In this document: positions 1 through 64,000 of the stretch, in pieces
How positions within the stretch are numbered: position 1 is the first letter of the stretch
How the letters are laid out: every line of letters begins with the position of its first letter
Source: Sedimentisphaerales bacterium
GTDB taxonomy: Bacteria > Planctomycetota > Phycisphaerae > Sedimentisphaerales > SM23-30
Strand: one strand, 5' to 3'
Length of the DNA: 64,000 nt
Assembly: GCA_963666285.1 (NCBI GenBank)
Contig: OY762711.1
Program-made: the position numbers and the translations under genes
The notes under the pieces: generated by a model
Told to the model about the DNA's origin: nothing
What the model saw: only the letters and a program-made list of their open reading frames with translations
Database searches by the model: none

Positions 1-731
1 CCTAATACCTCTCGGTAACCGTCCTGATCGACTGCTATTGCGACCAGGACTGAAACATTGCGAACCTCTCCAGCCCAGCTTCTTTTTAGAACTATCCCAT
101 CCAGGTAAACATAAGGGTAATTGCCTTTAAGCTCTCGATTACGCCATTGTTCTATCTGACTGTAAACCTTCTTGTTGAGATTGCTGATTGTGCCGGGACT
201 TACCTTTGTTCCCCATAACGTCTGAGTGATATCTTCAACCCTGCGAACAGAAACGCCTGCAAGATACATTTCTATTAGAGATTCCTCTACGGATGATTCA
301 CGACGCTTATAACGCTCAATTATGGCTGTCTCGAATGTGGTCTTACGCAACTTGGGCATCTTCAAATTGACTTCACCGGCTTGAGTTTGCAACTTACGAT
401 CATAGAAACCTGCTCTGGTATCTTTACGAGCTTCGCTACGCTCATATCGTGCAGCATTACAAAGCTGGTCAGCCTCGGCATCAAGCATGGTATTCAACGT
501 ATCCTCAACGGTGGTACGTACTAGATCTCCAAGCTCATGCTTTACCCGTGCCTCATCAATTTTTATGACATTATTCAAGTTCTTGTCATTTCCGGTCGAT
601 TGCTCTAACTGTTTCATTTGAAGTCCTTTCTTCTGGTTAATAATAATTTGTTCGTTACATTACTATCGACCGGATGAAGGACTTCTTTTATCACGTCCAA
701 TAAAATTGTGCGAAAAATATTATACGTTATC
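1..731 (-). mobile_element. IS256-family element, copy 1 (runs off the window start); transposase 5' part at 1..617 (-)
   Basis: Reverse complement of 5463..6193, apparently identical by eye; left IR ends at 731; ATG (cat) at 615-617. Confidence 0.95.
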
Positions 732-890
732 GCTTTTTAACCACACGAATGAAAATAAACTATTCTGATTGGTTCATTATTTTGGAAGTCAGCTTGCAAT
801 GAAGGGCGAAAGTGTGTATAAAGGGTAACTCACCTGAAATATGCCGAAGGCATTATACCACCCTAATGCCAGAGAGCTTATTTGAGAGCG

Positions 891-916
891 TTGATTTTGG
901 CAACAACCAAAATCAA
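891..916. terminator. Hairpin downstream of the methyltransferase, possible terminator
   Basis: ttgattttgg-caacaa-ccaaaatcaa perfect 10-bp stem about 30 bp past the MTase stop. Confidence 0.5.
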
Positions 917-947
917 TGGTCTAAAATCGGATGAGTAATGCTGACAC

Positions 948-2441
948 TTATATATCACATACATAAATGTCACAAAAGTATTTATCTAACTCAGCTTCCA
1001 ACGCCAATGAAGGTTTGTTTTTTTTATGTAGGCTATATATTTCCTTTGATAGTGTAGTAACATAATCAAGCTGATGTGCCTTAGGTTGAACTATCGGTAT
1101 CTTTTTAATATAATTTGCTGAATTATTCGCACTGGGATTAATAGTTCTAATTAAACTGTTACATATCTCAGAATTAAAAAACGCAAGAAGATAAAATAAA
1201 TACTCTTCGTCATGAGGGAATATACCAACTATTGACTGATCAAAAAGCCTATTTTCAATTAATGCTCCAGTTATCTTTGATGAAGATACCATCGGAACAC
1301 CAACTCCATCCTTGAAATAATACTGTGAATTTTGAAATCTAGCTTTCTTGTCTTTTTTGTAAAACTCAACCGTTTCTTTCTGCCAATTCATAAACCAATT
1401 GGTTGGCTTATAATAACTATGGTTACCACCTTTCATGATTGGTACAAGATAGCCATCGCCTTCTACGCCAGCAAGAGGGACATCACTAGACATAAAAATA
1501 TTATTCTCATTTGCTAGTTCATATTTTTTTGCACCTCTTATATCCTTACTGATAACCTTCAAAAACATCTTATCATTACCTGAGTAAAAACCAGTAACGC
1601 AATCAGCAATATCAGCAATTTTTCTTTCTGACTTATTTATCATCAAAGTTAACTGGTCATCTTTAGAAATAAATAAAGCATGGTCAATATTATCTTTCAT
1701 ATCTTTTTGCAATATTTTCACATCAGCAATATTTTCACAATTCAATTGGTCTACAGTAGAGAAATTATTGTAAATAGAGATAATATTATTATCTCTTATA
1801 TACTTATCTGCGCACTTAACTAATTTGACAATACAAAGATTAGAGTATCCAAAATTTACATTTGGGAAAAAACTTGAAGGAAACAATGATATATTTACAA
1901 TTTTTGTGTTATCAAGTATGAACTTTCTTAATTTTGTATGCATATGCAAATTTAAAAATGTATCTGGAATAATAAATACTAAAACACCTTCATCTTTCAA
2001 TAGCTGAATTGCACGTTTCAAAAATAATGCATAGGTCTCTTTTACATAATAACCAGGATAATACTCTTTAAGTAAGTTACGCTTTTCATAATCCTGCCAT
2101 GCGCCATAAGGAGGATTAGCAATGATTCGATCATATAAACTTAAACTTGAAGAAAATAAATCACTATGTGTTTCAGTCAACGTATCTTTTTTCTCAACAT
2201 TAACAAAAGAATTCTCCCTAAACTTTTCATTTAATATCTGAATTGAGTCTGGATTAATATCAAAAGCATCTATGGTAATATCTTTATAATTCAATAAGGG
2301 ATCAATAAAAACCCCATCGCCTGCAGCTGGTTCTAGATAGTCCAAACCATCTTGCGGTTCTAATAAGTCAATCATATAATTTACTATGTAACTTGAATGA
2401 GTATAATAAGATTGAAATTTTTTATCAACACATACTACCAT
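948..2441 (-). CDS. Type II DNA amino-methyltransferase (probably N6-adenine, gamma class)
   Basis: Motif X YYT, motif I LEPAAGDGVF, motif IV IIANPPY, C-terminal TRD-like region; overlaps the upstream nuclease-like gene. Confidence 0.92.
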   Translation of the reverse strand: MVVCVDKKFQSYYTHSSYIVNYMIDLLEPQDGLDYLEPAAGDGVFIDPLLNYKDITIDAFDINPDSIQILNEKFRENSFVNVEKKDTLTETHSDLFSSSLSLYDRIIANPPYGAWQDYEKRNLLKEYYPGYYVKETYALFLKRAIQLLKDEGVLVFIIPDTFLNLHMHTKLRKFILDNTKIVNISLFPSSFFPNVNFGYSNLCIVKLVKCADKYIRDNNIISIYNNFSTVDQLNCENIADVKILQKDMKDNIDHALFISKDDQLTLMINKSERKIADIADCVTGFYSGNDKMFLKVISKDIRGAKKYELANENNIFMSSDVPLAGVEGDGYLVPIMKGGNHSYYKPTNWFMNWQKETVEFYKKDKKARFQNSQYYFKDGVGVPMVSSSKITGALIENRLFDQSIVGIFPHDEEYLFYLLAFFNSEICNSLIRTINPSANNSANYIKKIPIVQPKAHQLDYVTTLSKEIYSLHKKNKPSLALEAELDKYFCDIYVCDI

Positions 2442-3361
2442 ATCAAATACTTCTCCATGTCATTTCTTCTTAGATAATCATAAAAGTCAACAGACAAATC
2501 ATCTGCCCAACATATATTCTTTTCTATCCAATCATGAATATCAAAACCAGTATAATCTTTAATCTTATTATACGAATCTATCCCACAATAAGCCTCCCAA
2601 ATTCTTGAGTCTTTAAGAGTTTGGAAATAATGATTATTAAGATCTTCTTCAGACCTAACTAATAAAACACATTTGTAATTTGACTCTAAGTTCTCATATA
2701 TTGAAGCAACTAAAAGAAGCCTATTTGTGTTCCCTTTCTCATTCGACCCAAAACCACTTTTGAAATCTACATTATATCTAAAGCTCGCATCTTGAAAATG
2801 ACAATCCAGTTCTAATTTAATTTCACCTGATGTAACTAAAGACCATACTTTTCCATAATATCTAAGCAACTCTGCTTTTTGCTCCTCGGTTAAGTTAAGT
2901 GATTGAATATAATCACTAATTTCATCTGCCATAGCCTTTTTTACATCAGCAAATAAAGGAGGGATATATAAAGAAATATCGCTAAGTGGATATTCAAAAC
3001 ATAACTTACAGAATGGTTCCCACAATTCCCCGATCCTACGAGAAAATGTCATATACTCATATGGCCATACTGCATTTCTAAATTCTAACATAGTGACATA
3101 TGATGTATATGTAGCTATTAGCATACTCTTTAATATATCATGATTATCCCATGACTCTTTTCTTGCTTTTTGAAAAAGCGTACTTATAAGTTGATTTTTT
3201 GTCTCAATCACTGTCTTATTTATGGCAGTAGCTCGTTTTCTGTATTGAGATTCACCATAAATTTCTTTTATATTCTGTAAAGATTCTGTTGTTCTATCTC
3301 GAAAATATTCTAATAAATCATTCTTATTACCACACAAAGCTTTATTAATTTCTATTTCCAT
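2435..3361 (-). CDS. Putative type II restriction endonuclease (PD-(D/E)XK)
   Basis: 308 aa, translationally coupled to the MTase, AT-rich, RRIGELWE helix and ELD...VDFK candidate catalytic motif; RBS AAGGAG. Confidence 0.72.
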   Translation of the reverse strand: MEIEINKALCGNKNDLLEYFRDRTTESLQNIKEIYGESQYRKRATAINKTVIETKNQLISTLFQKARKESWDNHDILKSMLIATYTSYVTMLEFRNAVWPYEYMTFSRRIGELWEPFCKLCFEYPLSDISLYIPPLFADVKKAMADEISDYIQSLNLTEEQKAELLRYYGKVWSLVTSGEIKLELDCHFQDASFRYNVDFKSGFGSNEKGNTNRLLLVASIYENLESNYKCVLLVRSEEDLNNHYFQTLKDSRIWEAYCGIDSYNKIKDYTGFDIHDWIEKNICWADDLSVDFYDYLRRNDMEKYLIW

Positions 3362-3539
3362 GATTACTCCTTAAAGTCATTATATATAATAACTTCTAGA
3401 TATTATATTAAATATTAACTATTGTCAACCACCAACTTATTCAACACCAAAGTCATAAAAACAACTCCCCCTGAGACTTACGAGAAAACCGAGGGAGTTA
3501 ATTTGGATGAAGCATAAATTTTTATTGTTTGGGTTGCCA

Positions 3540-3898
3540 ATCAATTTACATTTCTGGAAAAGGATGCTTCAAAACACTCAGCTTCTTCTTTGAAAAACAT
3601 ATTATTTTTCAGTCCCAAAAGGACTGGTTGAAAGTACGTCAAAAACATCAAAATAACAATTCAGACACATTACTGAAAAAACACCAAAAACATGTAAATC
3701 TAGTGTGGAAATTCGGGCATATAGTTAACCAAAACGTGCAGGGCGACCTAGCGAGTCGATTTTGAAAATTGATGAAAATCGGTCAATAATTAGCGTTTTT
3801 TTAGCTGATTTTCGTAAATGAAATTGCTGTTTCCTCTCATTCTACGTAGCGGAAACCTGGATTTCGCACTTTTCAGGATTAGCAATTCACGTTTCGTA
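3540..3898 (+). repeat. Diverged direct repeat, copy 1 (extra ~130 bp at 3721-3852)
   Basis: Aligns with 11756..11987, e.g. cttcttctttgaaaaacatattatttttcagtcccaaaa and tttcgcacttttcaggattagcaattcacgtttcgta. Confidence 0.9.
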
Positions 3899-4253
3899 CC
3901 CCCCCACCCCTAAAAGTCGCTAGGTGGGGTCTTCTTTCTTCGCATTAAATGCCTCACACAGATAGGATCAATCCTAGCATCAACAATATATGTTGTAGAA
4001 GCTTTCACATCATTTGTAATATTATCTAACCTTATTCCAGAACCATAATCAAACTGCAACCCAAAAGACACTTTTAAAAAAATAAAAAAGAAATAAAGTG
4101 AAAATTAATTATTTTTCTTAGTTTCATTGAAAATCTCCTTGCTATGTACACTAAATATACATTATTTCAACCGTTAAACATGTAAAATTGTATTGCTTCA
4201 GTTGGAATTGGACATTTCCTGAATTATTGTTAGTATAGTCTAGCAGAAAGGAA

Positions 4254-4577
4254 ATGTACATGGCAAAGCGTAAGAATTATTCAGCAGAAGAGAAGGTAAA
4301 GTTACTCAAAGAGCATTTGGTTGATAACGTTCCGGTGTCAGAGATATGCGAGCGAATCGGTCTAAATCCTAATGTATTTTACAATTGGCAGAAGCAGTTT
4401 TTTGAAAATGGAGCTGCGGCATTTACAAAACAGGCCAAGAGCCGAAAAGTTCCTTATGATAAACGATTAGAGCGTCAAAATGCACAACTTCAGGCAAAGA
4501 TAACTCAAAAGGATGAAGTAATTGCCGAGATTATGGAGTCACATATCAAGCTAAAAAAAAGTCTTGGCGAGGACTAA
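4254..4577 (+). CDS. IS3-family OrfA (HTH); A8G slippery run at 4553-4561 for -1 frameshift into OrfB
   Basis: RKNYSAEEKVKLL...VSEICERIGLNPNVFYNW HTH; the -1 frame is open from the A run into orfB (KKSWRGLNGSWAEPDVRDQVVDYV...MIKWLG). Confidence 0.92.
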   Translation: MYMAKRKNYSAEEKVKLLKEHLVDNVPVSEICERIGLNPNVFYNWQKQFFENGAAAFTKQAKSRKVPYDKRLERQNAQLQAKITQKDEVIAEIMESHIKLKKSLGED

Positions 4578-4666
4578 ATGGTTCCTGGGCTGAACCTGAT
4601 GTTCGTGATCAGGTAGTTGACTATGTAGGCTACTGGACCAACCGAACTGAAATTGTTGCCAAGGTC

Positions 4667-5467
4667 ATGATAAAGTGGCTGGGCATATCCCGCAGTAAAT
4701 ATTATAACTGGAAGAAGCGATACGGCATGGAAAACGAGCATAATGGTCTGATACCGAGAGATTTCTGGCTGACCGAAGCCGAGAGACAGACGATAATAGA
4801 TTATTTCCGCCGATATTCGAAAGAAGGTTATCGCAGATTGTGTTATATGATGATGGATGCCGATATTGTAGCAGTAAGTCCTTCCAGCGTATATCGGGTA
4901 TTGAAAGATGCCGGGTATATGGACAGGTGGAACCGTAAAGCCAGCAAGAAAGGCACCGGTTTTGTTCAGCCGATACAGGCTCATGACCATTGGCATATAG
5001 ACATATCTTACCTCAATATTTGCGGCACGTTTTACTACATGTGCAGTATTCTGGACGGCTACAGCCGTTATATTGTTCACTGGGAGATCCGTGAAGCAAT
5101 GAAAGAATACGATGTAGAGATAATTTTGCAGAAAGCCAGGGAGAAGTTCCCGGATGAAAACCCTAGGATTATCTCTGACAATGGACCGCAGTTTATATCG
5201 AAAGACTTCAAGGAATATATCAGGCTCAGCGGCATGACACATGTAAGAACCTCGCCGTATTATCCACAGAGTAATGGTAAGTTGGAAAGGTATCATAAAA
5301 CTATCAAAAGTACCTGTATTAGACCAAAAACGCCGTTATCTCTGGAAGATGGTCGGCGTCTGGTAACAGACTTTGTTGACCATTATAATAATAAACGGTT
5401 GCATAGTGCGATAGGTTATATTACTCCGATTGATAAGCTTGAGGGTAGAGCCGAGGCGATCCGATAA
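4667..5467 (+). pseudogene. IS3-family OrfB DDE transposase, last 22 aa displaced to 6917..6985 by the IS256 insertion
   Basis: WHIDISY, ILDGYSR, ISDNGPQF, SNGKLERYH rve motifs; removing IS256 gives GRAEAI-HAERDRKLEAARAARKQKRKSA*. Confidence 0.9.
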
Positions 5468-6909
5468 CGTATAATATTTTTCGCACAATTTTATTGGACG
5501 TGATAAAAGAAGTCCTTCATCCGGTCGATAGTAATGTAACGAACAAATTATTATTAACCAGAAGAAAGGACTTCAAATGAAACAGTTAGAGCAATCGACC
5601 GGAAATGACAAGAACTTGAATAATGTCATAAAAATTGATGAGGCACGGGTAAAGCATGAGCTTGGAGATCTAGTACGTACCACCGTTGAGGATACGTTGA
5701 ATACCATGCTTGATGCCGAGGCTGACCAGCTTTGTAATGCTGCACGATATGAGCGTAGCGAAGCTCGTAAAGATACCAGAGCAGGTTTCTATGATCGTAA
5801 GTTGCAAACTCAAGCCGGTGAAGTCAATTTGAAGATGCCCAAGTTGCGTAAGACCACATTCGAGACAGCCATAATTGAGCGTTATAAGCGTCGTGAATCA
5901 TCCGTAGAGGAATCTCTAATAGAAATGTATCTTGCAGGCGTTTCTGTTCGCAGGGTTGAAGATATCACTCAGACGTTATGGGGAACAAAGGTAAGTCCCG
6001 GCACAATCAGCAATCTCAACAAGAAGGTTTACAGTCAGATAGAACAATGGCGTAATCGAGAGCTTAAAGGCAATTACCCTTATGTTTACCTGGATGGGAT
6101 AGTTCTAAAAAGAAGCTGGGCTGGAGAGGTTCGCAATGTTTCAGTCCTGGTCGCAATAGCAGTCGATCAGGACGGTTACCGAGAGGTATTAGGCAGCTGG
6201 GAAGGTCCCAAAGAAGACAAGGAAGGATGGGGGCAATTTCTCAGGCATTTGAAATCCAGAGGGCTTAAAGATGTAAGGTTGTTTGTTACAGATAAGTGCA
6301 TGGGGCTGGTAGAGTCTCTTGAGCAATACTACCCAGACTCGCTATGGCAAAGATGTACAGTACATTGGTATCGTAATGTTTTTAGCAAAGTTCCACGTCA
6401 GAAGGTTCGTGAGGTAGCGGCTATGCTTAAAGCTATCCATGCTCAGGAAGACAAGAAAGCAGCAGAGGAAAAAGCCAGGCAGGTAATTGAAAAACTTCTC
6501 TCTATGAAATTGAAAGAAGCTGCCAAAGTTGTAGAAGAAGGTTACATGGAGACTATGAGCTATTATAACTTCCCTGATGAGCATTGGAGCAGACTGAGAA
6601 CCAATAATGGTCTGGAACGTATAATGAAAGAGATTCGGCGACGTACCCGAGTTGTTGGTAGTTTTCCAGACGGTCATAGTGCTTTGATGTTAGCCACTGC
6701 CCGGCTAAGACATATAGCAGGAACAAAATGGAGTACTAAAAGATATCTGAATATGGAGCATTTATACGATCTTGAGAAGGAGCAAAAAATGAATAAAAAA
6801 ACTGGCTAGCGACCGATAACTCGCCGCCCCCCTAGGGGGGCATCCAGAACCGGGAAAAGACCGGATGAAGGATACTCTAATAAATGTGCGAAAGATTCTT
6901 GACACTACC
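5463..6909 (+). mobile_element. IS256-family element, copy 2 (complete, 1447 bp)
   Basis: IRL gataacgtataatatttttcgcaca; IRR (rc) ggtagtgtcaagaatctttcgcaca; 8-bp TSD GGCGATCC at 5455-5462 and 6910-6917. Confidence 0.96.
5577..6809 (+). CDS. IS256-family (mutator-type) transposase
   Basis: YPYVYLDG, FVTD, WQRCTVHWYRN, RTNNGLERIMKEIRRRTRVVGSFP motifs. Confidence 0.96.
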   Translation: MKQLEQSTGNDKNLNNVIKIDEARVKHELGDLVRTTVEDTLNTMLDAEADQLCNAARYERSEARKDTRAGFYDRKLQTQAGEVNLKMPKLRKTTFETAIIERYKRRESSVEESLIEMYLAGVSVRRVEDITQTLWGTKVSPGTISNLNKKVYSQIEQWRNRELKGNYPYVYLDGIVLKRSWAGEVRNVSVLVAIAVDQDGYREVLGSWEGPKEDKEGWGQFLRHLKSRGLKDVRLFVTDKCMGLVESLEQYYPDSLWQRCTVHWYRNVFSKVPRQKVREVAAMLKAIHAQEDKKAAEEKARQVIEKLLSMKLKEAAKVVEEGYMETMSYYNFPDEHWSRLRTNNGLERIMKEIRRRTRVVGSFPDGHSALMLATARLRHIAGTKWSTKRYLNMEHLYDLEKEQKMNKKTG

Positions 6910-6981
6910 GGCGATCCATGCCGAACGTGACAGGAAGCTGGAAGCAGCCAGAGCAGCCCGAAAACAGAAACGGAAATCAGC

Positions 6982-7010
6982 TTGACAGTTTGAATGATGT
7001 AATTGATAAT
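6982..7010 (+). promoter_or_regulatory. Near-consensus sigma70 promoter inside the IS3 3' tail
   Basis: TTGACA (6982-6987), 17 bp, GATAAT (7005-7010); the -35 overlaps the native orfB stop. Confidence 0.65.
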
Positions 7011-7016
7011 GCATTT

Positions 7017-7123
7017 GTCCGGCGAAACGGAAGCAGGCTCTGCAGAGGTGCAACCTGCCAGGGATAGCCGGAACTGAGCGACGAATTGTCGTTATGGTGG
7101 TGGTTGCACGCTGCCACCATTTT
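7017..7123 (+). ncRNA. Candidate IS-encoded structured small RNA
   Basis: Starts at the expected TSS; stems tccggc/gccgga, gcagg/cctgc, gcgac/gtcgt; ends in a 10-bp hairpin plus T4; no long ORF. Confidence 0.45.
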
Positions 7124-7277
7124 CAAAGATCATTCAGAGCTTTGTAATGCCTTAAAAAACCTGTAAAATAAAGCCTTGCCGAAGGCAAAACATGTTGTTA
7201 AAATCAAGACGTAAAGTCTATTAAATTGGAAACGGATTTGTCCAGTTCACGCTGAACCAGTACAAAATAGTTTAATA

Positions 7278-10200
7278 TTATTCAAGCCAGCTATCTACAA
7301 ATATCAGGAAATCTTCCATATCGGTCGAACCTGAAACATTGAAGTCTGTCTGGCCACAGTAATATATACTTGCACAATCAGAACATAGCCACATGGAAGC
7401 TATTGCCCCTAAGTCCAAGATATTAATATTGCTATCCCCATTAATATCTGGTGAGAATGAATCAGGTTCCCAAATAAATCTCGGATAGTAATTTTCGGTA
7501 AGCTTCCACCCCTCGCCATCACCATCAGTATCGCCAATATCCCAACCGGCAAAGGTAGAAGCATCCATCATTTCGGCTGTGTTCTTGCCAACTGCGCCAT
7601 AGTTATCATCTCCAGATAATCCTATACCTGAAACCTCAACATCCCAGAAACAATCAGAAATATTTGCTTCAGTTGTTTCCAATACACCAATATCACCTAC
7701 TATACTAATTGAGCTTGTACCAGCACTGCTGGAAACATAGTTATAACCAACCAAACCACCTACATGAATATACTCTGGAGCCCCGGTTTTAGTAGCTGTT
7801 ACCCGGCAACCAGAAAAACAGCCTAAGATTCGACTATCTCTATTATAACCTACCAAGCCACCAATATAATCATAACCTTTTATATAACCCAAAGCATAAC
7901 AACAAATAATGCTACCGTCATAATTTCTTCCTACTAGGCCACCTATTTTTTCATCTCCTGTCACAGAGCCAGTGGAGAAACTATTACTGATAGCTCCACT
8001 GTTTACCCCAACTAGGCCGCCAGAATCATCGCCGATAGCTGTTACTGAACCTATGGCATAACAGCTACTGACAATACTATCATGATCATTATATCCTACT
8101 AAGCCGCCTAAACAACTTTCTCCAGTAACTGAGCCAGTAGCATAACAAAGATTAACACTACCAATATTTTGACCTACTAGGCCGCCAGTGTACCACCCCT
8201 CACCAGTTATACTACCAGAGGCATGACAGTTGCTTATTTCTCCATTATTACATCCCACCAAGCCGCCGACATGACCACCAGTCCCTGTAACTGAGCCGGT
8301 GGCATAACAAAGATTAACACTACCAATATTTTGACCTACTAGGCCGCCAGTGTACCACCCCTCACCAGTTATACTACCAGAGGCATGACAGTTGCTTATT
8401 TCTCCATTATTACATCCCACCAAGCCGCCGACATGACCACCAGTCCCTGTAACTGAGCCGGTGGCATAACAGTTACTAATACTAGCAACAATAAGATCAT
8501 ATACACTGACGTTTCCTACCAGACCACCTGCGACACCTCCACCTCCGGTTACTTGGCCGGTAGCATAACTGTCAGTAATGCTTACAACATTGTTGGCACC
8601 ACAACTACAATCTCCAGCCAAGCCACCTGCGCTATATCCGGTTACTTGGCCGGTAGCATAACAATTACTAATACTAAAAACACTGCTGCTTTCATTTATA
8701 AAACAACCTCCAACCAGACCGCCAGTATAAGATCCGGTTACTTGGCCAGTAGCATAACAGCTACCAATACTAATAACACCACTTTCATTATATATACGAC
8801 AATATCCAACAAGACCACCTGCGACACCTCCGGTTACTTGGCCGGTAGCATAACAATTACTAATAATAACACTGCTGTTGTATCTTGTATAACAATATCC
8901 AACTAAGCCACCTGTATCATTATCTCCTGAAATCAATTCCGTGGCATAGCAGTTACTAATGCTTACAGCACTTCTGTCACTATTTGTACAACAATATCCA
9001 ACCAGGCCACCTGTACCATTATCTCCTGAAATCAATCCGGTGGCATAGCAGTTACTAATGCTTACAGTATTACTGTCACCTTTTGCACAACAATATCCAA
9101 CCAAGCCGCCTGCATAACAGCCAGAGCATGTAATATCAATATTTTCTAATCCCAGATTTCTAATAATGGCGGTTTTCTCTATATAGCCAAATAAACCACA
9201 ATAATCCTGACCATCAATTTTTAGGTTGCTTATCTTATGGAAATTCCCATCAAATAAGCCAGAAAACTCTACACCATAAAAATAACTGCCATCTTTCGTA
9301 TTTGGCGATATAACAGCCGAATCAAAAATATAGCCATCCATATCAATATCTTGCATAAGAATAAAATGACTATTATAGAGTTCAGGTAAATTGTGCAATG
9401 CACAAAGCTGCTGCGATGTTGATATCTGGAATGGGTCTTCTGCTGTCCCATCGTTGTTACTTGCATATCCGCTTATCTCAAAATAATAAGCAAGGTTATT
9501 CGGATCATTACTTGCTATGATTACCCGGTCCTGATAAAATCCAAAATCGTCAGTACCTATATCCAGAGTAACATCAAAGGTTGTATAGCCACCAGGAGCA
9601 ACGACACTATCTGGCAAATAGGAAATACTAAACTCAGAATCAGAGGCAAGCTGAACTGAAACCTCTAATGGAATATTACCATCATTTTTAATTACAAATT
9701 CTTTTGTAATTATACCATTGAATGTTGAGAAATCAGTATTATCATATACTGATGGAGTATCATCTTTATTTGCAATAACCTGATCATTACCCAATACACT
9801 TATTTTTGCTTTTGCATCAACATAAAAATCTATATTATACAAATTTGCAGTATTATAACCGGAACTCATCCCTAGAGATATTGCCTGATCCTGGGCCTCA
9901 ATCGAACCTTGATCTTCAATATAAACATAATAATTTCTATTTCCTGGTACTTGGGAAAATGAATATATACCGTTATTGTCCGATGTCACAGTGTCAATAA
10001 CTTCAAATTGATCTGTTCCAATAATTTTATTACCAATATTTATAGTGACACCTCCTGCAGGAGTACCTTCCAAATCATAAATTCTGCCACTAACTATTTC
10101 CCCTGTTCCTATGTGGTAGATATTATAAACACATTTATGCACAATATTACTTGCATACAAGTCTGTATATATATTTGGAAGATTATACCATAGGTTATAT

Positions 10201-11318
10201 AAGCCGGTCCAGCCCATATTCAGATGATATAAATCTGTTGAATTATCTATACCATATCCATCAGCCACAATTGCATGCCCACCATCATTCCCATCAATAC
10301 CAAGCATAACTGGATATGTCGCAAATAGATTAGATATTAATATTTTATCTAAGTTTGCTTTGTCAATACCATTTTGATTTCCTCCTTTAATAGCATTTGA
10401 ATATTTAAAAACATCTAAGAATGCATCCCCTGCATTTAATGTGTTCGCACCAGACCCACTAGCAGTATACGACATTCCCACAGAAACACCTGCATCATAG
10501 CATAAAGCACCAATTGCTTTTCTAGAAGTCTCAGATGTGTAATAATTAGGCGTTGTTTGCATTGCTCCCCAATTATACTGCCCTCCAACACCGTCTCCAC
10601 CTATTGTAGTTCTAGTTTCAGTTATACCATCAATTGTGATACTTGAGGATACCGCACCAATACTATCTATTGGATACTGGTGGTAATACATAATTTGAGC
10701 CATGGCTGTAGCAACGCATCCACAAGGATAATTATTAGGTGTATAATAATTGTAACAGAGGTTGCCGCCAGCCTCAGTCTGATCCCATTCTGTTTTCAAT
10801 AGCGGCTCTACCAGAATTTCGTCCATATCAGAATCTGTAGTTCCATTAGATGCTTTTGAAACAATTATAGCTGAAATGCTTTTCCACTTACTCTGCATCT
10901 CGGCAAAGTATTGTTCATTTTCAGTAGAAGATTTACTCTTGACTCTGTTTCTTACATAACTGGTTCTTTGCCTTAAATCTTTATCAGCCAAAGAAGCAAG
11001 CGGATTATCTGTTGTTAGATCATATTTTCCATTTTCAGAGAAAGCAATAATAGGCTCGACCTCATCATCAGCTGAGACAATAATAAAACCACTAGGAGCA
11101 AGATTGACAATATGATATATAGGAACTTTATCTTTGCCGGAGTATGTGTCAATGGTGTCGATACTAGTTCCAAGTTCAACACCAAGATGGGTATTTCCCT
11201 GGCTCAACCAACCTTGTACCATCTGCTTGGCATCGCTGGCAGACATAACAGCAGCATTAACAACATTGGATACAAATGAGCACACAACCACAATAATAAT
11301 TAAAGTGTTTTTCATCAT
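7278..11318 (-). CDS. Secreted C10 (streptopain-like) cysteine peptidase with Spi-like prodomain, Ig-like domains, GLUG repeats and C-terminal dockerin-like domain
   Basis: Signal peptide; WDQ...PCGCVATAMAQIMYY, GGHAIVADGY, YHLNMGW; many GGLVG repeats; DINGDSNINILDL...WL and DFNVSGSTDMEDF...WLE. Confidence 0.9.
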   Translation of the reverse strand: MMKNTLIIIVVVCSFVSNVVNAAVMSASDAKQMVQGWLSQGNTHLGVELGTSIDTIDTYSGKDKVPIYHIVNLAPSGFIIVSADDEVEPIIAFSENGKYDLTTDNPLASLADKDLRQRTSYVRNRVKSKSSTENEQYFAEMQSKWKSISAIIVSKASNGTTDSDMDEILVEPLLKTEWDQTEAGGNLCYNYYTPNNYPCGCVATAMAQIMYYHQYPIDSIGAVSSSITIDGITETRTTIGGDGVGGQYNWGAMQTTPNYYTSETSRKAIGALCYDAGVSVGMSYTASGSGANTLNAGDAFLDVFKYSNAIKGGNQNGIDKANLDKILISNLFATYPVMLGIDGNDGGHAIVADGYGIDNSTDLYHLNMGWTGLYNLWYNLPNIYTDLYASNIVHKCVYNIYHIGTGEIVSGRIYDLEGTPAGGVTINIGNKIIGTDQFEVIDTVTSDNNGIYSFSQVPGNRNYYVYIEDQGSIEAQDQAISLGMSSGYNTANLYNIDFYVDAKAKISVLGNDQVIANKDDTPSVYDNTDFSTFNGIITKEFVIKNDGNIPLEVSVQLASDSEFSISYLPDSVVAPGGYTTFDVTLDIGTDDFGFYQDRVIIASNDPNNLAYYFEISGYASNNDGTAEDPFQISTSQQLCALHNLPELYNSHFILMQDIDMDGYIFDSAVISPNTKDGSYFYGVEFSGLFDGNFHKISNLKIDGQDYCGLFGYIEKTAIIRNLGLENIDITCSGCYAGGLVGYCCAKGDSNTVSISNCYATGLISGDNGTGGLVGYCCTNSDRSAVSISNCYATELISGDNDTGGLVGYCYTRYNSSVIISNCYATGQVTGGVAGGLVGYCRIYNESGVISIGSCYATGQVTGSYTGGLVGGCFINESSSVFSISNCYATGQVTGYSAGGLAGDCSCGANNVVSITDSYATGQVTGGGGVAGGLVGNVSVYDLIVASISNCYATGSVTGTGGHVGGLVGCNNGEISNCHASGSITGEGWYTGGLVGQNIGSVNLCYATGSVTGTGGHVGGLVGCNNGEISNCHASGSITGEGWYTGGLVGQNIGSVNLCYATGSVTGESCLGGLVGYNDHDSIVSSCYAIGSVTAIGDDSGGLVGVNSGAISNSFSTGSVTGDEKIGGLVGRNYDGSIICCYALGYIKGYDYIGGLVGYNRDSRILGCFSGCRVTATKTGAPEYIHVGGLVGYNYVSSSAGTSSISIVGDIGVLETTEANISDCFWDVEVSGIGLSGDDNYGAVGKNTAEMMDASTFAGWDIGDTDGDGEGWKLTENYYPRFIWEPDSFSPDINGDSNINILDLGAIASMWLCSDCASIYYCGQTDFNVSGSTDMEDFLIFVDSWLE
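8141..8471. repeat. 162-bp (54-aa) in-frame tandem duplication in the GLUG region
   Basis: cataac at 8141, 8303 and 8465 (period 162); the two units look identical. Confidence 0.93.
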
Positions 11319-11514
11319 TGATTTCCTAAATAATTATTAACCATCAAAAGGCAGAAGGATGAAGAGCTCAATTACTCACTCAAACTTCCCAGATTTAAGA
11401 TTATTATTTTACCAAAATCAGTTTACAGAACAAAATAAAAAAAAATTACAAAACACCCCTCAAAAACTCCGTTTAACGACCTCCGGGGTAGAGATACATT
11501 AACAGGTTAAAAAG

Positions 11515-11535
11515 TGGGTACACTTTTGGGTACAC
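11515..11535 (+). promoter_or_regulatory. Direct repeat TGGGTACAC x2, candidate integrase arm-type sites
   Basis: 11515-11523 and 11527-11535, about 70 bp from the tRNA-derived att core. Confidence 0.45.
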
Positions 11536-11606
11536 ATGATATATTGACATTATATAAACCATTAAAAAGACTGTAAGTTATGATTTTGCAAAGCTTTAAG
11601 GAAGCC

Positions 11607-11649
11607 CTCATAACCCGGAGGTCATAGGTTCGAATCCTATTGGCCGCTA
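11607..11649 (+). other. Degenerate 3' half of tRNA-Met(CAT), island attachment site (attR-like)
   Basis: ctcataacccggaggtc-atagg-ttcgaat-cctat-tggccgcta: anticodon loop, T-arm and imperfect acceptor strand; no D-arm or 5' acceptor strand upstream. Confidence 0.82.
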
Positions 11650-11755
11650 TTCGACGTAAGTCACTAAGGAACAAGAAGTTAACTTGTTCCTTTTTTTACG
11701 CGCAAACCGGCCAGTTTACCCGCCAGGCGTGTCTCAGGCTTGCCTGGACGTGCCG

Positions 11756-11987
11756 ATCAATTTGCAATTCTGGAGAAAAAACGCCCCAAAACACTCAACT
11801 TCTTCTTTGAAAAACATATTATTTTTCAGTCCCAAAAAACCTTGTTCAAAGTACGTTAAAAATAACTAAATAACAATTCAGACGCATTACTGAAAAAACA
11901 ACAAAAACACGTAAATCTAGTGTGGAAATTCGAGCATGCAAAAACCTGTATTTCGCACTTTTCAGGATTAGCAATTCACGTTTCGTA
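11756..11987 (+). repeat. Diverged direct repeat, copy 2
   Basis: Aligns with 3540..3898 minus the internal insert. Confidence 0.9.
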
Positions 11988-12142
11988 ACTCATCATCCCC
12001 AATATACAACAGCTAACCAGTTCCTGGTAAGCTTTTCTAATCCGGCCTCGTACAGATGATTTCAGCTCCCAGCTGAAACGCCCTTTACTACGCCAATCCC
12101 AACCTATGCCTTTCTGTATTAACACCTGAGATTTTCAATAGC

Positions 12143-13312
12143 CTATCTTTCAGCCATAAAGGCTGCTAACGAAACCGGCCCCTCAACCGGCCACCGGCCC
12201 TCAGGCATAGGGCAAACCTTCAGGAGATCTGGATCCAGAACCACATGCTTTATCCTCTCGCGATGCCAGGTGTAAACAATATGGACAAAGCCGTCTTTGG
12301 TCTGGATCACAGCCGGATAGGCAAAGTGCTTATCTGGTTCATCCAGGTAATCCAGAATCAACGAAGCACCCCAGTTGATGCCGTCACTTGAAAGTGCGAC
12401 ATTCAAAATGCCCCGGCCTCCATAGCCCATTCCCTTTTGGTATCTCGTAGAATGATTATAGACCAGCAGCTGCCTGCCGTCGCTCAAGGTTACGGCATCA
12501 AGCCCGGAATTATTATTAGGCAATACCGTTGCTTTCATCTCAGACCAGCTGAGACCATTATCTTCAGACCACGCCTGGGCAATAAAACCAACTTTAGAAC
12601 CTGTACGGCAAAGCATCTGGATACGCCCGTCAGGATAAGCCAGCAAGGTCGGCTGGATCGCACCCATTACCTTGCCATCGTTTAGCGGACCGATGCTCTT
12701 CCAGCTCCTGCCGCCGTCTGTACTTCGTTCAACATGAACAAGCCAGCCCGCATCTTCGGTACTGGAGCCGGATAAGATCGTGCCGTCTTTCAGCTGTATC
12801 GGCTTATTTTTCACCGGGCCTATTAGGTTGTCATCAAGTTTGTTTGCCTCGCTCCAGGTATGGCCGCCGTCATCAGAGGTCTTTACCAATCCCCACCACC
12901 GGCTTGGTTTGGGACCGACCTTATAGAACAGCATTATATCTCTACCCTGCGGCTGAAATAATACCGGGTTCCAGGCCGGCAGCCTTTCTCCTTCTGCCTG
13001 TATCCCGTCCGCAGCACTTACAGGTTCTGTCCATTTCCCGCCCGGTTTCTTATGTGAAACCCATATCTCAACATCATCATTGCCTTCGGCTGTTCCGCCA
13101 AAAAAGGCACACAGCAGTTCGCCGGAAGCCAGCTCCAGTATAGTCGAGGCATGACAGGAAGGAAAAGGAGCGGTCTCATAAACAAACTCTTCCAATACCA
13201 CTCCGGCCTGATAATTCGCTCCCATCACAACTGTACCCGATACCGCAACTGTCATAACGGCACACAATAACAAAAGCCGCATAAGCACTCTCATAATAAT
13301 TATCTCACGCAC
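12143..13312 (-). CDS. Secreted BNR/Asp-box (sialidase-like) protein
   Basis: Signal peptide; SCHASTI, WNPVLF, Asp-boxes SDDGGHTW, STDGGRSW, SEDNGLSW, SSDGINW; AYPAVIQ. Confidence 0.88.
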   Translation of the reverse strand: MREIIIMRVLMRLLLLCAVMTVAVSGTVVMGANYQAGVVLEEFVYETAPFPSCHASTILELASGELLCAFFGGTAEGNDDVEIWVSHKKPGGKWTEPVSAADGIQAEGERLPAWNPVLFQPQGRDIMLFYKVGPKPSRWWGLVKTSDDGGHTWSEANKLDDNLIGPVKNKPIQLKDGTILSGSSTEDAGWLVHVERSTDGGRSWKSIGPLNDGKVMGAIQPTLLAYPDGRIQMLCRTGSKVGFIAQAWSEDNGLSWSEMKATVLPNNNSGLDAVTLSDGRQLLVYNHSTRYQKGMGYGGRGILNVALSSDGINWGASLILDYLDEPDKHFAYPAVIQTKDGFVHIVYTWHRERIKHVVLDPDLLKVCPMPEGRWPVEGPVSLAAFMAER

Positions 13313-13537
13313 GATTATTTCCTTTTCAAAATCTGTAACAATTCTTATTCCAGCAGAACTATTGAACTATCATAACACCTGATTTTTCTCTAATCAAGCA
13401 GTACTTTTTGCCGCATATCTTTGCATGGCATACTTTTGACTGTTCAATAAAGCCATTCATATATTTGGTGCCTGGCTTAAATCAACTTTAGCTATGCCAC
13501 CAAAATCACCAGCATTTTGAAGTGAACCGTATTTTCT

Positions 13538-13984
13538 CTATTTTCCCGTGCTTTCTACTATAAACGTTACCGGCCCGTCATTTACACTGCTCACATGCAT
13601 ATGTGCCGCAAATCTGCCATACTCCACGTTTATCCCTTCATTTTCCAGCTGCTTACCAACATACTGATACAATCTGTCAGCTTCCGCCGGGTCACCCGCC
13701 ATATCAAATCCAGGCCTCCTCCCTTTCCGGCAGTCACCATACAAAGTAAACTGGCTCACCAGCAGTACCTCACCGCCCACATCTTTAACCGACAAATTCA
13801 TTTTCCCGGCATCATCAGAAAATATCCGCAGACCCGCAATCTTACCCGCGATAAACGCAGCTTCATGCTCGCTGTCGCCTTTGCCAACTCCCAGGTACAC
13901 CAGCAAACCATGCCCGACCCGGCCGGTTACCTCGCCGTCAACTTCAACTTTAGCTTCCGATACTCTTTGTAATACTATTCTCAT
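13538..13984 (-). CDS. dtd: D-aminoacyl-tRNA deacylase
   Basis: MRIVLQRVSEA, SQFTLYG, GRRPGF, NDGPVT motifs. Confidence 0.97.
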   Translation of the reverse strand: MRIVLQRVSEAKVEVDGEVTGRVGHGLLVYLGVGKGDSEHEAAFIAGKIAGLRIFSDDAGKMNLSVKDVGGEVLLVSQFTLYGDCRKGRRPGFDMAGDPAEADRLYQYVGKQLENEGINVEYGRFAAHMHVSSVNDGPVTFIVESTGK

Positions 13985-14149
13985 TAATTAAATAAAGTGA
14001 CCAATTTTACACTATTATATAGCTGTAAAAATTTTGACATGATCTTTTATAAAAAACAAATAACTCACCGCTAAGCGGCATTCCAACCCTTATGCCTAAC
14101 CACTTATCTCATACTTCCTTTCAAACTAGTCATCAGTCAGTTTGAAAAA

Positions 14150-15208
14150 TTAAATGCTGTCATCTGAATCAAGCGTATCTTTCCAGACTTCAAGGTTTTC
14201 CAGGTGAATACTTGTGCCGCGAGCCACGCAGCTTAATGGGTCGTCCGCAACTCTTACGTCAAGACCGGTTGCGTTACTGATAACTACGTCCAGCTTACGC
14301 AGTAATGCTCCGCCGCCGGCCAGGCATATGCCGTTATCGATCAGGTCAGCTGCCAGTTCCGGCTCAGCTTTCTCCAAAGTATGTGTTACAGCTTCTATCA
14401 TTGCAGAAATTGGCTCTTTCAGGGCATCCCGAATCTCTTCGCTTGTCACTACAATCTTCCTTGGCAGACCGGATATTGTGTCCCGACCGGCTATTTCCAT
14501 GGTCAGTTCTTCTTCCAGAGGGGCCGCTGAACCTATCTGAAGCTTGATTTTTTCGGCTCTGGGCTGACCAATCAGGAGGTTATATGTTCTTTTAAGATGG
14601 GCGATTATAGCTTCGTCCATATTGTCGCCCGCAACCCGTACAGATTCACTTACACTTACATCACCAAGTGACATAATCGCCACTTCGGTAGTACCACCGC
14701 CAATATCCACGATCATGGATGCTGTCGGTTCGACAATAGGCAATCCGGCACCCATACCGGCTGCTTTCGGCTCTTGAACGAGATAAGCCTTTCTGGCGCC
14801 TGCCCTTATGGCACTGTCCAGTACTGCCCTGCGTTCTACCGCTGTTATGCCTGATGGTACTGCTATTACTACCCTTGGCTTAGGGGCGATAAATTTTCGA
14901 CTGCCGTGTACTTTACGGATAAAGTATGAAAGCATCGCTTCAGTTATCTCAAAATCGCTGATTACACCATCTTTCAGAGGCCTTATCGCTGATATCGATT
15001 CTGGTGTTTTTCCCAACATTTCCTTCGCGACAATACCTACTGCATTTCCATCCTGTAAAACCTGGTTGGTACCTTTGCGAACTGCTACTACCGAAGGCTC
15101 GTTTAGTACGATACCTTCTCCGCGAACACTAACCAGGGTATTACAGGTACCCAGGTCAATTCCCATATCCAGAGAGAAGCGTCCTAATAGCGGGTCAAAT
15201 ATAGACAC
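14150..15208 (-). CDS. mreB: Rod shape-determining actin-like protein MreB (likely GTG start at 15208)
   Basis: GIDLGT, NEPSVVAV, VDIGGGTTE, AGGGALL; AAAGGA RBS before the GTG. Confidence 0.96.
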   Translation of the reverse strand: MSIFDPLLGRFSLDMGIDLGTCNTLVSVRGEGIVLNEPSVVAVRKGTNQVLQDGNAVGIVAKEMLGKTPESISAIRPLKDGVISDFEITEAMLSYFIRKVHGSRKFIAPKPRVVIAVPSGITAVERRAVLDSAIRAGARKAYLVQEPKAAGMGAGLPIVEPTASMIVDIGGGTTEVAIMSLGDVSVSESVRVAGDNMDEAIIAHLKRTYNLLIGQPRAEKIKLQIGSAAPLEEELTMEIAGRDTISGLPRKIVVTSEEIRDALKEPISAMIEAVTHTLEKAEPELAADLIDNGICLAGGGALLRKLDVVISNATGLDVRVADDPLSCVARGTSIHLENLEVWKDTLDSDDSI

Positions 15209-15627
15209 AATATGTCCTTTCAGTATTGGTAACAGTATATTTCGCAAATTATCTGCCCGAAACTCAATTTCTTCTGTTTGTATGGTGCCCGGAGCAGATT
15301 TATCTTATCCATATTAAACGCCATATTTTATCACGATTTTACATTGGTTACAAGAGACTTGGTGTAATAATTTTTTCACACCCTAAGTCGCTGTTAATAA
15401 GACAGTTAGGGCTTGATGGTTGGCTGCCTCACATTTCGCCCCGACATTTAACCTGTTGTAAATTGTATAATTTACATAGAGTTACTTCATTTTTTAGCCG
15501 CTTTTGGAGTTTTTAGGCCGGTGTCTAAAAAAGATGTAATCTCGGTTGATAAAACACTTTATTGTACCGGTGTTTGGATTATAATTAGGGTAATAATTAC
15601 GAAATTACAATTTTAGGAGAATGCAGT

Positions 15628-16086
15628 ATGCAGGTAATGAAGCAGTTGTCGGTATTTCTTATCAATAAGCCCGGCATCCTGGCCCAGGTTCTAAACGAAC
15701 TGGCAAATGAAAAGGTTAATATCATTGCTATGACAATGATGGATTCTGTTGAACATGGAGTATTGAGAATCGTTCCTACCGAACCGGATCATGCCTTGGA
15801 AATTATCGAAAAGATTAACTTACAGGTCAACCATACCGATGTTCTTTGTGTTACTATGCCCAATAAGCCGGGTTCTATGGCTGATGTGGCTCAAAAACTT
15901 TCCCAACATCATATCAATATTACATACTGTTATGTAACTTCAGGCGCCAAAGGTGGTAAGACCAGTGGTATTTTTAAGGTTGCCGACCTTAAAAAGGCGA
16001 TAAAAGTATTGGAAGGTAATTCTACTGTTAAGAAAACCGCCGGCAAGAAAACCGCTGCGCGTAAAAAACCGCGTTTGAGAAAATAA
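15628..16086 (+). CDS. Tandem ACT-domain protein with basic tail
   Basis: QLSVFLINKPGILA and MPNKPGSMA ACT repeats; RBS AGGAG. Confidence 0.88.
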   Translation: MQVMKQLSVFLINKPGILAQVLNELANEKVNIIAMTMMDSVEHGVLRIVPTEPDHALEIIEKINLQVNHTDVLCVTMPNKPGSMADVAQKLSQHHINITYCYVTSGAKGGKTSGIFKVADLKKAIKVLEGNSTVKKTAGKKTAARKKPRLRK

Positions 16087-16225
16087 TCTCTTGTCTGCCT
16101 CAATACTGATAAATCGGTCTGTTTGAATATAAAAATCCATTTGAGGCCGGTTTTGAAAATAAATACTTTCTAATTTTTTTGTTAAATGTATTAATTTTTA
16201 AAAAGTTACATTTTGGAGCCAGCTT

Positions 16226-18985
16226 TTGCGCCAGCATATAAAACAAAGTCGCATAGAGACATCAAATATTTTTGGCTTAGTATCATTGCGTGGTACGCTG
16301 CGATTGTTATCACTCACTCATGCGGGCTGTTGCATGCTTGCTTTATGCATTTTCGGGTTAATTGCTGATGGTTGCTTCTGCCAGATAAATAGTGGGGGCC
16401 ATCAGATTGTTTCCACCTTCGATTTTGAGGAACGTGATACCCACTTCGAAGATATTCCAATGTTCTGGGAAAAAATTGTTGGCAGAGAAGGGTTTCCCCA
16501 TTATTCGAACGGCCAGATCAGCTCTGACCGCAAAAGAAGTGGCAATTACAGCTTCAAACTTATTTCCGATGGCGGCAGTGTTGCATATGAATATGCACGT
16601 CGCCGACAGGTTGTCAAACCCGGTAGCGACTGCCAGGTAACCGGCTTTGTCTCACTCGAAAACGCTCATGATTGCAGGGCTCAGATCAGCTGTGTGCTTA
16701 CTGATCGACTCGGTCGTGAAATCCCTGGCAGCCAGCGATTCTCCAAACTTATTTCTCCCGCTGATCTGGCGGGAAACCAATGGCTCAGAGTTGATGTCTA
16801 TATCCCTGGCGAGTTTCCTGATGCCAGGTATCTCTCTGTTGGGCTTTGGCTGCTCCAGAAGAGCCAGTGGGATAAATCAATGATGGGCACGAATGTGTTC
16901 GAGCAGAATATTGATGCTGTTGCCTGGTTCGATGACATCGGTATTTTCCAGCTGCCCAGGGTATTGCTTAAAACTGATCAGGTTGCAAACGTGTTTCCTG
17001 CCAGGGTTGAACCTTGTATAAATGTTGAGCTGCAAAGTGCCGGTATCCTTGACTATCGGGCCAATCTTGTTATATTCGACCGTGATGAAAACAGAATCTT
17101 CAGCGAAAGCTGGGTGCTTTCCGGGATCGAAGGAGAGGTAAAAGTTCGTAAACTGTATCCCGGTGACCTTTCGGCAGGGGTATATCATGCGAGATTGGAG
17201 ATTTATTCCTCGAATATTCTCATTGCTGTACGAGATATGGACTTTGCCAGGCTCGCACCTTTACAGAGCGGCGATCTCGAAGGCGGTTATGATTTCGGTG
17301 TCATTACCATGGATGATTCCAGTGGTAATATGGATGAGATTATTAACTTATCCAAAAAACTACAGACCAAAATTATTAAACTGCCGGTCTGGAGAAACCA
17401 GGACAATCTTTGCCCGGCAATTTTAAACGTTAAGGATTTCGATAGGAAGTTAATTGACCTTGAGGAATCTCGTATCAGGCTGGTTGCCACTTTCGATGAA
17501 GTATCTTCTGACCTTATCTCCGGCATGGATATGACCGGTAGCGGACTGCTCGATGTCCTTAGCCAGGATTCAAAAATATGGCAGGATGAGATCGGATTTA
17601 TTCTTGCTCGTTATGCCTTGCAGATACCTTTCTGGCAGATCGGACCCGATCAGAGTATAGATAAACGCTGGGACCCGCGTATCAAACCTGTTACCGAAAA
17701 ACTTCGTGTTGAGTTTAACAAGGTTGTGAGGAACACCAAGCTTAGCGTGCCGCTCGAAGCTACCAATAATCTTAACTATGACGATGTTGGCACCAGGTCT
17801 ATAACGATGTTTGTCCCTTCTGCTATCCAGCCGCATGCTATTCCGGACTATATCAAAAATTTTAAAGATAACGGCTTGTCTGATGTATGGGTCACTGTTG
17901 AACCGCTGGATAATAATATTTATCGTGAAGATGATGTACTTATCGATTTCTTCAAGCGGCTTATCTATTCGGTTAAGGCCGATTGTGAAGCTGTTTTTAT
18001 ACCTCACCCCTGGAATAAACGCGAGATCAATGCTAACCGTGATATAGAGGTTGACGAAAAGTTCCTGGTATTCCGCACTATCTCTGATATGCTCAGCGGT
18101 GCTGTTCTGCTCGGCGAATTTGAGATATCACATGAAGTGCCCGCTCTTCTGTTCGATCGAAACGGCAGGGGGGTTATGGTCGTCTGGGACGAAAACTACG
18201 ATGATATGGCTGCCAGCAGCCCAAGTGAGTTCGAACTCTATCTCGGTAGCAGGCCGCATACCACCGATATCTTCGGCAACACATCTTTCCTCGAAAAGAG
18301 AGGTGAATCCTCTGTCCTTAAGCTTACAAACTGGCCGCAGATTATCAGTGGGATCGATACCGAGATTACCATGCTGAGAAGTACCGTCCGGCTGGAACCG
18401 GACGTGCTCGACGCCAGTGTTTTCAGTCAGAAAGTAAAACTCCGGTTCAAAAATCCTTTCAAGACAACCGTTATGGGACAGGCACGCGTATTGCTCGACG
18501 ATGCTGACCAGGAAAACTGGATGGTCGAACCTCAGTCTTTCTCTATTATGCTCAAGCCCGACCAGGTTTTTGAAACTGACCTGAAGATTAAGTTCCCCAG
18601 TAGCGAAATAAGTGGCAGAAAGCTCATAAAGCTCGGTTTCAGGGTTGATGCCGACCAGAGCTATTTTATAAATGTGGCTGTACCGTTCACTATCGAAATG
18701 AAGGATATCGATGCCCGGGTCTTTGCTCGTCGTGTCAACGATACCGATATGTACGTACAGATGATACTTACCAATAATGGTACGGAAAATTATTCTCTGC
18801 GTACTTTTATCGTATTGCCCGATGGTGACTATGATGAAAAGAGTGCCCGGCTCGAACCTGACACTACCATTACCCGGGCATTTCTGGTCAAAGATGCCGT
18901 CAAATGGCTTGGCCGATATGTACGTGTCGGACTCCGCGACCCCAAAGGTGATAAACGCATAAATTACCAGCTCAAAATCCAGTAA
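16226..18985 (+). CDS. Large exported hypothetical protein (N-terminal CBM-like region, C-terminal Ig-like region); start uncertain
   Basis: 919-aa ORF, hydrophobic N-terminus, AVAWFDDI CBM-like end motif. Confidence 0.75.
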   Translation: MRQHIKQSRIETSNIFGLVSLRGTLRLLSLTHAGCCMLALCIFGLIADGCFCQINSGGHQIVSTFDFEERDTHFEDIPMFWEKIVGREGFPHYSNGQISSDRKRSGNYSFKLISDGGSVAYEYARRRQVVKPGSDCQVTGFVSLENAHDCRAQISCVLTDRLGREIPGSQRFSKLISPADLAGNQWLRVDVYIPGEFPDARYLSVGLWLLQKSQWDKSMMGTNVFEQNIDAVAWFDDIGIFQLPRVLLKTDQVANVFPARVEPCINVELQSAGILDYRANLVIFDRDENRIFSESWVLSGIEGEVKVRKLYPGDLSAGVYHARLEIYSSNILIAVRDMDFARLAPLQSGDLEGGYDFGVITMDDSSGNMDEIINLSKKLQTKIIKLPVWRNQDNLCPAILNVKDFDRKLIDLEESRIRLVATFDEVSSDLISGMDMTGSGLLDVLSQDSKIWQDEIGFILARYALQIPFWQIGPDQSIDKRWDPRIKPVTEKLRVEFNKVVRNTKLSVPLEATNNLNYDDVGTRSITMFVPSAIQPHAIPDYIKNFKDNGLSDVWVTVEPLDNNIYREDDVLIDFFKRLIYSVKADCEAVFIPHPWNKREINANRDIEVDEKFLVFRTISDMLSGAVLLGEFEISHEVPALLFDRNGRGVMVVWDENYDDMAASSPSEFELYLGSRPHTTDIFGNTSFLEKRGESSVLKLTNWPQIISGIDTEITMLRSTVRLEPDVLDASVFSQKVKLRFKNPFKTTVMGQARVLLDDADQENWMVEPQSFSIMLKPDQVFETDLKIKFPSSEISGRKLIKLGFRVDADQSYFINVAVPFTIEMKDIDARVFARRVNDTDMYVQMILTNNGTENYSLRTFIVLPDGDYDEKSARLEPDTTITRAFLVKDAVKWLGRYVRVGLRDPKGDKRINYQLKIQ

Positions 18986-19439
18986 TTAGTTAGCGGTTAG
19001 CAGTTAGTATGATATTGTTTATGGTAGATTAGTATTATTATTCAAAGTGACCGATTTTACACTTTTTATTGCTGTAACACAATTTAATACAAATTGTTAC
19101 ATTAATGATTTAATTAGCTTGCCGCTTTGCGACAAACCTTCCCTAATACCCGTTTACTTTCGCAGTTTTTAAGTTGCAATAACGAAGTGCCTCTGGTAAA
19201 TCGCCTAAAAGGGCCTTCCTGCAACGCTTTAATATTAAACAAAACGTGAGACGATAGTCGAACACCTTAATTTTTCATTTTTCACTATTCGTTTTTCACT
19301 TAATTGGGCCTGTTTCGGCCTTTGCGTATAATGTTGAACAGTCAAAAGTGCGCCATGCATATGATGCGAAGCATAAACCGCACCTAAATGCTAAGAGAGT
19401 TTTATCTATGGCTGTTTCCTGCTAACTGCTAACTAATTA

Positions 19440-21080
19440 CTATTTTATACTCCAGCCTGCCTTTGCCAGCTGCGGCATCTCCCAGCTCGCCCGGCATGAA
19501 TGACATCGCTCCTGGTCTGGCCGCCTCAGTTTACCGCAATTCGCACATGTTACCTGCACTATCTTTGGCCTCGCTATCATATATGCGACAAATGCCATCA
19601 CCCCAAACAGCAGGATGAAATACATCCAATACTGACGCTCACTTTTTGACAACCCGTATTTCTTTACATTGAACAGGTAAAATACAAACACTCCGCCTGT
19701 CAGGTAAACACATAACCCTATTTGGTTAATATATTCCAGTGGATTGCCATCCTTTATCATCGTCGAGTAATTCGCTATCGAACCCGGCATCAGAAACAGC
19801 GTCTGCCACTGTTTCATTGGTTCGGTCATATCTCTGGCAAAATACGACGCTGCTGCTATCGCCGGTCCCGGCATATTCTCTACCACCGTCCGGGCAAACC
19901 ACAATCCTTCATGGTTGTTGGCCAGATATTTTGAGTGGCTGTCTTTTCTTTCACTGGCAATTACTTTTCCTTCTTTATTATATACCGTTACCGAGACCTC
20001 ATTATCTTTCGAATACGATGCATAGAAATACCCGATCGGCTCGACATCAAGAAGTTTACTTTGTTCTTTGGCCAGCGAATCATATTTGTCCCTGCTGATT
20101 TTACTGAATATACGCAAATAATTGTCTTTGCCAGGTTTCGTTATCTCTTCAGCAGGCAGCTTACACAGCGGACTTATCTCTCGTGTATCTTCATCTACTA
20201 CATACACCTGTCCGGCATTATCGTAAATCTTCATTTTGCTATAATATTCAGACGCTCTATATAGGCAGTTTCTATTGCTCATATCAACCAGTATTTTTTT
20301 ACCATTAATTTCAATATTGCGGTACTCTTCATATTCTTTACTGGTAATCTCAGCTTCTGTTGCCTCTCTCATCGTCGGTATAAAATTAAAACCGTATTCC
20401 AGGCAGCTATTATTCAGTACACCTAAATCTATATCCGATTCATAAAGATATGTATTAGCAAAATCAATCATGTCAACTGTATCCGGCAGCTTAATCCCCG
20501 GCATATATTTGATATGAAACGGGCTCTCACCCGGCTCCTGACTTATTTCTCTAACCTTCAGTGAATATAATGTCCTCGCCTGCCTGTCAAATAGATCGTA
20601 GCATAAATATCCTTCCTTATCCCATCTTACCCGGCGGGCAATGTCTCTGCCGAATTTACCGACCTCATCTGGCCCGGATTTAGAAAAACCGTTCGCTCCC
20701 CAATAGCCATACAATTTAGCTCCATCTCTTACCTCATATACACCCGCATACTTCTCCGATGGTGTTACATTTACCATATATTGCCATACATCGGCCTTTA
20801 ACTCCTTAAGCAACGCACCTGTCCACGCCTGTTTTTTGTCCCGGACGTTGCCTGAATATCCCAGAAGGTCAAAATTGATGCTCAGCTGTGACTTTCGTCC
20901 CAACCCTTCCTTTTCATCCCATTCCGGCATAAGCCCCGAAGGTTCTATCTGGGTTCTAACCAGGCCGTACTCTGTCTCTGCGATATATTCATTTTGTAAA
21001 CTGTTCCTGACATAGCTCAACGCTATATTGCCAACCAGTATCGACAGAACACTTATTAATAATATTCTTATCTTATCCAT
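19440..21080 (-). CDS. Membrane protein with extracytoplasmic domain and C-terminal zinc ribbon, ytr-like operon
   Basis: N- and C-terminal TM segments; CANC...CHSC. Confidence 0.75.
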   Translation of the reverse strand: MDKIRILLISVLSILVGNIALSYVRNSLQNEYIAETEYGLVRTQIEPSGLMPEWDEKEGLGRKSQLSINFDLLGYSGNVRDKKQAWTGALLKELKADVWQYMVNVTPSEKYAGVYEVRDGAKLYGYWGANGFSKSGPDEVGKFGRDIARRVRWDKEGYLCYDLFDRQARTLYSLKVREISQEPGESPFHIKYMPGIKLPDTVDMIDFANTYLYESDIDLGVLNNSCLEYGFNFIPTMREATEAEITSKEYEEYRNIEINGKKILVDMSNRNCLYRASEYYSKMKIYDNAGQVYVVDEDTREISPLCKLPAEEITKPGKDNYLRIFSKISRDKYDSLAKEQSKLLDVEPIGYFYASYSKDNEVSVTVYNKEGKVIASERKDSHSKYLANNHEGLWFARTVVENMPGPAIAAASYFARDMTEPMKQWQTLFLMPGSIANYSTMIKDGNPLEYINQIGLCVYLTGGVFVFYLFNVKKYGLSKSERQYWMYFILLFGVMAFVAYMIARPKIVQVTCANCGKLRRPDQERCHSCRASWEMPQLAKAGWSIK

Positions 21081-21150
21081 GTTAAACCTTATATTTCACA
21101 AACAGTTTAAGATTGTTTTCTTGAGCTCTTTGCTTTTAGTTTTTGACTTC

Positions 21151-21789
21151 TTAAAGCGGTCTATTATTAAACTTCTCATATCCGAGATACAATATCCCTG
21201 CCGCCCATACTGTCAGCAGCACACCTGCAAACATCCCCATCCCTTTCAGATAAACAACATATATTGGCAGCAGAAACAGACCTATACTGCCAATAAATGA
21301 TAATATCAATCGGAAATCTTTATACCCGCCCAGGTTTATCCCATGACCGTAGCTAACCAGCGCCCCAAGCAGGACAAAAACATACCACTTAAATACCAGC
21401 GAAGAATTGAGTACAATGTAATCTTCATAACCGGCCTCTCTGGTTTCTATTAATGTTAAAACTAAACATATCAAGCACAGCATCGCTATACTTCCGCCCC
21501 CGGCGATAATTCTCGCCAGGTACAGCTGCCGTCTTGTAACCGGCATCGACATCAGGAACGCTGAATATTTACAGTTCACATCATTTGACGACTGCACCAG
21601 CCCAAGGAATATCGCAAACGCCGGTAACGCTAAACCGATAGAGATATTTGTAAATAATATCCTGTCGAAATAATTCCTGAACAAACTTTCAAAATAGTAG
21701 TTATAGCCCAGCCAGCAGATCGCAACTGCTGCATAGACCGCTAACACTGCAAAACTGTCCTGTATCTCTTTTTTTATCAAAGTCAACAT
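21151..21789 (-). CDS. ABC-2-type permease (likely start 21789)
   Basis: MLTLIKKE start, FLMSMPVTRRQLYLAR motif, multiple TM helices. Confidence 0.82.
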   Translation of the reverse strand: MLTLIKKEIQDSFAVLAVYAAVAICWLGYNYYFESLFRNYFDRILFTNISIGLALPAFAIFLGLVQSSNDVNCKYSAFLMSMPVTRRQLYLARIIAGGGSIAMLCLICLVLTLIETREAGYEDYIVLNSSLVFKWYVFVLLGALVSYGHGINLGGYKDFRLILSFIGSIGLFLLPIYVVYLKGMGMFAGVLLTVWAAGILYLGYEKFNNRPL

Positions 21790-22039
21790 ATTCTTTTCTT
21801 TCGTTGTATTAATCAAGGTCACGCTAGTAGTTAAATTAGTTGTGAGTAATGGTAGCCATCTCAAGAATTATGTAGGTATTTATTATTCAAAGTTTATACG
21901 TTCAGTATGAACGGTTATTAATATTTCCATTTTCTATTAGTCGCCAAGCATCGCCGCAGGCGATTTAAAACACGGTCGCGTTAGCGACACCTTAACTCAT
22001 CACTCTTCGTTCTTCACTATTCACTTGAAATTACTGCCG

Positions 22040-22918
22040 TTAGGCAGTAATTTCAACAAACATATCTTCCAGGCTCAGTGGTATATCCACGCACTCTTTC
22101 GGCTTACACGTCTCCAGGTACGCCTGCTTCTGCTCGTTCCAGTCTGCAACTGTTATCACCATCTCACGCCCGCTGTCCTTTCGGCTGATAACCCCCGATA
22201 TATACAGCTCCTCCGGGACCGTCTCATCAAAGATCACACGCATCTTACGCACCCGCGTCTTCAGCTCTTCCATCGTACAGTCCACTATCAGCTGACCATG
22301 TATTATCATACCTATCCGGTCGGCGATCCGTTCAACATCGCCCAGGATATGCGAGCTGAACAATATCGTCCGCTCGCCGTCCCGCTGTATAAGGTCAATC
22401 GCCATCTCCAGGAACTGACGACGCGTTGTCGTATCAAGCCCCAGCGTCGGGTCATCCATTATCAGCAGCTCCGGGTCAGTCACCATCGCCAGTATCAAAG
22501 ACAGCTGCGCCCGCATCCCCATCGACATCTGCTTAACCTTCCTATCCAGCGGCAGCCGAAACTCGCTCATCAGGTCGTCAAATAGCTTCTCATCCCAGCG
22601 AAGCGCCAGCCCCCGGCATAAATCCACCAGTCGCCCAACCCGATACCGCTCGATAAGATGATGACCCTCGGCAACATAACCCATCCGCCCACGTACCTCC
22701 GCCGGCATATCCATCGAGTCATGACCAAACATCTTCGTCACCCCGCGCGTCGGCGGCTCCAGCCCCAGCAGTATCCGTATCAGCGTCGTCTTACCGATCC
22801 CGTTCCGGCCCAGCAGCCCGTAGATACACCCCTTCGGTATCGAAAGGGTAATATCATCCAGGATCTTCCGCCCGTCATAATACTTCGTTAACCCGTCAAT
22901 TGTTATCGCATTTTCCAT
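22040..22918 (-). CDS. ABC transporter ATP-binding protein (YtrB-like)
   Basis: GRNGIGKT Walker A, MSMGM signature, LIMDDPT Walker B, SSHIL. Confidence 0.95.
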   Translation of the reverse strand: MENAITIDGLTKYYDGRKILDDITLSIPKGCIYGLLGRNGIGKTTLIRILLGLEPPTRGVTKMFGHDSMDMPAEVRGRMGYVAEGHHLIERYRVGRLVDLCRGLALRWDEKLFDDLMSEFRLPLDRKVKQMSMGMRAQLSLILAMVTDPELLIMDDPTLGLDTTTRRQFLEMAIDLIQRDGERTILFSSHILGDVERIADRIGMIIHGQLIVDCTMEELKTRVRKMRVIFDETVPEELYISGVISRKDSGREMVITVADWNEQKQAYLETCKPKECVDIPLSLEDMFVEITA

Positions 22919-23009
22919 AATAAATTTAGTCTCGGCGTAGCCGTAACATTCCCTAATACCTAAAAACTAATACCTAATACCTCTCAAACTGACAATCGGT
23001 CAGTTTGAG

Positions 23010-23390
23010 TTATTTATAGTATTTCTCCACCAGCTCGCCAAACCACTTGGCCAGCTCTTTCTCAGTCACCCGCGTATGCACCGCGTCAACCACCGCCAGC
23101 TCCATCTGTCCGCACACCAGCGACTTCCTCGCGGCATCATTCAGCGTATTCTGAATCTCGGCAACAAACGTGCCCGAACCCGCCCGCGTCGTTATCACGC
23201 CTTCCTGCTCAAGCTGCCGGTACGCCTTCGCGATCGTATTCGGGTTGATCACTATCTCAGCCGCTAACTGCCTAACTGGCGGTATCTTATCACCAGCCCG
23301 CAGCCGACCCAGCGCCGCATCACGCTTAACCTGGTCAACTATCTGCTGATACACAGGCCGGTCTGATAAATTGTCAATCTTTATATGCAT
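23010..23390 (-). CDS. GntR/YtrA-subfamily regulator
   Basis: PVYQQI...PPVRQLA...NPNTIAKAYRQLEQEG...GSGTFV; short C-terminal domain; heads the ABC operon. Confidence 0.95.
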   Translation of the reverse strand: MHIKIDNLSDRPVYQQIVDQVKRDAALGRLRAGDKIPPVRQLAAEIVINPNTIAKAYRQLEQEGVITTRAGSGTFVAEIQNTLNDAARKSLVCGQMELAVVDAVHTRVTEKELAKWFGELVEKYYK

Positions 23391-23574
23391 AATTTAAGGT
23401 AACTTAGCCGTCCCCGTCAAAAATCTTGAGCTCGTCAAAGGGGCTGAGCAATAAAATAATAATCTCGCCAAAGGCACTTCGCTATGCGTCAGTTTTTAAA
23501 ACAAGGTTGCAACAGCGACACCATTTTACACTTTGCACTTTCTTAGGAGAGGCTTGCTCGCCCTGAATTAAAAC

Positions 23575-23624
23575 TGTACTACTTTAACTATTACAATTAT
23601 TACACACTTTCCCGCCCTTGTCAA
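23575..23624 (-). promoter_or_regulatory. ytrA promoter with YtrA-type operator
   Basis: Palindrome TGTAcTA-ctttaac-TAtTACA at 23575-23595; minus-strand TTGACA at 23619-23624 with TAATAAT -10 region abutting the operator. Confidence 0.7.
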
Positions 23625-23983
23625 ATAACAAAATTTAAAAAATCCCTGAGTATGTGTCCTCACTCAAAAGTCGAATTAGATGTGTACTATTTGAACGCAT
23701 AGGCATAAAACCCAATAAATTAAGGCTTATTGTAAGTTACTCAAACTAACCGATCAGAATCTACATACTACTGTAACATGTTTTTAGACAATACATTAAG
23801 CTCAAATTTAAATTAGCCTGCCGCCTGCCCTGAGTTCATCGAAGGGCCGCGGCTTTCCTCCCCTTATGCCTTATCCCTTATCTCTTATGCCTCTCAAACT
23901 AACCATCGTTCAGTGTGAGTAAGTTATTATACTATAAAGAGATAAATCATTCAAATTACCTTGGACAGCAACTTTCCTTTTCC

Positions 23984-24751
23984 TATTCTACTGCTCATCT
24001 GCCAATCGCTTTCCATTTTTTCTTTCTTTATCGGTGTGCATCGGTGCTCATCAGCGGTTCTCTTATAAGGCGTAACCGTTTAATACATTTTAAATTCATC
24101 CATCATCAATTTATCAACATTTCGAGAGAATCTAACATACGCGTCAGCTTTAAAATGAGTCGTCCCGATGTACATCGGGACACCTTAATTTTTCACTTTT
24201 AATTTTTCATTTTTAATTTAGCGAAGCTCGCCGCTCCTCTAAACTTTTCAGACTTCAGACAGATACTGCAATTTTGATATAAAATTTACTCACGCGTCAG
24301 CTTTAAAATGAGTCGTCCCGATGTATATCGGGACACCTCCTTTACTCTTTTTATTTTACACTTTACACTTCAGATGCCGCGGAGCGGCATCTGGTCTGCC
24401 CAGCAGTGAAAAACGGGCAGATTACCTCAGAACTGTTTTCTGTCGTTGTCTCTCCGTGGCCCGCCGCGCACCTTCCGTTGGTCGCCGCGCTATCGCCGCG
24501 TAGTCTCCGTAGGTATGCCGTAAGGTAAGAAGAGCTCTTCTCGCCGCCGCGCTAATCCGTTGGGCCTCCGTAAGCCGCCGTTGCCCGTCGCGCTGTCTCA
24601 ATAGCCCGCCGTCGATCGGCGTTCGCCGGAACGAGCCGCCGTTTCTCTTTGTACCGCCGCATGGTCGGCGATACCCGCCCGTCGGCCTCCGCGTGTTTGC
24701 CGTTATACCTCCGCACTGCCGCCGCTGCCTGCTGTGCTGAATTATCCCCGG
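23984..24751 (-). repeat. Composite repeat, inverted copy of 28328..29043
   Basis: Blockwise reverse-complement match: 23984-24073, ~24180-24308, 24389-24412, 24444-24751. Confidence 0.92.
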
Positions 24752-25056
24752 TTTTCGCTGACATTTTGCAAATGAGAAAACATCAGGCATAGCATGCAAT
24801 ATGCATATAAAAAACGAGGCAAAATAACGGGCAAAATGAGGAAAAATTAATTTTATACCTCCAGGTTAAAATAAATTGTTTGATATTTGGATTAATAAAG
24901 AACTTAAATAATAGTAAAACGATATTTATATATGGCCGATAATGGCTATAATATGTGAAGAAATTGGACTTAGATGCTCACACATGCATCAAGCTGCTAA
25001 AAAATGCGGTTATTTTGTGCGTGTGGGTACAATTACGGAAGGCTAGAAAAAATATA

Positions 25057-25608
25057 ATGTTGAAATTGTCAGATAACCCGGCAATTATCTTTCCAGATGA
25101 TTGTCTTAACGGGGACGAAAATACCGGTCTATGGTGGGTAGCGCATACTAAAGCTCGTAACGAAAAGGCTTTAGCGTGGCAGCTGCTAAAAATGGAGATT
25201 ACTTATTTTCTGCCGCTGGTAGAAAAAACCAGCATCAAGGGCAAACGAAAATTCAAATCTCTGCTGCCGCTTTTCGGCGGCTACCTGTTCTTTTGCGGTG
25301 ACGATGAAGATCGATACAAAGCTCTTACTACCAATAGGATAGCAAATGTTATCCCGGTAGCAGATCAGGAAAGTTTCGTCAGCCAGCTTCGCGATGTCTA
25401 TACGGCATTAACCTGCGGTGCTGAAGTTGACCCGTTCCCGTCTGTTGTCGAAGGTAAGCGCTGCGTCGTTACCTCCGGACCGCTCAGAGGCGTTGAAGGT
25501 ATTGTGGAAAAGAAAGAATCGGTTACCAGGATCCTGCTAAAGGTCGATATTCTCGGCCAGTCAGCTGCGGTTACTATCGACCCGGCATTTTTGGAACCTG
25601 TCAGCTAA
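25057..25608 (+). CDS. NusG paralog transcription antiterminator (RfaH/UpxY/LoaP-like); likely ATG 25057
   Basis: WWVAHTKARNEK, PLFGGYLF NGN domain; KOW VTSGPLRGVEGIV. Confidence 0.88.
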   Translation: MLKLSDNPAIIFPDDCLNGDENTGLWWVAHTKARNEKALAWQLLKMEITYFLPLVEKTSIKGKRKFKSLLPLFGGYLFFCGDDEDRYKALTTNRIANVIPVADQESFVSQLRDVYTALTCGAEVDPFPSVVEGKRCVVTSGPLRGVEGIVEKKESVTRILLKVDILGQSAAVTIDPAFLEPVS

Positions 25609-25644
25609 CCTGCTTTTACAACCAGAGTTTTAAGGGATATCATT

Positions 25645-26331
25645 TTGCAGGATAATAACTTAGCAGAATCTTCCGACATATCGGAAACCGGCTCTGCACC
25701 GGCCATAGAGCATAAAATGCATGTGCCAAACTGGCATCTGCACCGCAGGCTGTACGATTGGGTTCTCCATTGGGCTGAGACACCTTATGGTGTCTGGGCG
25801 CTGGGCATATTATCCTTTGCCGAATCTTCGTTCTTCCCGGTACCGCCTGATGTACTGCTGGCACCACTAACCCTGGGCGCACCAAAGAAGTGGTTTAATT
25901 TCGCTTTTTTCTGCTCGGTTGCCAGTGTTATTGGCGGCATACTGGGCTTCGGCATAGGCATGTTCCTATGGGACCAGATCGGCGACTGGGTCTTTGCCCA
26001 TATGGAATGGGCCAAGATAACCCATGAAAATTTCGATACTTTCTCTGGCTGGTACGACCGATATGATTTCTGGATTGTATTTGCCTGCGGCTTTACCCCG
26101 CTGCCTTATAAGGTTTGCACTATAACTGCCGGAGTCGCCGGTATTAATTTTCCTATGTTCCTTATCGCCTCGACAATCAGCCGTTCGGCGAGGTTCTTTT
26201 TGGTATCCGGGCTGTTCGCCAAGTTTGGCCCTACCATAAAGCCGTTTATTGATAAGTATTTCAATTTACTGAGCCTGGCTTTCATAATTCTGCTGATCGG
26301 CGGCGTTTATGCCATTAAATTCTTCCATTAA
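25645..26331 (+). CDS. YqaA/DedA (VTT-domain) membrane protein
   Basis: RRLYDW, SFAESSFFPVPPDVLL, GFTPLPYKV, SRSARFF. Confidence 0.92.
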   Translation: MQDNNLAESSDISETGSAPAIEHKMHVPNWHLHRRLYDWVLHWAETPYGVWALGILSFAESSFFPVPPDVLLAPLTLGAPKKWFNFAFFCSVASVIGGILGFGIGMFLWDQIGDWVFAHMEWAKITHENFDTFSGWYDRYDFWIVFACGFTPLPYKVCTITAGVAGINFPMFLIASTISRSARFFLVSGLFAKFGPTIKPFIDKYFNLLSLAFIILLIGGVYAIKFFH

Positions 26332-26523
26332 GATTATTGCCAATCATAAAATGTCAGCAGCCCAAAGGATATTTATATTTACTTTGGCTGTCAGCAGTTT
26401 CTTGCGGGATTTTTGTTAATAATCAGCTATAATACATCTGCACCTTTGATGATAAGCAGCGAAAAGGTATGCCATACGATTTTAAGCTATTGCATTTCAG
26501 TACCTTATAGGCAATAATAGTTC

Positions 26524-27747
26524 ATGGTTTTTTCTCACGGCAAGACAAAAGACATCTGGAAAGTTATGGTACGAAGGAGTCGCCTTCGGCCGATACTACT
26601 GAGCAGGCCTGTAGTAAAAACCGACCATCATTCAATTACCATGGTCCCTCACAATTCTATCAGGATTACCGGTTTATTACTCATAATTGCCGGCTGCATG
26701 CCTATTGTTATGCGAATTTTGTCAAAGACCGCTATGCCGGGCCTCGAAAACCATATTGTCTTTATGTTTGAAATATTAGGCTGCCTCAATATTTTGACCG
26801 GTTCATTCCTGGTATTGAGACGTGATGTAATCACCTGGCCCGGCTTTGGCAGCGGTATCTATATCAGGCAGGGTTTCTTCTTCTTTTCAACTTTATATTT
26901 CCTGGAACTGGATTCTCTGCACGCATCCCTGGTATTAAACAGCGGTCAGAAGGGTATTCGCTGGCTGCCGTCTCGCAGTAACTGCGTGCTGGTACTCGAA
27001 CATGCCGACAAACCCGGCCAGGTAGTAATAGCAGCCGGAAAAGTAAGAAAAGAGCTGCTGCAATCATTAAACTCAATTACCGCTATTATCCGCGGCTGCG
27101 GCATGAGCTCAGAAAATAAAGACCTTGACCATACCGTATCAGAGGTCCAGCTCAAAAAGTATAAGATCAAAATCCATAAAGAAGCAATTAACCGCAGCTC
27201 TATGGCACTCAGGAGTTTACAACTTGCCGAAGAAAAAGGTGTATTAATCCTGAAGCGCAGCGGTGTTGAAACTGCTCTTTGGATGGCCCTGGCGTTGATA
27301 GGACTTATTTTATTGCCTATGTCATGGTATCTGAGTTTTAGCCATGGCTATTACAGCCAGTACACCGAAATAGGCAACTTCCTGGTTATTTTCGGCTGCC
27401 TGCTCTTTGCCTTGATCGGCGGGCTGGGCATATACCCCGGTTATGACATCCAAAAGGTTAGATTTGAAACCGAACAAGAGCGAATTCTGATCGAATACGG
27501 GGTAATTGACATCAAGAACCCGCGTCCGAGAAACCTGGTAATTAAGTACAATTCACTTGCCGCTATACAGTTATGCCCGGTGTATCTGGACGAATTTTTC
27601 ACGGCATACGAGCTTAATCTTGTCCTGGTCAGTACCCAGGACCGTCGGGTAAACCTGACCGGATATAATAAGCTCCCGCTTGCCAGGGAAAACGCCAAGA
27701 GAATAGCGCAAGAGCTCGGGATAGAGCTGCTGGACTATACTTTATAA
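26524..27747 (+). CDS. Hypothetical membrane protein with two TM-pair + soluble-domain halves
   Basis: 407-aa ORF, four TM segments, ends A..IA..LG motif. Confidence 0.7.
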   Translation: MVFSHGKTKDIWKVMVRRSRLRPILLSRPVVKTDHHSITMVPHNSIRITGLLLIIAGCMPIVMRILSKTAMPGLENHIVFMFEILGCLNILTGSFLVLRRDVITWPGFGSGIYIRQGFFFFSTLYFLELDSLHASLVLNSGQKGIRWLPSRSNCVLVLEHADKPGQVVIAAGKVRKELLQSLNSITAIIRGCGMSSENKDLDHTVSEVQLKKYKIKIHKEAINRSSMALRSLQLAEEKGVLILKRSGVETALWMALALIGLILLPMSWYLSFSHGYYSQYTEIGNFLVIFGCLLFALIGGLGIYPGYDIQKVRFETEQERILIEYGVIDIKNPRPRNLVIKYNSLAAIQLCPVYLDEFFTAYELNLVLVSTQDRRVNLTGYNKLPLARENAKRIAQELGIELLDYTL

Positions 27748-27842
27748 TACTATTTGCCATAATAGTTTATAATGCTAACTCAGACGTCGTTTTTTTTCCG
27801 CAAACTTATCCCGGTTTACATCAAAAGATTCAGGAAAAAGGG

Positions 27843-27870
27843 TTGACAATATAAGAATTTATGATATTAT
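27843..27870 (+). promoter_or_regulatory. tRNA promoter
   Basis: TTGACA, 16 bp, TATTAT with extended TGn. Confidence 0.6.
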
Positions 27871-27902
27871 GTCCCGTCTATTGTCTGTTTTGCACAGGCG
27901 AT

Positions 27903-27975
27903 GCCACTGTAGCTCAGTTGGTAGAGCGTTGGTTTTGTAAACCAATGGTCGAGAGTTCGAGTCTCTCCGGTGGCT
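27903..27975 (+). tRNA. tRNA-Thr(TGT), CCA not encoded
   Basis: gccactg/cggtggc acceptor, tagctcagttggtagagc D-arm, ttggt-tttgtaa-accaa anticodon arm, gagag-ttcgagt-ctctc T-arm. Confidence 0.97.
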
Positions 27976-27982
27976 TATACAT

Positions 27983-28017
27983 AAAACCCTGTTTTCTGAT
28001 AGAAAGCAGGGTTTTTT
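27983..28017 (+). terminator. Rho-independent terminator after tRNA-Thr
   Basis: aaaaccctgttttc-tgata-gaaagcagggtttttt. Confidence 0.85.
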
Positions 28018-28327
28018 GTTGGTCAGGGCTTTATTATTCCAGTCATTTCATTATCAAGCATCAATATATGTTTACCAGAGAGTAAAAAAAACTATAATCA
28101 GCCAGTCAAAACCAGGCTTTAAATGCATCAATTTAATCCATTTTTATGCCTGTATATGCAATTAACATAGCCGGTAATATTAAAATACAATTCACATACC
28201 TATTGCGTGCCGACCTTATCCGTTACGCATAATTTCCAAACGATTATTTGTTATTTGGTAGTACCAGGTCGGTAATAATCCCAAATTTATCAATGCTGAA
28301 GTATAACTTTTTAAATGGTAACGGAAG

Positions 28328-29043
28328 CCGGGGATAATTCAGCGCGGCGGGCAGCGGCGGCTGTGCGGAGGTATAACGGCAAAAACGCGGAGGCCGACGG
28401 GCGGGTAACGCCGACCATGCGGCGGTAAAAAGAGAAACGGCGGCTCGTCCCGGCGAACGCCGACCGACAGGCGGTTATTGAGACAGCGCGACGGGTTACG
28501 GCGGCTTACGGAGGGGCAACGGATTAGCGCGGCGGTGAGAAGAGCTTTTCTGCTATAGCGGCGGGTATGCGGAGACTATGCGGCGATAGCGCGGCGGCCA
28601 ACGGAGGGTACGCGGCGGGCCACGGAGAGATAACGGCGTATATTTACCATGAGCCAATTCGGCCATTTTTCACTGCTGGGCTGACCAGATAATTGAGTGA
28701 AGAACGAAGAACGTATAGTGAAGAATTGAGGTGTTCGCCTAATGGCTCACAACTAATTTTAAAGCTGACGCGTGAGTAAAGTTTATATCAAAATTGCAGT
28801 ATCTGTCTGAAATCTGGAAATCTAAAAAATAAGAAGAGCGGCGAGCTTCGCTAAATTAAAAATGAAAAATTAAAAGTGAAAAATTCCGGTGTCCTGATGT
28901 ACGTTGACATCAGGAATAATTCGCATTTGCGGACAACTTGTTTTAAACGGCTAACGCCTTATAAGAGAACCGCTGATGAACACCGATGCACACCGATAAA
29001 GAAAGAAAAAATGGAAAGCGATTGGCAGATGAGCTGTAGAATA
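28328..29043 (+). repeat. Composite repeat, inverted copy of 23984..24751
   Basis: Starts ccggggataattcagc, GC-rich periodic array, heptamer arrays, accgctgatgaacaccgatgcacaccgat block. Confidence 0.92.
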
Positions 29044-29550
29044 TATAAACAGGAAAGTTGCAGGCCAGGTAATTTTGAAATGATTTATCTCTCGCAAAGA
29101 CCGCGAAGATCGCAAAGAGATTGAGCAGTGAACAGTGAAACTGTAAATATTGACTAATACTGTCTGGCAATAATCGGTTGTAATTTTTTGGTAATTGGAA
29201 TGTGTTTCTGGGAGTGGGTATTAATTTGAGTGTCAGGTTTTTATTATTGTATATTGCTGTTGCGGGAGGTATATTAGGATTGTCAAGGATGAAGAATCAA
29301 ATATGTTAGAAGCACATCTTGCCGCGGAGCGACGAGCTTTGCCAAGTGAAAAATGAATGATGAAAAGTGAAAAGTTTGAGATGTCCACATTTGCGGATGC
29401 CTTATTTAAAAACTGATGCATTGGAGGGTGGAGAATTTGTGTAAAAGATTCCAGGAAAAGGGATTTTTGTTTTTTTGATGGTATTGAATAAAGATTTGGT
29501 TATTTGCCAGCATTCTTAAAGACGTATCTGTATTTAGAAAGGAAGTTGAG

Positions 29551-29952
29551 ATGGGAAAGTCGGTAATATGGATATTGTTGTTATTATTTCTTTGCGGTTG
29601 CGATATCCGAACTTCAAATGGTTACATTGAAATCAGAGATGCGATAACACATAAGCCGTTCACTGATGGTTATATAAAGTATCAATCACCAGCAATTGGA
29701 ACATTTATTTCACATAAATCAAAAGCTGTTAACGGGCGTTACCATATCGGATTATACGGTCGGAGATATGTTGTTGCAAATTTGGAAATACCAAACTTAG
29801 ACATTGCACTAAGAGTATATGATTTGACCTTTGACGCCACTAGTGAATGGTCTAATATAAGTGATCGCAATTGGAATGTTGAGTTTCTTGAAAACAATCC
29901 GTTAGAGGTTAGATGCTTGAAAATGAATGGTGAAAAAATAGATATAGAGTAA
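29551..29952 (+). CDS. Hypothetical lipoprotein
   Basis: Lipobox LFLCGC; RBS AAAGGAAG. Confidence 0.7.
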   Translation: MGKSVIWILLLLFLCGCDIRTSNGYIEIRDAITHKPFTDGYIKYQSPAIGTFISHKSKAVNGRYHIGLYGRRYVVANLEIPNLDIALRVYDLTFDATSEWSNISDRNWNVEFLENNPLEVRCLKMNGEKIDIE

Positions 29953-29981
29953 TTGAAAAATTTTGGATACATGAGGGATTT

Positions 29982-30446
29982 ATGCAAGTTGAAAAAAAAG
30001 GCAGAATCATGCTGGTTCCTAAGATTATAATATTTGGAGTTATGATCTTTGTTGCGATACATACCTATAGCAGTATATATTTTGGTTATTGTGTTAAGCT
30101 TAAAGATGATTTTTATATTTGCTATAATGGAGATTATCAGGGAATTGAAGACCACTATCATAAAGTATTGGCTCAGGATATGGATTTATCTTCAGCAGAC
30201 AGGCTTAACTTTGATGAAGATTATATATTTGGTATCAGGCATAAACCTCATAATCAATTATCGAGCGACAATAATGACGGCGATAATGAATACTTTGTTG
30301 TTGATCTAAAGAATAATAAATTATATGCTAGCCATAGCATAGAACAAATTTCTGAGCAGTGCGGTATTACGCCAGAAAAATTTGAAGCTTTGTATCCTGT
30401 TTCCCGGTATTTTCATTATTATAGATTTTTTGGGGAGATACTTTGA
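29982..30446 (+). CDS. Hypothetical membrane-anchored protein
   Basis: N-terminal TM, YIFG...EYFVVD soluble domain; AT-rich. Confidence 0.65.
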   Translation: MQVEKKGRIMLVPKIIIFGVMIFVAIHTYSSIYFGYCVKLKDDFYICYNGDYQGIEDHYHKVLAQDMDLSSADRLNFDEDYIFGIRHKPHNQLSSDNNDGDNEYFVVDLKNNKLYASHSIEQISEQCGITPEKFEALYPVSRYFHYYRFFGEIL

Positions 30447-30826
30447 TGAATCCGTTGAAATTCTGCCTTATAATATTATATTTTATTATTATACGTCTAT
30501 GTGTAAGTTTTTTTATGGTCCTAATATTGAACTATGATTTTATCCTGGAAGAAACAATTGTATATCTGTTGTTTACTCCGTTTGCTATTTCATTTTTGCT
30601 TTATGTTTTTCCTGTAAAGTTGTTTTATTCCAGAAAGGAAAAATTCATAACCGGCTGCGCACTTGCAATAGTTCATTTTGTATCAGTAACATGTGTGACT
30701 GGGTTAACGTTTAATCTTAATATGATGCTGGTTTGCCTAGGTTCGATTATTTATATTGTTGTTTTGTCTCTGGATGAAATATGTAAAATTGGTTGCTTTG
30801 AGTTATTTAAAAATACGAAATGTTAA
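30443..30826 (+). CDS. Small 4-TM hypothetical protein
   Basis: Hydrophobic ORF overlapping its neighbours. Confidence 0.55.
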   Translation: MMNPLKFCLIILYFIIIRLCVSFFMVLILNYDFILEETIVYLLFTPFAISFLLYVFPVKLFYSRKEKFITGCALAIVHFVSVTCVTGLTFNLNMMLVCLGSIIYIVVLSLDEICKIGCFELFKNTKC

Positions 30827-31128
30827 AAATAAAAATATCAAGAAAAGAGATTATACTGCTGGTAATGGTATATGGCTGGCTGCTGGTTTCGCTATTGCTT
30901 CAAATTGATTCGTTATTGAAGGTATTGATAAGGAATACCTTGTTTGTTGTATTAAGTAATATTGTTTTATGGGTGAACCTGGTGTTGATATTTGCTTTAC
31001 CAATAATATTTGTTGCGAATTTTAAAAGGCGATCTTTTTGTTTTTATGTTATAATTTTGGCTTTGACAGGAGTGTGTGTCAGCAGTATGCTTAATTACAA
31101 ATTTCTTATGATAATAGCCGAGGTCTGA
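30820..31128 (+). CDS. Small 3-TM hypothetical protein
   Basis: Hydrophobic ORF overlapping the upstream ORF. Confidence 0.55.
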   Translation: MLKIKISRKEIILLVMVYGWLLVSLLLQIDSLLKVLIRNTLFVVLSNIVLWVNLVLIFALPIIFVANFKRRSFCFYVIILALTGVCVSSMLNYKFLMIIAEV

Positions 31129-31136
31129 TATTTACA

Positions 31137-31964
31137 ATGGCAGCTAATGGGATAGCTGCGGAATCTGGAGGAAAAATGCAGTCTGGTAAAATATATACGA
31201 ATTGTAATAATTGTGGTCAGAAAATAAATGCTCCCCAAGAATATGCCGGACAATATGCCAAATGTCCCAAATGCGGTAGTCCGATACTGCTGCCGAAACC
31301 GGAAAATGAGTATCAGGAAGAACCATCGCAATATGCATTCCAGGCTGATGGTAATGATCCGGTCAGCAGCGAAGCAAGTAAAGCGGTGTCGAAAAATGTC
31401 GAAGATATGTCGGAGAAGACGGCTGAACCCGCGGCAAAGCCGAGCGGCGAGCATAACAATATAGTTTTGCCGTTAAAGATCAATCCGTATATTGCCAAGG
31501 ATGAGGATATCCTGTTTTTCAGCAGGATGAGTTCAATTGTGTTAGTGTTTAACATGATCTGGATTACAGTAGTTTTGTTACCGGTGGTGTGGGATTTTTA
31601 TCGGGCGGATAAGATATTTGGTATTATTATGTTTTTGGGGTATCTTATAGCCTTGGCTATTGCATATTATCAGTATAAAAATACATTTTATATCCTGACA
31701 TCGTGCAAGGTTGTGGCTTGTGCCGGGGTCTTTAATTATGGTATAAAGATGATGCCGATCAATAAAATCGAAACAATATCCATTAACACCGGAATAATCG
31801 ACAGGGTGTTGGGGACGAATAATATTGTCCTGGCAAATGGTGCCGGCGGCGGTCTGGGTATTTTCAGTTATATACCTATGTTGAATACGCCGGGTGCGGT
31901 AAACCTGAAGTATGTAAAGAAAACGCCATATGTGGTTCAACGGATAAGTGAACGGCTGGGCTAG
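31137..31964 (+). CDS. Zinc-ribbon + 2TM + bacterial PH-like domain protein
   Basis: CNNCG...CPKCG; Y.LT..KV...GVF......I.KI..I.I..GIIDRVLG pattern. Confidence 0.78.
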   Translation: MAANGIAAESGGKMQSGKIYTNCNNCGQKINAPQEYAGQYAKCPKCGSPILLPKPENEYQEEPSQYAFQADGNDPVSSEASKAVSKNVEDMSEKTAEPAAKPSGEHNNIVLPLKINPYIAKDEDILFFSRMSSIVLVFNMIWITVVLLPVVWDFYRADKIFGIIMFLGYLIALAIAYYQYKNTFYILTSCKVVACAGVFNYGIKMMPINKIETISINTGIIDRVLGTNNIVLANGAGGGLGIFSYIPMLNTPGAVNLKYVKKTPYVVQRISERLG

Positions 31965-32050
31965 TTTGGAGTTAGGCGTTAGAGAGTTCTAAGGCGAGAG
32001 CAGGGGCGGAATCGATAAATATGTTATTCAGATATAGTGAGTAGTGAGTT

Positions 32051-32641
32051 ATGCAAGGAAGTATTTTTGAACAAGCGGAGCTGATGCAGCAGGAAGCAAG
32101 GTCGGTTATCGACCGGACAGGGATAGTTGATATATGGAGTTCGATAGGAGCGACGATAAACCTGGTTGGTTCGCTAAAGACCGGGCTGCTGGTTAACAAC
32201 CGGGATATAGACTTTCATATATATACAGACCCGTTCAGCCTGTCCGACAGTTTTGCTGCGATAGCCCGGCTGGCGGCTAATCCCGGGATACACGAAATCA
32301 GATATAAAAATCTGCTAAATTCGCCGGATCAGTGCATTGAATGGCATGCATATTACAAGGACAGTGGAAGCAATCTCTGGCAGATAGATTTGATACATAT
32401 TCTGAGCGGTTCACCTTTTGCCGGTTATTTTGAAAAGGTAGCTGACAGGATTGCCGATGTTTTGACACCTGAAACCCGTAATGCCATACTGGCGATAAAA
32501 TATTCGATGTCTGTGGAGGATAAGGTACCGTCCATTCTGGTTTACCAGGCAGTGATAGAGGGCGGGGTAAGGGATATTGCAGGTTTTCGGGAATGGAATG
32601 AGAGCCATAGTCATGACGAGATAATAACCTGGATGCCGTAA
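32051..32641 (+). CDS. Pol-beta-superfamily nucleotidyltransferase-like protein
   Basis: LVGSLKTGLLVNNRDIDFH (GS..DxD) and WQIDLIH third acidic residue. Confidence 0.75.
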   Translation: MQGSIFEQAELMQQEARSVIDRTGIVDIWSSIGATINLVGSLKTGLLVNNRDIDFHIYTDPFSLSDSFAAIARLAANPGIHEIRYKNLLNSPDQCIEWHAYYKDSGSNLWQIDLIHILSGSPFAGYFEKVADRIADVLTPETRNAILAIKYSMSVEDKVPSILVYQAVIEGGVRDIAGFREWNESHSHDEIITWMP

Positions 32642-33168
32642 GCAGTTATTGTGCCGGATAGTGATTGGGATTGAAAGGAGTCTGGTGTGATAGTTCCGGT
32701 TAATTTGCATGGTCGGCGGGATATCACTTTTTTCGTTCAATCTAATAACTCATACTGACCGATGGCCGGTTTGAGAGGTATTAGTTTTCAGGTATTAGTG
32801 ACAGATTGCCGCGGCCCTTCGATGAACTCAGGGCAGGCGGCATACTATTTGAATTTTTAATATAACAAATTGTGAATTAAAACTTGTTTACAGTAAAGCA
32901 AAGTCTAAAATATCTCACTTTGAGTAAATTAATATTTTGCTAACAATTATCGGTCCGAAATTAACAATTGCGGTAAGTGTCTGGATAGTCAGGTTTTATG
33001 TGGCATGAATTGTTAAGGATGTGGTTGGGGGTAGCTGGGAGGGGAAATGTCTATATTATTTTTAACGATTATGGTTTAATAATTTTCGTATATATGCAGT
33101 TATTTAATAGAGGGCAATTGATTTTGTTTCTGTTTTTAAGCAAATAAAGACAAAACGGATATATCGAA

Positions 33169-33708
33169 ATGTACGACAGGCAACCAGATACAGACCAAAC
33201 AGAGAGTTATCTAGAGCTTCTGATGGCGAATCAGAAAGGGATATATGCTTATATCCTTACTATGGTATCTAATTTTGCTGATGCGGATGACATAATGCAG
33301 TCAGTTGCGACAGTGATGTGGCGAAAATTTGACGAATATAAGCCGGGCACAAGTTTTCCGGCCTGGGCAGTGAAGATAGCCCATTATGAGGTTCTGATGC
33401 ATCGTCGGCGTAAGAAAAATGAGATATTTCATTTTAACCCTGCGATAGAAGAGGAACTCCAACGGTGTGCGTCGGAAATTAACGTAGAGAGCAATATCCG
33501 TCTGGAGACGTTAAAATTGTGCCTGACCAAGCTGAGTGATAAGCATCGTGAAATCCTGAAACTGTATTATGAAGATAATATGACGCAGAAAAACATATCG
33601 GAGCGGATCGAGATGTCGGTTCAGTCAGTATGTAAAAATATGTCTAAGGCACATGATTTCCTAATCCGATGTGTTCGCAGGACAATGGCAATTGAGGAGG
33701 AGGTTTGA
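33169..33708 (+). CDS. ECF sigma-70 factor (Rhodopirellula/Verrucomicrobium type), module 1
   Basis: IYAYI...DADDIMQ...WRKFDEY...FPAWA; region 4 CLTKL...YYE. Confidence 0.92.
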   Translation: MYDRQPDTDQTESYLELLMANQKGIYAYILTMVSNFADADDIMQSVATVMWRKFDEYKPGTSFPAWAVKIAHYEVLMHRRRKKNEIFHFNPAIEEELQRCASEINVESNIRLETLKLCLTKLSDKHREILKLYYEDNMTQKNISERIEMSVQSVCKNMSKAHDFLIRCVRRTMAIEEEV

Positions 33709-35351
33709 TAATGCAGGCTGATCCTCATTTTATTGATTTGCTGGTGCAGGCAGCGGAAGGCGTTTTAGATGAGAGCGGCTACCGTGAACTTGATCGGTAT
33801 ATGACCGACAATCCGGATTATATTCGTGTATATGCCGAATTTTTTGCTATTGCCGGAATGATGCGTCAGGGCGGGAGTATAATCAGTAAGACCGACAGTA
33901 AGGCGCTGCACGAAAAAATCGAATACGATCTAAACCGCCAGGTATTGGATCAGGATACGTCGGTCGAGTGTGTTAAAGAAGAGCCGGTTAATCGGGTATC
34001 TAAAAGGCCGACGTTCAAATCGGTAAATAAACTAATCTGGGCCGCGGCAGCAGTGATTCTGTATTTTGTTTCGCTCGAGTTTGTACTGAATGTCAGCAGA
34101 AATGACAATATTGTAGCAGATAGAGTTGTTGCTACTATCACCAATTCTGTAGATGCGAAATGGGACAGTCAGTCTCATTCATTGGATGCAGGTCATGACT
34201 TGCATGCCGGCAGGTATATCCTGACAGATGGCTACGTGCAGCTGACCAGTACCAACGGCAGCAAGGTAATAGTCCAGTCGCCGGCAGAGCTGTACTTTGA
34301 GACAGCCAAGGATATTTTACTGGTAAAAGGAGCGGTTGTAACCCGGGTAAGTGAGGGCACTAAAGGTTTTACCGTTCGTACCCCGCATGCCAGTGTAGTA
34401 GATTTCAGTACCGAATTCGGCGTTTTAGTTAATGATGACGGCGAGACGGTCGCGCATGTATTTGACGGAGAGGTCGAGGTTCGTGACAGTATGAACCCTA
34501 CCGGTTTCGATAAGAAGGTCCGGCTTGGTGTCGGCGAATCCGCCCGGGTTGACTATAAAAATATTATCACTAAGAGGGCTATTGATACCGCGGTTTTTCA
34601 TCGGCAGCTGCCGACAGAATATGAAGCTGATATATATCGACTCAAGCCGGTTGCTTTCTGGCGATTTGATTCCGACAGTTCATATCCGGTAAATACTATT
34701 AATTCGACCGACAGATCGGCCAGGTATTCTGGCAAGGTTAAATTTGTTCGGGGCAGCGGAGTTTCCGGTTCGGCAGTCGATTTTAGCGGTGTTGACAGTT
34801 ATGTGAGTGTCCCAGAATTCTTTTCGGATAATTTCCCGGGAGAGGAATGTTCGTTAATAGCCCTGGTTTGCCCGGAAAGCGACAAACAGCAGAATATTTT
34901 GCTGACTAGCAACATTAAAGGTCCGGAATATAATTTTTCAATGCAGCTGCGTATAAACAGCGAAAAGAAATATGAATTTTATACCCTGACAAAATCCCAT
35001 GTTGCTAATACCACCAAGGGTAAGTTTACCCTTTCTTCCGATTGTGAAGTTAAGGTTGGTAAATGGGTTCTGCTGGCGATTTCTGTTGGTACTGATAACA
35101 GTGTCAGATTTTATGTAAACGGAGAGCTGTCAGCTTCAATGGTCCTGAATGACAGGTTATATAGTTCGTATCACGATTTGTATATTGGTTGTGCTTCCGG
35201 TAATAAAATGAGATATCCCGAGCATCGTTTGTCGGCATTTGAGGGCGCCATTGACAATATCGCTGTTCTTAACTATGCATTGAGTGATAATGACGTAAGA
35301 CAGATTTACATGTCTTTAACAAAAAATAATAATAAACCAGGCAAAGATTAA
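33705..35351 (+). CDS. FecR-type anti-sigma factor with C-terminal LamG domain
   Basis: Single TM, GFTVRTPHASVVDFSTEFGV..HVFDGEV, FEGAIDNIAV. Confidence 0.9.
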   Translation: MIMQADPHFIDLLVQAAEGVLDESGYRELDRYMTDNPDYIRVYAEFFAIAGMMRQGGSIISKTDSKALHEKIEYDLNRQVLDQDTSVECVKEEPVNRVSKRPTFKSVNKLIWAAAAVILYFVSLEFVLNVSRNDNIVADRVVATITNSVDAKWDSQSHSLDAGHDLHAGRYILTDGYVQLTSTNGSKVIVQSPAELYFETAKDILLVKGAVVTRVSEGTKGFTVRTPHASVVDFSTEFGVLVNDDGETVAHVFDGEVEVRDSMNPTGFDKKVRLGVGESARVDYKNIITKRAIDTAVFHRQLPTEYEADIYRLKPVAFWRFDSDSSYPVNTINSTDRSARYSGKVKFVRGSGVSGSAVDFSGVDSYVSVPEFFSDNFPGEECSLIALVCPESDKQQNILLTSNIKGPEYNFSMQLRINSEKKYEFYTLTKSHVANTTKGKFTLSSDCEVKVGKWVLLAISVGTDNSVRFYVNGELSASMVLNDRLYSSYHDLYIGCASGNKMRYPEHRLSAFEGAIDNIAVLNYALSDNDVRQIYMSLTKNNNKPGKD

Positions 35352-35500
35352 TGTAGTGTGTGGGAAGGAGAAGAATATAACGAGAATTTGTAACGGAATC
35401 TAACGCAATACAAATCTGTATTGTTATGAAAGTTGTTTTCAGAAATGAGAAATCATATGAGTTTGTTAAGTTTTTATATAAATCTTTTTTGGAGGTTATT

Positions 35501-37471
35501 ATGAAGAGTATCAAATTGTTTTTGGGGGTAATTTGTCTTTTAAGTTTGGCTGCGGCGATAAATGCTGATGTTGTAACTTATGATTTTGATGATGGCACTG
35601 TCCAGGGTTGGAGCAATCAAGGCGATGAAGACTATATCTCATGGAATACCGATGAAAATACTAATAGCAGTAGAACTGTTGCCAGGTCAGGAGCTTACAT
35701 GGCTCTTGAAGAGGATTATTCCAGTCGTGATGCCAGTGATGCTATTGTAAAAGTTTTCAGTTCACCTGAGTTCCTGATTTCATCTACCAGTTCAGTAGAG
35801 ATCTGGACATTGGGCGGAACCGGTGGAATAGATGTACCAACCTGGACGAATATTAGTGATTTGCCAGGGTTGTGCGAGAGTGAAGGATTTATGGGTGCTG
35901 CTCTAAGGCGAGTAAGTGACGGGGAATATCTCCTGTTCAGTCGCCGCAGTGCCTCGGGCCAAAGCAATAGGGATGTAAACTGGTTGCCTGTCGGTTTTTC
36001 AGCAGAAGAAATAGCAACCGCTGTTTCTGCCGACAGTGCAACTGAAACTTATGTAGTAGATATTATCGATACTTATACCGGCGGCTGGGGCTGGATTGGT
36101 ATTGATGATGCAACCTTTACTGATGTTGAAGTTGTTGGTACAAAACCGGTAGCTACATATCCGCAGCCAGAGAGAAGAATGGTTGATGTTCCAATGACAA
36201 CGAGCCTGTTAGATTGGGATGTGTTTAATGCTGCTTCTCCAACTTATGATGTATATTTTGGTGTCGATCCGGAAGGAGTGCAATGGCTGGAATCTACAGC
36301 AGGCTTAGCGGTTTCTGAATGTTCAATTTCTACCACATTAGCATCTGACACCACATACTACTGGCGTGTCGATGTTCATGAGGCCGGAGATCCGAATACC
36401 TATACTGGTGAATTATGGTATTTTGCAACCGAGAAAGAATTGCCTCAGATTACTGCAGAGCCGAAGAATGCTTACGCCTTTGTTGGCGAATCAGTACAGT
36501 TTGAAGTTTCTGCTTCTGATCCTCTGGAAGGCAGTCTCAGCTATCAATGGTACGAAGGGGTATCTCCTGATAAGTCAAATGCTATTGATGGTGCCGTATC
36601 TGAGGTGCTGACAATATCATCAGTAACAACCGAAGATTTTTCAACTTCATTCTATTGTGAAATTACCAATGCCCAGGGCTTGTCTGATAGTGCATCGGCA
36701 GTAGTAATCAAAAAACATATGCTGGCCTACTGGCCTATGGACAGCCTGTCAGATCCTAACAGTATGGTTGAAGGTACACCCGACATTAAAACTAACGGAG
36801 AGCCTGTGCTTGTTGATGGTGTAGTTAACGGAGCGTTCCAGTTTGATGGTGAGGATGATTTCCTTTATGTACCAGAATCCGGCACATACTTCAATCAGAT
36901 GAATGTTAGTTGTTCTGTGGCTTGTTGGATAAAATCTTCTCAAATGGATAGATGGGCTCCATTTGTCAGTAAACACGGAGAATCAAATCAGGGCTGGCAA
37001 CTGCGTCAGTATACTGAAAATGGTACAGCAACCTTTACAACTCGCGGTACAGGAAATGAAGACGGAACTTCTACAGGAACTCTGATTAATGACGGGCAGT
37101 GGCATTATGTAGTAGGCACTTTTGACGGCAGGCATAAAAATATTTATGTTGATGGCATTGAGATGTATTCTCTTGAAGTTACGAGTTCGATAGAACCGTC
37201 AGCCAACGCTGTCGCAATTGCAACTGAAATTGTCGATACTGACCATAGTTATAATGACATGTTCCATGGCGTAATTGATGAAGTAAAACTGTACAATTAT
37301 GCAATGGATAAATATGAAGTAGCCCAGATTTATGCAGATATCTCCGGCAATTCAGTTTGTCCTGAATATTCAGCTTCAGATCTGGATAAAGATTGCGACG
37401 TTGACCTTGAAGACTTTGCGATTCTTGCCGAATCCTGGTTAAAGGTTAATACAGTTTCACCTCAGGAGTAA
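35501..37471 (+). CDS. Secreted protein: unnamed domain X + FN3/Ig-like + LamG + dockerin-like tail
   Basis: GGAGG RBS, signal peptide, YYWRVD, SYQWY, DGQWHYVVGTFDG, DLDKDCDVDLEDFAILAESWL. Confidence 0.88.
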   Translation: MKSIKLFLGVICLLSLAAAINADVVTYDFDDGTVQGWSNQGDEDYISWNTDENTNSSRTVARSGAYMALEEDYSSRDASDAIVKVFSSPEFLISSTSSVEIWTLGGTGGIDVPTWTNISDLPGLCESEGFMGAALRRVSDGEYLLFSRRSASGQSNRDVNWLPVGFSAEEIATAVSADSATETYVVDIIDTYTGGWGWIGIDDATFTDVEVVGTKPVATYPQPERRMVDVPMTTSLLDWDVFNAASPTYDVYFGVDPEGVQWLESTAGLAVSECSISTTLASDTTYYWRVDVHEAGDPNTYTGELWYFATEKELPQITAEPKNAYAFVGESVQFEVSASDPLEGSLSYQWYEGVSPDKSNAIDGAVSEVLTISSVTTEDFSTSFYCEITNAQGLSDSASAVVIKKHMLAYWPMDSLSDPNSMVEGTPDIKTNGEPVLVDGVVNGAFQFDGEDDFLYVPESGTYFNQMNVSCSVACWIKSSQMDRWAPFVSKHGESNQGWQLRQYTENGTATFTTRGTGNEDGTSTGTLINDGQWHYVVGTFDGRHKNIYVDGIEMYSLEVTSSIEPSANAVAIATEIVDTDHSYNDMFHGVIDEVKLYNYAMDKYEVAQIYADISGNSVCPEYSASDLDKDCDVDLEDFAILAESWLKVNTVSPQE

Positions 37472-37568
37472 TTTATCCAGTTTTTTTATCATTAAAGGGG
37501 TATGCCATGTGCATACCTCTTTAATTTATGCCTTATATGAAATGAATGAGAATAGAAAGTACGAGATT

Positions 37569-39401
37569 ATGAGAAAAGTATTTTGTTTTATTTGTCTGTT
37601 GGCTCTAATTAGTAATGTAAGTGATTTACTAGCAGATTCATTGTCATACAATTTTGATGATGGTAATCTTAATGGATGGGCCAACAGGGCAGACATGCTT
37701 GAAAATTATATTGTTTTTGATACATCTTCTAATACTTATGATGGCAGGTGTGTTGCCTATTCCGGTAATTTCATGCTGTTAGAAGGTAACTATGACGACC
37801 GTGACAGCGACACTGTCGTTAAGGTTATTACTTCTCCGGAGTTTATACTGACCGCTGATACTTCAGCGGAGATATGGTCTCTGGGCGGTACCGGTGCGAC
37901 AGGCACTCCGCAATGGGCAAATATTAGCCAGCTGCCGGAAACAGCTGATGAGAGCGGTTTTATGGGAGCGGCTCTTCGACGTGTCAGCGATGGAGAGTAT
38001 TTTCTATTCAACAGGAGGTCTACTTCCGGGCAAAGCAACCGGGATGTAAACTGGCTCAATATCGGCTGGGATCAAATATCAGGTATTTCAGGCGATGATC
38101 TTACTGACGGAGAAACATATGTTATTGATATTATAGATACATATTCCGGCGGCTGGGGCTGGATCGGGATAGACAGTGTTTCCCTGGAAAATGTTATTGT
38201 CCCCGGTGTGACCTCTTTGGCCTATATTGTCCAGCCTTTGGATCTGAGTGTCGTGAAGGGTTTTGAGGCGGTCTTTTCAGTTGCAGCATATTCCAATGAC
38301 GGCACTTTGAACTATAAATGGTATAAGCAAGGTGAAGATACGGTTCTTTCAGAGAGTTCGAAATTGGTTTTTAATACTGAGTTTGAAAGTGCCGGTTACT
38401 ACTACTGTGTAATCTCCAACCAGCAGGAAGAAGTAACCTCTGACTTAGTAGAGTTAATGGTTAAAAAAAGTTCTGAGGTTCTCAAAGGTGACATTAATGA
38501 TGATTACGTAGTTGATGTCTCAGATCTGGTCGAATTTGGCCGGGACTGGCTGGGTGTATCGGCTTTGGGGCCGGATGACAGTCATTTACAGGCTGTTATT
38601 TCAGATTTTCGTGACAGTACCAGCGATGTTGTCCAGGTAGCATCTCATCGCGGTGACTGGAAACACGCACCGGAAAATTCTCTGCCGGCTATTCGAGGCT
38701 GTATCGATATGGGAATAGCATTTGTGGAGATAGATGTTCGCAAGACAAAAGATGGCCGACTGGTTTTGATGCATGATTCAACTGTGGACCGGACAACAAA
38801 TGGTTCGGGTAATGTTTCAAGTCTCACTCTAGATGAGATAAAGGCTTTGAGGCTGAAAAATTCAGATGGTTCGCTTTCTCAGTACCAGGTTCCTACTCTG
38901 GAAGAGGCAATGTTTTTTGCGAGGGGTAAGATAATGGTTAATCTTGACAAGGCCTGGTCTATCAGGAATGAATGTCTGGCAGTACTTGTCGATACCGATA
39001 CGGTAGATCAGGGGCTTTTCAAATCCAGTGGTGATGCAGCAACATTGAAAAAGCAGATAGATGAACTTCCAGAAGATATTAATTTTATGTATATTGTGAG
39101 CTGCAGCGGGACCGATTCGCCGGCAGTTTCAACTGTTATGGACAGCATTTCTTTGCTGGCACCGGATGCAATAGAGGTTTGTTTTGGAGATGATGAGCAT
39201 CCGCTGGTATCGAGTGAAAATATAGAAGCAATCCGTCAGCTGGGTGTGCGTGTGTGGGTGAACTCATTGTGGTCCGGCAGTCTCAGCGGCGGCCATCCCG
39301 ATGGTGATACTGATACCTGGGACTGGCTGATGGACAGGGGAGTTACAATCATCCAGACTGATTACCCGCAGATGCTACAGGAATACGTGGAAGAAGAGTA
39401 G
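37569..39401 (+). CDS. Secreted glycerophosphodiester phosphodiesterase with domain X, Ig and an internal dockerin-like repeat
   Basis: SHRG...PENS...EIDV...DG.LVLMHD...DRTT; GV..IQTDYP; GDINDDYVVDVSDL...WL. Confidence 0.9.
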   Translation: MRKVFCFICLLALISNVSDLLADSLSYNFDDGNLNGWANRADMLENYIVFDTSSNTYDGRCVAYSGNFMLLEGNYDDRDSDTVVKVITSPEFILTADTSAEIWSLGGTGATGTPQWANISQLPETADESGFMGAALRRVSDGEYFLFNRRSTSGQSNRDVNWLNIGWDQISGISGDDLTDGETYVIDIIDTYSGGWGWIGIDSVSLENVIVPGVTSLAYIVQPLDLSVVKGFEAVFSVAAYSNDGTLNYKWYKQGEDTVLSESSKLVFNTEFESAGYYYCVISNQQEEVTSDLVELMVKKSSEVLKGDINDDYVVDVSDLVEFGRDWLGVSALGPDDSHLQAVISDFRDSTSDVVQVASHRGDWKHAPENSLPAIRGCIDMGIAFVEIDVRKTKDGRLVLMHDSTVDRTTNGSGNVSSLTLDEIKALRLKNSDGSLSQYQVPTLEEAMFFARGKIMVNLDKAWSIRNECLAVLVDTDTVDQGLFKSSGDAATLKKQIDELPEDINFMYIVSCSGTDSPAVSTVMDSISLLAPDAIEVCFGDDEHPLVSSENIEAIRQLGVRVWVNSLWSGSLSGGHPDGDTDTWDWLMDRGVTIIQTDYPQMLQEYVEEE

Positions 39402-39853
39402 TCTTTTCATTTGCATATATAAGTTATAAGGTCAGTAACTTTTGTTTACTTTAGGGTAAGTGCGGGTTGTTATAGGACTTTTTGCAGATTGAGTACTATT
39501 GGGTGTAGTTTTAGTATTTGAGGGATAATTTGGGTTTTATGCCGGTGGATAGGGGAATATTGTTGGGATTTCAGTAATATTTTTTTGTTGGCCGAATGTT
39601 TTCTTTTTAAAACCTATCGATTGTAAATCTTTTCTATTTCTATGTTTATATTAAATTAGCAGTCTGTTTCCTGTTGGAGTTAAAATTTCTGGATTTTTAG
39701 GGGTTGCTGTTTGGTATGTTTGGCTGATTATTATAATGGAAGGAGCAGCTCTTTGGCTAAGCCTGAGAGCGGGTGTTTTTTGTCAGGTATTGGCTTATTT
39801 TTTAGGTTAGTGCCTTAAATTATGCGAATATATGTCTTTAGTTTAGGAACTAT

Positions 39854-40369
39854 ATGTCATTAAGAGATTCGAAAAAATTTCTCAGCCTGTTGAGCAAGTC
39901 TCAAGCGAGGATTCATGCGTACATTTTGTACCAGGTACCGAATCGCAATGATGCCGAGGATATCCTGCAGGATACAATAGTTGTTATGCTGGACAAATTT
40001 TCCGAATTTGAGGAAGGTACTAATTTTCTGGCCTGGGGTCTGCAGATAGCTCGTTATAAGATAATGGCATATCGGGATAAAAAAAAGAATTCCAAGCTGG
40101 TATTTGATGACAGTGTCCTGAAGATAATGGAAGAAGAGTCAGATATCCAGGATGCGATAGCGAAAGAAGATTCCGAGCGGCTTTCAGAATGTGTGAGCAA
40201 GCTGCCGGACAAATATAAAAAGTATCTGCAATACAGGTACGAAGAAAGTATGAGCTATAAGGCAATCGGTGACAAGATATCGGTTTCAGCCCAGGCGGTG
40301 CATAAGACCATGAGTAAGATTCATATTGCACTGATGAATTGCGTGCGGCTGGGAGTGTCAAAAGAATAG
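39854..40369 (+). CDS. ECF sigma-70 factor, module 2
   Basis: IHAYI...DAEDILQ...GTNFLAWG; paralog of 33169. Confidence 0.92.
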   Translation: MSLRDSKKFLSLLSKSQARIHAYILYQVPNRNDAEDILQDTIVVMLDKFSEFEEGTNFLAWGLQIARYKIMAYRDKKKNSKLVFDDSVLKIMEEESDIQDAIAKEDSERLSECVSKLPDKYKKYLQYRYEESMSYKAIGDKISVSAQAVHKTMSKIHIALMNCVRLGVSKE

Positions 40370-40371
40370 TT

Positions 40372-42096
40372 ATGAATGATAATAAGCTAATAAATGAAAT
40401 ATCACTGCTGATTTCCTATTCGATTGAAGGAGATATAACAGAAGAGCAGTTCAGCCAGCTGGAGCAGATACTAAAGAGCTCGCAGCAAGGTCGTGAATAT
40501 TATTATCGAATAATGTCAACTCATGCGTCACTGAGTGATTCCAAAAATGTTACCCTGCTGAGAAATAAGAAAGAGCGAGAGGCAGATTTTGAGGTTTTGA
40601 ACGAGCTTCTTGCAATTGAAACGAACTCGCCATCAATTGAGTTGCCGAAACCGGTCAAGCCGGAAGCCGTTTCAGAGATTACAGAGCAGGAAATCGAAGA
40701 AAATAAAAAGAAATTACGTTTTTATCATAGAATAAAAGTCCTGGTTTCAGTTGCCGCGGTACTTATCCTTGCAGTTATGATGCTGAATACGGTATTGGAG
40801 CCGGTTGAAATAGCAACAGTTACAAATAGTCTAAATACCACATTGTCAACGGGCGAAGAAATGACCAGTGGTATCCGCCTGATAAAAAGCGATTCGGTTT
40901 TCAGGCTTAAAAGAGGTTTGCTGGAATTAACCTATGACTGTGATGCGAGGATTATAATAGAATCTCCGGCAACCTTTAGTGTAGTTAGCGGTAAGAGCCT
41001 GAAATTGGATTCCGGTCGCATATATCTTGAGGCCTTATCAAAAGAAGCCAAAGGATTTACGATAATAACACCGAATTCTGATGTCATAGATCTTGGTACA
41101 GAGTTCGGTGTAGTGGTAGACCAGAATGGTATAAGTGAAGTTCATATGACCAAAGGTTCGGCAACCCTGAAATCTAAGATCCATCAAAAACAGCCGGTCA
41201 GCGAGACATTGATAGCCGGTCATGCCGGCCGGGTAGATTATACCGGCAAGATCGAAAAAGTTGAAGTTAAAGCGACAGGTTTTGTCCGCAGATTTGATGA
41301 GGCAAGCGGTGTAGTCTGGCGTGGCCAGGATCTGAGTCTGGCAGATATGATAGCCGGCGGTAATGGCCTTGGCGATGGATTTAAACAGGCCGCTCTTGAC
41401 CCATCGAACGGTAAGTTAATACCTTGGCAGTTAGCATTGGGTCGGCAAGGTGACGGTAATTACAAAGCCGTTATTGAGAATGACTATATTGACGGAGTGT
41501 TTGTCCCGGATGGCGGAGAAGGGCCGGTAGCGGTAAGTTCTCAAGGGCATTCCTGGAAAGCTCCCGACACATCGGGTGCATATAAATTTAATATAGCAAG
41601 TTCGTTAAGGTTTTTGGAGGATATCTCAGGTATTCCAATAGGAAATAATAAATCCGATCAGATGCTGGCGGAATCGCTCCATGGGCAAAAGCCTGTTCAA
41701 ATGGTAGTACCGGAGGCATGGGATAAATTGGATACCGCTCAACATTCCAGTATTTTTATGCATTCCAATCTCGGAATAACCTATGACCTTGAAAGGCTCA
41801 GGAAGGTTGTTTCAGGGCATCGGATATCAAATTTTGTAAGTAAATTTGGTGTTATGGAAAAGTATATGCATTTGGAAGGTGTCAAGATAACCGGCATGCA
41901 TCTTGATCTATGGGTACTCGTAGATGGTGAAATTAAGTATTCGGCAAAGGATGTAGACGCAACGAAACTGTTTGATATTGATATTGATATCAGCGAATCT
42001 GACAAGTTTCTTTCATTGGTTGTCACGCAAGGCAAAGATGATTATGCTTTTGACTGGGGGTTATTTGTTGACCCGATTTTAAAACTTGAAAAATAA
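40372..42096 (+). CDS. FecR-type anti-sigma factor with C-terminal NPCBM/NEW2-like domain (likely ATG 40372)
   Basis: TM, GFTIITPNSDVIDLGTEFGV; MHSNLGITYDL...VLVDG...FLSLVVT...DWGLFVDPIL. Confidence 0.88.
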   Translation: MNDNKLINEISLLISYSIEGDITEEQFSQLEQILKSSQQGREYYYRIMSTHASLSDSKNVTLLRNKKEREADFEVLNELLAIETNSPSIELPKPVKPEAVSEITEQEIEENKKKLRFYHRIKVLVSVAAVLILAVMMLNTVLEPVEIATVTNSLNTTLSTGEEMTSGIRLIKSDSVFRLKRGLLELTYDCDARIIIESPATFSVVSGKSLKLDSGRIYLEALSKEAKGFTIITPNSDVIDLGTEFGVVVDQNGISEVHMTKGSATLKSKIHQKQPVSETLIAGHAGRVDYTGKIEKVEVKATGFVRRFDEASGVVWRGQDLSLADMIAGGNGLGDGFKQAALDPSNGKLIPWQLALGRQGDGNYKAVIENDYIDGVFVPDGGEGPVAVSSQGHSWKAPDTSGAYKFNIASSLRFLEDISGIPIGNNKSDQMLAESLHGQKPVQMVVPEAWDKLDTAQHSSIFMHSNLGITYDLERLRKVVSGHRISNFVSKFGVMEKYMHLEGVKITGMHLDLWVLVDGEIKYSAKDVDATKLFDIDIDISESDKFLSLVVTQGKDDYAFDWGLFVDPILKLEK

Positions 42097-42402
42097 GTAT
42101 TGTTTTTTTCTTTTCTGATTATATTATAAAGAGTACAGGTTAAATCAAAATCATTTATGAAATATGGCAAGTTAAGGAAATAGAGAATTCTAATTTTAAA
42201 TTTTCCTGTTTATTTTAAATATTCTAACTGACTATCAGTTTTTTGATATGTATTTGGTATTAATTTTAAAAGTTCATTCTGATATTATTTATTGTTAATT
42301 AATTATCTAATAAGGTTTTCGTGTATATAAGAAATCTTTAATATTGTTACAAAGTATAGAAACCTGGATTTATTAACCATCTTTATTAGTGGAGGTCGTA
42401 CA

Positions 42403-45400
42403 ATGAGAAAAGTACACAAGTGTTTATTAGCTATTTTATTGTGCCTGTCGCTGCAGTGCGTAGTAACTGCGGCAGTATGGGAGATTTCACCCTGGACAGA
42501 TGATGCATCTTCCGGCATCGATTCGTCAAAGACTTATACCCATACAATCAATTTTTCGTACCAAACAGCCCCGACTGTGAATGGGGTAGAATTTGTTCTT
42601 TGTTGGGGAAGTTTTGCGAATGGATCGGCAAATGGTGGTGGATGGATTGACTGGGATGATGGTAATAATGTTGCGGGTGACAGTTACGAGTTGAGCAGGG
42701 ATTTCCATTATGGTAACACTTCGTTTGTTCTGTCAGGCCTAACTCCTGGTGGTGTATATGAATTAACATTTTTCAGTACTGCCTGGGAAGACGGTACCCG
42801 TACGGTTACACTAACAGATCAATATGGTACTTTTACATTCAATCAGGATGAATATGGCAACAACAATGGTATCAAGATTGTTGGTATTTATACTGCAGAT
42901 GCCGACGGTAAGCTTAATTTAACCACAGTTGGAGATTTTCATATTTATGCGTTTGCTAACTGTGAATACACCGGTGATTTGCCAGTTGTTGTTAACCCGG
43001 TTAGTCCGGATGATTTTGAAGGCGGTAATCGTTTCCCGACAGATACCGCTCTTACCTGGGCAGAAGAATTTGCCGGTAGTCTGCCAAATCCGGCGTTTGA
43101 TGTTTATTTTTCCACTGATGAAGCCATGGTAACCTCAATGGATTCTGAAGCACTGGTAAGTGCCAAGCAGGCAGAGTATAGCTATAGCCCGACTCTGGAT
43201 CCAAATGCTCTTTATTATTGGAGAGTTGCCACATATTCTGATACGGCAGATGTCGATCCAAACCAAATTACAGCTGTTAGAGCACTAAGAACAGTTTATG
43301 AGGAAGAACACTGGACAGATTCATCCTGGACTGATGACTCAGATTCAGGTATCAGTACCGGTAAGGTTTATACTCATAAAGTAAACTTTAACTCAACTGA
43401 ATCAGCCAAGACCCTGGTAAATGGCGTTTACTTTGAAAATGACGGCGACTACTCAGGTTCTGACTGGTCTTTGGCCGGAGCTGGAAGTGGTACCGGGCAA
43501 AGTCACAATATAGCCGGTGACGGCGGAACGCTGGTTACAAATATGTACTATGGTGCAGATGCGGTATTAACTCTTACCGGTCTGACACCGGGCGAAGATT
43601 ACGTATTTACCAAGTACGTTCAGGGCTGGGGCGATCCAAAAGGTCGTCTGGTACAATTTATTACCAGTGCTGACAACCGTACCACTACACTGGATGGAAA
43701 TATTGACGGTAACGGCAACGGTCATCTGTTTAAATATGCTTATACCGCACCTGCTTCAGGTGAGCTGGTAGTCACATTTGAGCCTCTAAGTTCCAATGAC
43801 ACATGGCATCATTATGCTTTCAGTAATGAAATAGCGGTTCCTGCTTACCTGGATCCAACACCGCTTCCAGGTGCAAGTGTAAGCTATGATGTTGAGCTTA
43901 GCTGGGAATTGAATGGTGATGTAGTTAACCCAACCTATAATTTGAAAGTGGCAACAGATGAGGCAATGACAAATCTGGCTGTTAACCAAACAGGTTTGTC
44001 AGCTACAGCTTTGACACCGTATCTTGCTAATGATACCGAATATTACTGGCAGGTAGAGATAGTTGAAGATGGTGGTTCGGTTATTTATACCAGCCCGGTA
44101 TGGAGCTTTATAACCACACCTCCGCAGGATGCCTTGAAGGTTATCGAATGGAAGTTTGATGAAACTACCGGCACAATAGCCGAGCAGACAGGTCCGACAG
44201 AAGATGCTGATGGTATCCTGGTTGGTTTTAATGATCCTAATACTCCTGGCGTATCACATGTTGCCGGTCTGGTAAATAACGGCCTGTATTTGAACGGCAG
44301 GGATGAGTATGTTGACGTGAGCAATGCTTATGTTTATATGCCGACAGCCGCGGGTCAATCATTTGCGATTTCCGGTTACATTCGTACATTTGATAATTAC
44401 GGTCCTATTTTCTCAATGCGTAATTCAGACGATGAGAATCCTATCATTGATATTGCCCTGGGTGCTGACGGTGTTCAGACTCAGTCAGGTAAGATCTGTG
44501 TGCTGGTTCGTGATGATAATTACTCAATGAGTAATATGAATTCCGGTATCAAAGTTAATGACGGCCGCTGGCATAACTTTATTGTTACCCGTATTGGTGA
44601 CAAATGGACTCTTTATGTTGACGGAGAATCTCGTGCAGTTATCAATGGTGCTGCAACCGGAAATGTTGATCTGAACCTTATGGCAATCGGAACATCACTT
44701 CGCTGGATCATGGATGGCTGGGGTATTTCAAATAGTGTATTAAGAGATTTCCATGGTATTATGGATGAGTTTGCAATATGGGACGGCGAGCTTCTGCCAA
44801 GTCAGATTGCAGCACTTGCATCTATAGTTCCGGGTCAGGGTGATGTAGACTTTGATATGGATACAGATATCGATGACCTGGCCGGATTGACATCAAACTG
44901 GCTGGCTGATACCACTACTGAAGTTCAGGCTGATGCAGTTCTTGAAGATATGGAAACCTATGCAGACGGTCAGGAATCAGTTTCAGCAAACTGGCCATAT
45001 ACAGCGGAAGATGATTTTGGTGACCTCGTTCTGACAGTTATTCCAGATCCAAATCTGCCAAGTCACGGCCAGATTTTGAAGATGGACTATGACTTCAGCA
45101 CTGGTGGACTGCATGCTCATATTCCTGTTGAACTTCCTAATCGTGGTGTAGCTCTTGGTCTTTACGATCAGATGGATATTACCCTGAAGAAACTTCCGGG
45201 CTGTGATATTTCAGATATTATCCTTGATATATATGACGCTCGCGGCAAAGTGAATCCGACAGAGGATGATCTGTATAATATAGGTCGTATAACTATTGGA
45301 ATTTCTGATATTGCTGTTAATGAATGGGTAACTGTCAGTGGTGCTATTCCTGATACTGAAGACATGGAAAGCTGTTCGGATCTTTACCTGATATCGTTCT

Positions 45401-45579
45401 CTATTCAGGATGGCGGCGAAGATATTGGCAGTATGTATATTGACAGTATGGTTCTAACCGACGCGACAGAGGACTGTGTCCCTGAGATCGGCCAGATGAT
45501 ACCGGACTTCAATGGTGACTGTACTGTGAATCTGACTGATTTCGCTGATATTGCTGAAGGCTGGTTAAGTTCTAACTAA
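42403..45579 (+). CDS. Secreted protein: two copies of unnamed domain Y, FN3-like, LamG, split dockerin-like tail around a CBM-like domain
   Basis: GGAGG RBS, signal peptide; WTDDASSGI..YTH.INF and WTDDSDSGI..YTH.VNF; NDGRWHN; two DxxxD..WL motifs. Confidence 0.88.
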   Translation: MRKVHKCLLAILLCLSLQCVVTAAVWEISPWTDDASSGIDSSKTYTHTINFSYQTAPTVNGVEFVLCWGSFANGSANGGGWIDWDDGNNVAGDSYELSRDFHYGNTSFVLSGLTPGGVYELTFFSTAWEDGTRTVTLTDQYGTFTFNQDEYGNNNGIKIVGIYTADADGKLNLTTVGDFHIYAFANCEYTGDLPVVVNPVSPDDFEGGNRFPTDTALTWAEEFAGSLPNPAFDVYFSTDEAMVTSMDSEALVSAKQAEYSYSPTLDPNALYYWRVATYSDTADVDPNQITAVRALRTVYEEEHWTDSSWTDDSDSGISTGKVYTHKVNFNSTESAKTLVNGVYFENDGDYSGSDWSLAGAGSGTGQSHNIAGDGGTLVTNMYYGADAVLTLTGLTPGEDYVFTKYVQGWGDPKGRLVQFITSADNRTTTLDGNIDGNGNGHLFKYAYTAPASGELVVTFEPLSSNDTWHHYAFSNEIAVPAYLDPTPLPGASVSYDVELSWELNGDVVNPTYNLKVATDEAMTNLAVNQTGLSATALTPYLANDTEYYWQVEIVEDGGSVIYTSPVWSFITTPPQDALKVIEWKFDETTGTIAEQTGPTEDADGILVGFNDPNTPGVSHVAGLVNNGLYLNGRDEYVDVSNAYVYMPTAAGQSFAISGYIRTFDNYGPIFSMRNSDDENPIIDIALGADGVQTQSGKICVLVRDDNYSMSNMNSGIKVNDGRWHNFIVTRIGDKWTLYVDGESRAVINGAATGNVDLNLMAIGTSLRWIMDGWGISNSVLRDFHGIMDEFAIWDGELLPSQIAALASIVPGQGDVDFDMDTDIDDLAGLTSNWLADTTTEVQADAVLEDMETYADGQESVSANWPYTAEDDFGDLVLTVIPDPNLPSHGQILKMDYDFSTGGLHAHIPVELPNRGVALGLYDQMDITLKKLPGCDISDIILDIYDARGKVNPTEDDLYNIGRITIGISDIAVNEWVTVSGAIPDTEDMESCSDLYLISFSIQDGGEDIGSMYIDSMVLTDATEDCVPEIGQMIPDFNGDCTVNLTDFADIAEGWLSSN

Positions 45580-45607
45580 TTCTTTAAGTAGTAATAAATA
45601 GTAATAC

Positions 45608-45642
45608 AGCTGGCAGGGGTGAGAAATTGTCCCTGCCAGTTT
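45608..45642 (+). terminator. Terminator-like hairpin
   Basis: agctggcaggg...ccctgccagttt. Confidence 0.7.
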
Positions 45643-45921
45643 ATTATATACCGCCGGGTGTAGCGGTTTTGATATTAGAGCAGTTTAATTTTTATGATTC
45701 GCGTCACTTTGTGGCGTGTTCGCTTTTTGCCTATTGCGGCTTCGGCTGATTTCATCAAAAAATAAAGTGCTCTGGAAAATAGAAGTAGAAAGTATTTGCT
45801 TATAGATCCATAACCAGGATTTTGGGCATGAGAGTTGAAGGTATTGATTCATACTGTAGATATTAATTGCATTATGTATGAATCATAAGATTATTAATCA
45901 ATTATCTAATGGAGACTTTTG

Positions 45922-48900
45922 ATGAAGCGTCAAGCATTTATATGGCTAGCGGTATTGAATTTGTTTGTTTCAGGGATCATTTTCCAGGATGCGGCATCGG
46001 CAGCGGAGCTGGAGGCGGGATATTTACGGTGTGAATATCGCGTGGACCCGCTTGGAATCGATGTGTTGAATCCCAGGTTGAGCTGGGTGTTAGAGTCTGA
46101 CCAGAGAGGTCAGGGGCAGAGTGCTTACCAGGTGCTGGCAGCTTCAACATTAGATAAACTTGAGCAGGGCCAGGGCGACCTGTGGAATTCCGGGAAAGTC
46201 AGTAGTGACGAGACGGCAGCAGTTAAGTATGCCGGTTCGACACTTACATCTCACCAGGAATGTTTCTGGAAGGTCAGGGTATGGGATAAAGACGGTACAG
46301 ATTGCGGCTGGAGCAGTCCGGCGAAATGGTCTATGGGGCTATTGCAAAGTTCAGATTGGCAGGCACGCTGGATAGGTTATGACCCGGCAGAAGCAGATCT
46401 GACAGTTCCGGATATTGTCAAGCAGGCTAACTGGATCTGGTCTGATGCCAATGCAGAGCAAGGTACGGAAGTTGGAGACAGGTTTTTCAGATATACATTT
46501 GATATTCCCGCAGGCAGTCAGATTGACAGTGCGATGTGTTATATAACCTGTGATGACGGCTTTGAGTTATTCGTTAACGGTCAGTCGGCCAAGGACGGTA
46601 CAAGTCACAGTATTCTGCACAAGGCAGATCTTATCAGTTTTTTGAAAAGCGGCAGCAACGTACTGGCAGTTCGCGGCACAAATAATGGGACCTCAAATAA
46701 TCCAGCGGCATTGCTGGCAGCCATGGAAGTGAAGTTAGTGAGCGGTGCGACAGTTCAGGTTGTTACAAACAGCCAGTGGAAGGCAAAACTGCAGGAAGCC
46801 GATGGCTGGAATAGAAATGATTATGATGATTCGCTATGGGGTAATGCATATACGTTTGGCAATTACGGTAACTCTACCTGGGGCAGCCCGTCAATTCAGC
46901 ATCTGCCGCCATCCCGCTATCTGCGAAACGAATGGACTTTGGCTGACAAAGAAATCAAGAGAGCAGTTCTTTATGTAACGGCATTAGGTAATTACGAAGT
47001 TTATGTAAACGGTCAGCGTGTAACCAATGATTATTTTTCACCCGGCTGGACAGATTATACCAGAAGGGTATATTATCGAACCTATGAAATAACCGATACA
47101 TTACAGAATGGTGATAATGCTATTGGCGCTGTTCTGGCCGATGGCTGGTATGCCGGTTATGTAGGCTATGCCAGGGAGCGAAATCATTATGGCGAAAAAT
47201 TACGGCTGGCCTGCCATGTAAATGTTGAATATGCCGACGGCAGCCGCCAGGTTGTTGGTTCCGGTACAGACTGGAAAGCGTCCCTTGGTCCGCTGGCATA
47301 TGCAGATTTTCTGCAGGGTGAATATTATGATGCCCGCAAGGAGCTGACCGGCTGGGACTACCCCGGTTATGATGATACCGGCTGGGAGCCGGTTGTGGCC
47401 GGGACTGACGAGGTTAGCCCGCAAGTTCAGGCGGCAGTGTCAGAGCCGGTAGTAGTTTATGCCGAGGTTAAGCCAATATCTGTAGCGGAACCCGAATCTG
47501 GAACATATGTATTCAATATGGGTCAGAACTTTGCCGGTTTTGTCCGTTTGAAGATATCAGGTCAGGCCGGTCAGAAGATTCAGCTTAGACATGCCGAAAG
47601 ACTTAACCCGGACGGAACAATTTATACCACAAACCTTCGCAGCGCGTCGGCGACCGATACCTATATATGTAAAGGTGATGGAGTTGAAATCTGGCAGCCA
47701 TACTTTACCTTCCATGGTTTTCAGTATGTCGAGTTGACAGGTGTTGATTCGACTCCTTCGCTGGATGCCGTTACCGGTCTGGCTGTCAGTAGTGACACAC
47801 CAGTAGTTGGTACTTTCGAGTGTTCAGACAAGATGGTAAATAAGATCCAGCAGAATGCATTGTGGACCCAGCGGATGAACTTTATTGATATTCCGACTGA
47901 CTGTCCGCAGCGTGATGAAAGACTTGGCTGGACTGGTGATGCTCAGGTATATATCAATACTGCATGCTACCAGACAGATGTCCAGGCGTTCTTTACCAAG
48001 TGGATTACCGATCTGAACGATGCTCAGCGTGAGGATGGCCAGTTCCCAACGGTTGCTCCTTTGAAAGTTTCCGGTGGAGACGGCGGTCCGGCCTGGGCTG
48101 ATGCCGGTGTTATCTGTCCGTGGACTATTTACAAGATGTACGGCGATAAGCAGATAATAGCGAACAGTTATGAACCGATGAAGCAATTTATCGCATTCTG
48201 TAAGAACCGCTGCACCAGCGAGCTGCTGCCTCCGAGCAGTTTCCACTGTTTTGGTGACTGGGTGAATATCAACGATAATACGCCAAACGAAGTTATCTTT
48301 ATGGCATATTTCGGTTACAGTACAAACCTGCTGGCCCAGATGGCCGAGGTTCTGGGATATACTGCTGATGCCGCGGAATATCGTGATTTATTCGAGCAGA
48401 TTAAGACTTCGTTCAATAATGCTTATGTTGCGGATGATGGTAAGATCAATGGTGACAGTCAGTGTGCGTATGTTCTGGCGATTGCCTATGACCTGCTGGA
48501 TGAAGATACTCAGAAGCTGGCAGCCAAACACCTGGTCAGACGTATTAAGGAATGCAACTGGCATCTTTCAACCGGTTTTGTAGGGACAAAAGACCTTATG
48601 CTGGCATTAGCCAAGATAGATCGTAATGATATTGCTTACCGCCTGCTGCATAATGAGACATTCCCGTCATGGGGTTTCTCTATTAAAAATGGAGCGACCT
48701 CGATCTGGGAACGATGGAACGGCTGGACCCCGGAAGACGGTTTTAACGATCCGGGTATGAACTCGTTTGCTCATTATTCATTTGGTGCGGTATGCCAGTG
48801 GATGTTTGAAAATATCGGTGGTATCAAGCCGGGCAGTGCCGGGTTTGGGGAAGTTGTTATCAAGCCGGAGCCGGATGATAAGATAAAATGGGCTAATGTA

Positions 48901-49410
48901 ACCTACAATTCTATTCGTGGTCCGATTGAGTCATCCTGGAAAGTGACCGGTTCGAATTTCGAATGTAAGGTAGCAGTGCCGGCCGGTACTACGGCGACCG
49001 TGTATATAATGGCTAATGATCCGGAAGAAGTAACCGAATCAGGGCTGAAAGCAAAGAATTCAGACGGTGTGAGCTACGTTGGTTTTGACGGCAAGTTTGC
49101 TATCTTCGAGGTAGTTTCAGGCAGCTATACCTTTAATTCAAAGATTAAATGGAAAGTGTCGGCCTGGTCTGGTGATGAGGATTCCGGTATAAGTGTTGGT
49201 AAAGTATACACGCATACGGTAAACCTTAATGCCGATGAATCGCTAAGTACCGTAGTAAATGGTGTAGTTTTTGAAAATGATAACGATCGCCAGGGTGATA
49301 ACTGGTATCTGTCAGGAGCACCTTATACTCATAGCTCGGCTCAGAGTGCTGTTGATGGTGAATCCGGAGGGATGCTGACAGATTTTTTTACTTTGAGCCT
49401 GCTCAGCTGA
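45922..49410 (+). CDS. Secreted GH78 alpha-L-rhamnosidase (0-frame part; continues in the -1 frame to 51407)
   Basis: LRCEYRVDPLGID, GQNFAG, FTFHGFQY, IPTDCPQRDERLGWTGD, GATSIWERW, MNSFAHY. Confidence 0.94.
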   Translation: MKRQAFIWLAVLNLFVSGIIFQDAASAAELEAGYLRCEYRVDPLGIDVLNPRLSWVLESDQRGQGQSAYQVLAASTLDKLEQGQGDLWNSGKVSSDETAAVKYAGSTLTSHQECFWKVRVWDKDGTDCGWSSPAKWSMGLLQSSDWQARWIGYDPAEADLTVPDIVKQANWIWSDANAEQGTEVGDRFFRYTFDIPAGSQIDSAMCYITCDDGFELFVNGQSAKDGTSHSILHKADLISFLKSGSNVLAVRGTNNGTSNNPAALLAAMEVKLVSGATVQVVTNSQWKAKLQEADGWNRNDYDDSLWGNAYTFGNYGNSTWGSPSIQHLPPSRYLRNEWTLADKEIKRAVLYVTALGNYEVYVNGQRVTNDYFSPGWTDYTRRVYYRTYEITDTLQNGDNAIGAVLADGWYAGYVGYARERNHYGEKLRLACHVNVEYADGSRQVVGSGTDWKASLGPLAYADFLQGEYYDARKELTGWDYPGYDDTGWEPVVAGTDEVSPQVQAAVSEPVVVYAEVKPISVAEPESGTYVFNMGQNFAGFVRLKISGQAGQKIQLRHAERLNPDGTIYTTNLRSASATDTYICKGDGVEIWQPYFTFHGFQYVELTGVDSTPSLDAVTGLAVSSDTPVVGTFECSDKMVNKIQQNALWTQRMNFIDIPTDCPQRDERLGWTGDAQVYINTACYQTDVQAFFTKWITDLNDAQREDGQFPTVAPLKVSGGDGGPAWADAGVICPWTIYKMYGDKQIIANSYEPMKQFIAFCKNRCTSELLPPSSFHCFGDWVNINDNTPNEVIFMAYFGYSTNLLAQMAEVLGYTADAAEYRDLFEQIKTSFNNAYVADDGKINGDSQCAYVLAIAYDLLDEDTQKLAAKHLVRRIKECNWHLSTGFVGTKDLMLALAKIDRNDIAYRLLHNETFPSWGFSIKNGATSIWERWNGWTPEDGFNDPGMNSFAHYSFGAVCQWMFENIGGIKPGSAGFGEVVIKPEPDDKIKWANVTYNSIRGPIESSWKVTGSNFECKVAVPAGTTATVYIMANDPEEVTESGLKAKNSDGVSYVGFDGKFAIFEVVSGSYTFNSKIKWKVSAWSGDEDSGISVGKVYTHTVNLNADESLSTVVNGVVFENDNDRQGDNWYLSGAPYTHSSAQSAVDGESGGMLTDFFTLSLLS

Positions 49411-51407
49411 TTTTGAGCGGGCTGGTGCCAGGTGAAGAATATGTACTGACTCAATATGCAAGAGGATATAGCGATCCCGGCGGTCGCGAGGTGTATATTG
49501 AGTCGAGCGATGATGGTGCTGTAATTATGATCGACCAGAATATGTATGGCGATCAGCAGGGCTGTATATTTAAGTACAGTTATACTGCCCCGGCATCCGG
49601 TGAGATAATATTGAGCTATACAGCATTAAATCCGGCAGATACCTGGCATCATTATGCGTTCAGTAATGAACTGGCAACTTCGATATATATAGAACCTGTG
49701 CCGGCTCCAGCCGAAGAGATAAGTATTTATGATCTTCTAGGCTGGAGCTTAATCGGGCCTGTCGATGATCCGGTTTACCGGGTAAAGCTGGCAACTGATG
49801 CGGCTATGTCTAACCTGGTAGTAGATGTCAGTGGTTTGACAGCAACGAGTTTTGACCCTGACCTGACATCGGAAACAGATTACTACTGGCAAATAGAGGT
49901 TACCGATGCCGGAGAAGTGGTACATACCAGCCCGGTGTGGTCATTTTCTACTTTGCCGGTGCCGCCGGATGCGGTGAAACTGCTCGAATGGAAGTTTGAT
50001 GAAACGAGCGGAACAATTGCCGAACAGACCGGCGAGGTTGATGGCGGTGATGGCGTTTTGACCGGTTTTGATAGTCCTGCAAATTCAAGAATTGCCGGCC
50101 TGGTGAATAACGGGCTATACCTTAACGGCAAGGATGAGTATGTGGATGTCAGCGGTGCTTATAGTTTGATGCCGGTTGCAGATGGTCAGTCGTTTGTAGT
50201 TTCCGGGTATCTGTGTACTTTTGATGATTACGGTCCGCTGTTTTCGATGCGTAACTCTGCCAATGAAAATCCTATTATTGATATTGCCCTCGGTGTCGAC
50301 GGAGTGCAGGTGGAGCCGGGAAATGTGTGTGTGCTTGTTCGTGACGATAGCGGTTCAATGAGTTATATGAATTCCGGTATGACCATAAATGACGGGCGCT
50401 GGCATAATTTTATTGTCGCTCGTTCAGTCAGTACCTGGACGCTTTATATTGACGGTGTATCACTGGCAGTTATTGATAATGCCGCGGCCGGTAATCTTGA
50501 CTTTGACATGATGGCGATAGGTACCTCGCTGCGCTGGATAGCAGATAACTGGCAGCCGCAATATAATTATTATAGAGATTTTCAGGGTATCGTGGATGAG
50601 TTTACCGTTTGGGAAGGCGAACTTCAACCGCCTCAGTTTGAAGAATTGATAGCCAGATTGTCATCGGATGAAGATATTAATTTTGATCATGCAATAGATA
50701 TTGGAGATTTGTCAAAGCTGGCATATGACTGGATTGATAGTGCCTGGCTGGCGGTCCAGCCGGATGCGGTATTGGATGATATGGACGCTTACGGTTCGGG
50801 CCAGTATGAATTTTCAGACTACTGGCAGTTTGTTTCTGAATCAGGTTACGGTAATATTGATATTTCAATAGTGAATGATTCAGAGGGAATCTATGGTCAG
50901 GTTCTGCTGATGGATTATGATTTCAGCGGCAGTCAATATGCCAGGGTACAGCAAAAAGTCTTTAATCGAGGAATAAATTTAGGTGTTTACGATAAGGTAA
51001 GCATTCGGCTGAAAAAACCGGTTGGCTGTGAGATAACCAAAGTCACTCTTGATTTTTATGATGGTCGTGACAAATCTGCTCCTGCGGCTGCTGATTTATA
51101 TCATAAAGGAAGTATTGACATTGATATTTCAAGTGTCGCTGTTGGCGAGTGGGTAACAGCTGCGAGTATTATCCCGGAGGGAGCCTCGGTTTTGAGAGGT
51201 TGTACCGATGTTTACCAGGTCGTACTTTCGATTGAAGATGGCGGTCAGGATGCCGGGACACTGCTGGTCGATAGTATCTACCTGTCGGATTATACCGAAG
51301 ATTGCATTTTGCAGGTTAACAGCGGGGCGGCGGACATTAATTATGACTGTGTCGTAGATATGTATGATTTTGAAAAGCTGGCGGAAAGCTGGCTTAATAC
51401 AAACTGA
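49389..51407 (+). CDS. C-terminal part of the GH78 gene (rest of domain Y, FN3, LamG, split dockerin/CBM), -1 frame
   Basis: No signal peptide; frame open from 49389 (YFEPAQLILSGLVPGEEY); colinear with the C-terminal ~700 aa of 42403..45579. Confidence 0.88.
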   Translation, partial: YFEPAQLILSGLVPGEEYVLTQYARGYSDPGGREVYIESSDDGAVIMIDQNMYGDQQGCIFKYSYTAPASGEIILSYTALNPADTWHHYAFSNELATSIYIEPVPAPAEEISIYDLLGWSLIGPVDDPVYRVKLATDAAMSNLVVDVSGLTATSFDPDLTSETDYYWQIEVTDAGEVVHTSPVWSFSTLPVPPDAVKLLEWKFDETSGTIAEQTGEVDGGDGVLTGFDSPANSRIAGLVNNGLYLNGKDEYVDVSGAYSLMPVADGQSFVVSGYLCTFDDYGPLFSMRNSANENPIIDIALGVDGVQVEPGNVCVLVRDDSGSMSYMNSGMTINDGRWHNFIVARSVSTWTLYIDGVSLAVIDNAAAGNLDFDMMAIGTSLRWIADNWQPQYNYYRDFQGIVDEFTVWEGELQPPQFEELIARLSSDEDINFDHAIDIGDLSKLAYDWIDSAWLAVQPDAVLDDMDAYGSGQYEFSDYWQFVSESGYGNIDISIVNDSEGIYGQVLLMDYDFSGSQYARVQQKVFNRGINLGVYDKVSIRLKKPVGCEITKVTLDFYDGRDKSAPAAADLYHKGSIDIDISSVAVGEWVTAASIIPEGASVLRGCTDVYQVVLSIEDGGQDAGTLLVDSIYLSDYTEDCILQVNSGAADINYDCVVDMYDFEKLAESWLNTN

Positions 51408-51487
51408 TATTGATTTTATATTATAGGCACCCTCTGTTATGAGGTTGTCTATAAAATTAACCTCCTCTTCTCATTGGGGTATGAATT

Positions 51488-51519
51488 AGCCAGGGTATAT
51501 TTATCCTGGCTTTTATTTT
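51488..51519 (+). terminator. Rho-independent terminator candidate
   Basis: agccaggg...tcctggct followed by a T-rich tract. Confidence 0.6.
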
Positions 51520-51769
51520 TGTTGGTTTGTAAGTTCTTTTCTTTATTTTGTTTAGGTCTTTGTCTTGGTTAGGGTTGGATGTTGGGGGTGTGAAAATCTT
51601 TTTAAAAATGGCAGAATTATTTTGAGTTCTGCCACTATCCTGAGTATAGTGATTCTAGAGGTATGTTCAGGTTCCTGGAGGAATGAGTTACCCCGAGGTA
51701 TTTTGTACATATTTGCTGGTGTGTTTTGGTTATACAAAATTCAAAAATTGAAAAATGAGGTCAATAAAA

Positions 51770-54700
51770 ATGAAAAGAATTGTTTGTGCTATAATGGTCG
51801 TATTGTTTATTTATAGTAATTATTCATTTGGTATTGGTGGTGATCTCGGCGCCGGGTCTGGAGCTGACGGTTCAGAAACCAGTCCGTGGCTGATCGAGGA
51901 TTTTACCGATTTTCAGGCATTTTGCGGCGACAGCAGCTATTGGGCGAGTGGTGTCTATACCAGGCTGGAGACTGACCTTGACCTTAACCCGGCCCTGGAA
52001 GGTAGAGATATTTATTCAAGAGCCCCTATTGCCGGTAATGAGAGTAGTAGTATTTATTCTTTTTCTGGTACATATTATTCAGGGCATTTTGATGGCAACG
52101 GTCATATTATAAGTAATCTGACAATACAAGGAGCTTCTTACCTGGGTTTATTTGGTTATACAGGCAGTAGTACAAGTATCTCAAATTTGAATATTGAAAA
52201 TGTATATATTACATGTTCCGGTTATTATACCGGCGGCCTGGCCAGCTACAATAGAGGCAATATAATAAACTGTTCGAGCACTGGAACAGTATCAGGCAGT
52301 TATAATTCAGGTGGCCTGGCTGGTTACAATAGAGGTAGTATCAGCAATTGTTGCAGTACTACCTCAGTAAGTGGTAGTGGAACTGCCGGCGGCTTGGTGG
52401 GTTATAATTATTATGGTACTATTAGTAGCTGTTTCAGTGGTTCGATGGTGTCTGGCTCTTATTATGCCGGTGGTTTAGTGGGTGAAAATTATCGTGGTCC
52501 TGTTACCAATTGTTACAGTAGCGGTACGGTAAATGGTTATGGTTATATCGGAGGTTTGATTGGGTATTTTAGAAATGCTGAAATAAGTAAATGTTATAGT
52601 ATTGGGGCTGTAACGGGTAATTATAATACAGGAGGTCTTGTCGGCTATAATTTGAGTGGAATTATCATCGGCAGTTACTGGGATGTTGAGACTTCCGGTC
52701 AAAGCAGCAGTTTTGGCGGGACAGCAAAAACTACCGTAGAGATGCAGAATGCTTCTACCTTTGTCGGCTGGAATGATGGCAGCTGGACTATTTACGATGG
52801 TCATTCATATCCGAGGTTGGCCTGGGAAAATGTCAAGGGCAGCCCAATAACAACTGACTATCCGGCGGCAACTTATCCCGGCAGTGGTACAGGAGTTGAC
52901 CCGTATGTATTGTCAACGCCAGCTGATTTTATATCTATGGGGCAAAGAGTACCTGATTGGGATGGTTATTATATTTTGTCTGGTGATGTTGATTTGTCTG
53001 GTTTGGTTTATATTCCTCCGGTGAAATTTAGCGGTATCTTTGATGGTAATGGTTATGTGATCAGTAACTTAAGTATTGACGGAGATATGGCCGGCACTCA
53101 GTATTATCTTGGTTTGTTTGGCATACTTTACGGCAGGGTTGATAACCTCGGACTTGAAAATGTAGATGTCAGCGGTTTCAACTATGTAGGCGGGCTGGCG
53201 GGAAGAAATTATGGTACGATATCAGGATGCTATTCTTCCGGTGATGTATTAGGGCAGTATTATTGTGGTGGTCTTGTGGGTGAGAATATGGCCGGTATTA
53301 CTAATTGCTACAGCGTTGGTTCTATTACAGGTGGTTATGATGTAGGTGGTTTGACAGGGGGTAATGGTGGTACGGTTAGTAATTGCTATTCGGTCTGCAT
53401 AGTCCGAGGTAATGAGTATTTTGGTGGTTTGGCGGGTGAGAGTTACGGTCAAGTAAGTGATAGTTATTTTTATCTATACGGCGGTCCTGATAATAGTGTC
53501 GGAACTATGCTTAATGATCAGGAGTTGCAGCTGAAAGCAAGCTTTATCGGTTTTGATTTTGTTAATGATACCAATGACGGATTAGACGATTTCTGGACAA
53601 TCAATTCAGGTTATATGCCGAAACTTGCCTGGCAGGTTTCGCCTGGTTTTGAGCCGCCATATTATCTTGATTCTATTTCTACTACCCTTGCGGGAAGCGG
53701 TTATTCTGGTGATCCGTATATTATAGCAAATCTTGATGATCTGCTGGAATTCAGAAATAATGCCGATCTTCGCTGGGGTGAATATTCTTTGACTGCCGAC
53801 ATTGATTTAGCCGGGCAATATCTTCCGGAGGCATTTATACCTGAGGCGTTTATGGGCAGCTTCTCTGGAAACGGTCATACAATTTCTAATATGTTTATTT
53901 CCGGAGATTATAATGTTGGATTCTTCAGTAATCTTTATGGTTCTGTTGACAGTTTAAATTTCCTGGAAGCGATGGTAGATGGCAGTGAGCAGTCAGGTTG
54001 TGTAGCAGGCAGTAATATCGGCGGTAAAATTACAAATTGTAATGTGTCAGGTATGTTGTTCGGCGGATATTGTACAGGCGGCATTTGCGGCAAATCATAT
54101 GGTCCGAACCATGCCGGGATGGGCTTGATTTCCGGCTGTACCAGTTCGGTTTCCATTACGTCTGATGAATGTTATAATGTTGGCGGGCTGGTTGGTCATA
54201 ATGGGAGTATCGTGAGGAATTGTTCAAGTTCCGGTGATATATATGGCTCATATGGCGAAGTAACAGGCGGGCTTATCGGAAAAGTTGGCGGTTATGGTTC
54301 AGTTGATAACTGCTATTCGACAGTTTCGCTGGTAATGATTGGTGGTTCCTATGAAGTTGGCGGTCTGATTGGCGGTAATTCCGGCAGGGTCAAGAGGTCA
54401 TATTCTACAGGAAAGATTATTGTAAGCGATGGAGGCTCAGATATAGGCGGGCTGGTTGGAAGGAATCACGGATGCTATGACAATGAAAACGGCCCTTCTG
54501 AGGTGTCTAACTGTTATAGTGTAAGTGATTTGATCACATCAGGCGATGTGGAGAGCGTTGGCGGATTTGGCGGTCATTGCGGCGGGAATATATTTGACTG
54601 CTATTCAGCTGGTAAGGTAAGTGTTTTATGGTATAGTGAAAATGTTGGCGGTTTTGCCGGTAAGCTAGGCTGTAATGGTCAGATAAAGAATTGTTTTGCA

Positions 54701-56149
54701 GACAATATTATCCGGCATACAGGTGATTTTGAAAGGATTGCCGGTTTTTGCGGTTCAAATATGGGTGGTACTCTTGAAAGCTGCTTTTGGAATACTGAGC
54801 TTTCAGGTTTAACAGAAGGTTACTTCGAAGATCCTGATGCTAATTCCCCTGGAGTATACCATGATGTGGTTGGGCTTACCGGGGCTCAGATGGCCGATAT
54901 GAATTTATTTACAGGTTACGGCTGGGATTTCTTCGGTGAGATTGCCAATGGAGTGTTTGAGACATGGCAGATGTCGGCTGCGGCCGGTATGCCGGTCTTG
55001 AGTTATTTTGAAGGTTATTATGTTGAACTTCAGGGAGAAGGTACTCAGTTGGATCCGTATATGGTTTCAAATGCCTTTGAGTTGGGGGCAGTCAGGAATT
55101 ATCCATCAGATGCCTGGTATGTTCTAGTCAATGATATTGATCTTGCAGGTATTAGTTTTAGCTCTGCTCTAATACCTGGATTCAGCGGTAATTTTGACGG
55201 AGGTTATAATACTGTCAGTAATCTTACTATTTCTAATGGTGGTGATTATTGTGGTTTCTTCGGTCGTATGGAAGCCGGTTCGGTTGTTACCGGATTAAAG
55301 ATATCGCATGCCAAAATAACAGCCGGTCATCATGCCGGAGTATTGGCTGGTCAGGTTGGCGGTGGTACTATTGAATATTGTTCGGTATCTGGAGAGATAA
55401 CAGCAAGATACTATACCGGCGGTCTCTGCGGAATGGCACAAGGTCCTAATTGTGGCGGTAGTTTTATCAATTTCTGTTCCAGTGATGTAGATGTAACCGG
55501 GTATGAAGTTGATGATGATGAATGGAATTGTATTATTGGCGGTCTGGTCGGTCATTGCGGCGGCCAGGTCAGTAATTGTTACAGCCTTGGTAGCGTAACG
55601 TCAGTTTCTGAATACGCTTCTATCGGCGGATTGATAGGTTCGATGGGCTGCAATGGAAGTGCCGCCAACTGTTATTCGGTTGGTCATGTCAGTGGGAACG
55701 GTGAGGTCGGTGCTCTGGCAGGTGAAGATTATGGTGAAATGAATATATATAATTGCTTCTGGGACATACAGGCATCAGGTACGAATATTGCAGTAGGTAC
55801 TTTCGACCCTGACCCTGATGACCAGTACTATGGTCTTACAACTGCTGAGATGCAGACAATGTCGGTGTTTACCAATGTCGGCTGGGATTTCAGTGAAACA
55901 GACGGTACCCCGGCGGTCTGGCAGATGCCGCCGCTAAACTATCCGAAACTTGCCTGGCAGATATCAGAGTCTGCTTCTGACTTAAACCAGGATGACGCAG
56001 TTGACTTGAAGGATTTTTCATTCTTTGCAGTTCATTGGCTGAGTTCCGATTGTGCTGGTTCTTCTGTATGCGAAGCTGCTGACATAAACGATTCCGGTCA
56101 GGTGGATCTTGCCGATCTGCAGGAATTCTGCAGCGGCTGGATAGAATAG
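51770..56149 (+). CDS. Large secreted GLUG-repeat protein with C-terminal dockerin-like domain
   Basis: Signal peptide; four G.GT..DPY.I/GGLVG blocks; DLNQDDAVDLKDF...WL and DINDSGQVDLADL...W. Confidence 0.9.
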   Translation: MKRIVCAIMVVLFIYSNYSFGIGGDLGAGSGADGSETSPWLIEDFTDFQAFCGDSSYWASGVYTRLETDLDLNPALEGRDIYSRAPIAGNESSSIYSFSGTYYSGHFDGNGHIISNLTIQGASYLGLFGYTGSSTSISNLNIENVYITCSGYYTGGLASYNRGNIINCSSTGTVSGSYNSGGLAGYNRGSISNCCSTTSVSGSGTAGGLVGYNYYGTISSCFSGSMVSGSYYAGGLVGENYRGPVTNCYSSGTVNGYGYIGGLIGYFRNAEISKCYSIGAVTGNYNTGGLVGYNLSGIIIGSYWDVETSGQSSSFGGTAKTTVEMQNASTFVGWNDGSWTIYDGHSYPRLAWENVKGSPITTDYPAATYPGSGTGVDPYVLSTPADFISMGQRVPDWDGYYILSGDVDLSGLVYIPPVKFSGIFDGNGYVISNLSIDGDMAGTQYYLGLFGILYGRVDNLGLENVDVSGFNYVGGLAGRNYGTISGCYSSGDVLGQYYCGGLVGENMAGITNCYSVGSITGGYDVGGLTGGNGGTVSNCYSVCIVRGNEYFGGLAGESYGQVSDSYFYLYGGPDNSVGTMLNDQELQLKASFIGFDFVNDTNDGLDDFWTINSGYMPKLAWQVSPGFEPPYYLDSISTTLAGSGYSGDPYIIANLDDLLEFRNNADLRWGEYSLTADIDLAGQYLPEAFIPEAFMGSFSGNGHTISNMFISGDYNVGFFSNLYGSVDSLNFLEAMVDGSEQSGCVAGSNIGGKITNCNVSGMLFGGYCTGGICGKSYGPNHAGMGLISGCTSSVSITSDECYNVGGLVGHNGSIVRNCSSSGDIYGSYGEVTGGLIGKVGGYGSVDNCYSTVSLVMIGGSYEVGGLIGGNSGRVKRSYSTGKIIVSDGGSDIGGLVGRNHGCYDNENGPSEVSNCYSVSDLITSGDVESVGGFGGHCGGNIFDCYSAGKVSVLWYSENVGGFAGKLGCNGQIKNCFADNIIRHTGDFERIAGFCGSNMGGTLESCFWNTELSGLTEGYFEDPDANSPGVYHDVVGLTGAQMADMNLFTGYGWDFFGEIANGVFETWQMSAAAGMPVLSYFEGYYVELQGEGTQLDPYMVSNAFELGAVRNYPSDAWYVLVNDIDLAGISFSSALIPGFSGNFDGGYNTVSNLTISNGGDYCGFFGRMEAGSVVTGLKISHAKITAGHHAGVLAGQVGGGTIEYCSVSGEITARYYTGGLCGMAQGPNCGGSFINFCSSDVDVTGYEVDDDEWNCIIGGLVGHCGGQVSNCYSLGSVTSVSEYASIGGLIGSMGCNGSAANCYSVGHVSGNGEVGALAGEDYGEMNIYNCFWDIQASGTNIAVGTFDPDPDDQYYGLTTAEMQTMSVFTNVGWDFSETDGTPAVWQMPPLNYPKLAWQISESASDLNQDDAVDLKDFSFFAVHWLSSDCAGSSVCEAADINDSGQVDLADLQEFCSGWIE

Positions 56150-56230
56150 TAAAAGTTTATTTCCGCATTTATTAGTTAGCGGCCAGCTTATCATAGTTTA
56201 TATATAAGAGCTTTTCATAAAAGTAATGTG

Positions 56231-56267
56231 AAAGACATTCCATTTTGTACAGGTGGGATGTCTTTTT
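56231..56267. terminator. Bidirectional terminator candidate
   Basis: aaagacattcca...tgggatgtcttttt between convergent genes. Confidence 0.65.
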
Positions 56268-56287
56268 ATATTTTTTGAAATATTAGT

Positions 56288-58534
56288 TTAGAGTGTTATT
56301 GTGATTATGACTTTTTTACCCGGTTTTAATTTGACCGGTATATCTATTTGGCCCTTGGAATCTGCAGTGATGATTTTAGTTTTAGAGCCAATTTCGATGT
56401 GATAAGCTTTTCCCGGTAACAGGTGGTATGCTTTCTGGAGCATCTCGACAGAACAGCTGCTGCTGACAGACCATTCTAATTTGCTGCTGTTGCTGTGTGT
56501 TACTTCAATTTGAACCGGGTCTGCAGAATTTGTTTCAAAATTTAGAGTTGGGGTGCTGTTTTTCGCCGAGAAATATTCCAGCCGATTTGCGGAGCAGTTT
56601 ATACCGAAAGGATTTTTGTTGCTGATAGAAAACCGGCTGGTGGTTACGGTGTTTAGTTTTCTGTTTAGTTTGATTCTATAGTCAGTATCTCTCAGTTTGT
56701 AGTTAACTATAGAGCCGTCCAGCTGTTTCGGCAGATGCGGTTCCAGGTACAGGCGGTTGTATTGCGGCTGGATACTGAATATGTTTCTATAGAGTCCTGT
56801 AACGGCCATAGCGTTACCGCCTAGGATATCATCGCCGAGACCGGTCTGGGTGGTTCGGCTGTAGCGTTGGAACGCCAGGCCGTCTTTTTTGTATTGCTCG
56901 ATAATATTACTGATATATTTCATGGCAATTTCAGGGTCGTATTGTACATAACAGCGTGTGCCAAGTTCGGCCCAGGACAGAAATATATCGCCGTTTTCAT
57001 AATTTGGAAATGGGAAATTACTTCCTCCGCCTTCTTCCGGCATATATGAATATACGCACAACGGCCAGGCGAACAGGTTTTCTTTCTGCATGGCTGATTC
57101 CAGGGTAGAAAGAATCGCGGTCTGCCTGACTTTATCATCGCAAAGGCCGTAACTGATCGCGGCGAAGTTGACAGGTATTACCAGGTTATCGCCGTGGATG
57201 GTGTCATCCTTGTCACGCCAGTATATATACCATTTATTCTGCGGGTTCCAGAATCCACCATCTGAAATGTTTCTGTTGAAGCTTTGCTTGAGCTTTGCAG
57301 CAGCATTAGTATAGCGGGCGGCTTTTGCCTGGTCGCCGAGTATCTCTTCAATTTCCGACCAGAGTATCATCGCACCGTACATTTCAGCATTTACCAGTGC
57401 GTTTTCATGTGCGGCCCAGATAATATCGATCCAGTCGCTGCCTCGATTGTCGGAGTGGTATGAGTTAGTCATTTCCAGCAGCCCATCACCATCGCTGTCG
57501 CGTTGGAGCATATACTCTAAAGCGGCTTCGCAGGTTTGCTTCTGGCCGCGCAGCCAGTTCAGGTTGCCGGTATTACGGAACTGTTCAGCTACTACCATGA
57601 CATAATCCGGCTGGCTGTCGAGCAGGTAACCCCATTGGGCTTCGTAGAAACCATGTTCGGTATATGTGCCCGGCATAGCATCAACTGAATTATCCTTGAA
57701 GCGGGCCAGTACCCGGCCATTATCAAGTACGGCATGGTCTCTGAAGTTATCATATGTATTACTGAGGTTCCGGGTGTAGTTTTTGTCCTGGATAGCCATT
57801 GCCAGCTGCGCGTACCACTGTTCATGCAGGCAGATATAGCCTGATCGCCATCCGTTTGCACCGCATAGTCCGCTGTCGATGACACCATAGCGGGCAATAG
57901 TATTGAGTATTTCACGAACCGCATTTTCATCTATGCCGTTAAAGCAACCCAGATCGAACCGGTCCGGCAGTTTGGCTGCTGACAAGCGATAAGTCATTGA
58001 TTGTTTGCTTTTGCCAAGCTTAAATGGCTTCCAGATGGAGTCTTCTCTCAGGCAGCGGCTGAGGTTTACCCTGGTTTTCAGGGGGGAGTCGCTTAAATAC
58101 TGGGCAAATACAAGTGTACCCCTGGGGCTGCGGGTAAAACGTGAGGCTATATGTCTGCCGGCTAAATCCATGGGTGTAACTGCCAGGCAGGTTCCGGTCA
58201 GGTTATTCCAGAATAGAACTCCGGCGGCCTGATTACCAAAAGTGTAGAAATTTTCCGGCAGCAGTTTACACCATGCAACAGCACCGTTATCCAGTATTGC
58301 CCCGGTCCAGGTTGTCATATCGGCAAATTCCCAGTGGCTGTTAGCGGCGGCATCGACGATCATATCTGATGGAATTGTTCGGTCGATCTGCCAGTTGATG
58401 CTATCCGGCAGGGCGGTGAAGGTCCAGCTTTCCTCGATTTTGAAATTGTCCGGTCCGTAGCATATATTTTCTATAATTGCAGAATTATCGTTGATGTTGA
58501 CTCGTACTGATCTCGCTTCATTCTGTGACAGATG
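56288..58534 (-). pseudogene. Six-hairpin (alpha/alpha)6 glycosidase-like gene, apparently 5'-truncated
   Basis: DSDGDGLLE, DWID, NAEMY, YENGD motifs; frame stays open 57 codons upstream of ATG 58363 with protein-like sequence but no start codon or signal peptide. Confidence 0.65.
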
Positions 58535-59021
58535 TCATTGGTTGTCAAATTATTAGCCGAAGTTTTCTTCACTACCTTCATGAACTTCATGGTTAACTAT
58601 CTTCCGCCGCAGCCGATTTAAATCAAATATGAACCAATATAATTCATAATTAATACGCTTCTTTCTTTTAACTCTCCCCATCCTTCAGGTACCGCAATTC
58701 TGATTGAACTTTCCCTCACACATCACCTTTAAATTAAGGTCCCGATGTACATCGGGACAACCTTCTTTACTCTTTTTATTTTACACTTTACTCTTTGATG
58801 CCGCTCCGCGGCATCTGGACTGCCCACAAATTTCTAACCACGATCTCCCTAGCCATCAACTTTTCAATTAATCTTATATTTTCCTTCCAACTGCGAACTA
58901 TCATCTTCTCGCAAATTCTTCATAATTCATAATTTATAATTCATAATTAAATTCTGTTCTTCCCATTCCACCGCCCACTCTTTTTCTTAATTCTAAATTT
59001 TTAATTCTGATTTCATCCCCC

Positions 59022-59110
59022 CCTCCGCGCTACCTCCGTAGCCGTCCCCGGCCCGCCGTAAGCTTCCGCGCAGCCTCCGTTGCCCGCAATTGCCCGGCGT
59101 TTAACGCCGT
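59022..59110 (-). repeat. Short third copy of the GC-rich 10-11-bp periodic array
   Basis: ctccgc/ctccgt/cgccgt/ttccgc/ctccgt units. Confidence 0.65.
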
Positions 59111-59492
59111 AAAATCAACTTTGGTACGACCACACACTAAACCGCATGAAATCTTACAATCTCTTGCACACAATTTCCCCTATCCCTTTCGACCATCTGG
59201 CTTGCCCGCCTGCTCCATCCAGGCATATGTGGTATTACCAAAACGGTTTTATGGTTTCCCAAACCGGCATCTCCTAACAAATTTTTTATTTATTTCACAA
59301 ATTCATTTCCTATAAACCATTATAAAACATTGACTTTATATAAAGAAAACTCTGCTTTAATGACGACTTTTAATATGATATACTCACAATTGTCTAGCAG
59401 GCCATGCATTTAACACTGGCCTTATAGATAATTACGTAACATACTTAGAAATAAACGTTTACGTTATTAAAACTACAAAGGAGCCTTCCCAG

Positions 59493-62400
59493 ATGTTCAA
59501 ATTGCTGAAAAAGAGCAAATTAGATGGTATTAATACTGCAGAAATCAAACTTCTCAATTTGCTTATACTGTGTATATTTACATTTGTAAACCTTTATACA
59601 ACACCTGTTTATGCTGGACCGGATGATACCGTTACCCCCGACAGTGGCGTTTATGTTGACGAGGGTGAGGATAATGACGAAGATCCTTTTGATATAAGCA
59701 GTTACTTCGATTTTGAAAATGATGTGCTCGATGTCCTCGTTAACGGCGAGTTAGAGGATGAAGATGACATCGATACCTTCCGGTTCTATGCCCCGGCAGG
59801 TTCCAATATCGATTTTCAGCTTAACCTTAAGACTATTAAATACAATGACATAACATCATTTGAAGCCGGTGTTGATCTGATAGTTTTCATTACCGATAGC
59901 AATACAATCTGGACCGTACAGGATGGTGATGTCTCTCGACTGCTCAGTGATTCTGAGCTGGCAGATGATATCTCCGAATTAGAGCTTGACCAGATTGTTA
60001 TTAACGATATATGGATTACCGATGATAGTGATATCATAATTGCTTTTGATAACGTGATTTATATTGCTGACCTCGACGGCAATCTTCAGCTTCTTTATTC
60101 AGCTTCTGATATTGAAACCGCTACCGGCATATCCGACCCTCAGGTTGTAAATGTCGCCTCCAGTGAAGGTTATATATATATCGCTGATCTGACCAGTTTG
60201 AAACTTCTCCAGGGTGATATGGAGTCCACCGGACTAACTGTAATTGCTGATTATTACGATATTTATGATGCTGTTGATCATAGCGGTCTGACAGTTATCG
60301 AATCTCTCGACGCCGACACTGGTAAGTTCTCACTATTCGAACAGACTATCGCCTCGACAACCGGCACATTCAGGCCGACACATATGATAAAGGTTTCTGG
60401 CAGCGAGATTTACAGCGATGGTTTTTATTGCACCGAGTTCTCTTCCTCTATCGATGGCAACGGTGGCATAACATTTATTACGCCTGATGAATCTGACCCT
60501 ACTGCGGCCGTTTTCAGTCAGTTTATGCCAGCAGATGATGCCATTATTCATCCGACCTGCCTGGCTCTTGATACCACTGGAAGTTTTGATAACTATATGT
60601 ATATGGCTAACTTCGGATCAAATATGGGCAATACTTTTGATGGTAAAGTCTATCAGATCGATGCCGACGGCAACGCAACTGACTTCGTATCTGTATATCT
60701 CAATTCTGATGGTGAAGCTGCTACCAAAGGTACTGATTACCCCACTTACGTTACTGGTTTTTACGATGTTATAGATATGAAATTTTCTAATAATCTTGGT
60801 TCATATGGTGATTATTTATATGTACTTAGCGAAAATATTGATGATGATACCGACCTTGGCAGCGACTCCGATATCTGGCGTATTACACCTCAGGGTGTTG
60901 CCCATCTGTTCGCAGAAAATGTTATGTCTGGTGCCGGTCGAATTGTCTTTGATACCACCGGCAACTTCGACGGCAAGATGATTATTGTACCTTGGTATGG
61001 TACTTCTGATATTGTCACCGTTGATGCTGATGGAACTGTAACTACCTTATATGACGGTATTAGCAGTAATATACTCGGTGCCGAAATTGCACCTGCCGGC
61101 TCAATTTTCGACGGAAGTCTGTTGCTTACCCTTGATGGTGGCGACCTTGTTGGCCTCAATTACGATCCTAATGACCTGCTCGAAGAAACTGACTGGGCCT
61201 CCGATCTGCCTCTGGGTGATATTCCCGGCGGCGACATTGTTTTCGATGGTGACAAAGATATGTATCTACTTGCTGGTGATGAAGATACAAAGGCTATCCT
61301 GAAATATTCAGAGTTGCTTTATTCCTTCGGTGATACCAGGATCCAGACTACTCTTTACAATCGTGAAAACGACCTGCTCCATCAGCCGCATATCTCGGTT
61401 CAGCTTAACGACGAAGTTGCTATTGTTAAAGTTGACGATTTACTGGAAGAACCGACCACATCCGTGGTTATTGATAGCAGCGAGTTTGAATCTGACGATA
61501 CTCTTTCCGATATTGGCTTCTGCTTTGTCCCGAACGGAAACTGTTATATATACAGTAATAATGGTAAATGGATTAAGGTCGCCGATTGGGATGACGACGA
61601 TGTTGCTTTTGGCTCTTTTAACGAAATCTCTTCAATCAGTCATGAAGAAATTGCTGCTGAAACCGGTCAGGAATATCCAGAGATTCTCAATCTGGTGGTT
61701 TCGCCGGAATTAGATTCAGAACCAAATATTCTTTTCGCTGTCACGTCTAATGGTCTTAACAATCTACCTGACAGTGTGTTAGAAACTCCTACCCAGAATA
61801 TAGACGATGATATTCTGTATATGGGCTATATTGACGATGAGGATTATTATCCTACTCTTGCTTATGGTAGTGACAGATTAAATATGGTCCTGGTTAATAT
61901 CTCCGGTCCGACAGATAATCAATCAGTCAGTGTATTAGAATATGCAGATCCAAACGGGGTTTTTGAATATGAATTAACTGAGCTTGAGGGTGGTGATTAT
62001 ACTATAACTCTTGTTGGCGTAGTTAATTATAATGGTGAATATGAGATGCTTATCAGGAACAAAGGTGTACTAAAAGAGTATTTAATTGATGCTGACAACC
62101 CTGAATCTACGCTCACCTTAAGTGATGGCCAGATTGTAAAGCTGGCTATAGATGGTAATGGCCAGGCTCTTGTAACCGCAAACTATAACCCGGAAACCGG
62201 TAATATTACTGATATTTTTGAGATTGAAATCTCTGGCACTAATTCTGGTACGGTGATCGACATACTCAATAATGACGATCCGCATAACCTTGAGGTTAAA
62301 TATATTACGATAAACAATTCTGTTAAGAGCCTTACTTGTCATGGTACTATCGAAGAAGTTAGAACTGAATCTAGTAAGTCCAAGAGAATTAAAAACTTAA

Positions 62401-63491
62401 GCTTCCAGGATGTCGAACAGATTGTGCTGCCGAAATGCGGTATTGATGTCCTGCAGGTCGATAGCCTTGGTTTCAAAGATGATACTGGTGTGAATGGTGT
62501 GGCCGAATCGCAAAATTATGTGACCGCTAAGTATATTAAAGAGATAGACGTTAATGAAGATATCAGCAACATAGTATTTTTCAGCGGAATCTACACCAAT
62601 AATTATAAGCTGATTGATGTTGATGGTGCTGTAATTGGTACTACCTTCTATGGCAGCTCTATTAGTGAGATGGCTATTACCAATAAAGATCAGGATAATA
62701 ACGCTTTCTATGAAAGTAACTGCTATATAAAGGGTAATATTCGTGAATTCCTTGTCACTCGCGGTGATATCAGTAATAGTAACATAATAACTCAGAAAGG
62801 TTATATCCGTGAATTAACTGTTTCCGATGGTAACCTCGAAGATTCGATTATTACTGCGGGTAATAGTACTATTAAGAAATTCGAGATAAATGCCAGCGAT
62901 CAAAACCCTGACAATGGTAATGTCTCTGGCGATACCTTGATTTCTGCCGACACAAATATAGACAGCGTTTTTATAAAAGGTAATTTTGCAAAGACTTGTG
63001 AAATTGACGCCAATAAAAACATGAAAAAGATTATTGTTAGCGGCGATTGTGCCGGACGAATAGAAGCATTTACTCTCGGAGATCTTATGGTTGGCTACGA
63101 TATTAAGGGCAAACGCCTTCAGGAAAGTGGCGACTTTACCGGATCTGATTTTTCCGGCGACCTGCTTTCAACTCTGAATATTAAAGAGGTGAAGATCACC
63201 GGCCAGATGAAAGATGATAATACCGGTCAATCGAATATTGTTTCAACCTATGGCAATATCAAGAATATCTTTATTGAAGATAACGCAAGGGGTTATATTT
63301 ATGCCGGTAAAAATATTACAACTGTGATGGTAGGGCTTATCGATGGTAAACGTAAGCAGATTGCTAACGAAGATGCCGAGGTTAACCTTGAAATTGATGC
63401 CAGGAATCTTACCAGGCTTTATTACACTGGAACCAGGAATGCCGAGTATGTATTGCCAGGCGATCCGACAATTGTAGATTTGAACCCATAG
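59493..63491 (+). CDS. Very acidic large exported protein (PPC-like N-terminus, propeller-like middle, beta-helix-like C-terminus)
   Basis: AAGGAG RBS, signal peptide ending VYA, D/E-rich, GELEDEDDIDTFRF; repetitive I..I.V.G.I..S.I C-terminus. Confidence 0.8.
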   Translation: MFKLLKKSKLDGINTAEIKLLNLLILCIFTFVNLYTTPVYAGPDDTVTPDSGVYVDEGEDNDEDPFDISSYFDFENDVLDVLVNGELEDEDDIDTFRFYAPAGSNIDFQLNLKTIKYNDITSFEAGVDLIVFITDSNTIWTVQDGDVSRLLSDSELADDISELELDQIVINDIWITDDSDIIIAFDNVIYIADLDGNLQLLYSASDIETATGISDPQVVNVASSEGYIYIADLTSLKLLQGDMESTGLTVIADYYDIYDAVDHSGLTVIESLDADTGKFSLFEQTIASTTGTFRPTHMIKVSGSEIYSDGFYCTEFSSSIDGNGGITFITPDESDPTAAVFSQFMPADDAIIHPTCLALDTTGSFDNYMYMANFGSNMGNTFDGKVYQIDADGNATDFVSVYLNSDGEAATKGTDYPTYVTGFYDVIDMKFSNNLGSYGDYLYVLSENIDDDTDLGSDSDIWRITPQGVAHLFAENVMSGAGRIVFDTTGNFDGKMIIVPWYGTSDIVTVDADGTVTTLYDGISSNILGAEIAPAGSIFDGSLLLTLDGGDLVGLNYDPNDLLEETDWASDLPLGDIPGGDIVFDGDKDMYLLAGDEDTKAILKYSELLYSFGDTRIQTTLYNRENDLLHQPHISVQLNDEVAIVKVDDLLEEPTTSVVIDSSEFESDDTLSDIGFCFVPNGNCYIYSNNGKWIKVADWDDDDVAFGSFNEISSISHEEIAAETGQEYPEILNLVVSPELDSEPNILFAVTSNGLNNLPDSVLETPTQNIDDDILYMGYIDDEDYYPTLAYGSDRLNMVLVNISGPTDNQSVSVLEYADPNGVFEYELTELEGGDYTITLVGVVNYNGEYEMLIRNKGVLKEYLIDADNPESTLTLSDGQIVKLAIDGNGQALVTANYNPETGNITDIFEIEISGTNSGTVIDILNNDDPHNLEVKYITINNSVKSLTCHGTIEEVRTESSKSKRIKNLSFQDVEQIVLPKCGIDVLQVDSLGFKDDTGVNGVAESQNYVTAKYIKEIDVNEDISNIVFFSGIYTNNYKLIDVDGAVIGTTFYGSSISEMAITNKDQDNNAFYESNCYIKGNIREFLVTRGDISNSNIITQKGYIRELTVSDGNLEDSIITAGNSTIKKFEINASDQNPDNGNVSGDTLISADTNIDSVFIKGNFAKTCEIDANKNMKKIIVSGDCAGRIEAFTLGDLMVGYDIKGKRLQESGDFTGSDFSGDLLSTLNIKEVKITGQMKDDNTGQSNIVSTYGNIKNIFIEDNARGYIYAGKNITTVMVGLIDGKRKQIANEDAEVNLEIDARNLTRLYYTGTRNAEYVLPGDPTIVDLNP

Positions 63492-63564
63492 ATATATAGA
63501 ACTGAATGTGATTCTAGTAATGATTTTGAGCTATAAGTCTATTGACTGTCTTAATTTAAATAAG

Positions 63565-63597
63565 AAAAAACCCGCAGAGCAATTTGCGGGTTTTTTT
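63565..63597. terminator. Bidirectional rho-independent terminator
   Basis: aaaaaacccgcaga-gcaa-tttgcgggttttttt. Confidence 0.88.
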
Positions 63598-63618
63598 ATA
63601 TTCTTACGGTAATTTGAA

Positions 63619-64000
63619 TTACCATTTGTCTTCGATTTCTTTGATCTTGTCTACTCGACGTTCATGGCGTCCGCCCTGAAACTCGGTATTGAGCCATGAA
63701 TCTACTATTCTGTTTAGTAGTGTATCATTTACCAGCATAGCAGGCAGGCACAAAACGTTTGCATCATTATGTTCGCGAGCTGTTTGTACGAACATCTCAT
63801 CCTGGCATAATGCGGCACGGATACCTTTTACTTTGTTTGCTACTATCGACATTCCAATACCGCTGCCGCAGATAAGAATACCGTTATCTGCCTCTCCGCT
63901 CGCTACCGCATTACATGCCGGCAGGGCGTAGTCTGGATAGTCGCAGCTTTTAGATTCTCCTGTGCCAAAATCTATTATTTCGTGGCCCGTTTTCTTCAAA
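63619..64000 (-). CDS. rpiB: Ribose-5-phosphate isomerase B (5' end outside window)
   Basis: DYPDYA, GILICGSGIGMSIVANK..GIRAA, AREHNDANVL, F.GGRH.RR. Confidence 0.95.
   Translation of the reverse strand, partial: LKKTGHEIIDFGTGESKSCDYPDYALPACNAVASGEADNGILICGSGIGMSIVANKVKGIRAALCQDEMFVQTAREHNDANVLCLPAMLVNDTLLNRIVDSWLNTEFQGGRHERRVDKIKEIEDKW

Follow-up and report, generated by a model that had tools for sequence, protein, structure and literature searches.

A promoter-linked, covarying predicted RNA core and a separable partner site in the tail of an IS3-family element and in other mobile elements: a candidate signal for single-strand initiation

What is carried in the long 3' tail of an IS3-family element, between the stop codon of its transposase gene and its right end, and what could it do for the element? 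The question is raised by an element in the window, the 64,000-nucleotide stretch of DNA analyzed here, for which the original prediction proposed a structured non-coding RNA with its own promoter. The element is made up of the following parts.

4189..7264 (+): IS3-family element, native length 1621 bp, interrupted in the window copy by an IS256-family element
4189..4219 (+): left inverted repeat of the IS3 element
4254..4577 (+): orfA (107 aa)
4667..5462 (+): 5' part of orfB (DDE transposase; NF033516, 170.6 bits, cut-off 160)
5463..6909 (+): IS256-family element inside orfB (8-bp duplication GGCGATCC; transposase at 5577-6809)
6918..6985 (+): 3' part of orfB with its native stop, placed by comparison with an uninterrupted copy (L001)
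7234..7264 (+): right inverted repeat (IRR) of the IS3 element

The element has the TG...CA terminal inverted repeats (31 bp, imperfect) and the 3-4 bp target duplication of the IS3 family, here AAAT at 4185-4188 and 7265-7268. Its OrfB scored above the curated NCBIfam cut-off, orfA and orfB lie in different frames, and OrfA and OrfB are its only coding content. The genome holds four identical copies including that in the window, the other three being uninterrupted (1621 bp), and each is flanked by a 4-bp duplication. The native orfB stop was confirmed at 6983-6985, leaving a tail of 279 bp to the end of the IRR at 7264. Two further identical copies of the IS256 element are present in the genome, one of which enters the start of the window in the opposite orientation. 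Elsewhere in the window, the minus strand encodes an adenine methyltransferase (497 aa) and an adjoining 308-aa ORF without a Pfam or NCBIfam match (948-3361), likely a type II restriction-modification pair, and a 1346-aa protein with I69 inhibitor, peptidase C10 and GLUG repeats (7278-11318), the gene for which contains an internal 162-bp direct repeat (98% identity).

To define the tail, relatives were gathered by a DNA search of 41 related genomes and a protein search of genome contigs (80 of 82 loci kept), and by a pattern scan of metagenomes that yielded at least 120 loci. Together the searches gave at least 139 distinct motif-bearing sequences; the invariance of AAACRGA and AGGGATA in the scan set is by construction, since the scan pattern fixed both. 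The tail begins with these features.

6982..7010 (+): sigma-70-type promoter, -35 at 6982-6987, -10 at 7005-7010, predicted start at about 7017
7017..7072 (+): predicted RNA core with helices P1 (7018-23/7067-72), P2 (7033-37/7054-58) and P3 (7041-44/7049-52)
7025-32 (+): AAACGGAA stretch within the predicted RNA core
7045..7048 (+): P3 loop GAGG, with partner CCT at 7160-7162
7060..7065 (+): AGGGAU segment, with partner ATGCCT and a central purine-purine mismatch

The promoter TTGACA-17-GATAAT was present as proposed and matched the consensus at 11 of 12 positions. A -10-like hexamer was found at one fixed distance, 20 nt before AAAC, in the upstream regions of 70 of 133 relatives, and a -35-like hexamer at 42-43 nt in 61 of the 133. 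Analysis of the core in 45 sequences revealed that 95.3% of 943 cells were paired and that 10 of 21 pairs had two-sided changes; slid partners gave 26-45%, and none of 500 shuffles reached the observed value in a test that relatedness inflates. Mutual information in 107 sequences ranked P3, P1, P2 and the base of the arm helix highest. Both P1 (TCCGGC/GCCGGA) and P2 (GCAGG/CCTGC) had been drawn correctly and covary. The ctc-tgca-gag hairpin drawn within them was not conserved, and covariation favored TGCA-GAGG-TGCA (P3) in its place (top mutual-information pair, z 21.9). The fold had a stability z of -2.87, with 2 of 200 shuffles as stable. The Rfam 15 covariance models gave no match over the motif in window positions 5000-9000, in 20 homolog loci or in 7 plasmid and phage loci. 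Three RNA runs were covered in small shares and as contigs; one contig spans 7020-7162, although such contigs give neither start nor strand and it was not counted as evidence.

Downstream of the core, a second conserved segment was identified that lies outside the stretch first singled out, which had ended at 7123: both the site at 7147-7162 and the mini-hairpin at 7176-7188 are beyond it. As judged from the alignments, the predicted fold therefore departs from the earlier drawing and extends past that point. The downstream features are listed here.

7073..7090 (+): arm complementary to 7125-7146, weakened in the window copy
7094..7120 (+): apical hairpin, a possible RNA 3' end, no general terminator
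7125..7163 (+): putative docking site, as single-stranded DNA; arm partner at 7125-7146 and ATGCCT at 7147-7152, followed in its 3' part by an A-tract at 7154-7159 and CCT at 7160-7162
7176..7188 (+): TTGCC-GAA-GGCAA mini-hairpin (CCGAAGG)

In relatives the site consists of ATGCCT, a spacer of 1-3 nt, an A-tract and a variable word of a few letters, and this word tracks the P3 loop (GGGA with TCCC, GAGG with CCTC, GAAG with CTTC, GACA with TGTC, GGAG with CTCC). Loop and site formed 3.49 of 4 Watson-Crick pairs compared with 2.49 ± 0.09 after shuffling (89 sequences; 0 of 10000 shuffles as high), and 3.04 compared with 1.88 when 25 distinct types were counted. The AGGGAU segment pairs with ATGCCT at 5 of 6 positions. 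This second helix was invariant in the pattern-derived alignment; among loci found by other routes, compensatory changes were present at two positions (AGGAGU/ACGCCT in L300 and AGCAAU/ATGGCT in L329). Of 137 cis pairs, 127 were of the common type and 8 of the other 10 varied at the central purine-purine mismatch alone, the remaining two having a broken pair in one case and an additional G-U in the other. Compensatory changes in both helices thus indicate that the loop and AGGGAU are each predicted to pair with the site. In 56 of 104 relatives (43 of them with CCGAAGG) a cGNAg hairpin follows the site on its 3' side within 70 nt, and none was found in 48; the controls gave 0 of 68 upstream regions and 1.4% of shuffles, with kin that are not independent.

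The segment between core and site was more variable. The gcgac/gtcgt hairpin proposed after P1 was not conserved, and most of the 29 relatives chosen for folding formed a long interrupted stem there with a downstream segment. The 5' arm of this long stem pairs in relatives with the stretch just 5' of the conserved site, and the domain is deleted in some. Across 97 loci, cognate arm-partner duplexes had a mean of -21.2 kcal/mol compared with -12.8 for non-cognate ones. In the window copy 64 of 1000 shuffles paired equally well, compared with 0 of 1000 for L006. The terminator-like stem at 7094-7103/7111-7120 was present, but it was not called as a terminator by the scanner, and at least 4 T in the next 8 nt followed the apical hairpin in 28 of 97 relatives, so that an intrinsic terminator is not a conserved feature. 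Because the hairpin before the cis site is no consistent terminator, transcription in the IS may run on through the site, and the transcript may then fold back on its own sequence. The pseudoknot drawn between 7048-7055 and 7102-7109 (GTGCAACC/GGTTGCAC) can be formed by the window copy, but a pairing of at least 7 nt was found in 1 of 88 relatives, the window copy itself, and it is a chance match.

We also examined which elements carry the module. When covariance models were run on other genomes, the motif was detected in 5 of 150 from the phylum of the window, in 10 of 150 others from that of an Acidobacteria locus, and in 1 of 151 for both of two additional phyla. In a quick tree, 37 of 47 OrfB proteins carried the module and 10 did not; the sample took proteins for which a right end or the motif was visible, left out near-duplicate loci and was enriched for carriers. 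The label changed twice on this tree compared with 9.3 times when shuffled. The 10 related IS3 elements without the module argue that it is not required, and it is common in this IS3 group. This IS3 orfB lay directly upstream in 43 of 121 pattern loci among the matches listed, and 37 of the rest had less than 400 nt of upstream sequence. A Pfam scan of upstream ORFs covered 40 of 112 candidates and identified four IS110 transposases, one IS240-type DDE protein, two AAA_25, one AAA_22 and one DUF1670; the rest were further integrase-core proteins, housekeeping genes or without a match. Carriers found later included IS110 elements, another IS3 subgroup, a plasmid with a MOBP relaxase, and integrase/Mu elements with AAA_22 and with or without AAA_25. 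The proposal of a non-coding RNA in an IS3 tail was therefore upheld in that a promoter-linked, covarying candidate without an Rfam match is present, but the module is not specific to IS3, since it also follows IS110, Mu-like/AAA and plasmid genes.

Several carriers had features of their own. In L308, L309, L307, L192 and L330 an integrase/Mu-type transposase is accompanied by an AAA_22 (ExeA-like) ATPase, with the RNA at the end; one of these elements has an extra AAA_25 gene, and the element type is little described. The IS110 carriers L118, L167, L170 and L190 have on their 5' side a structured, conserved non-coding stretch about 220 nt long, which may be their bridge RNA, and a -35 box near the right end; a second RNA candidate lies at their 3' end. 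In three MITE-like derivatives (L106, L110 and L010) a left repeat or an orfA stub is fused to the promoter and the whole module is kept. A widespread soil remnant (L123, L147, L197, L215, L227 and L231) has lost the arm and the hairpin and keeps core, site, hairpin and IRR; several soil loci with RNA and IRR were rejected as MITEs on account of having no detectable left repeat and were treated as remnants. Directly upstream of the RNA on a relaxase-bearing contig (L104:804-1541, +) a 241-aa protein family is encoded, which fell into unnamed clusters in the Atlas with a weak structural likeness to reverse-transcriptase palms (TM 0.55-0.58), and which could be a new primase or Rep-like protein. 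Two Microviridae genomes carry a reduced motif on the coding strand, one of them between the Rep and capsid genes. L302 scored 44.7 bits with a core model trained on it and 22.2 bits with an earlier model that did not include it, and L303 scored 23.6 bits, its match being limited to P2-P3. Downstream, an A-tract and then CCT are present in both, and no partner for the second helix was found in L302. In IMG/VR the first pattern gave two loci, one of them real; a looser pattern gave 29 loci, with none of the 27 new ones convincing, and three scans with a phage-type pattern gave none.

Core and site were also found apart. Of 150 core matches, 31 had no downstream site and were mostly truncated or interrupted; in two of these, L217 and plasmid NZ_CP120686, a site was found upstream on the opposite strand. 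NZ_CP120686 (L304) and NZ_CP120685 (L300) are repL plasmids of the same Tunicatimonas strain whose RepL proteins are 34% identical. In each, the RNA core follows just after repL and is itself followed by a terminator-like stem, two site copies in a near-perfect inverted duplication flank repL, and no site lies downstream of the RNA; IS copies have one site each. Loop and site match across strands in both plasmids, and in NZ_CP120685, where GCCCGAAGGGC lies directly 3' of the site, both helices have changed in step across strands (GAAG with CTT; AGGAGU with ACGCCT). L300 also has an AT-rich region with repeated ACAACACT words upstream of repL and between the inverted sites (1790-2000), likely RepL iterons. 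None of eight other repL plasmids carried the module (best score 15 bits, no match to the core model), and a general link to repL was rejected. On a 59-kb contig with a TrwC relaxase, the RNA has a site in cis, and a solo site lies at a distance of 19 kb. The solo site is accompanied by a CCGAAGG hairpin and forms nine perfect pairs with the arm, which it matches better than the cis site does. In the window's genome the site motif has a background of 0.002 per 150 nt on each strand; six loose matches lay outside IS copies there, none with the hairpin. Shuffled arms paired equally well in 0 of 1000 cases for NZ_CP120686, 2 of 1000 for the solo site, 66 of 1000 for L217 and 429 of 1000 for NZ_CP120685, so that predicted arm pairing supports two of the four separated-site cases. 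There are three opposite-strand loci among the matches listed, two of them from one strain. An opposite-strand site cannot share a transcript or a DNA strand with the core, and at these loci the core must therefore act through RNA. Taken together, the sequence comparisons support well an RNA-plus-site family with a separable site, and the partner would most simply be single-stranded DNA.

We propose, at slightly below an even chance, that the module serves RNA-dependent single-strand initiation and primes the second strand of the displaced IS circle. In copy-out transposition, as outlined in 10.1101/2023.06.07.543989, an end of the element attacks its own strand at the opposite end, and the 3'-OH released in this way serves as primer for copying; the same source assigns circular intermediates to IS3, IS21, IS110, IS256, ISL3 and IS1202. 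Under our proposal, transcription of the double-stranded donor from this promoter would give an RNA of some 105-145 nt, and copy-out transposition would displace a single-stranded IS circle, which we infer needs separate priming. If the right end is the donor, the circularized strand would be the top strand, which bears the site. The RNA would grip the site through loop/CCT, AGGGAU/ATGCCT and the variable arm helix, and the second strand would start either from the processed 3' end of the RNA or from a primase recruited at the mini-hairpin, giving a double-stranded circle that could integrate. In the plasmids, the inverted pair of sites would prime two outward strands, each primer pointing away from repL. 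Most carriers pass through single-stranded DNA or need priming of their own. The priming reading is weakened by the fact that an incoming phage or transferred strand holds no RNA yet. A wider version, which we regard as plausible and a little less probable, is that the module represents a class of mobile-element RNA that docks in a pseudoknot-like manner on a single-stranded DNA origin, whether in cis or in trans, and stands in for a protein primase; with the same reserve, one portable module would then serve copy-out ISs, plasmid origins, conjugative elements and ssDNA phages.

It is unlikely that the partner is RNA instead, whether in a double pseudoknot in cis, through binding to site-bearing transcripts as a control on copy number or transposition, or through titration of a host protein. 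Read-through would indeed give a compact RNA-only fold, and one plasmid site lies upstream of repL on the repL coding strand; a DNA partner is the better fit, however, to the inverted duplication that flanks repL, to the solo site and to a mini-hairpin of DNA type. No complementarity to the RNA was found in the 5' leader of the element (-37.7 compared with -42.7 ± 5.3 kcal/mol for shuffled sequences), and an antisense role against the transposase leader was rejected, the leader being no better than shuffled.

Also unlikely is a reading of the whole motif as folded single-stranded DNA, an sso or ssi read by host primase or RNA polymerase, with a secondary role for the promoter. DNA could form the same pairs at the majority of loci, where core and site are in cis, the phages carry their copies on the coding strand, the mini-hairpin is a motif of DNA type, and RNA and ssDNA motifs are described as hard to distinguish computationally (PMC5737381). 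This reading does not account for the promoter at a fixed distance. Nor can a single DNA strand contain the two halves of L217, or the opposite-strand sites of L300 and L304 together with their cores, although the halves covary.

We consider it improbable that the RNA is a ribozyme which cleaves or nicks the DNA or RNA strand on which it docks, perhaps at the beginning or end of copying of the rolling-circle type. Its unpaired residues are nearly invariant, it would have two short substrate helices, and one of these keeps a purine-purine mismatch, a combination reminiscent of the way in which catalytic RNAs recognize substrates. RepL, moreover, is a small HTH protein (PMC5703833). Against this reading, no Rfam ribozyme matched, IS3 and IS110 have cutting enzymes of their own, and the invariance of AAACRGA/AGGGATA results mostly from the search pattern.

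That the RNA guides or assists the transposase in the manner of the IS110 bridge RNA is very improbable. It adjoins the right end and is kept in the MITE-like L106, L110 and L010, but the enzymes found with it are unrelated to one another (DDE, DEDD, RepL, phage Rep), a conserved 5' non-coding region exists separately in the IS110 carriers, and the targeting role suggested in the original prediction found no support at the four insertion sites of the window's IS3 element, which share nothing with the RNA (longest matches 5-8 nt). A peptide from ATG-CCT was rejected by eye on stop positions that differ among relatives, and likenesses to a CsrA sponge, SRP, SAM and cobalamin RNAs, and to twister, pistol, glmS and HDV ribozymes, had no support from Rfam.

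Even if priming proved to be the wrong reading, what was identified is a covarying RNA-plus-site module, absent from Rfam and from the literature searched, that is common to IS3, IS110 and Mu-like elements, plasmids and microviruses. The full-text search returned no description of the motif; the supplementary tables of PMC5737381 and PMC8040213, ISfinder and subscription journals lay outside its scope and could list it under a different name. If priming is right, copy-out transposition would have a start signal for its replication step that is made of RNA and encoded by the element, and an IS would for the first time be seen to supply the means by which the displaced IS3 circle acquires its second strand. 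It would also explain the replication of small plasmids whose sole annotated Rep is an HTH protein. The step would be testable with a 170-bp module and ready-made compensatory mutants, and a compact RNA that binds a defined ssDNA site would offer three changeable helices.

The module can be set against several known systems. IS110 and IS1111 bridge and seek RNAs are structured, IS-encoded RNAs that pair with DNA; unlike them, the module has no programmable target loops, with no loops complementary to target and donor at the four insertion sites, and its transposases are unrelated. ColE1 RNA II is an RNA polymerase transcript that serves as a primer of DNA synthesis. A transcript of RNA polymerase also starts DNA synthesis in Inc18 plasmids, as noted in PMC5703833. 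Both hybridize in cis to their own template, whereas the RNA of the module would use short, interrupted helices to pair with a distant strand or with the non-template one. As with ARRPOF, GEBRO and PAGEV, a structured motif is linked to plasmid replication and may be RNA or ssDNA; those motifs are given as 223-349 nt in other hosts (PMC5737381), and the module had no Rfam match. Like ssoA and Frpo, the module is a non-coding signal on ssDNA intermediates of mobile elements. Its site loosely resembles the TTTATGCCGAGAAAA stretch in L293, which we take to be RS-B-like. Homology to the ssoA of pSN2-type repL plasmids was not found, the best of the eight plasmids giving the 15 bits noted above and no core-model match. 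In the ssoA and Frpo systems, as presented in PMC5703833 and PMC7690428, RNA polymerase primes on folded ssDNA, whereas the module's promoter reads the double-stranded element.

The plasmid layout parallels that of RSF1010 (IncQ), where replication is described as starting at two inverted 40-nt ssi sites exposed by a helicase (PMC8567376) and ssiA as holding a CCGAAGG mini-hairpin (PMC13037366). L300 and L304 likewise have an inverted, opposite-strand pair of sites at their replication region, with repL as the presumed origin; a CCGAAGG mini-hairpin follows the site in 43 of the 104 relatives noted above, and AAA_25 helicase genes lie beside some carriers of the module. No RepB'-type primase was present among the annotated genes of NZ_CP120686 and NZ_CP120685, whose annotation is incomplete, or in the IS3 element. 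In contrast to RSF1010, where the ssi sites are read by the protein primase RepB', the site of the module covaries with a separately promoted RNA, and the module sits in IS elements.

Follow-up and report, generated by a model that had tools for sequence, protein, structure and literature searches.

A putative −1 frameshifting signal at a frame break shared among predicted GH78 rhamnosidase genes of Sedimentisphaerales

Results

A GH78 gene broken inside a malectin-like module

In the window (the whole 64,000-nt stretch analysed, from a Sedimentisphaerales genome, hereafter G000), a 0-frame open reading frame (ORF) of 1163 aa (45919..49410, + strand) encodes GH78 alpha-L-rhamnosidase domains and the first half of a malectin-like module, followed by 6 extra residues and the stop codon. 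Its N-terminus is hydrophobic and is likely a signal peptide. PF25788, PF08531, PF05592, PF17389, and PF17390 score over cut-off, all upstream of the break, and the ORF is predicted to be a GH78 enzyme with the Rha78 N-terminal Ig, N, concanavalin-like, 6-hairpin, and C domains. In the −1 frame, no stop interrupts 49362 to 51407, a stretch that holds a tail of 672 aa starting at the Tyr codon after a slippery heptamer (49389..51407, +). The break falls midway in a malectin/CBM-like β-sandwich of ~177 aa (49144..49673, +; approximate limits, mapped from the G017 model), which matches residues 715-886 of 6d50_A (Z 14.4, rmsd 2.8, 149 aligned residues). A Foldseek search returned weak jelly-roll matches only. 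The tail continues with a LamG/concanavalin A-like domain (50268..50633, +; PF13385 match), and a terminator-like hairpin found by consensus scan only lies 3′ of it (51488..51511, +). A paralogue upstream (42403..45579, +) contains the same module and tail without GH78, lacks a T run at the corresponding codons, and is unbroken. These results bear out the proposal of the first-pass annotation that a single gene, with a −1 break inside a domain, comprises the GH78 ORF and the ORF downstream of it, and the product sizes of ~1160 and ~1830 aa that it gave agree with the computed 1163 aa and the predicted 1829 aa of a frameshift product that would carry malectin-like, LamG, and dockerin-like modules.

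The dockerin part of that proposal stands less firmly. Two dockerin-like repeats are present, one at 50673..50738 (+), which resembles the PF00404-positive end of the neighbouring gene at 51755, and a C-terminal one at 51333..51395 (+), ~200 aa beyond the first. Neither repeat has a Pfam match at E up to 1, and the feature-level leads to dockerin for the tail repeats were all below 0.9. No PF00963 cohesin was found in G000 (97% complete), although divergent cohesins could escape this profile. Since the repeats lack a Pfam match and no cohesin was found, the word “tethered” is a guess for this enzyme. The wide spacing of the repeats, the absence of a Pfam family, and the lack of a detected cohesin also distinguish it from the dockerin-tagged glycoside hydrolases of cellulosomes.

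Frameshift-like signal at the break

The heptamer U_UUU_UUU (49383..49389, +) consists of the last base of an Asp codon and two Phe codons and is in phase with the 0-frame codons. An SD-like GGAGG in Gly-Gly codons (49366..49370, +) lies 12 nt upstream, and a 6-nt spacer (49390..49395, +) separates the heptamer from a stem-loop (49396..49423, +), whose 6-nt loop contains the 0-frame stop TGA (49408..49410, +). All these elements were located as first annotated, except that the stem, described there as 10 bp, folds with 11 pairs (49396-49406 with 49413-49423). In E. coli, H_HH.U_UU.Y motifs are described as ranking with the most efficient (PMC4066793), and the usual spacer between heptamer and structure is given as 5-9 nt (PMC8211752).

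A folding energy of −20.9 kcal/mol (z −2.82) was computed for the 61-nt region. No other of the 103 in-frame U_UUU_UUU heptamers in the long frames of G000 is followed by so strong a hairpin (−18.5 here, −14.1 for the runner-up), and the GH78 break ranks first of the 14 heptamer-bearing −1 junctions in that genome (next −8.4). Of 41469 coding positions sampled, 218 (0.5%) have GGAGG in the corresponding upstream interval, the anti-SD of the 16S rRNA is CCUCCUU, and the genome encodes a single tRNA-Phe (GAA). The hairpin was also considered as an intrinsic terminator and rejected: on the + strand the T run is 5′ of the hairpin, it reads as A on the − strand, and the hairpin is absent from the terminator-scan listing on both strands.

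The break, the T run, and the hairpin are shared by split orthologues

We found 14 orthologues that combine GH78 with the tail, of which seven, this gene included, are split just after the same Phe-Phe and seven are unbroken. The direction of the break was read from DNA in three split genes and inferred from the protein ends in the other four. The split genes span at least two families, and the trio checked at the DNA level (this gene, G003, and G178; two families, ~65-69% protein identity) was compared with three unbroken genes. T7, the 6-nt spacer, and the stem are present in 3/3 of these split genes, with the spacer constant in length and variable in sequence. The 0-frame stop is at the same position in six of the seven split genes, including this gene and P0052, whose protein has an extra Phe at the 0-frame end; G003 stops 5 codons later.

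The comparison of orthologues, by which the first-pass annotation could have been refuted, came out in its favour: the break recurs in relatives, and the hairpin is retained only in the split genes among those checked at the DNA level. Stem cells are paired in 31/33 cases in the split trio vs 14/33 in the unbroken trio. When windows are ranked within a gene, the hairpin falls in the top 0.2-0.6% for every split gene and at 23-82% for the unbroken genes, and synonymous shuffling gave P values of 0.010, 0.001, and 0.062 (G178, whose hairpin carries a mismatch) against 0.32, 0.62, and 0.82. Among the split genes, one stem change affects both sides of a pair (C-G to G-U, in G003) and two affect a single side, and a formal covariation test on the six sequences did not rise above its shuffles; thus, of the suggested check for covariation, the conservation of the stem in the split trio holds and the statistical part was not significant. 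The codons at the junction are also constrained. Of 10 conserved degenerate codons, 8 are the same throughout the split trio (gene background 0.26; P 4e-4), a level reached in 2/827 windows, and the two differing codons fall in the spacer and the loop; when Asp-Phe-Phe is left out, 5/7 are identical (P 0.005). The unbroken trio has 3/9 identical.

The SD-like site is less regular than the heptamer and the stem, so the three-part layout first proposed is complete in 2/3 of the split genes checked at the DNA level: this gene (12 nt upstream) and G178 (AAGGAGGT, 15 nt upstream), with none in G003. At the protein level, a suitably placed Gly-Gly occurs in 5/7 split and 0/7 unbroken proteins, and four of those five belong to one clade.

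Two of the unbroken orthologues, G001 and G002, have T8 in frame at the site and have lost the stem, and both are sisters of the split G003 in the tree. The split genes do not form one clade (3 changes, AU p 0.021), and a single origin of the break without reversals was rejected by the tree test, so that repeated gain or loss is needed.

Searches for further GH78-tail genes returned none in 70 genomes of the family of G178, in 276 genomes of family f7, or in the samples of the class and the order, with 401 genomes apiece. A metagenome scan with the first 200 aa of the tail gave 5 distant loci and no GH78-tail gene. When GTDB genomes were scanned for the exact pattern, 6 matches came up: G178, G003, and 4 located away from any such junction. 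No other gene with the same split module was found in the loci scanned. P0203, the sole other protein with a half-domain start among the best 150 of 1052 representative matches, was dismissed as a fragment: its contig is 3.9 kb long, and its cluster has a longer member.

The tail is maintained as coding sequence

Among split genes, the tail shows pN of 0.27-0.34 and pS of 0.68-0.77, with similar values in unbroken pairs; judged by these substitutions, it is under purifying selection. Full-length tail ORFs were found for 5/7 split genes, the exceptions being P0051 and P0052. A plain split would mean either that the tail is a pseudogene in decay or that it is a protein with its own start, coupled to the stop of the GH78 ORF. 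A TTG at 49413, 3 nt past the stop, and the tendency of gene callers to start tail proteins nearby would suit such coupling, and a second G178 copy has lost its tail through a stop at the tail boundary. Decay is hard to reconcile with a tail that is selected as in the unbroken genes and free of stops across saturated synonymous distance. As for a separate start, no conserved start codon or signal peptide was detected in the tail, the candidate starts differ per genome without a common SD, N-terminal hydrophobicity is 0.3-0.9 for the tail against a comparison range of 2.2-3.0, and the protein would begin mid-domain. We therefore regard a plain split as very improbable. Tail-less GH78 relatives also exist, and gene duplication, as in the tail-less G178 copy, or proteolysis otherwise sets the modular build or location of a CAZyme.

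Homopolymer error, phase variation, and transcriptional slippage

A bias shared by long reads or assemblies could make a true T8 run appear as T7 in an unbroken gene. The hairpin would then need another role, for example in a −1 shift that truncates the product, as happens in E. coli dnaX. Six of the seven split genes are on contigs of 3.4-6.2 Mb, compared with one of the seven unbroken genes (Fisher p ~0.03, with kin that are not independent). On the other hand, P0052 is split on a 12.8-kb contig, and G001 reads T8 at the site on a 4.24-Mb contig. In G000, coding T8 runs are in frame in 17/17 cases and A8 runs in 98/105, the other 7 being copies of one repeated element or apparent gene boundaries. 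Long open frames contain 127 A/T runs of at least 8, one with the same A-run-AC flanks, in a count that covers intact runs only. The equivalent controls for G003 and G178 are weak, with 416 and 419 kb sampled and five runs of at least 8.

Contigs of X1 and X2 cross the site with no gaps and no variant letters, but both come from one sample and may be derived from the source reads of the assembly. The sole X3 record at the site stops at 49388, short of bridging it, while 58 X3 contigs show no indel against positions 24000-43999 of the window. X3 joints are at GATC, GANTC, and TTAA sites, indicating a proximity-ligation library. On these grounds, an insertion suggested by loose X3 ends at 50122-50124 was dropped; the 30-nt end there has no match in G000. 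For RNA, no run was listed for the region, which says nothing about expression. Taken together, a sequence error seems improbable.

Phase variation by slipped-strand mutation of the T run, with T8 as tail on and T7 as tail off, would also account for the selection on the tail and for the scattered tree pattern. The T8 sisters of the split G003 agree with it, and the product is predicted to be exported, as are most phase-variable proteins according to the cited part of PMC3711429. However, such switching leaves unexplained the downstream hairpin and the synonymous constraint, which are present only with T7; G001 and G002 are without the stem. The run is exactly T7 in all three split genes checked at the DNA level, all seven split genes end alike, no T6 or T9 allele was seen, and T7 and T8 at the site occur in different species. 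The X1 and X2 contigs contain no T8 variant, although contigs drop rare variants. We consider phase variation unlikely. The first-pass annotation had named an indel or phase variation as its null, which is much reduced by the shared break and the split-only hairpin; no run of short reads was found to bridge the site. Because six of the seven split genes are on megabase contigs, shared long-read bias and phase variation keep a small share of the probability.

Programmed transcriptional slippage, in which the polymerase adds one U on T7 and the U8 mRNA gives the long form, is permitted by a homopolymer site. In dnaX genes, frameshifting and slippage are described as able to replace each other, and slippage has been argued for a dnaX case with 7 A (PMC3711429). 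Against this, the efficient slippage described in the cited texts occurs on runs of 9 (PMC5009743) or of 8 and longer (PMC3711429). The conserved structure here sits downstream at ribosomal spacing, where it would not be expected to act on the polymerase, and the run keeps the exact phase of a heptamer. Slippage thus has a low probability.

Discussion

The same-base break in seven relatives, together with T7 and the hairpin in the three checked at the DNA level, suggests that ribosomes slip by −1 at this site. We consider it probable, at about two chances in three, that this is one gene with a −1 break common to several relatives, and that programmed −1 ribosomal frameshifting decodes it. With tRNA-Phe in the P and A sites, a ribosome would pause at the hairpin, and the upstream SD may assist in some species. 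A fraction of ribosomes would slip back one base, with UUU re-pairing to UUU, and produce the 1829-aa secreted rhamnosidase with its appended modules, while the remaining ribosomes would terminate in the loop and release an enzyme of 1163 aa. The signal would set the ratio of the tail-less, probably more diffusible enzyme to a form that may bind the substrate or the cell surface.

Since the break is located mid-domain, the short product would hold half a β-sandwich. In this respect, it is unlike a clean domain-boundary switch.

We also propose, tentatively and at somewhat under even odds, that Sedimentisphaerales carry an old, repeatedly lost −1 signal, by which one secreted rhamnosidase gene would give a set ratio of free enzyme to glycan-binding, dockerin-like-anchored enzyme, so that recoding would control the build and location of a CAZyme. 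If this is true, recoding joins the means by which a secreted enzyme can be made either free or with appended modules. The unbroken orthologues without the stem, the T8 orthologues with a decayed stem, and the tail-less duplicate provide natural controls. The case also serves as a warning: genes of this kind end up in annotations as two proteins, or are dismissed as homopolymer errors of long reads.

To our knowledge, few chromosomal, non-mobile bacterial genes use −1 frameshifting, and no bacterial carbohydrate-active enzyme that does so was found in the open-access literature. The layout resembles that of E. coli dnaX and IS911/IS3, in which an SD, an X_XXY_YYZ heptamer, and a 3′ structure are described at the same spacing (PMC4066793, PMC3711429). 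As in IS3-family genes and the two-ORF type of dnaX, the longer product requires the shift (PMC3711429, PMC5009743). In contrast to dnaX and IS911, the heptamer here is U_UUU_UUU and not A_AAA_AAG, not every member has the SD, and the gene encodes a predicted exported enzyme that is neither mobile nor replicative. The csoS2, copA, and magnesium chelatase genes are also single chromosomal genes with a selected shift site and N-terminally identical long and short proteins (PMC5009743). In csoS2 and copA, however, the shift yields the short form, and none of these genes encodes a secreted CAZyme.

The alpha-L-fucosidase gene fucA1 of Saccharolobus solfataricus, as described in PMC8211752, is alike in being a glycoside hydrolase gene divided into two ORFs by a −1 break at a homopolymer-like heptamer, with a stem-loop and unbroken orthologues, and its frameshifting efficiency is ~5-10%. 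It differs in being archaeal, in its A-AAA-AAT heptamer, and in a break after 81 codons, so that any enzyme needs the shift (PMC8211752). The fucA1 break is known there in two strains with near-identical DNA (PMC8211752), whereas the GH78 break spans two families. Unlike fucA1, the GH78 catalytic domains are wholly upstream of the break, and the shift would add the 672-aa tail to them.

Probable frameshift signal between the GH78 enzyme and its tail

On the plus strand of the window, an SD-like GGAGG (49366-49370) and a T7 run (49383-49389), which reads as U_UUU_UUU in the X_XXY_YYZ phase, lie near the end of a 0-frame ORF (45919-49410) in which five Pfam families of GH78 exceed their cut-offs. 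From the heptamer onward, the -1 frame stays open to 51407 and contains a LamG domain. Sequence inspection located each element named in the first-pass annotation at its coordinates. The stem, 6 nt beyond the heptamer, carries the 0-frame TGA within its loop as described but folds with 11 pairs, not 10. In downstream hairpin strength, the site ranks first among the 103 in-frame U_UUU_UUU heptamers of the genome assembly (G000, whose positions C1:224001-288000 form the window); it also ranks first among the 14 heptamer-bearing -1 junctions.

We favor tandem slippage of a tRNA-Phe pair on U_UUU_UUU, with the hairpin as stimulator, at a probability of roughly two in three. Ribosomes that do not shift would produce an enzyme of 1163 aa, and those that shift a form of 1829 aa with a 672-aa tail, in agreement with the ~1160 and ~1830 aa proposed earlier. 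Oddly, the short product would end halfway through a domain, and this half may stay unfolded or be trimmed off. All sequence-level features of programmed -1 frameshift genes are present except a universal SD. The SD lies at 12 nt in the window gene and, as AAGGAGGT, at 15 nt in genome G178, and is missing in genome G003; the 16S end of G000 contains CCUCCUU, and the background rate of GGAGG in the matching upstream window is 0.5%. The SD is the less firm part of the signal. U_UUU_UUU is one of the H_HH.U_UU.Y heptamers, a class that shifts efficiently in E. coli (PMC4066793), though it is far weaker than A_AAA_AAG (PMC5009743), so that the long form may be a minor product. Transcriptional slippage at the T run is unlikely, since longer runs are usually needed for it.

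Conservation of the frame break and of its codons

Three protein searches and genome searches yielded 14 GH78-plus-tail genes, and 7 of them end a few residues past the same Phe-Phe, the shared break for which the first-pass annotation had suggested looking. The split genes (n = 7) are those of the window, proteins P0002, P0003, P0051 and P0052, G178 (another family) and G003; the unbroken genes (n = 7) are those of genomes G001 and G017 and proteins P0048, P0054, P0055, P0057 and P0058, the last taken as genome G002 or a close relative. Full tail ORFs were found in five of the seven split genes. In the DNA-level comparison of three split and three unbroken genes, T7, the 6-nt spacer and the stem occur in all three split genes. 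G001 and G002 carry an in-frame T8 without the stem, and G017 has TTT TTC without the stem, despite amino acids there nearly identical to those of G178. Phase variation of the T run, which the T8 alleles would fit, leaves the stem unexplained and is rather improbable.

Paired cells of the stem alignment number 31 of 33 in the split genes versus 14 of 33 in the unbroken ones. In the covariation check proposed in the first-pass annotation, one stem pair changes on both sides and two on one side, but the covariation score of the six sequences does not exceed that of shuffles. Among junction codons of shared amino acids, 8 of 10 are identical in the split trio versus 26% gene-wide (P = 4e-4), a count of identical codons reached in 2 of 827 windows; without the Asp-Phe-Phe codons, 5 of 7 are identical (P = 0.005). 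The same test gives 3 of 9 in the unbroken trio. Against synonymous shuffles, the hairpins of two split genes are stronger (P = 0.010 and 0.001) and the third is marginal (P = 0.062), while those of unbroken genes are ordinary.

Reliability of the T7 run

In sequencing runs X1 and X2, contigs cross the site without any difference from the window; both runs come from one sample, which may be the source of the assembly, and contigs of run X3 do not bridge the site. Coding runs of G000 are in frame in 17/17 cases for T8 and 104/107 for T7, shortened runs are not in excess over lengthened ones, and 127 A/T runs of at least 8 lie within long open frames, one with flanks identical to those of the site. 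The assembly thus does not generally lose bases at such runs. A long-read bias shared among genomes is suggested by the megabase contigs, which hold 6/7 split versus 1/7 unbroken genes, but it seems unlikely because these controls are in frame, G001 reads T8 though on a 4.24-Mb contig, and the stem is limited to split genes.

Other features were noted in G000. A G11 run at C1:1262023, outside the window, marks an apparent +1 junction of two coding frames (phase variation or long-read error). Repeated elements of G000 carry A8 and A9 runs where two paired ORFs meet in a -1 junction, an arrangement like that of IS-type recoding (window 4553-4560, with three further copies; C1:4689122, with one other copy). 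The regions 24000-24600 and 28400-29000 of the window are multi-copy repeats, judged by high summed depth and many short X1-X3 contigs, and X1 and X2 contigs share a one-base deletion at 28953. The small contigs C2, C3 and C4 are nearly equal in length (65.6, 65.6 and 66.6 kb) and may be versions of a single plasmid or phage. ARAGORN lists tRNA-Leu(AAG), which is unusual among bacteria, tRNA-Arg(TCG) and tRNA-Sec; Ser(CGA) is absent from its output.

Selection on the tail and its modules

Between split genes, the tail shows pN of 0.27-0.34 and pS of 0.68-0.77, no worse than between unbroken G001 and G017 (0.378 and 0.802). A shared start codon or hydrophobic leader for the tail was found in none of the compared genes; the tail would therefore be reached most simply through the upstream ORF. 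A pseudogene tail or a separate tail protein conflicts with both observations and is very unlikely.

In an AlphaFold prediction (pLDDT 69, pTM 0.71), the unbroken module of G017 forms one beta-sandwich (residues 15-191), and the frame break falls at residues 96-97. The structures that match it best are three modules from the C-termini of beta-glucuronidases of Bacteroidota (Z 14.4, 13.2, 12.9), a FERONIA ectodomain (Z 13.0) and malectin (Z 11.2). This malectin-like module (window 49144-49673) is not covered by Pfam, but matches to it occur in 1052 representative proteins, many of which have several copies; among the 150 best hits, the module is intact with few exceptions. By these matches, it is an undescribed, widespread domain family.

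LamG and then two dockerin-like repeats ~200 aa apart follow in the tail. The repeats resemble the PF00404-positive end of the neighboring gene at 51755 but have no Pfam match of their own. A domain of ~200 aa is inserted between the repeats here (50673-51395) and in the unbroken paralogue without GH78 (42403-45579). Feature-level look-alikes of the repeat region include CBM11 or CBM4/9 plus dockerin clusters (scores <0.9). G000 has 25 PF00404 dockerin matches, one within an 11185-aa open frame near C1:2758904, and a whole-genome profile search gave no match to the cohesin family PF00963. The fold suggests that the tail may bind carbohydrate; anchoring through it is putative.

History of the split state

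On the GH78 tree, with tail-less/outgroup rows reduced from six to three, the split state requires three changes, and a topology that groups all split genes was rejected (AU p = 0.021). The stem sequence common to separate lineages is compatible with a single ancient origin and later losses, in which one T would have been added in G001 and G002, sisters of split G003, and the T run itself lost in others. Alternatively, the split state may have been gained repeatedly, as the base of the tree has no resolved branching.

GH78 relatives that lack the tail stop precisely at its boundary. In a second GH78 copy of G178 (locus L130, C1:3833702-3834016, minus strand; protein P0064), TAA replaces TGG at the first tail residue; its C-terminal 105 aa are 90% identical to the split gene, and a decaying tail remnant follows. 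These genomes thus seem to keep a tail-less enzyme.

Comparison with known recoding systems

The signal is arranged as in dnaX and IS3-family signals, consistent with the dnaX/IS911 layout first proposed, and its predicted working mode is a known kind of recoding. Searches of open-access literature yielded no rhamnosidase with programmed frameshifting, and related searches of the same scope no bacterial CAZyme with such recoding. In the nearest enzyme case, archaeal fucA1, any activity requires the shift (PMC8211752). In two-ORF dnaX genes, the longer product requires the shift, as predicted here; what would be new is a heptamer of pyrimidines that, in the gene of a secreted, modular enzyme, sets whether a 672-aa tail is added.
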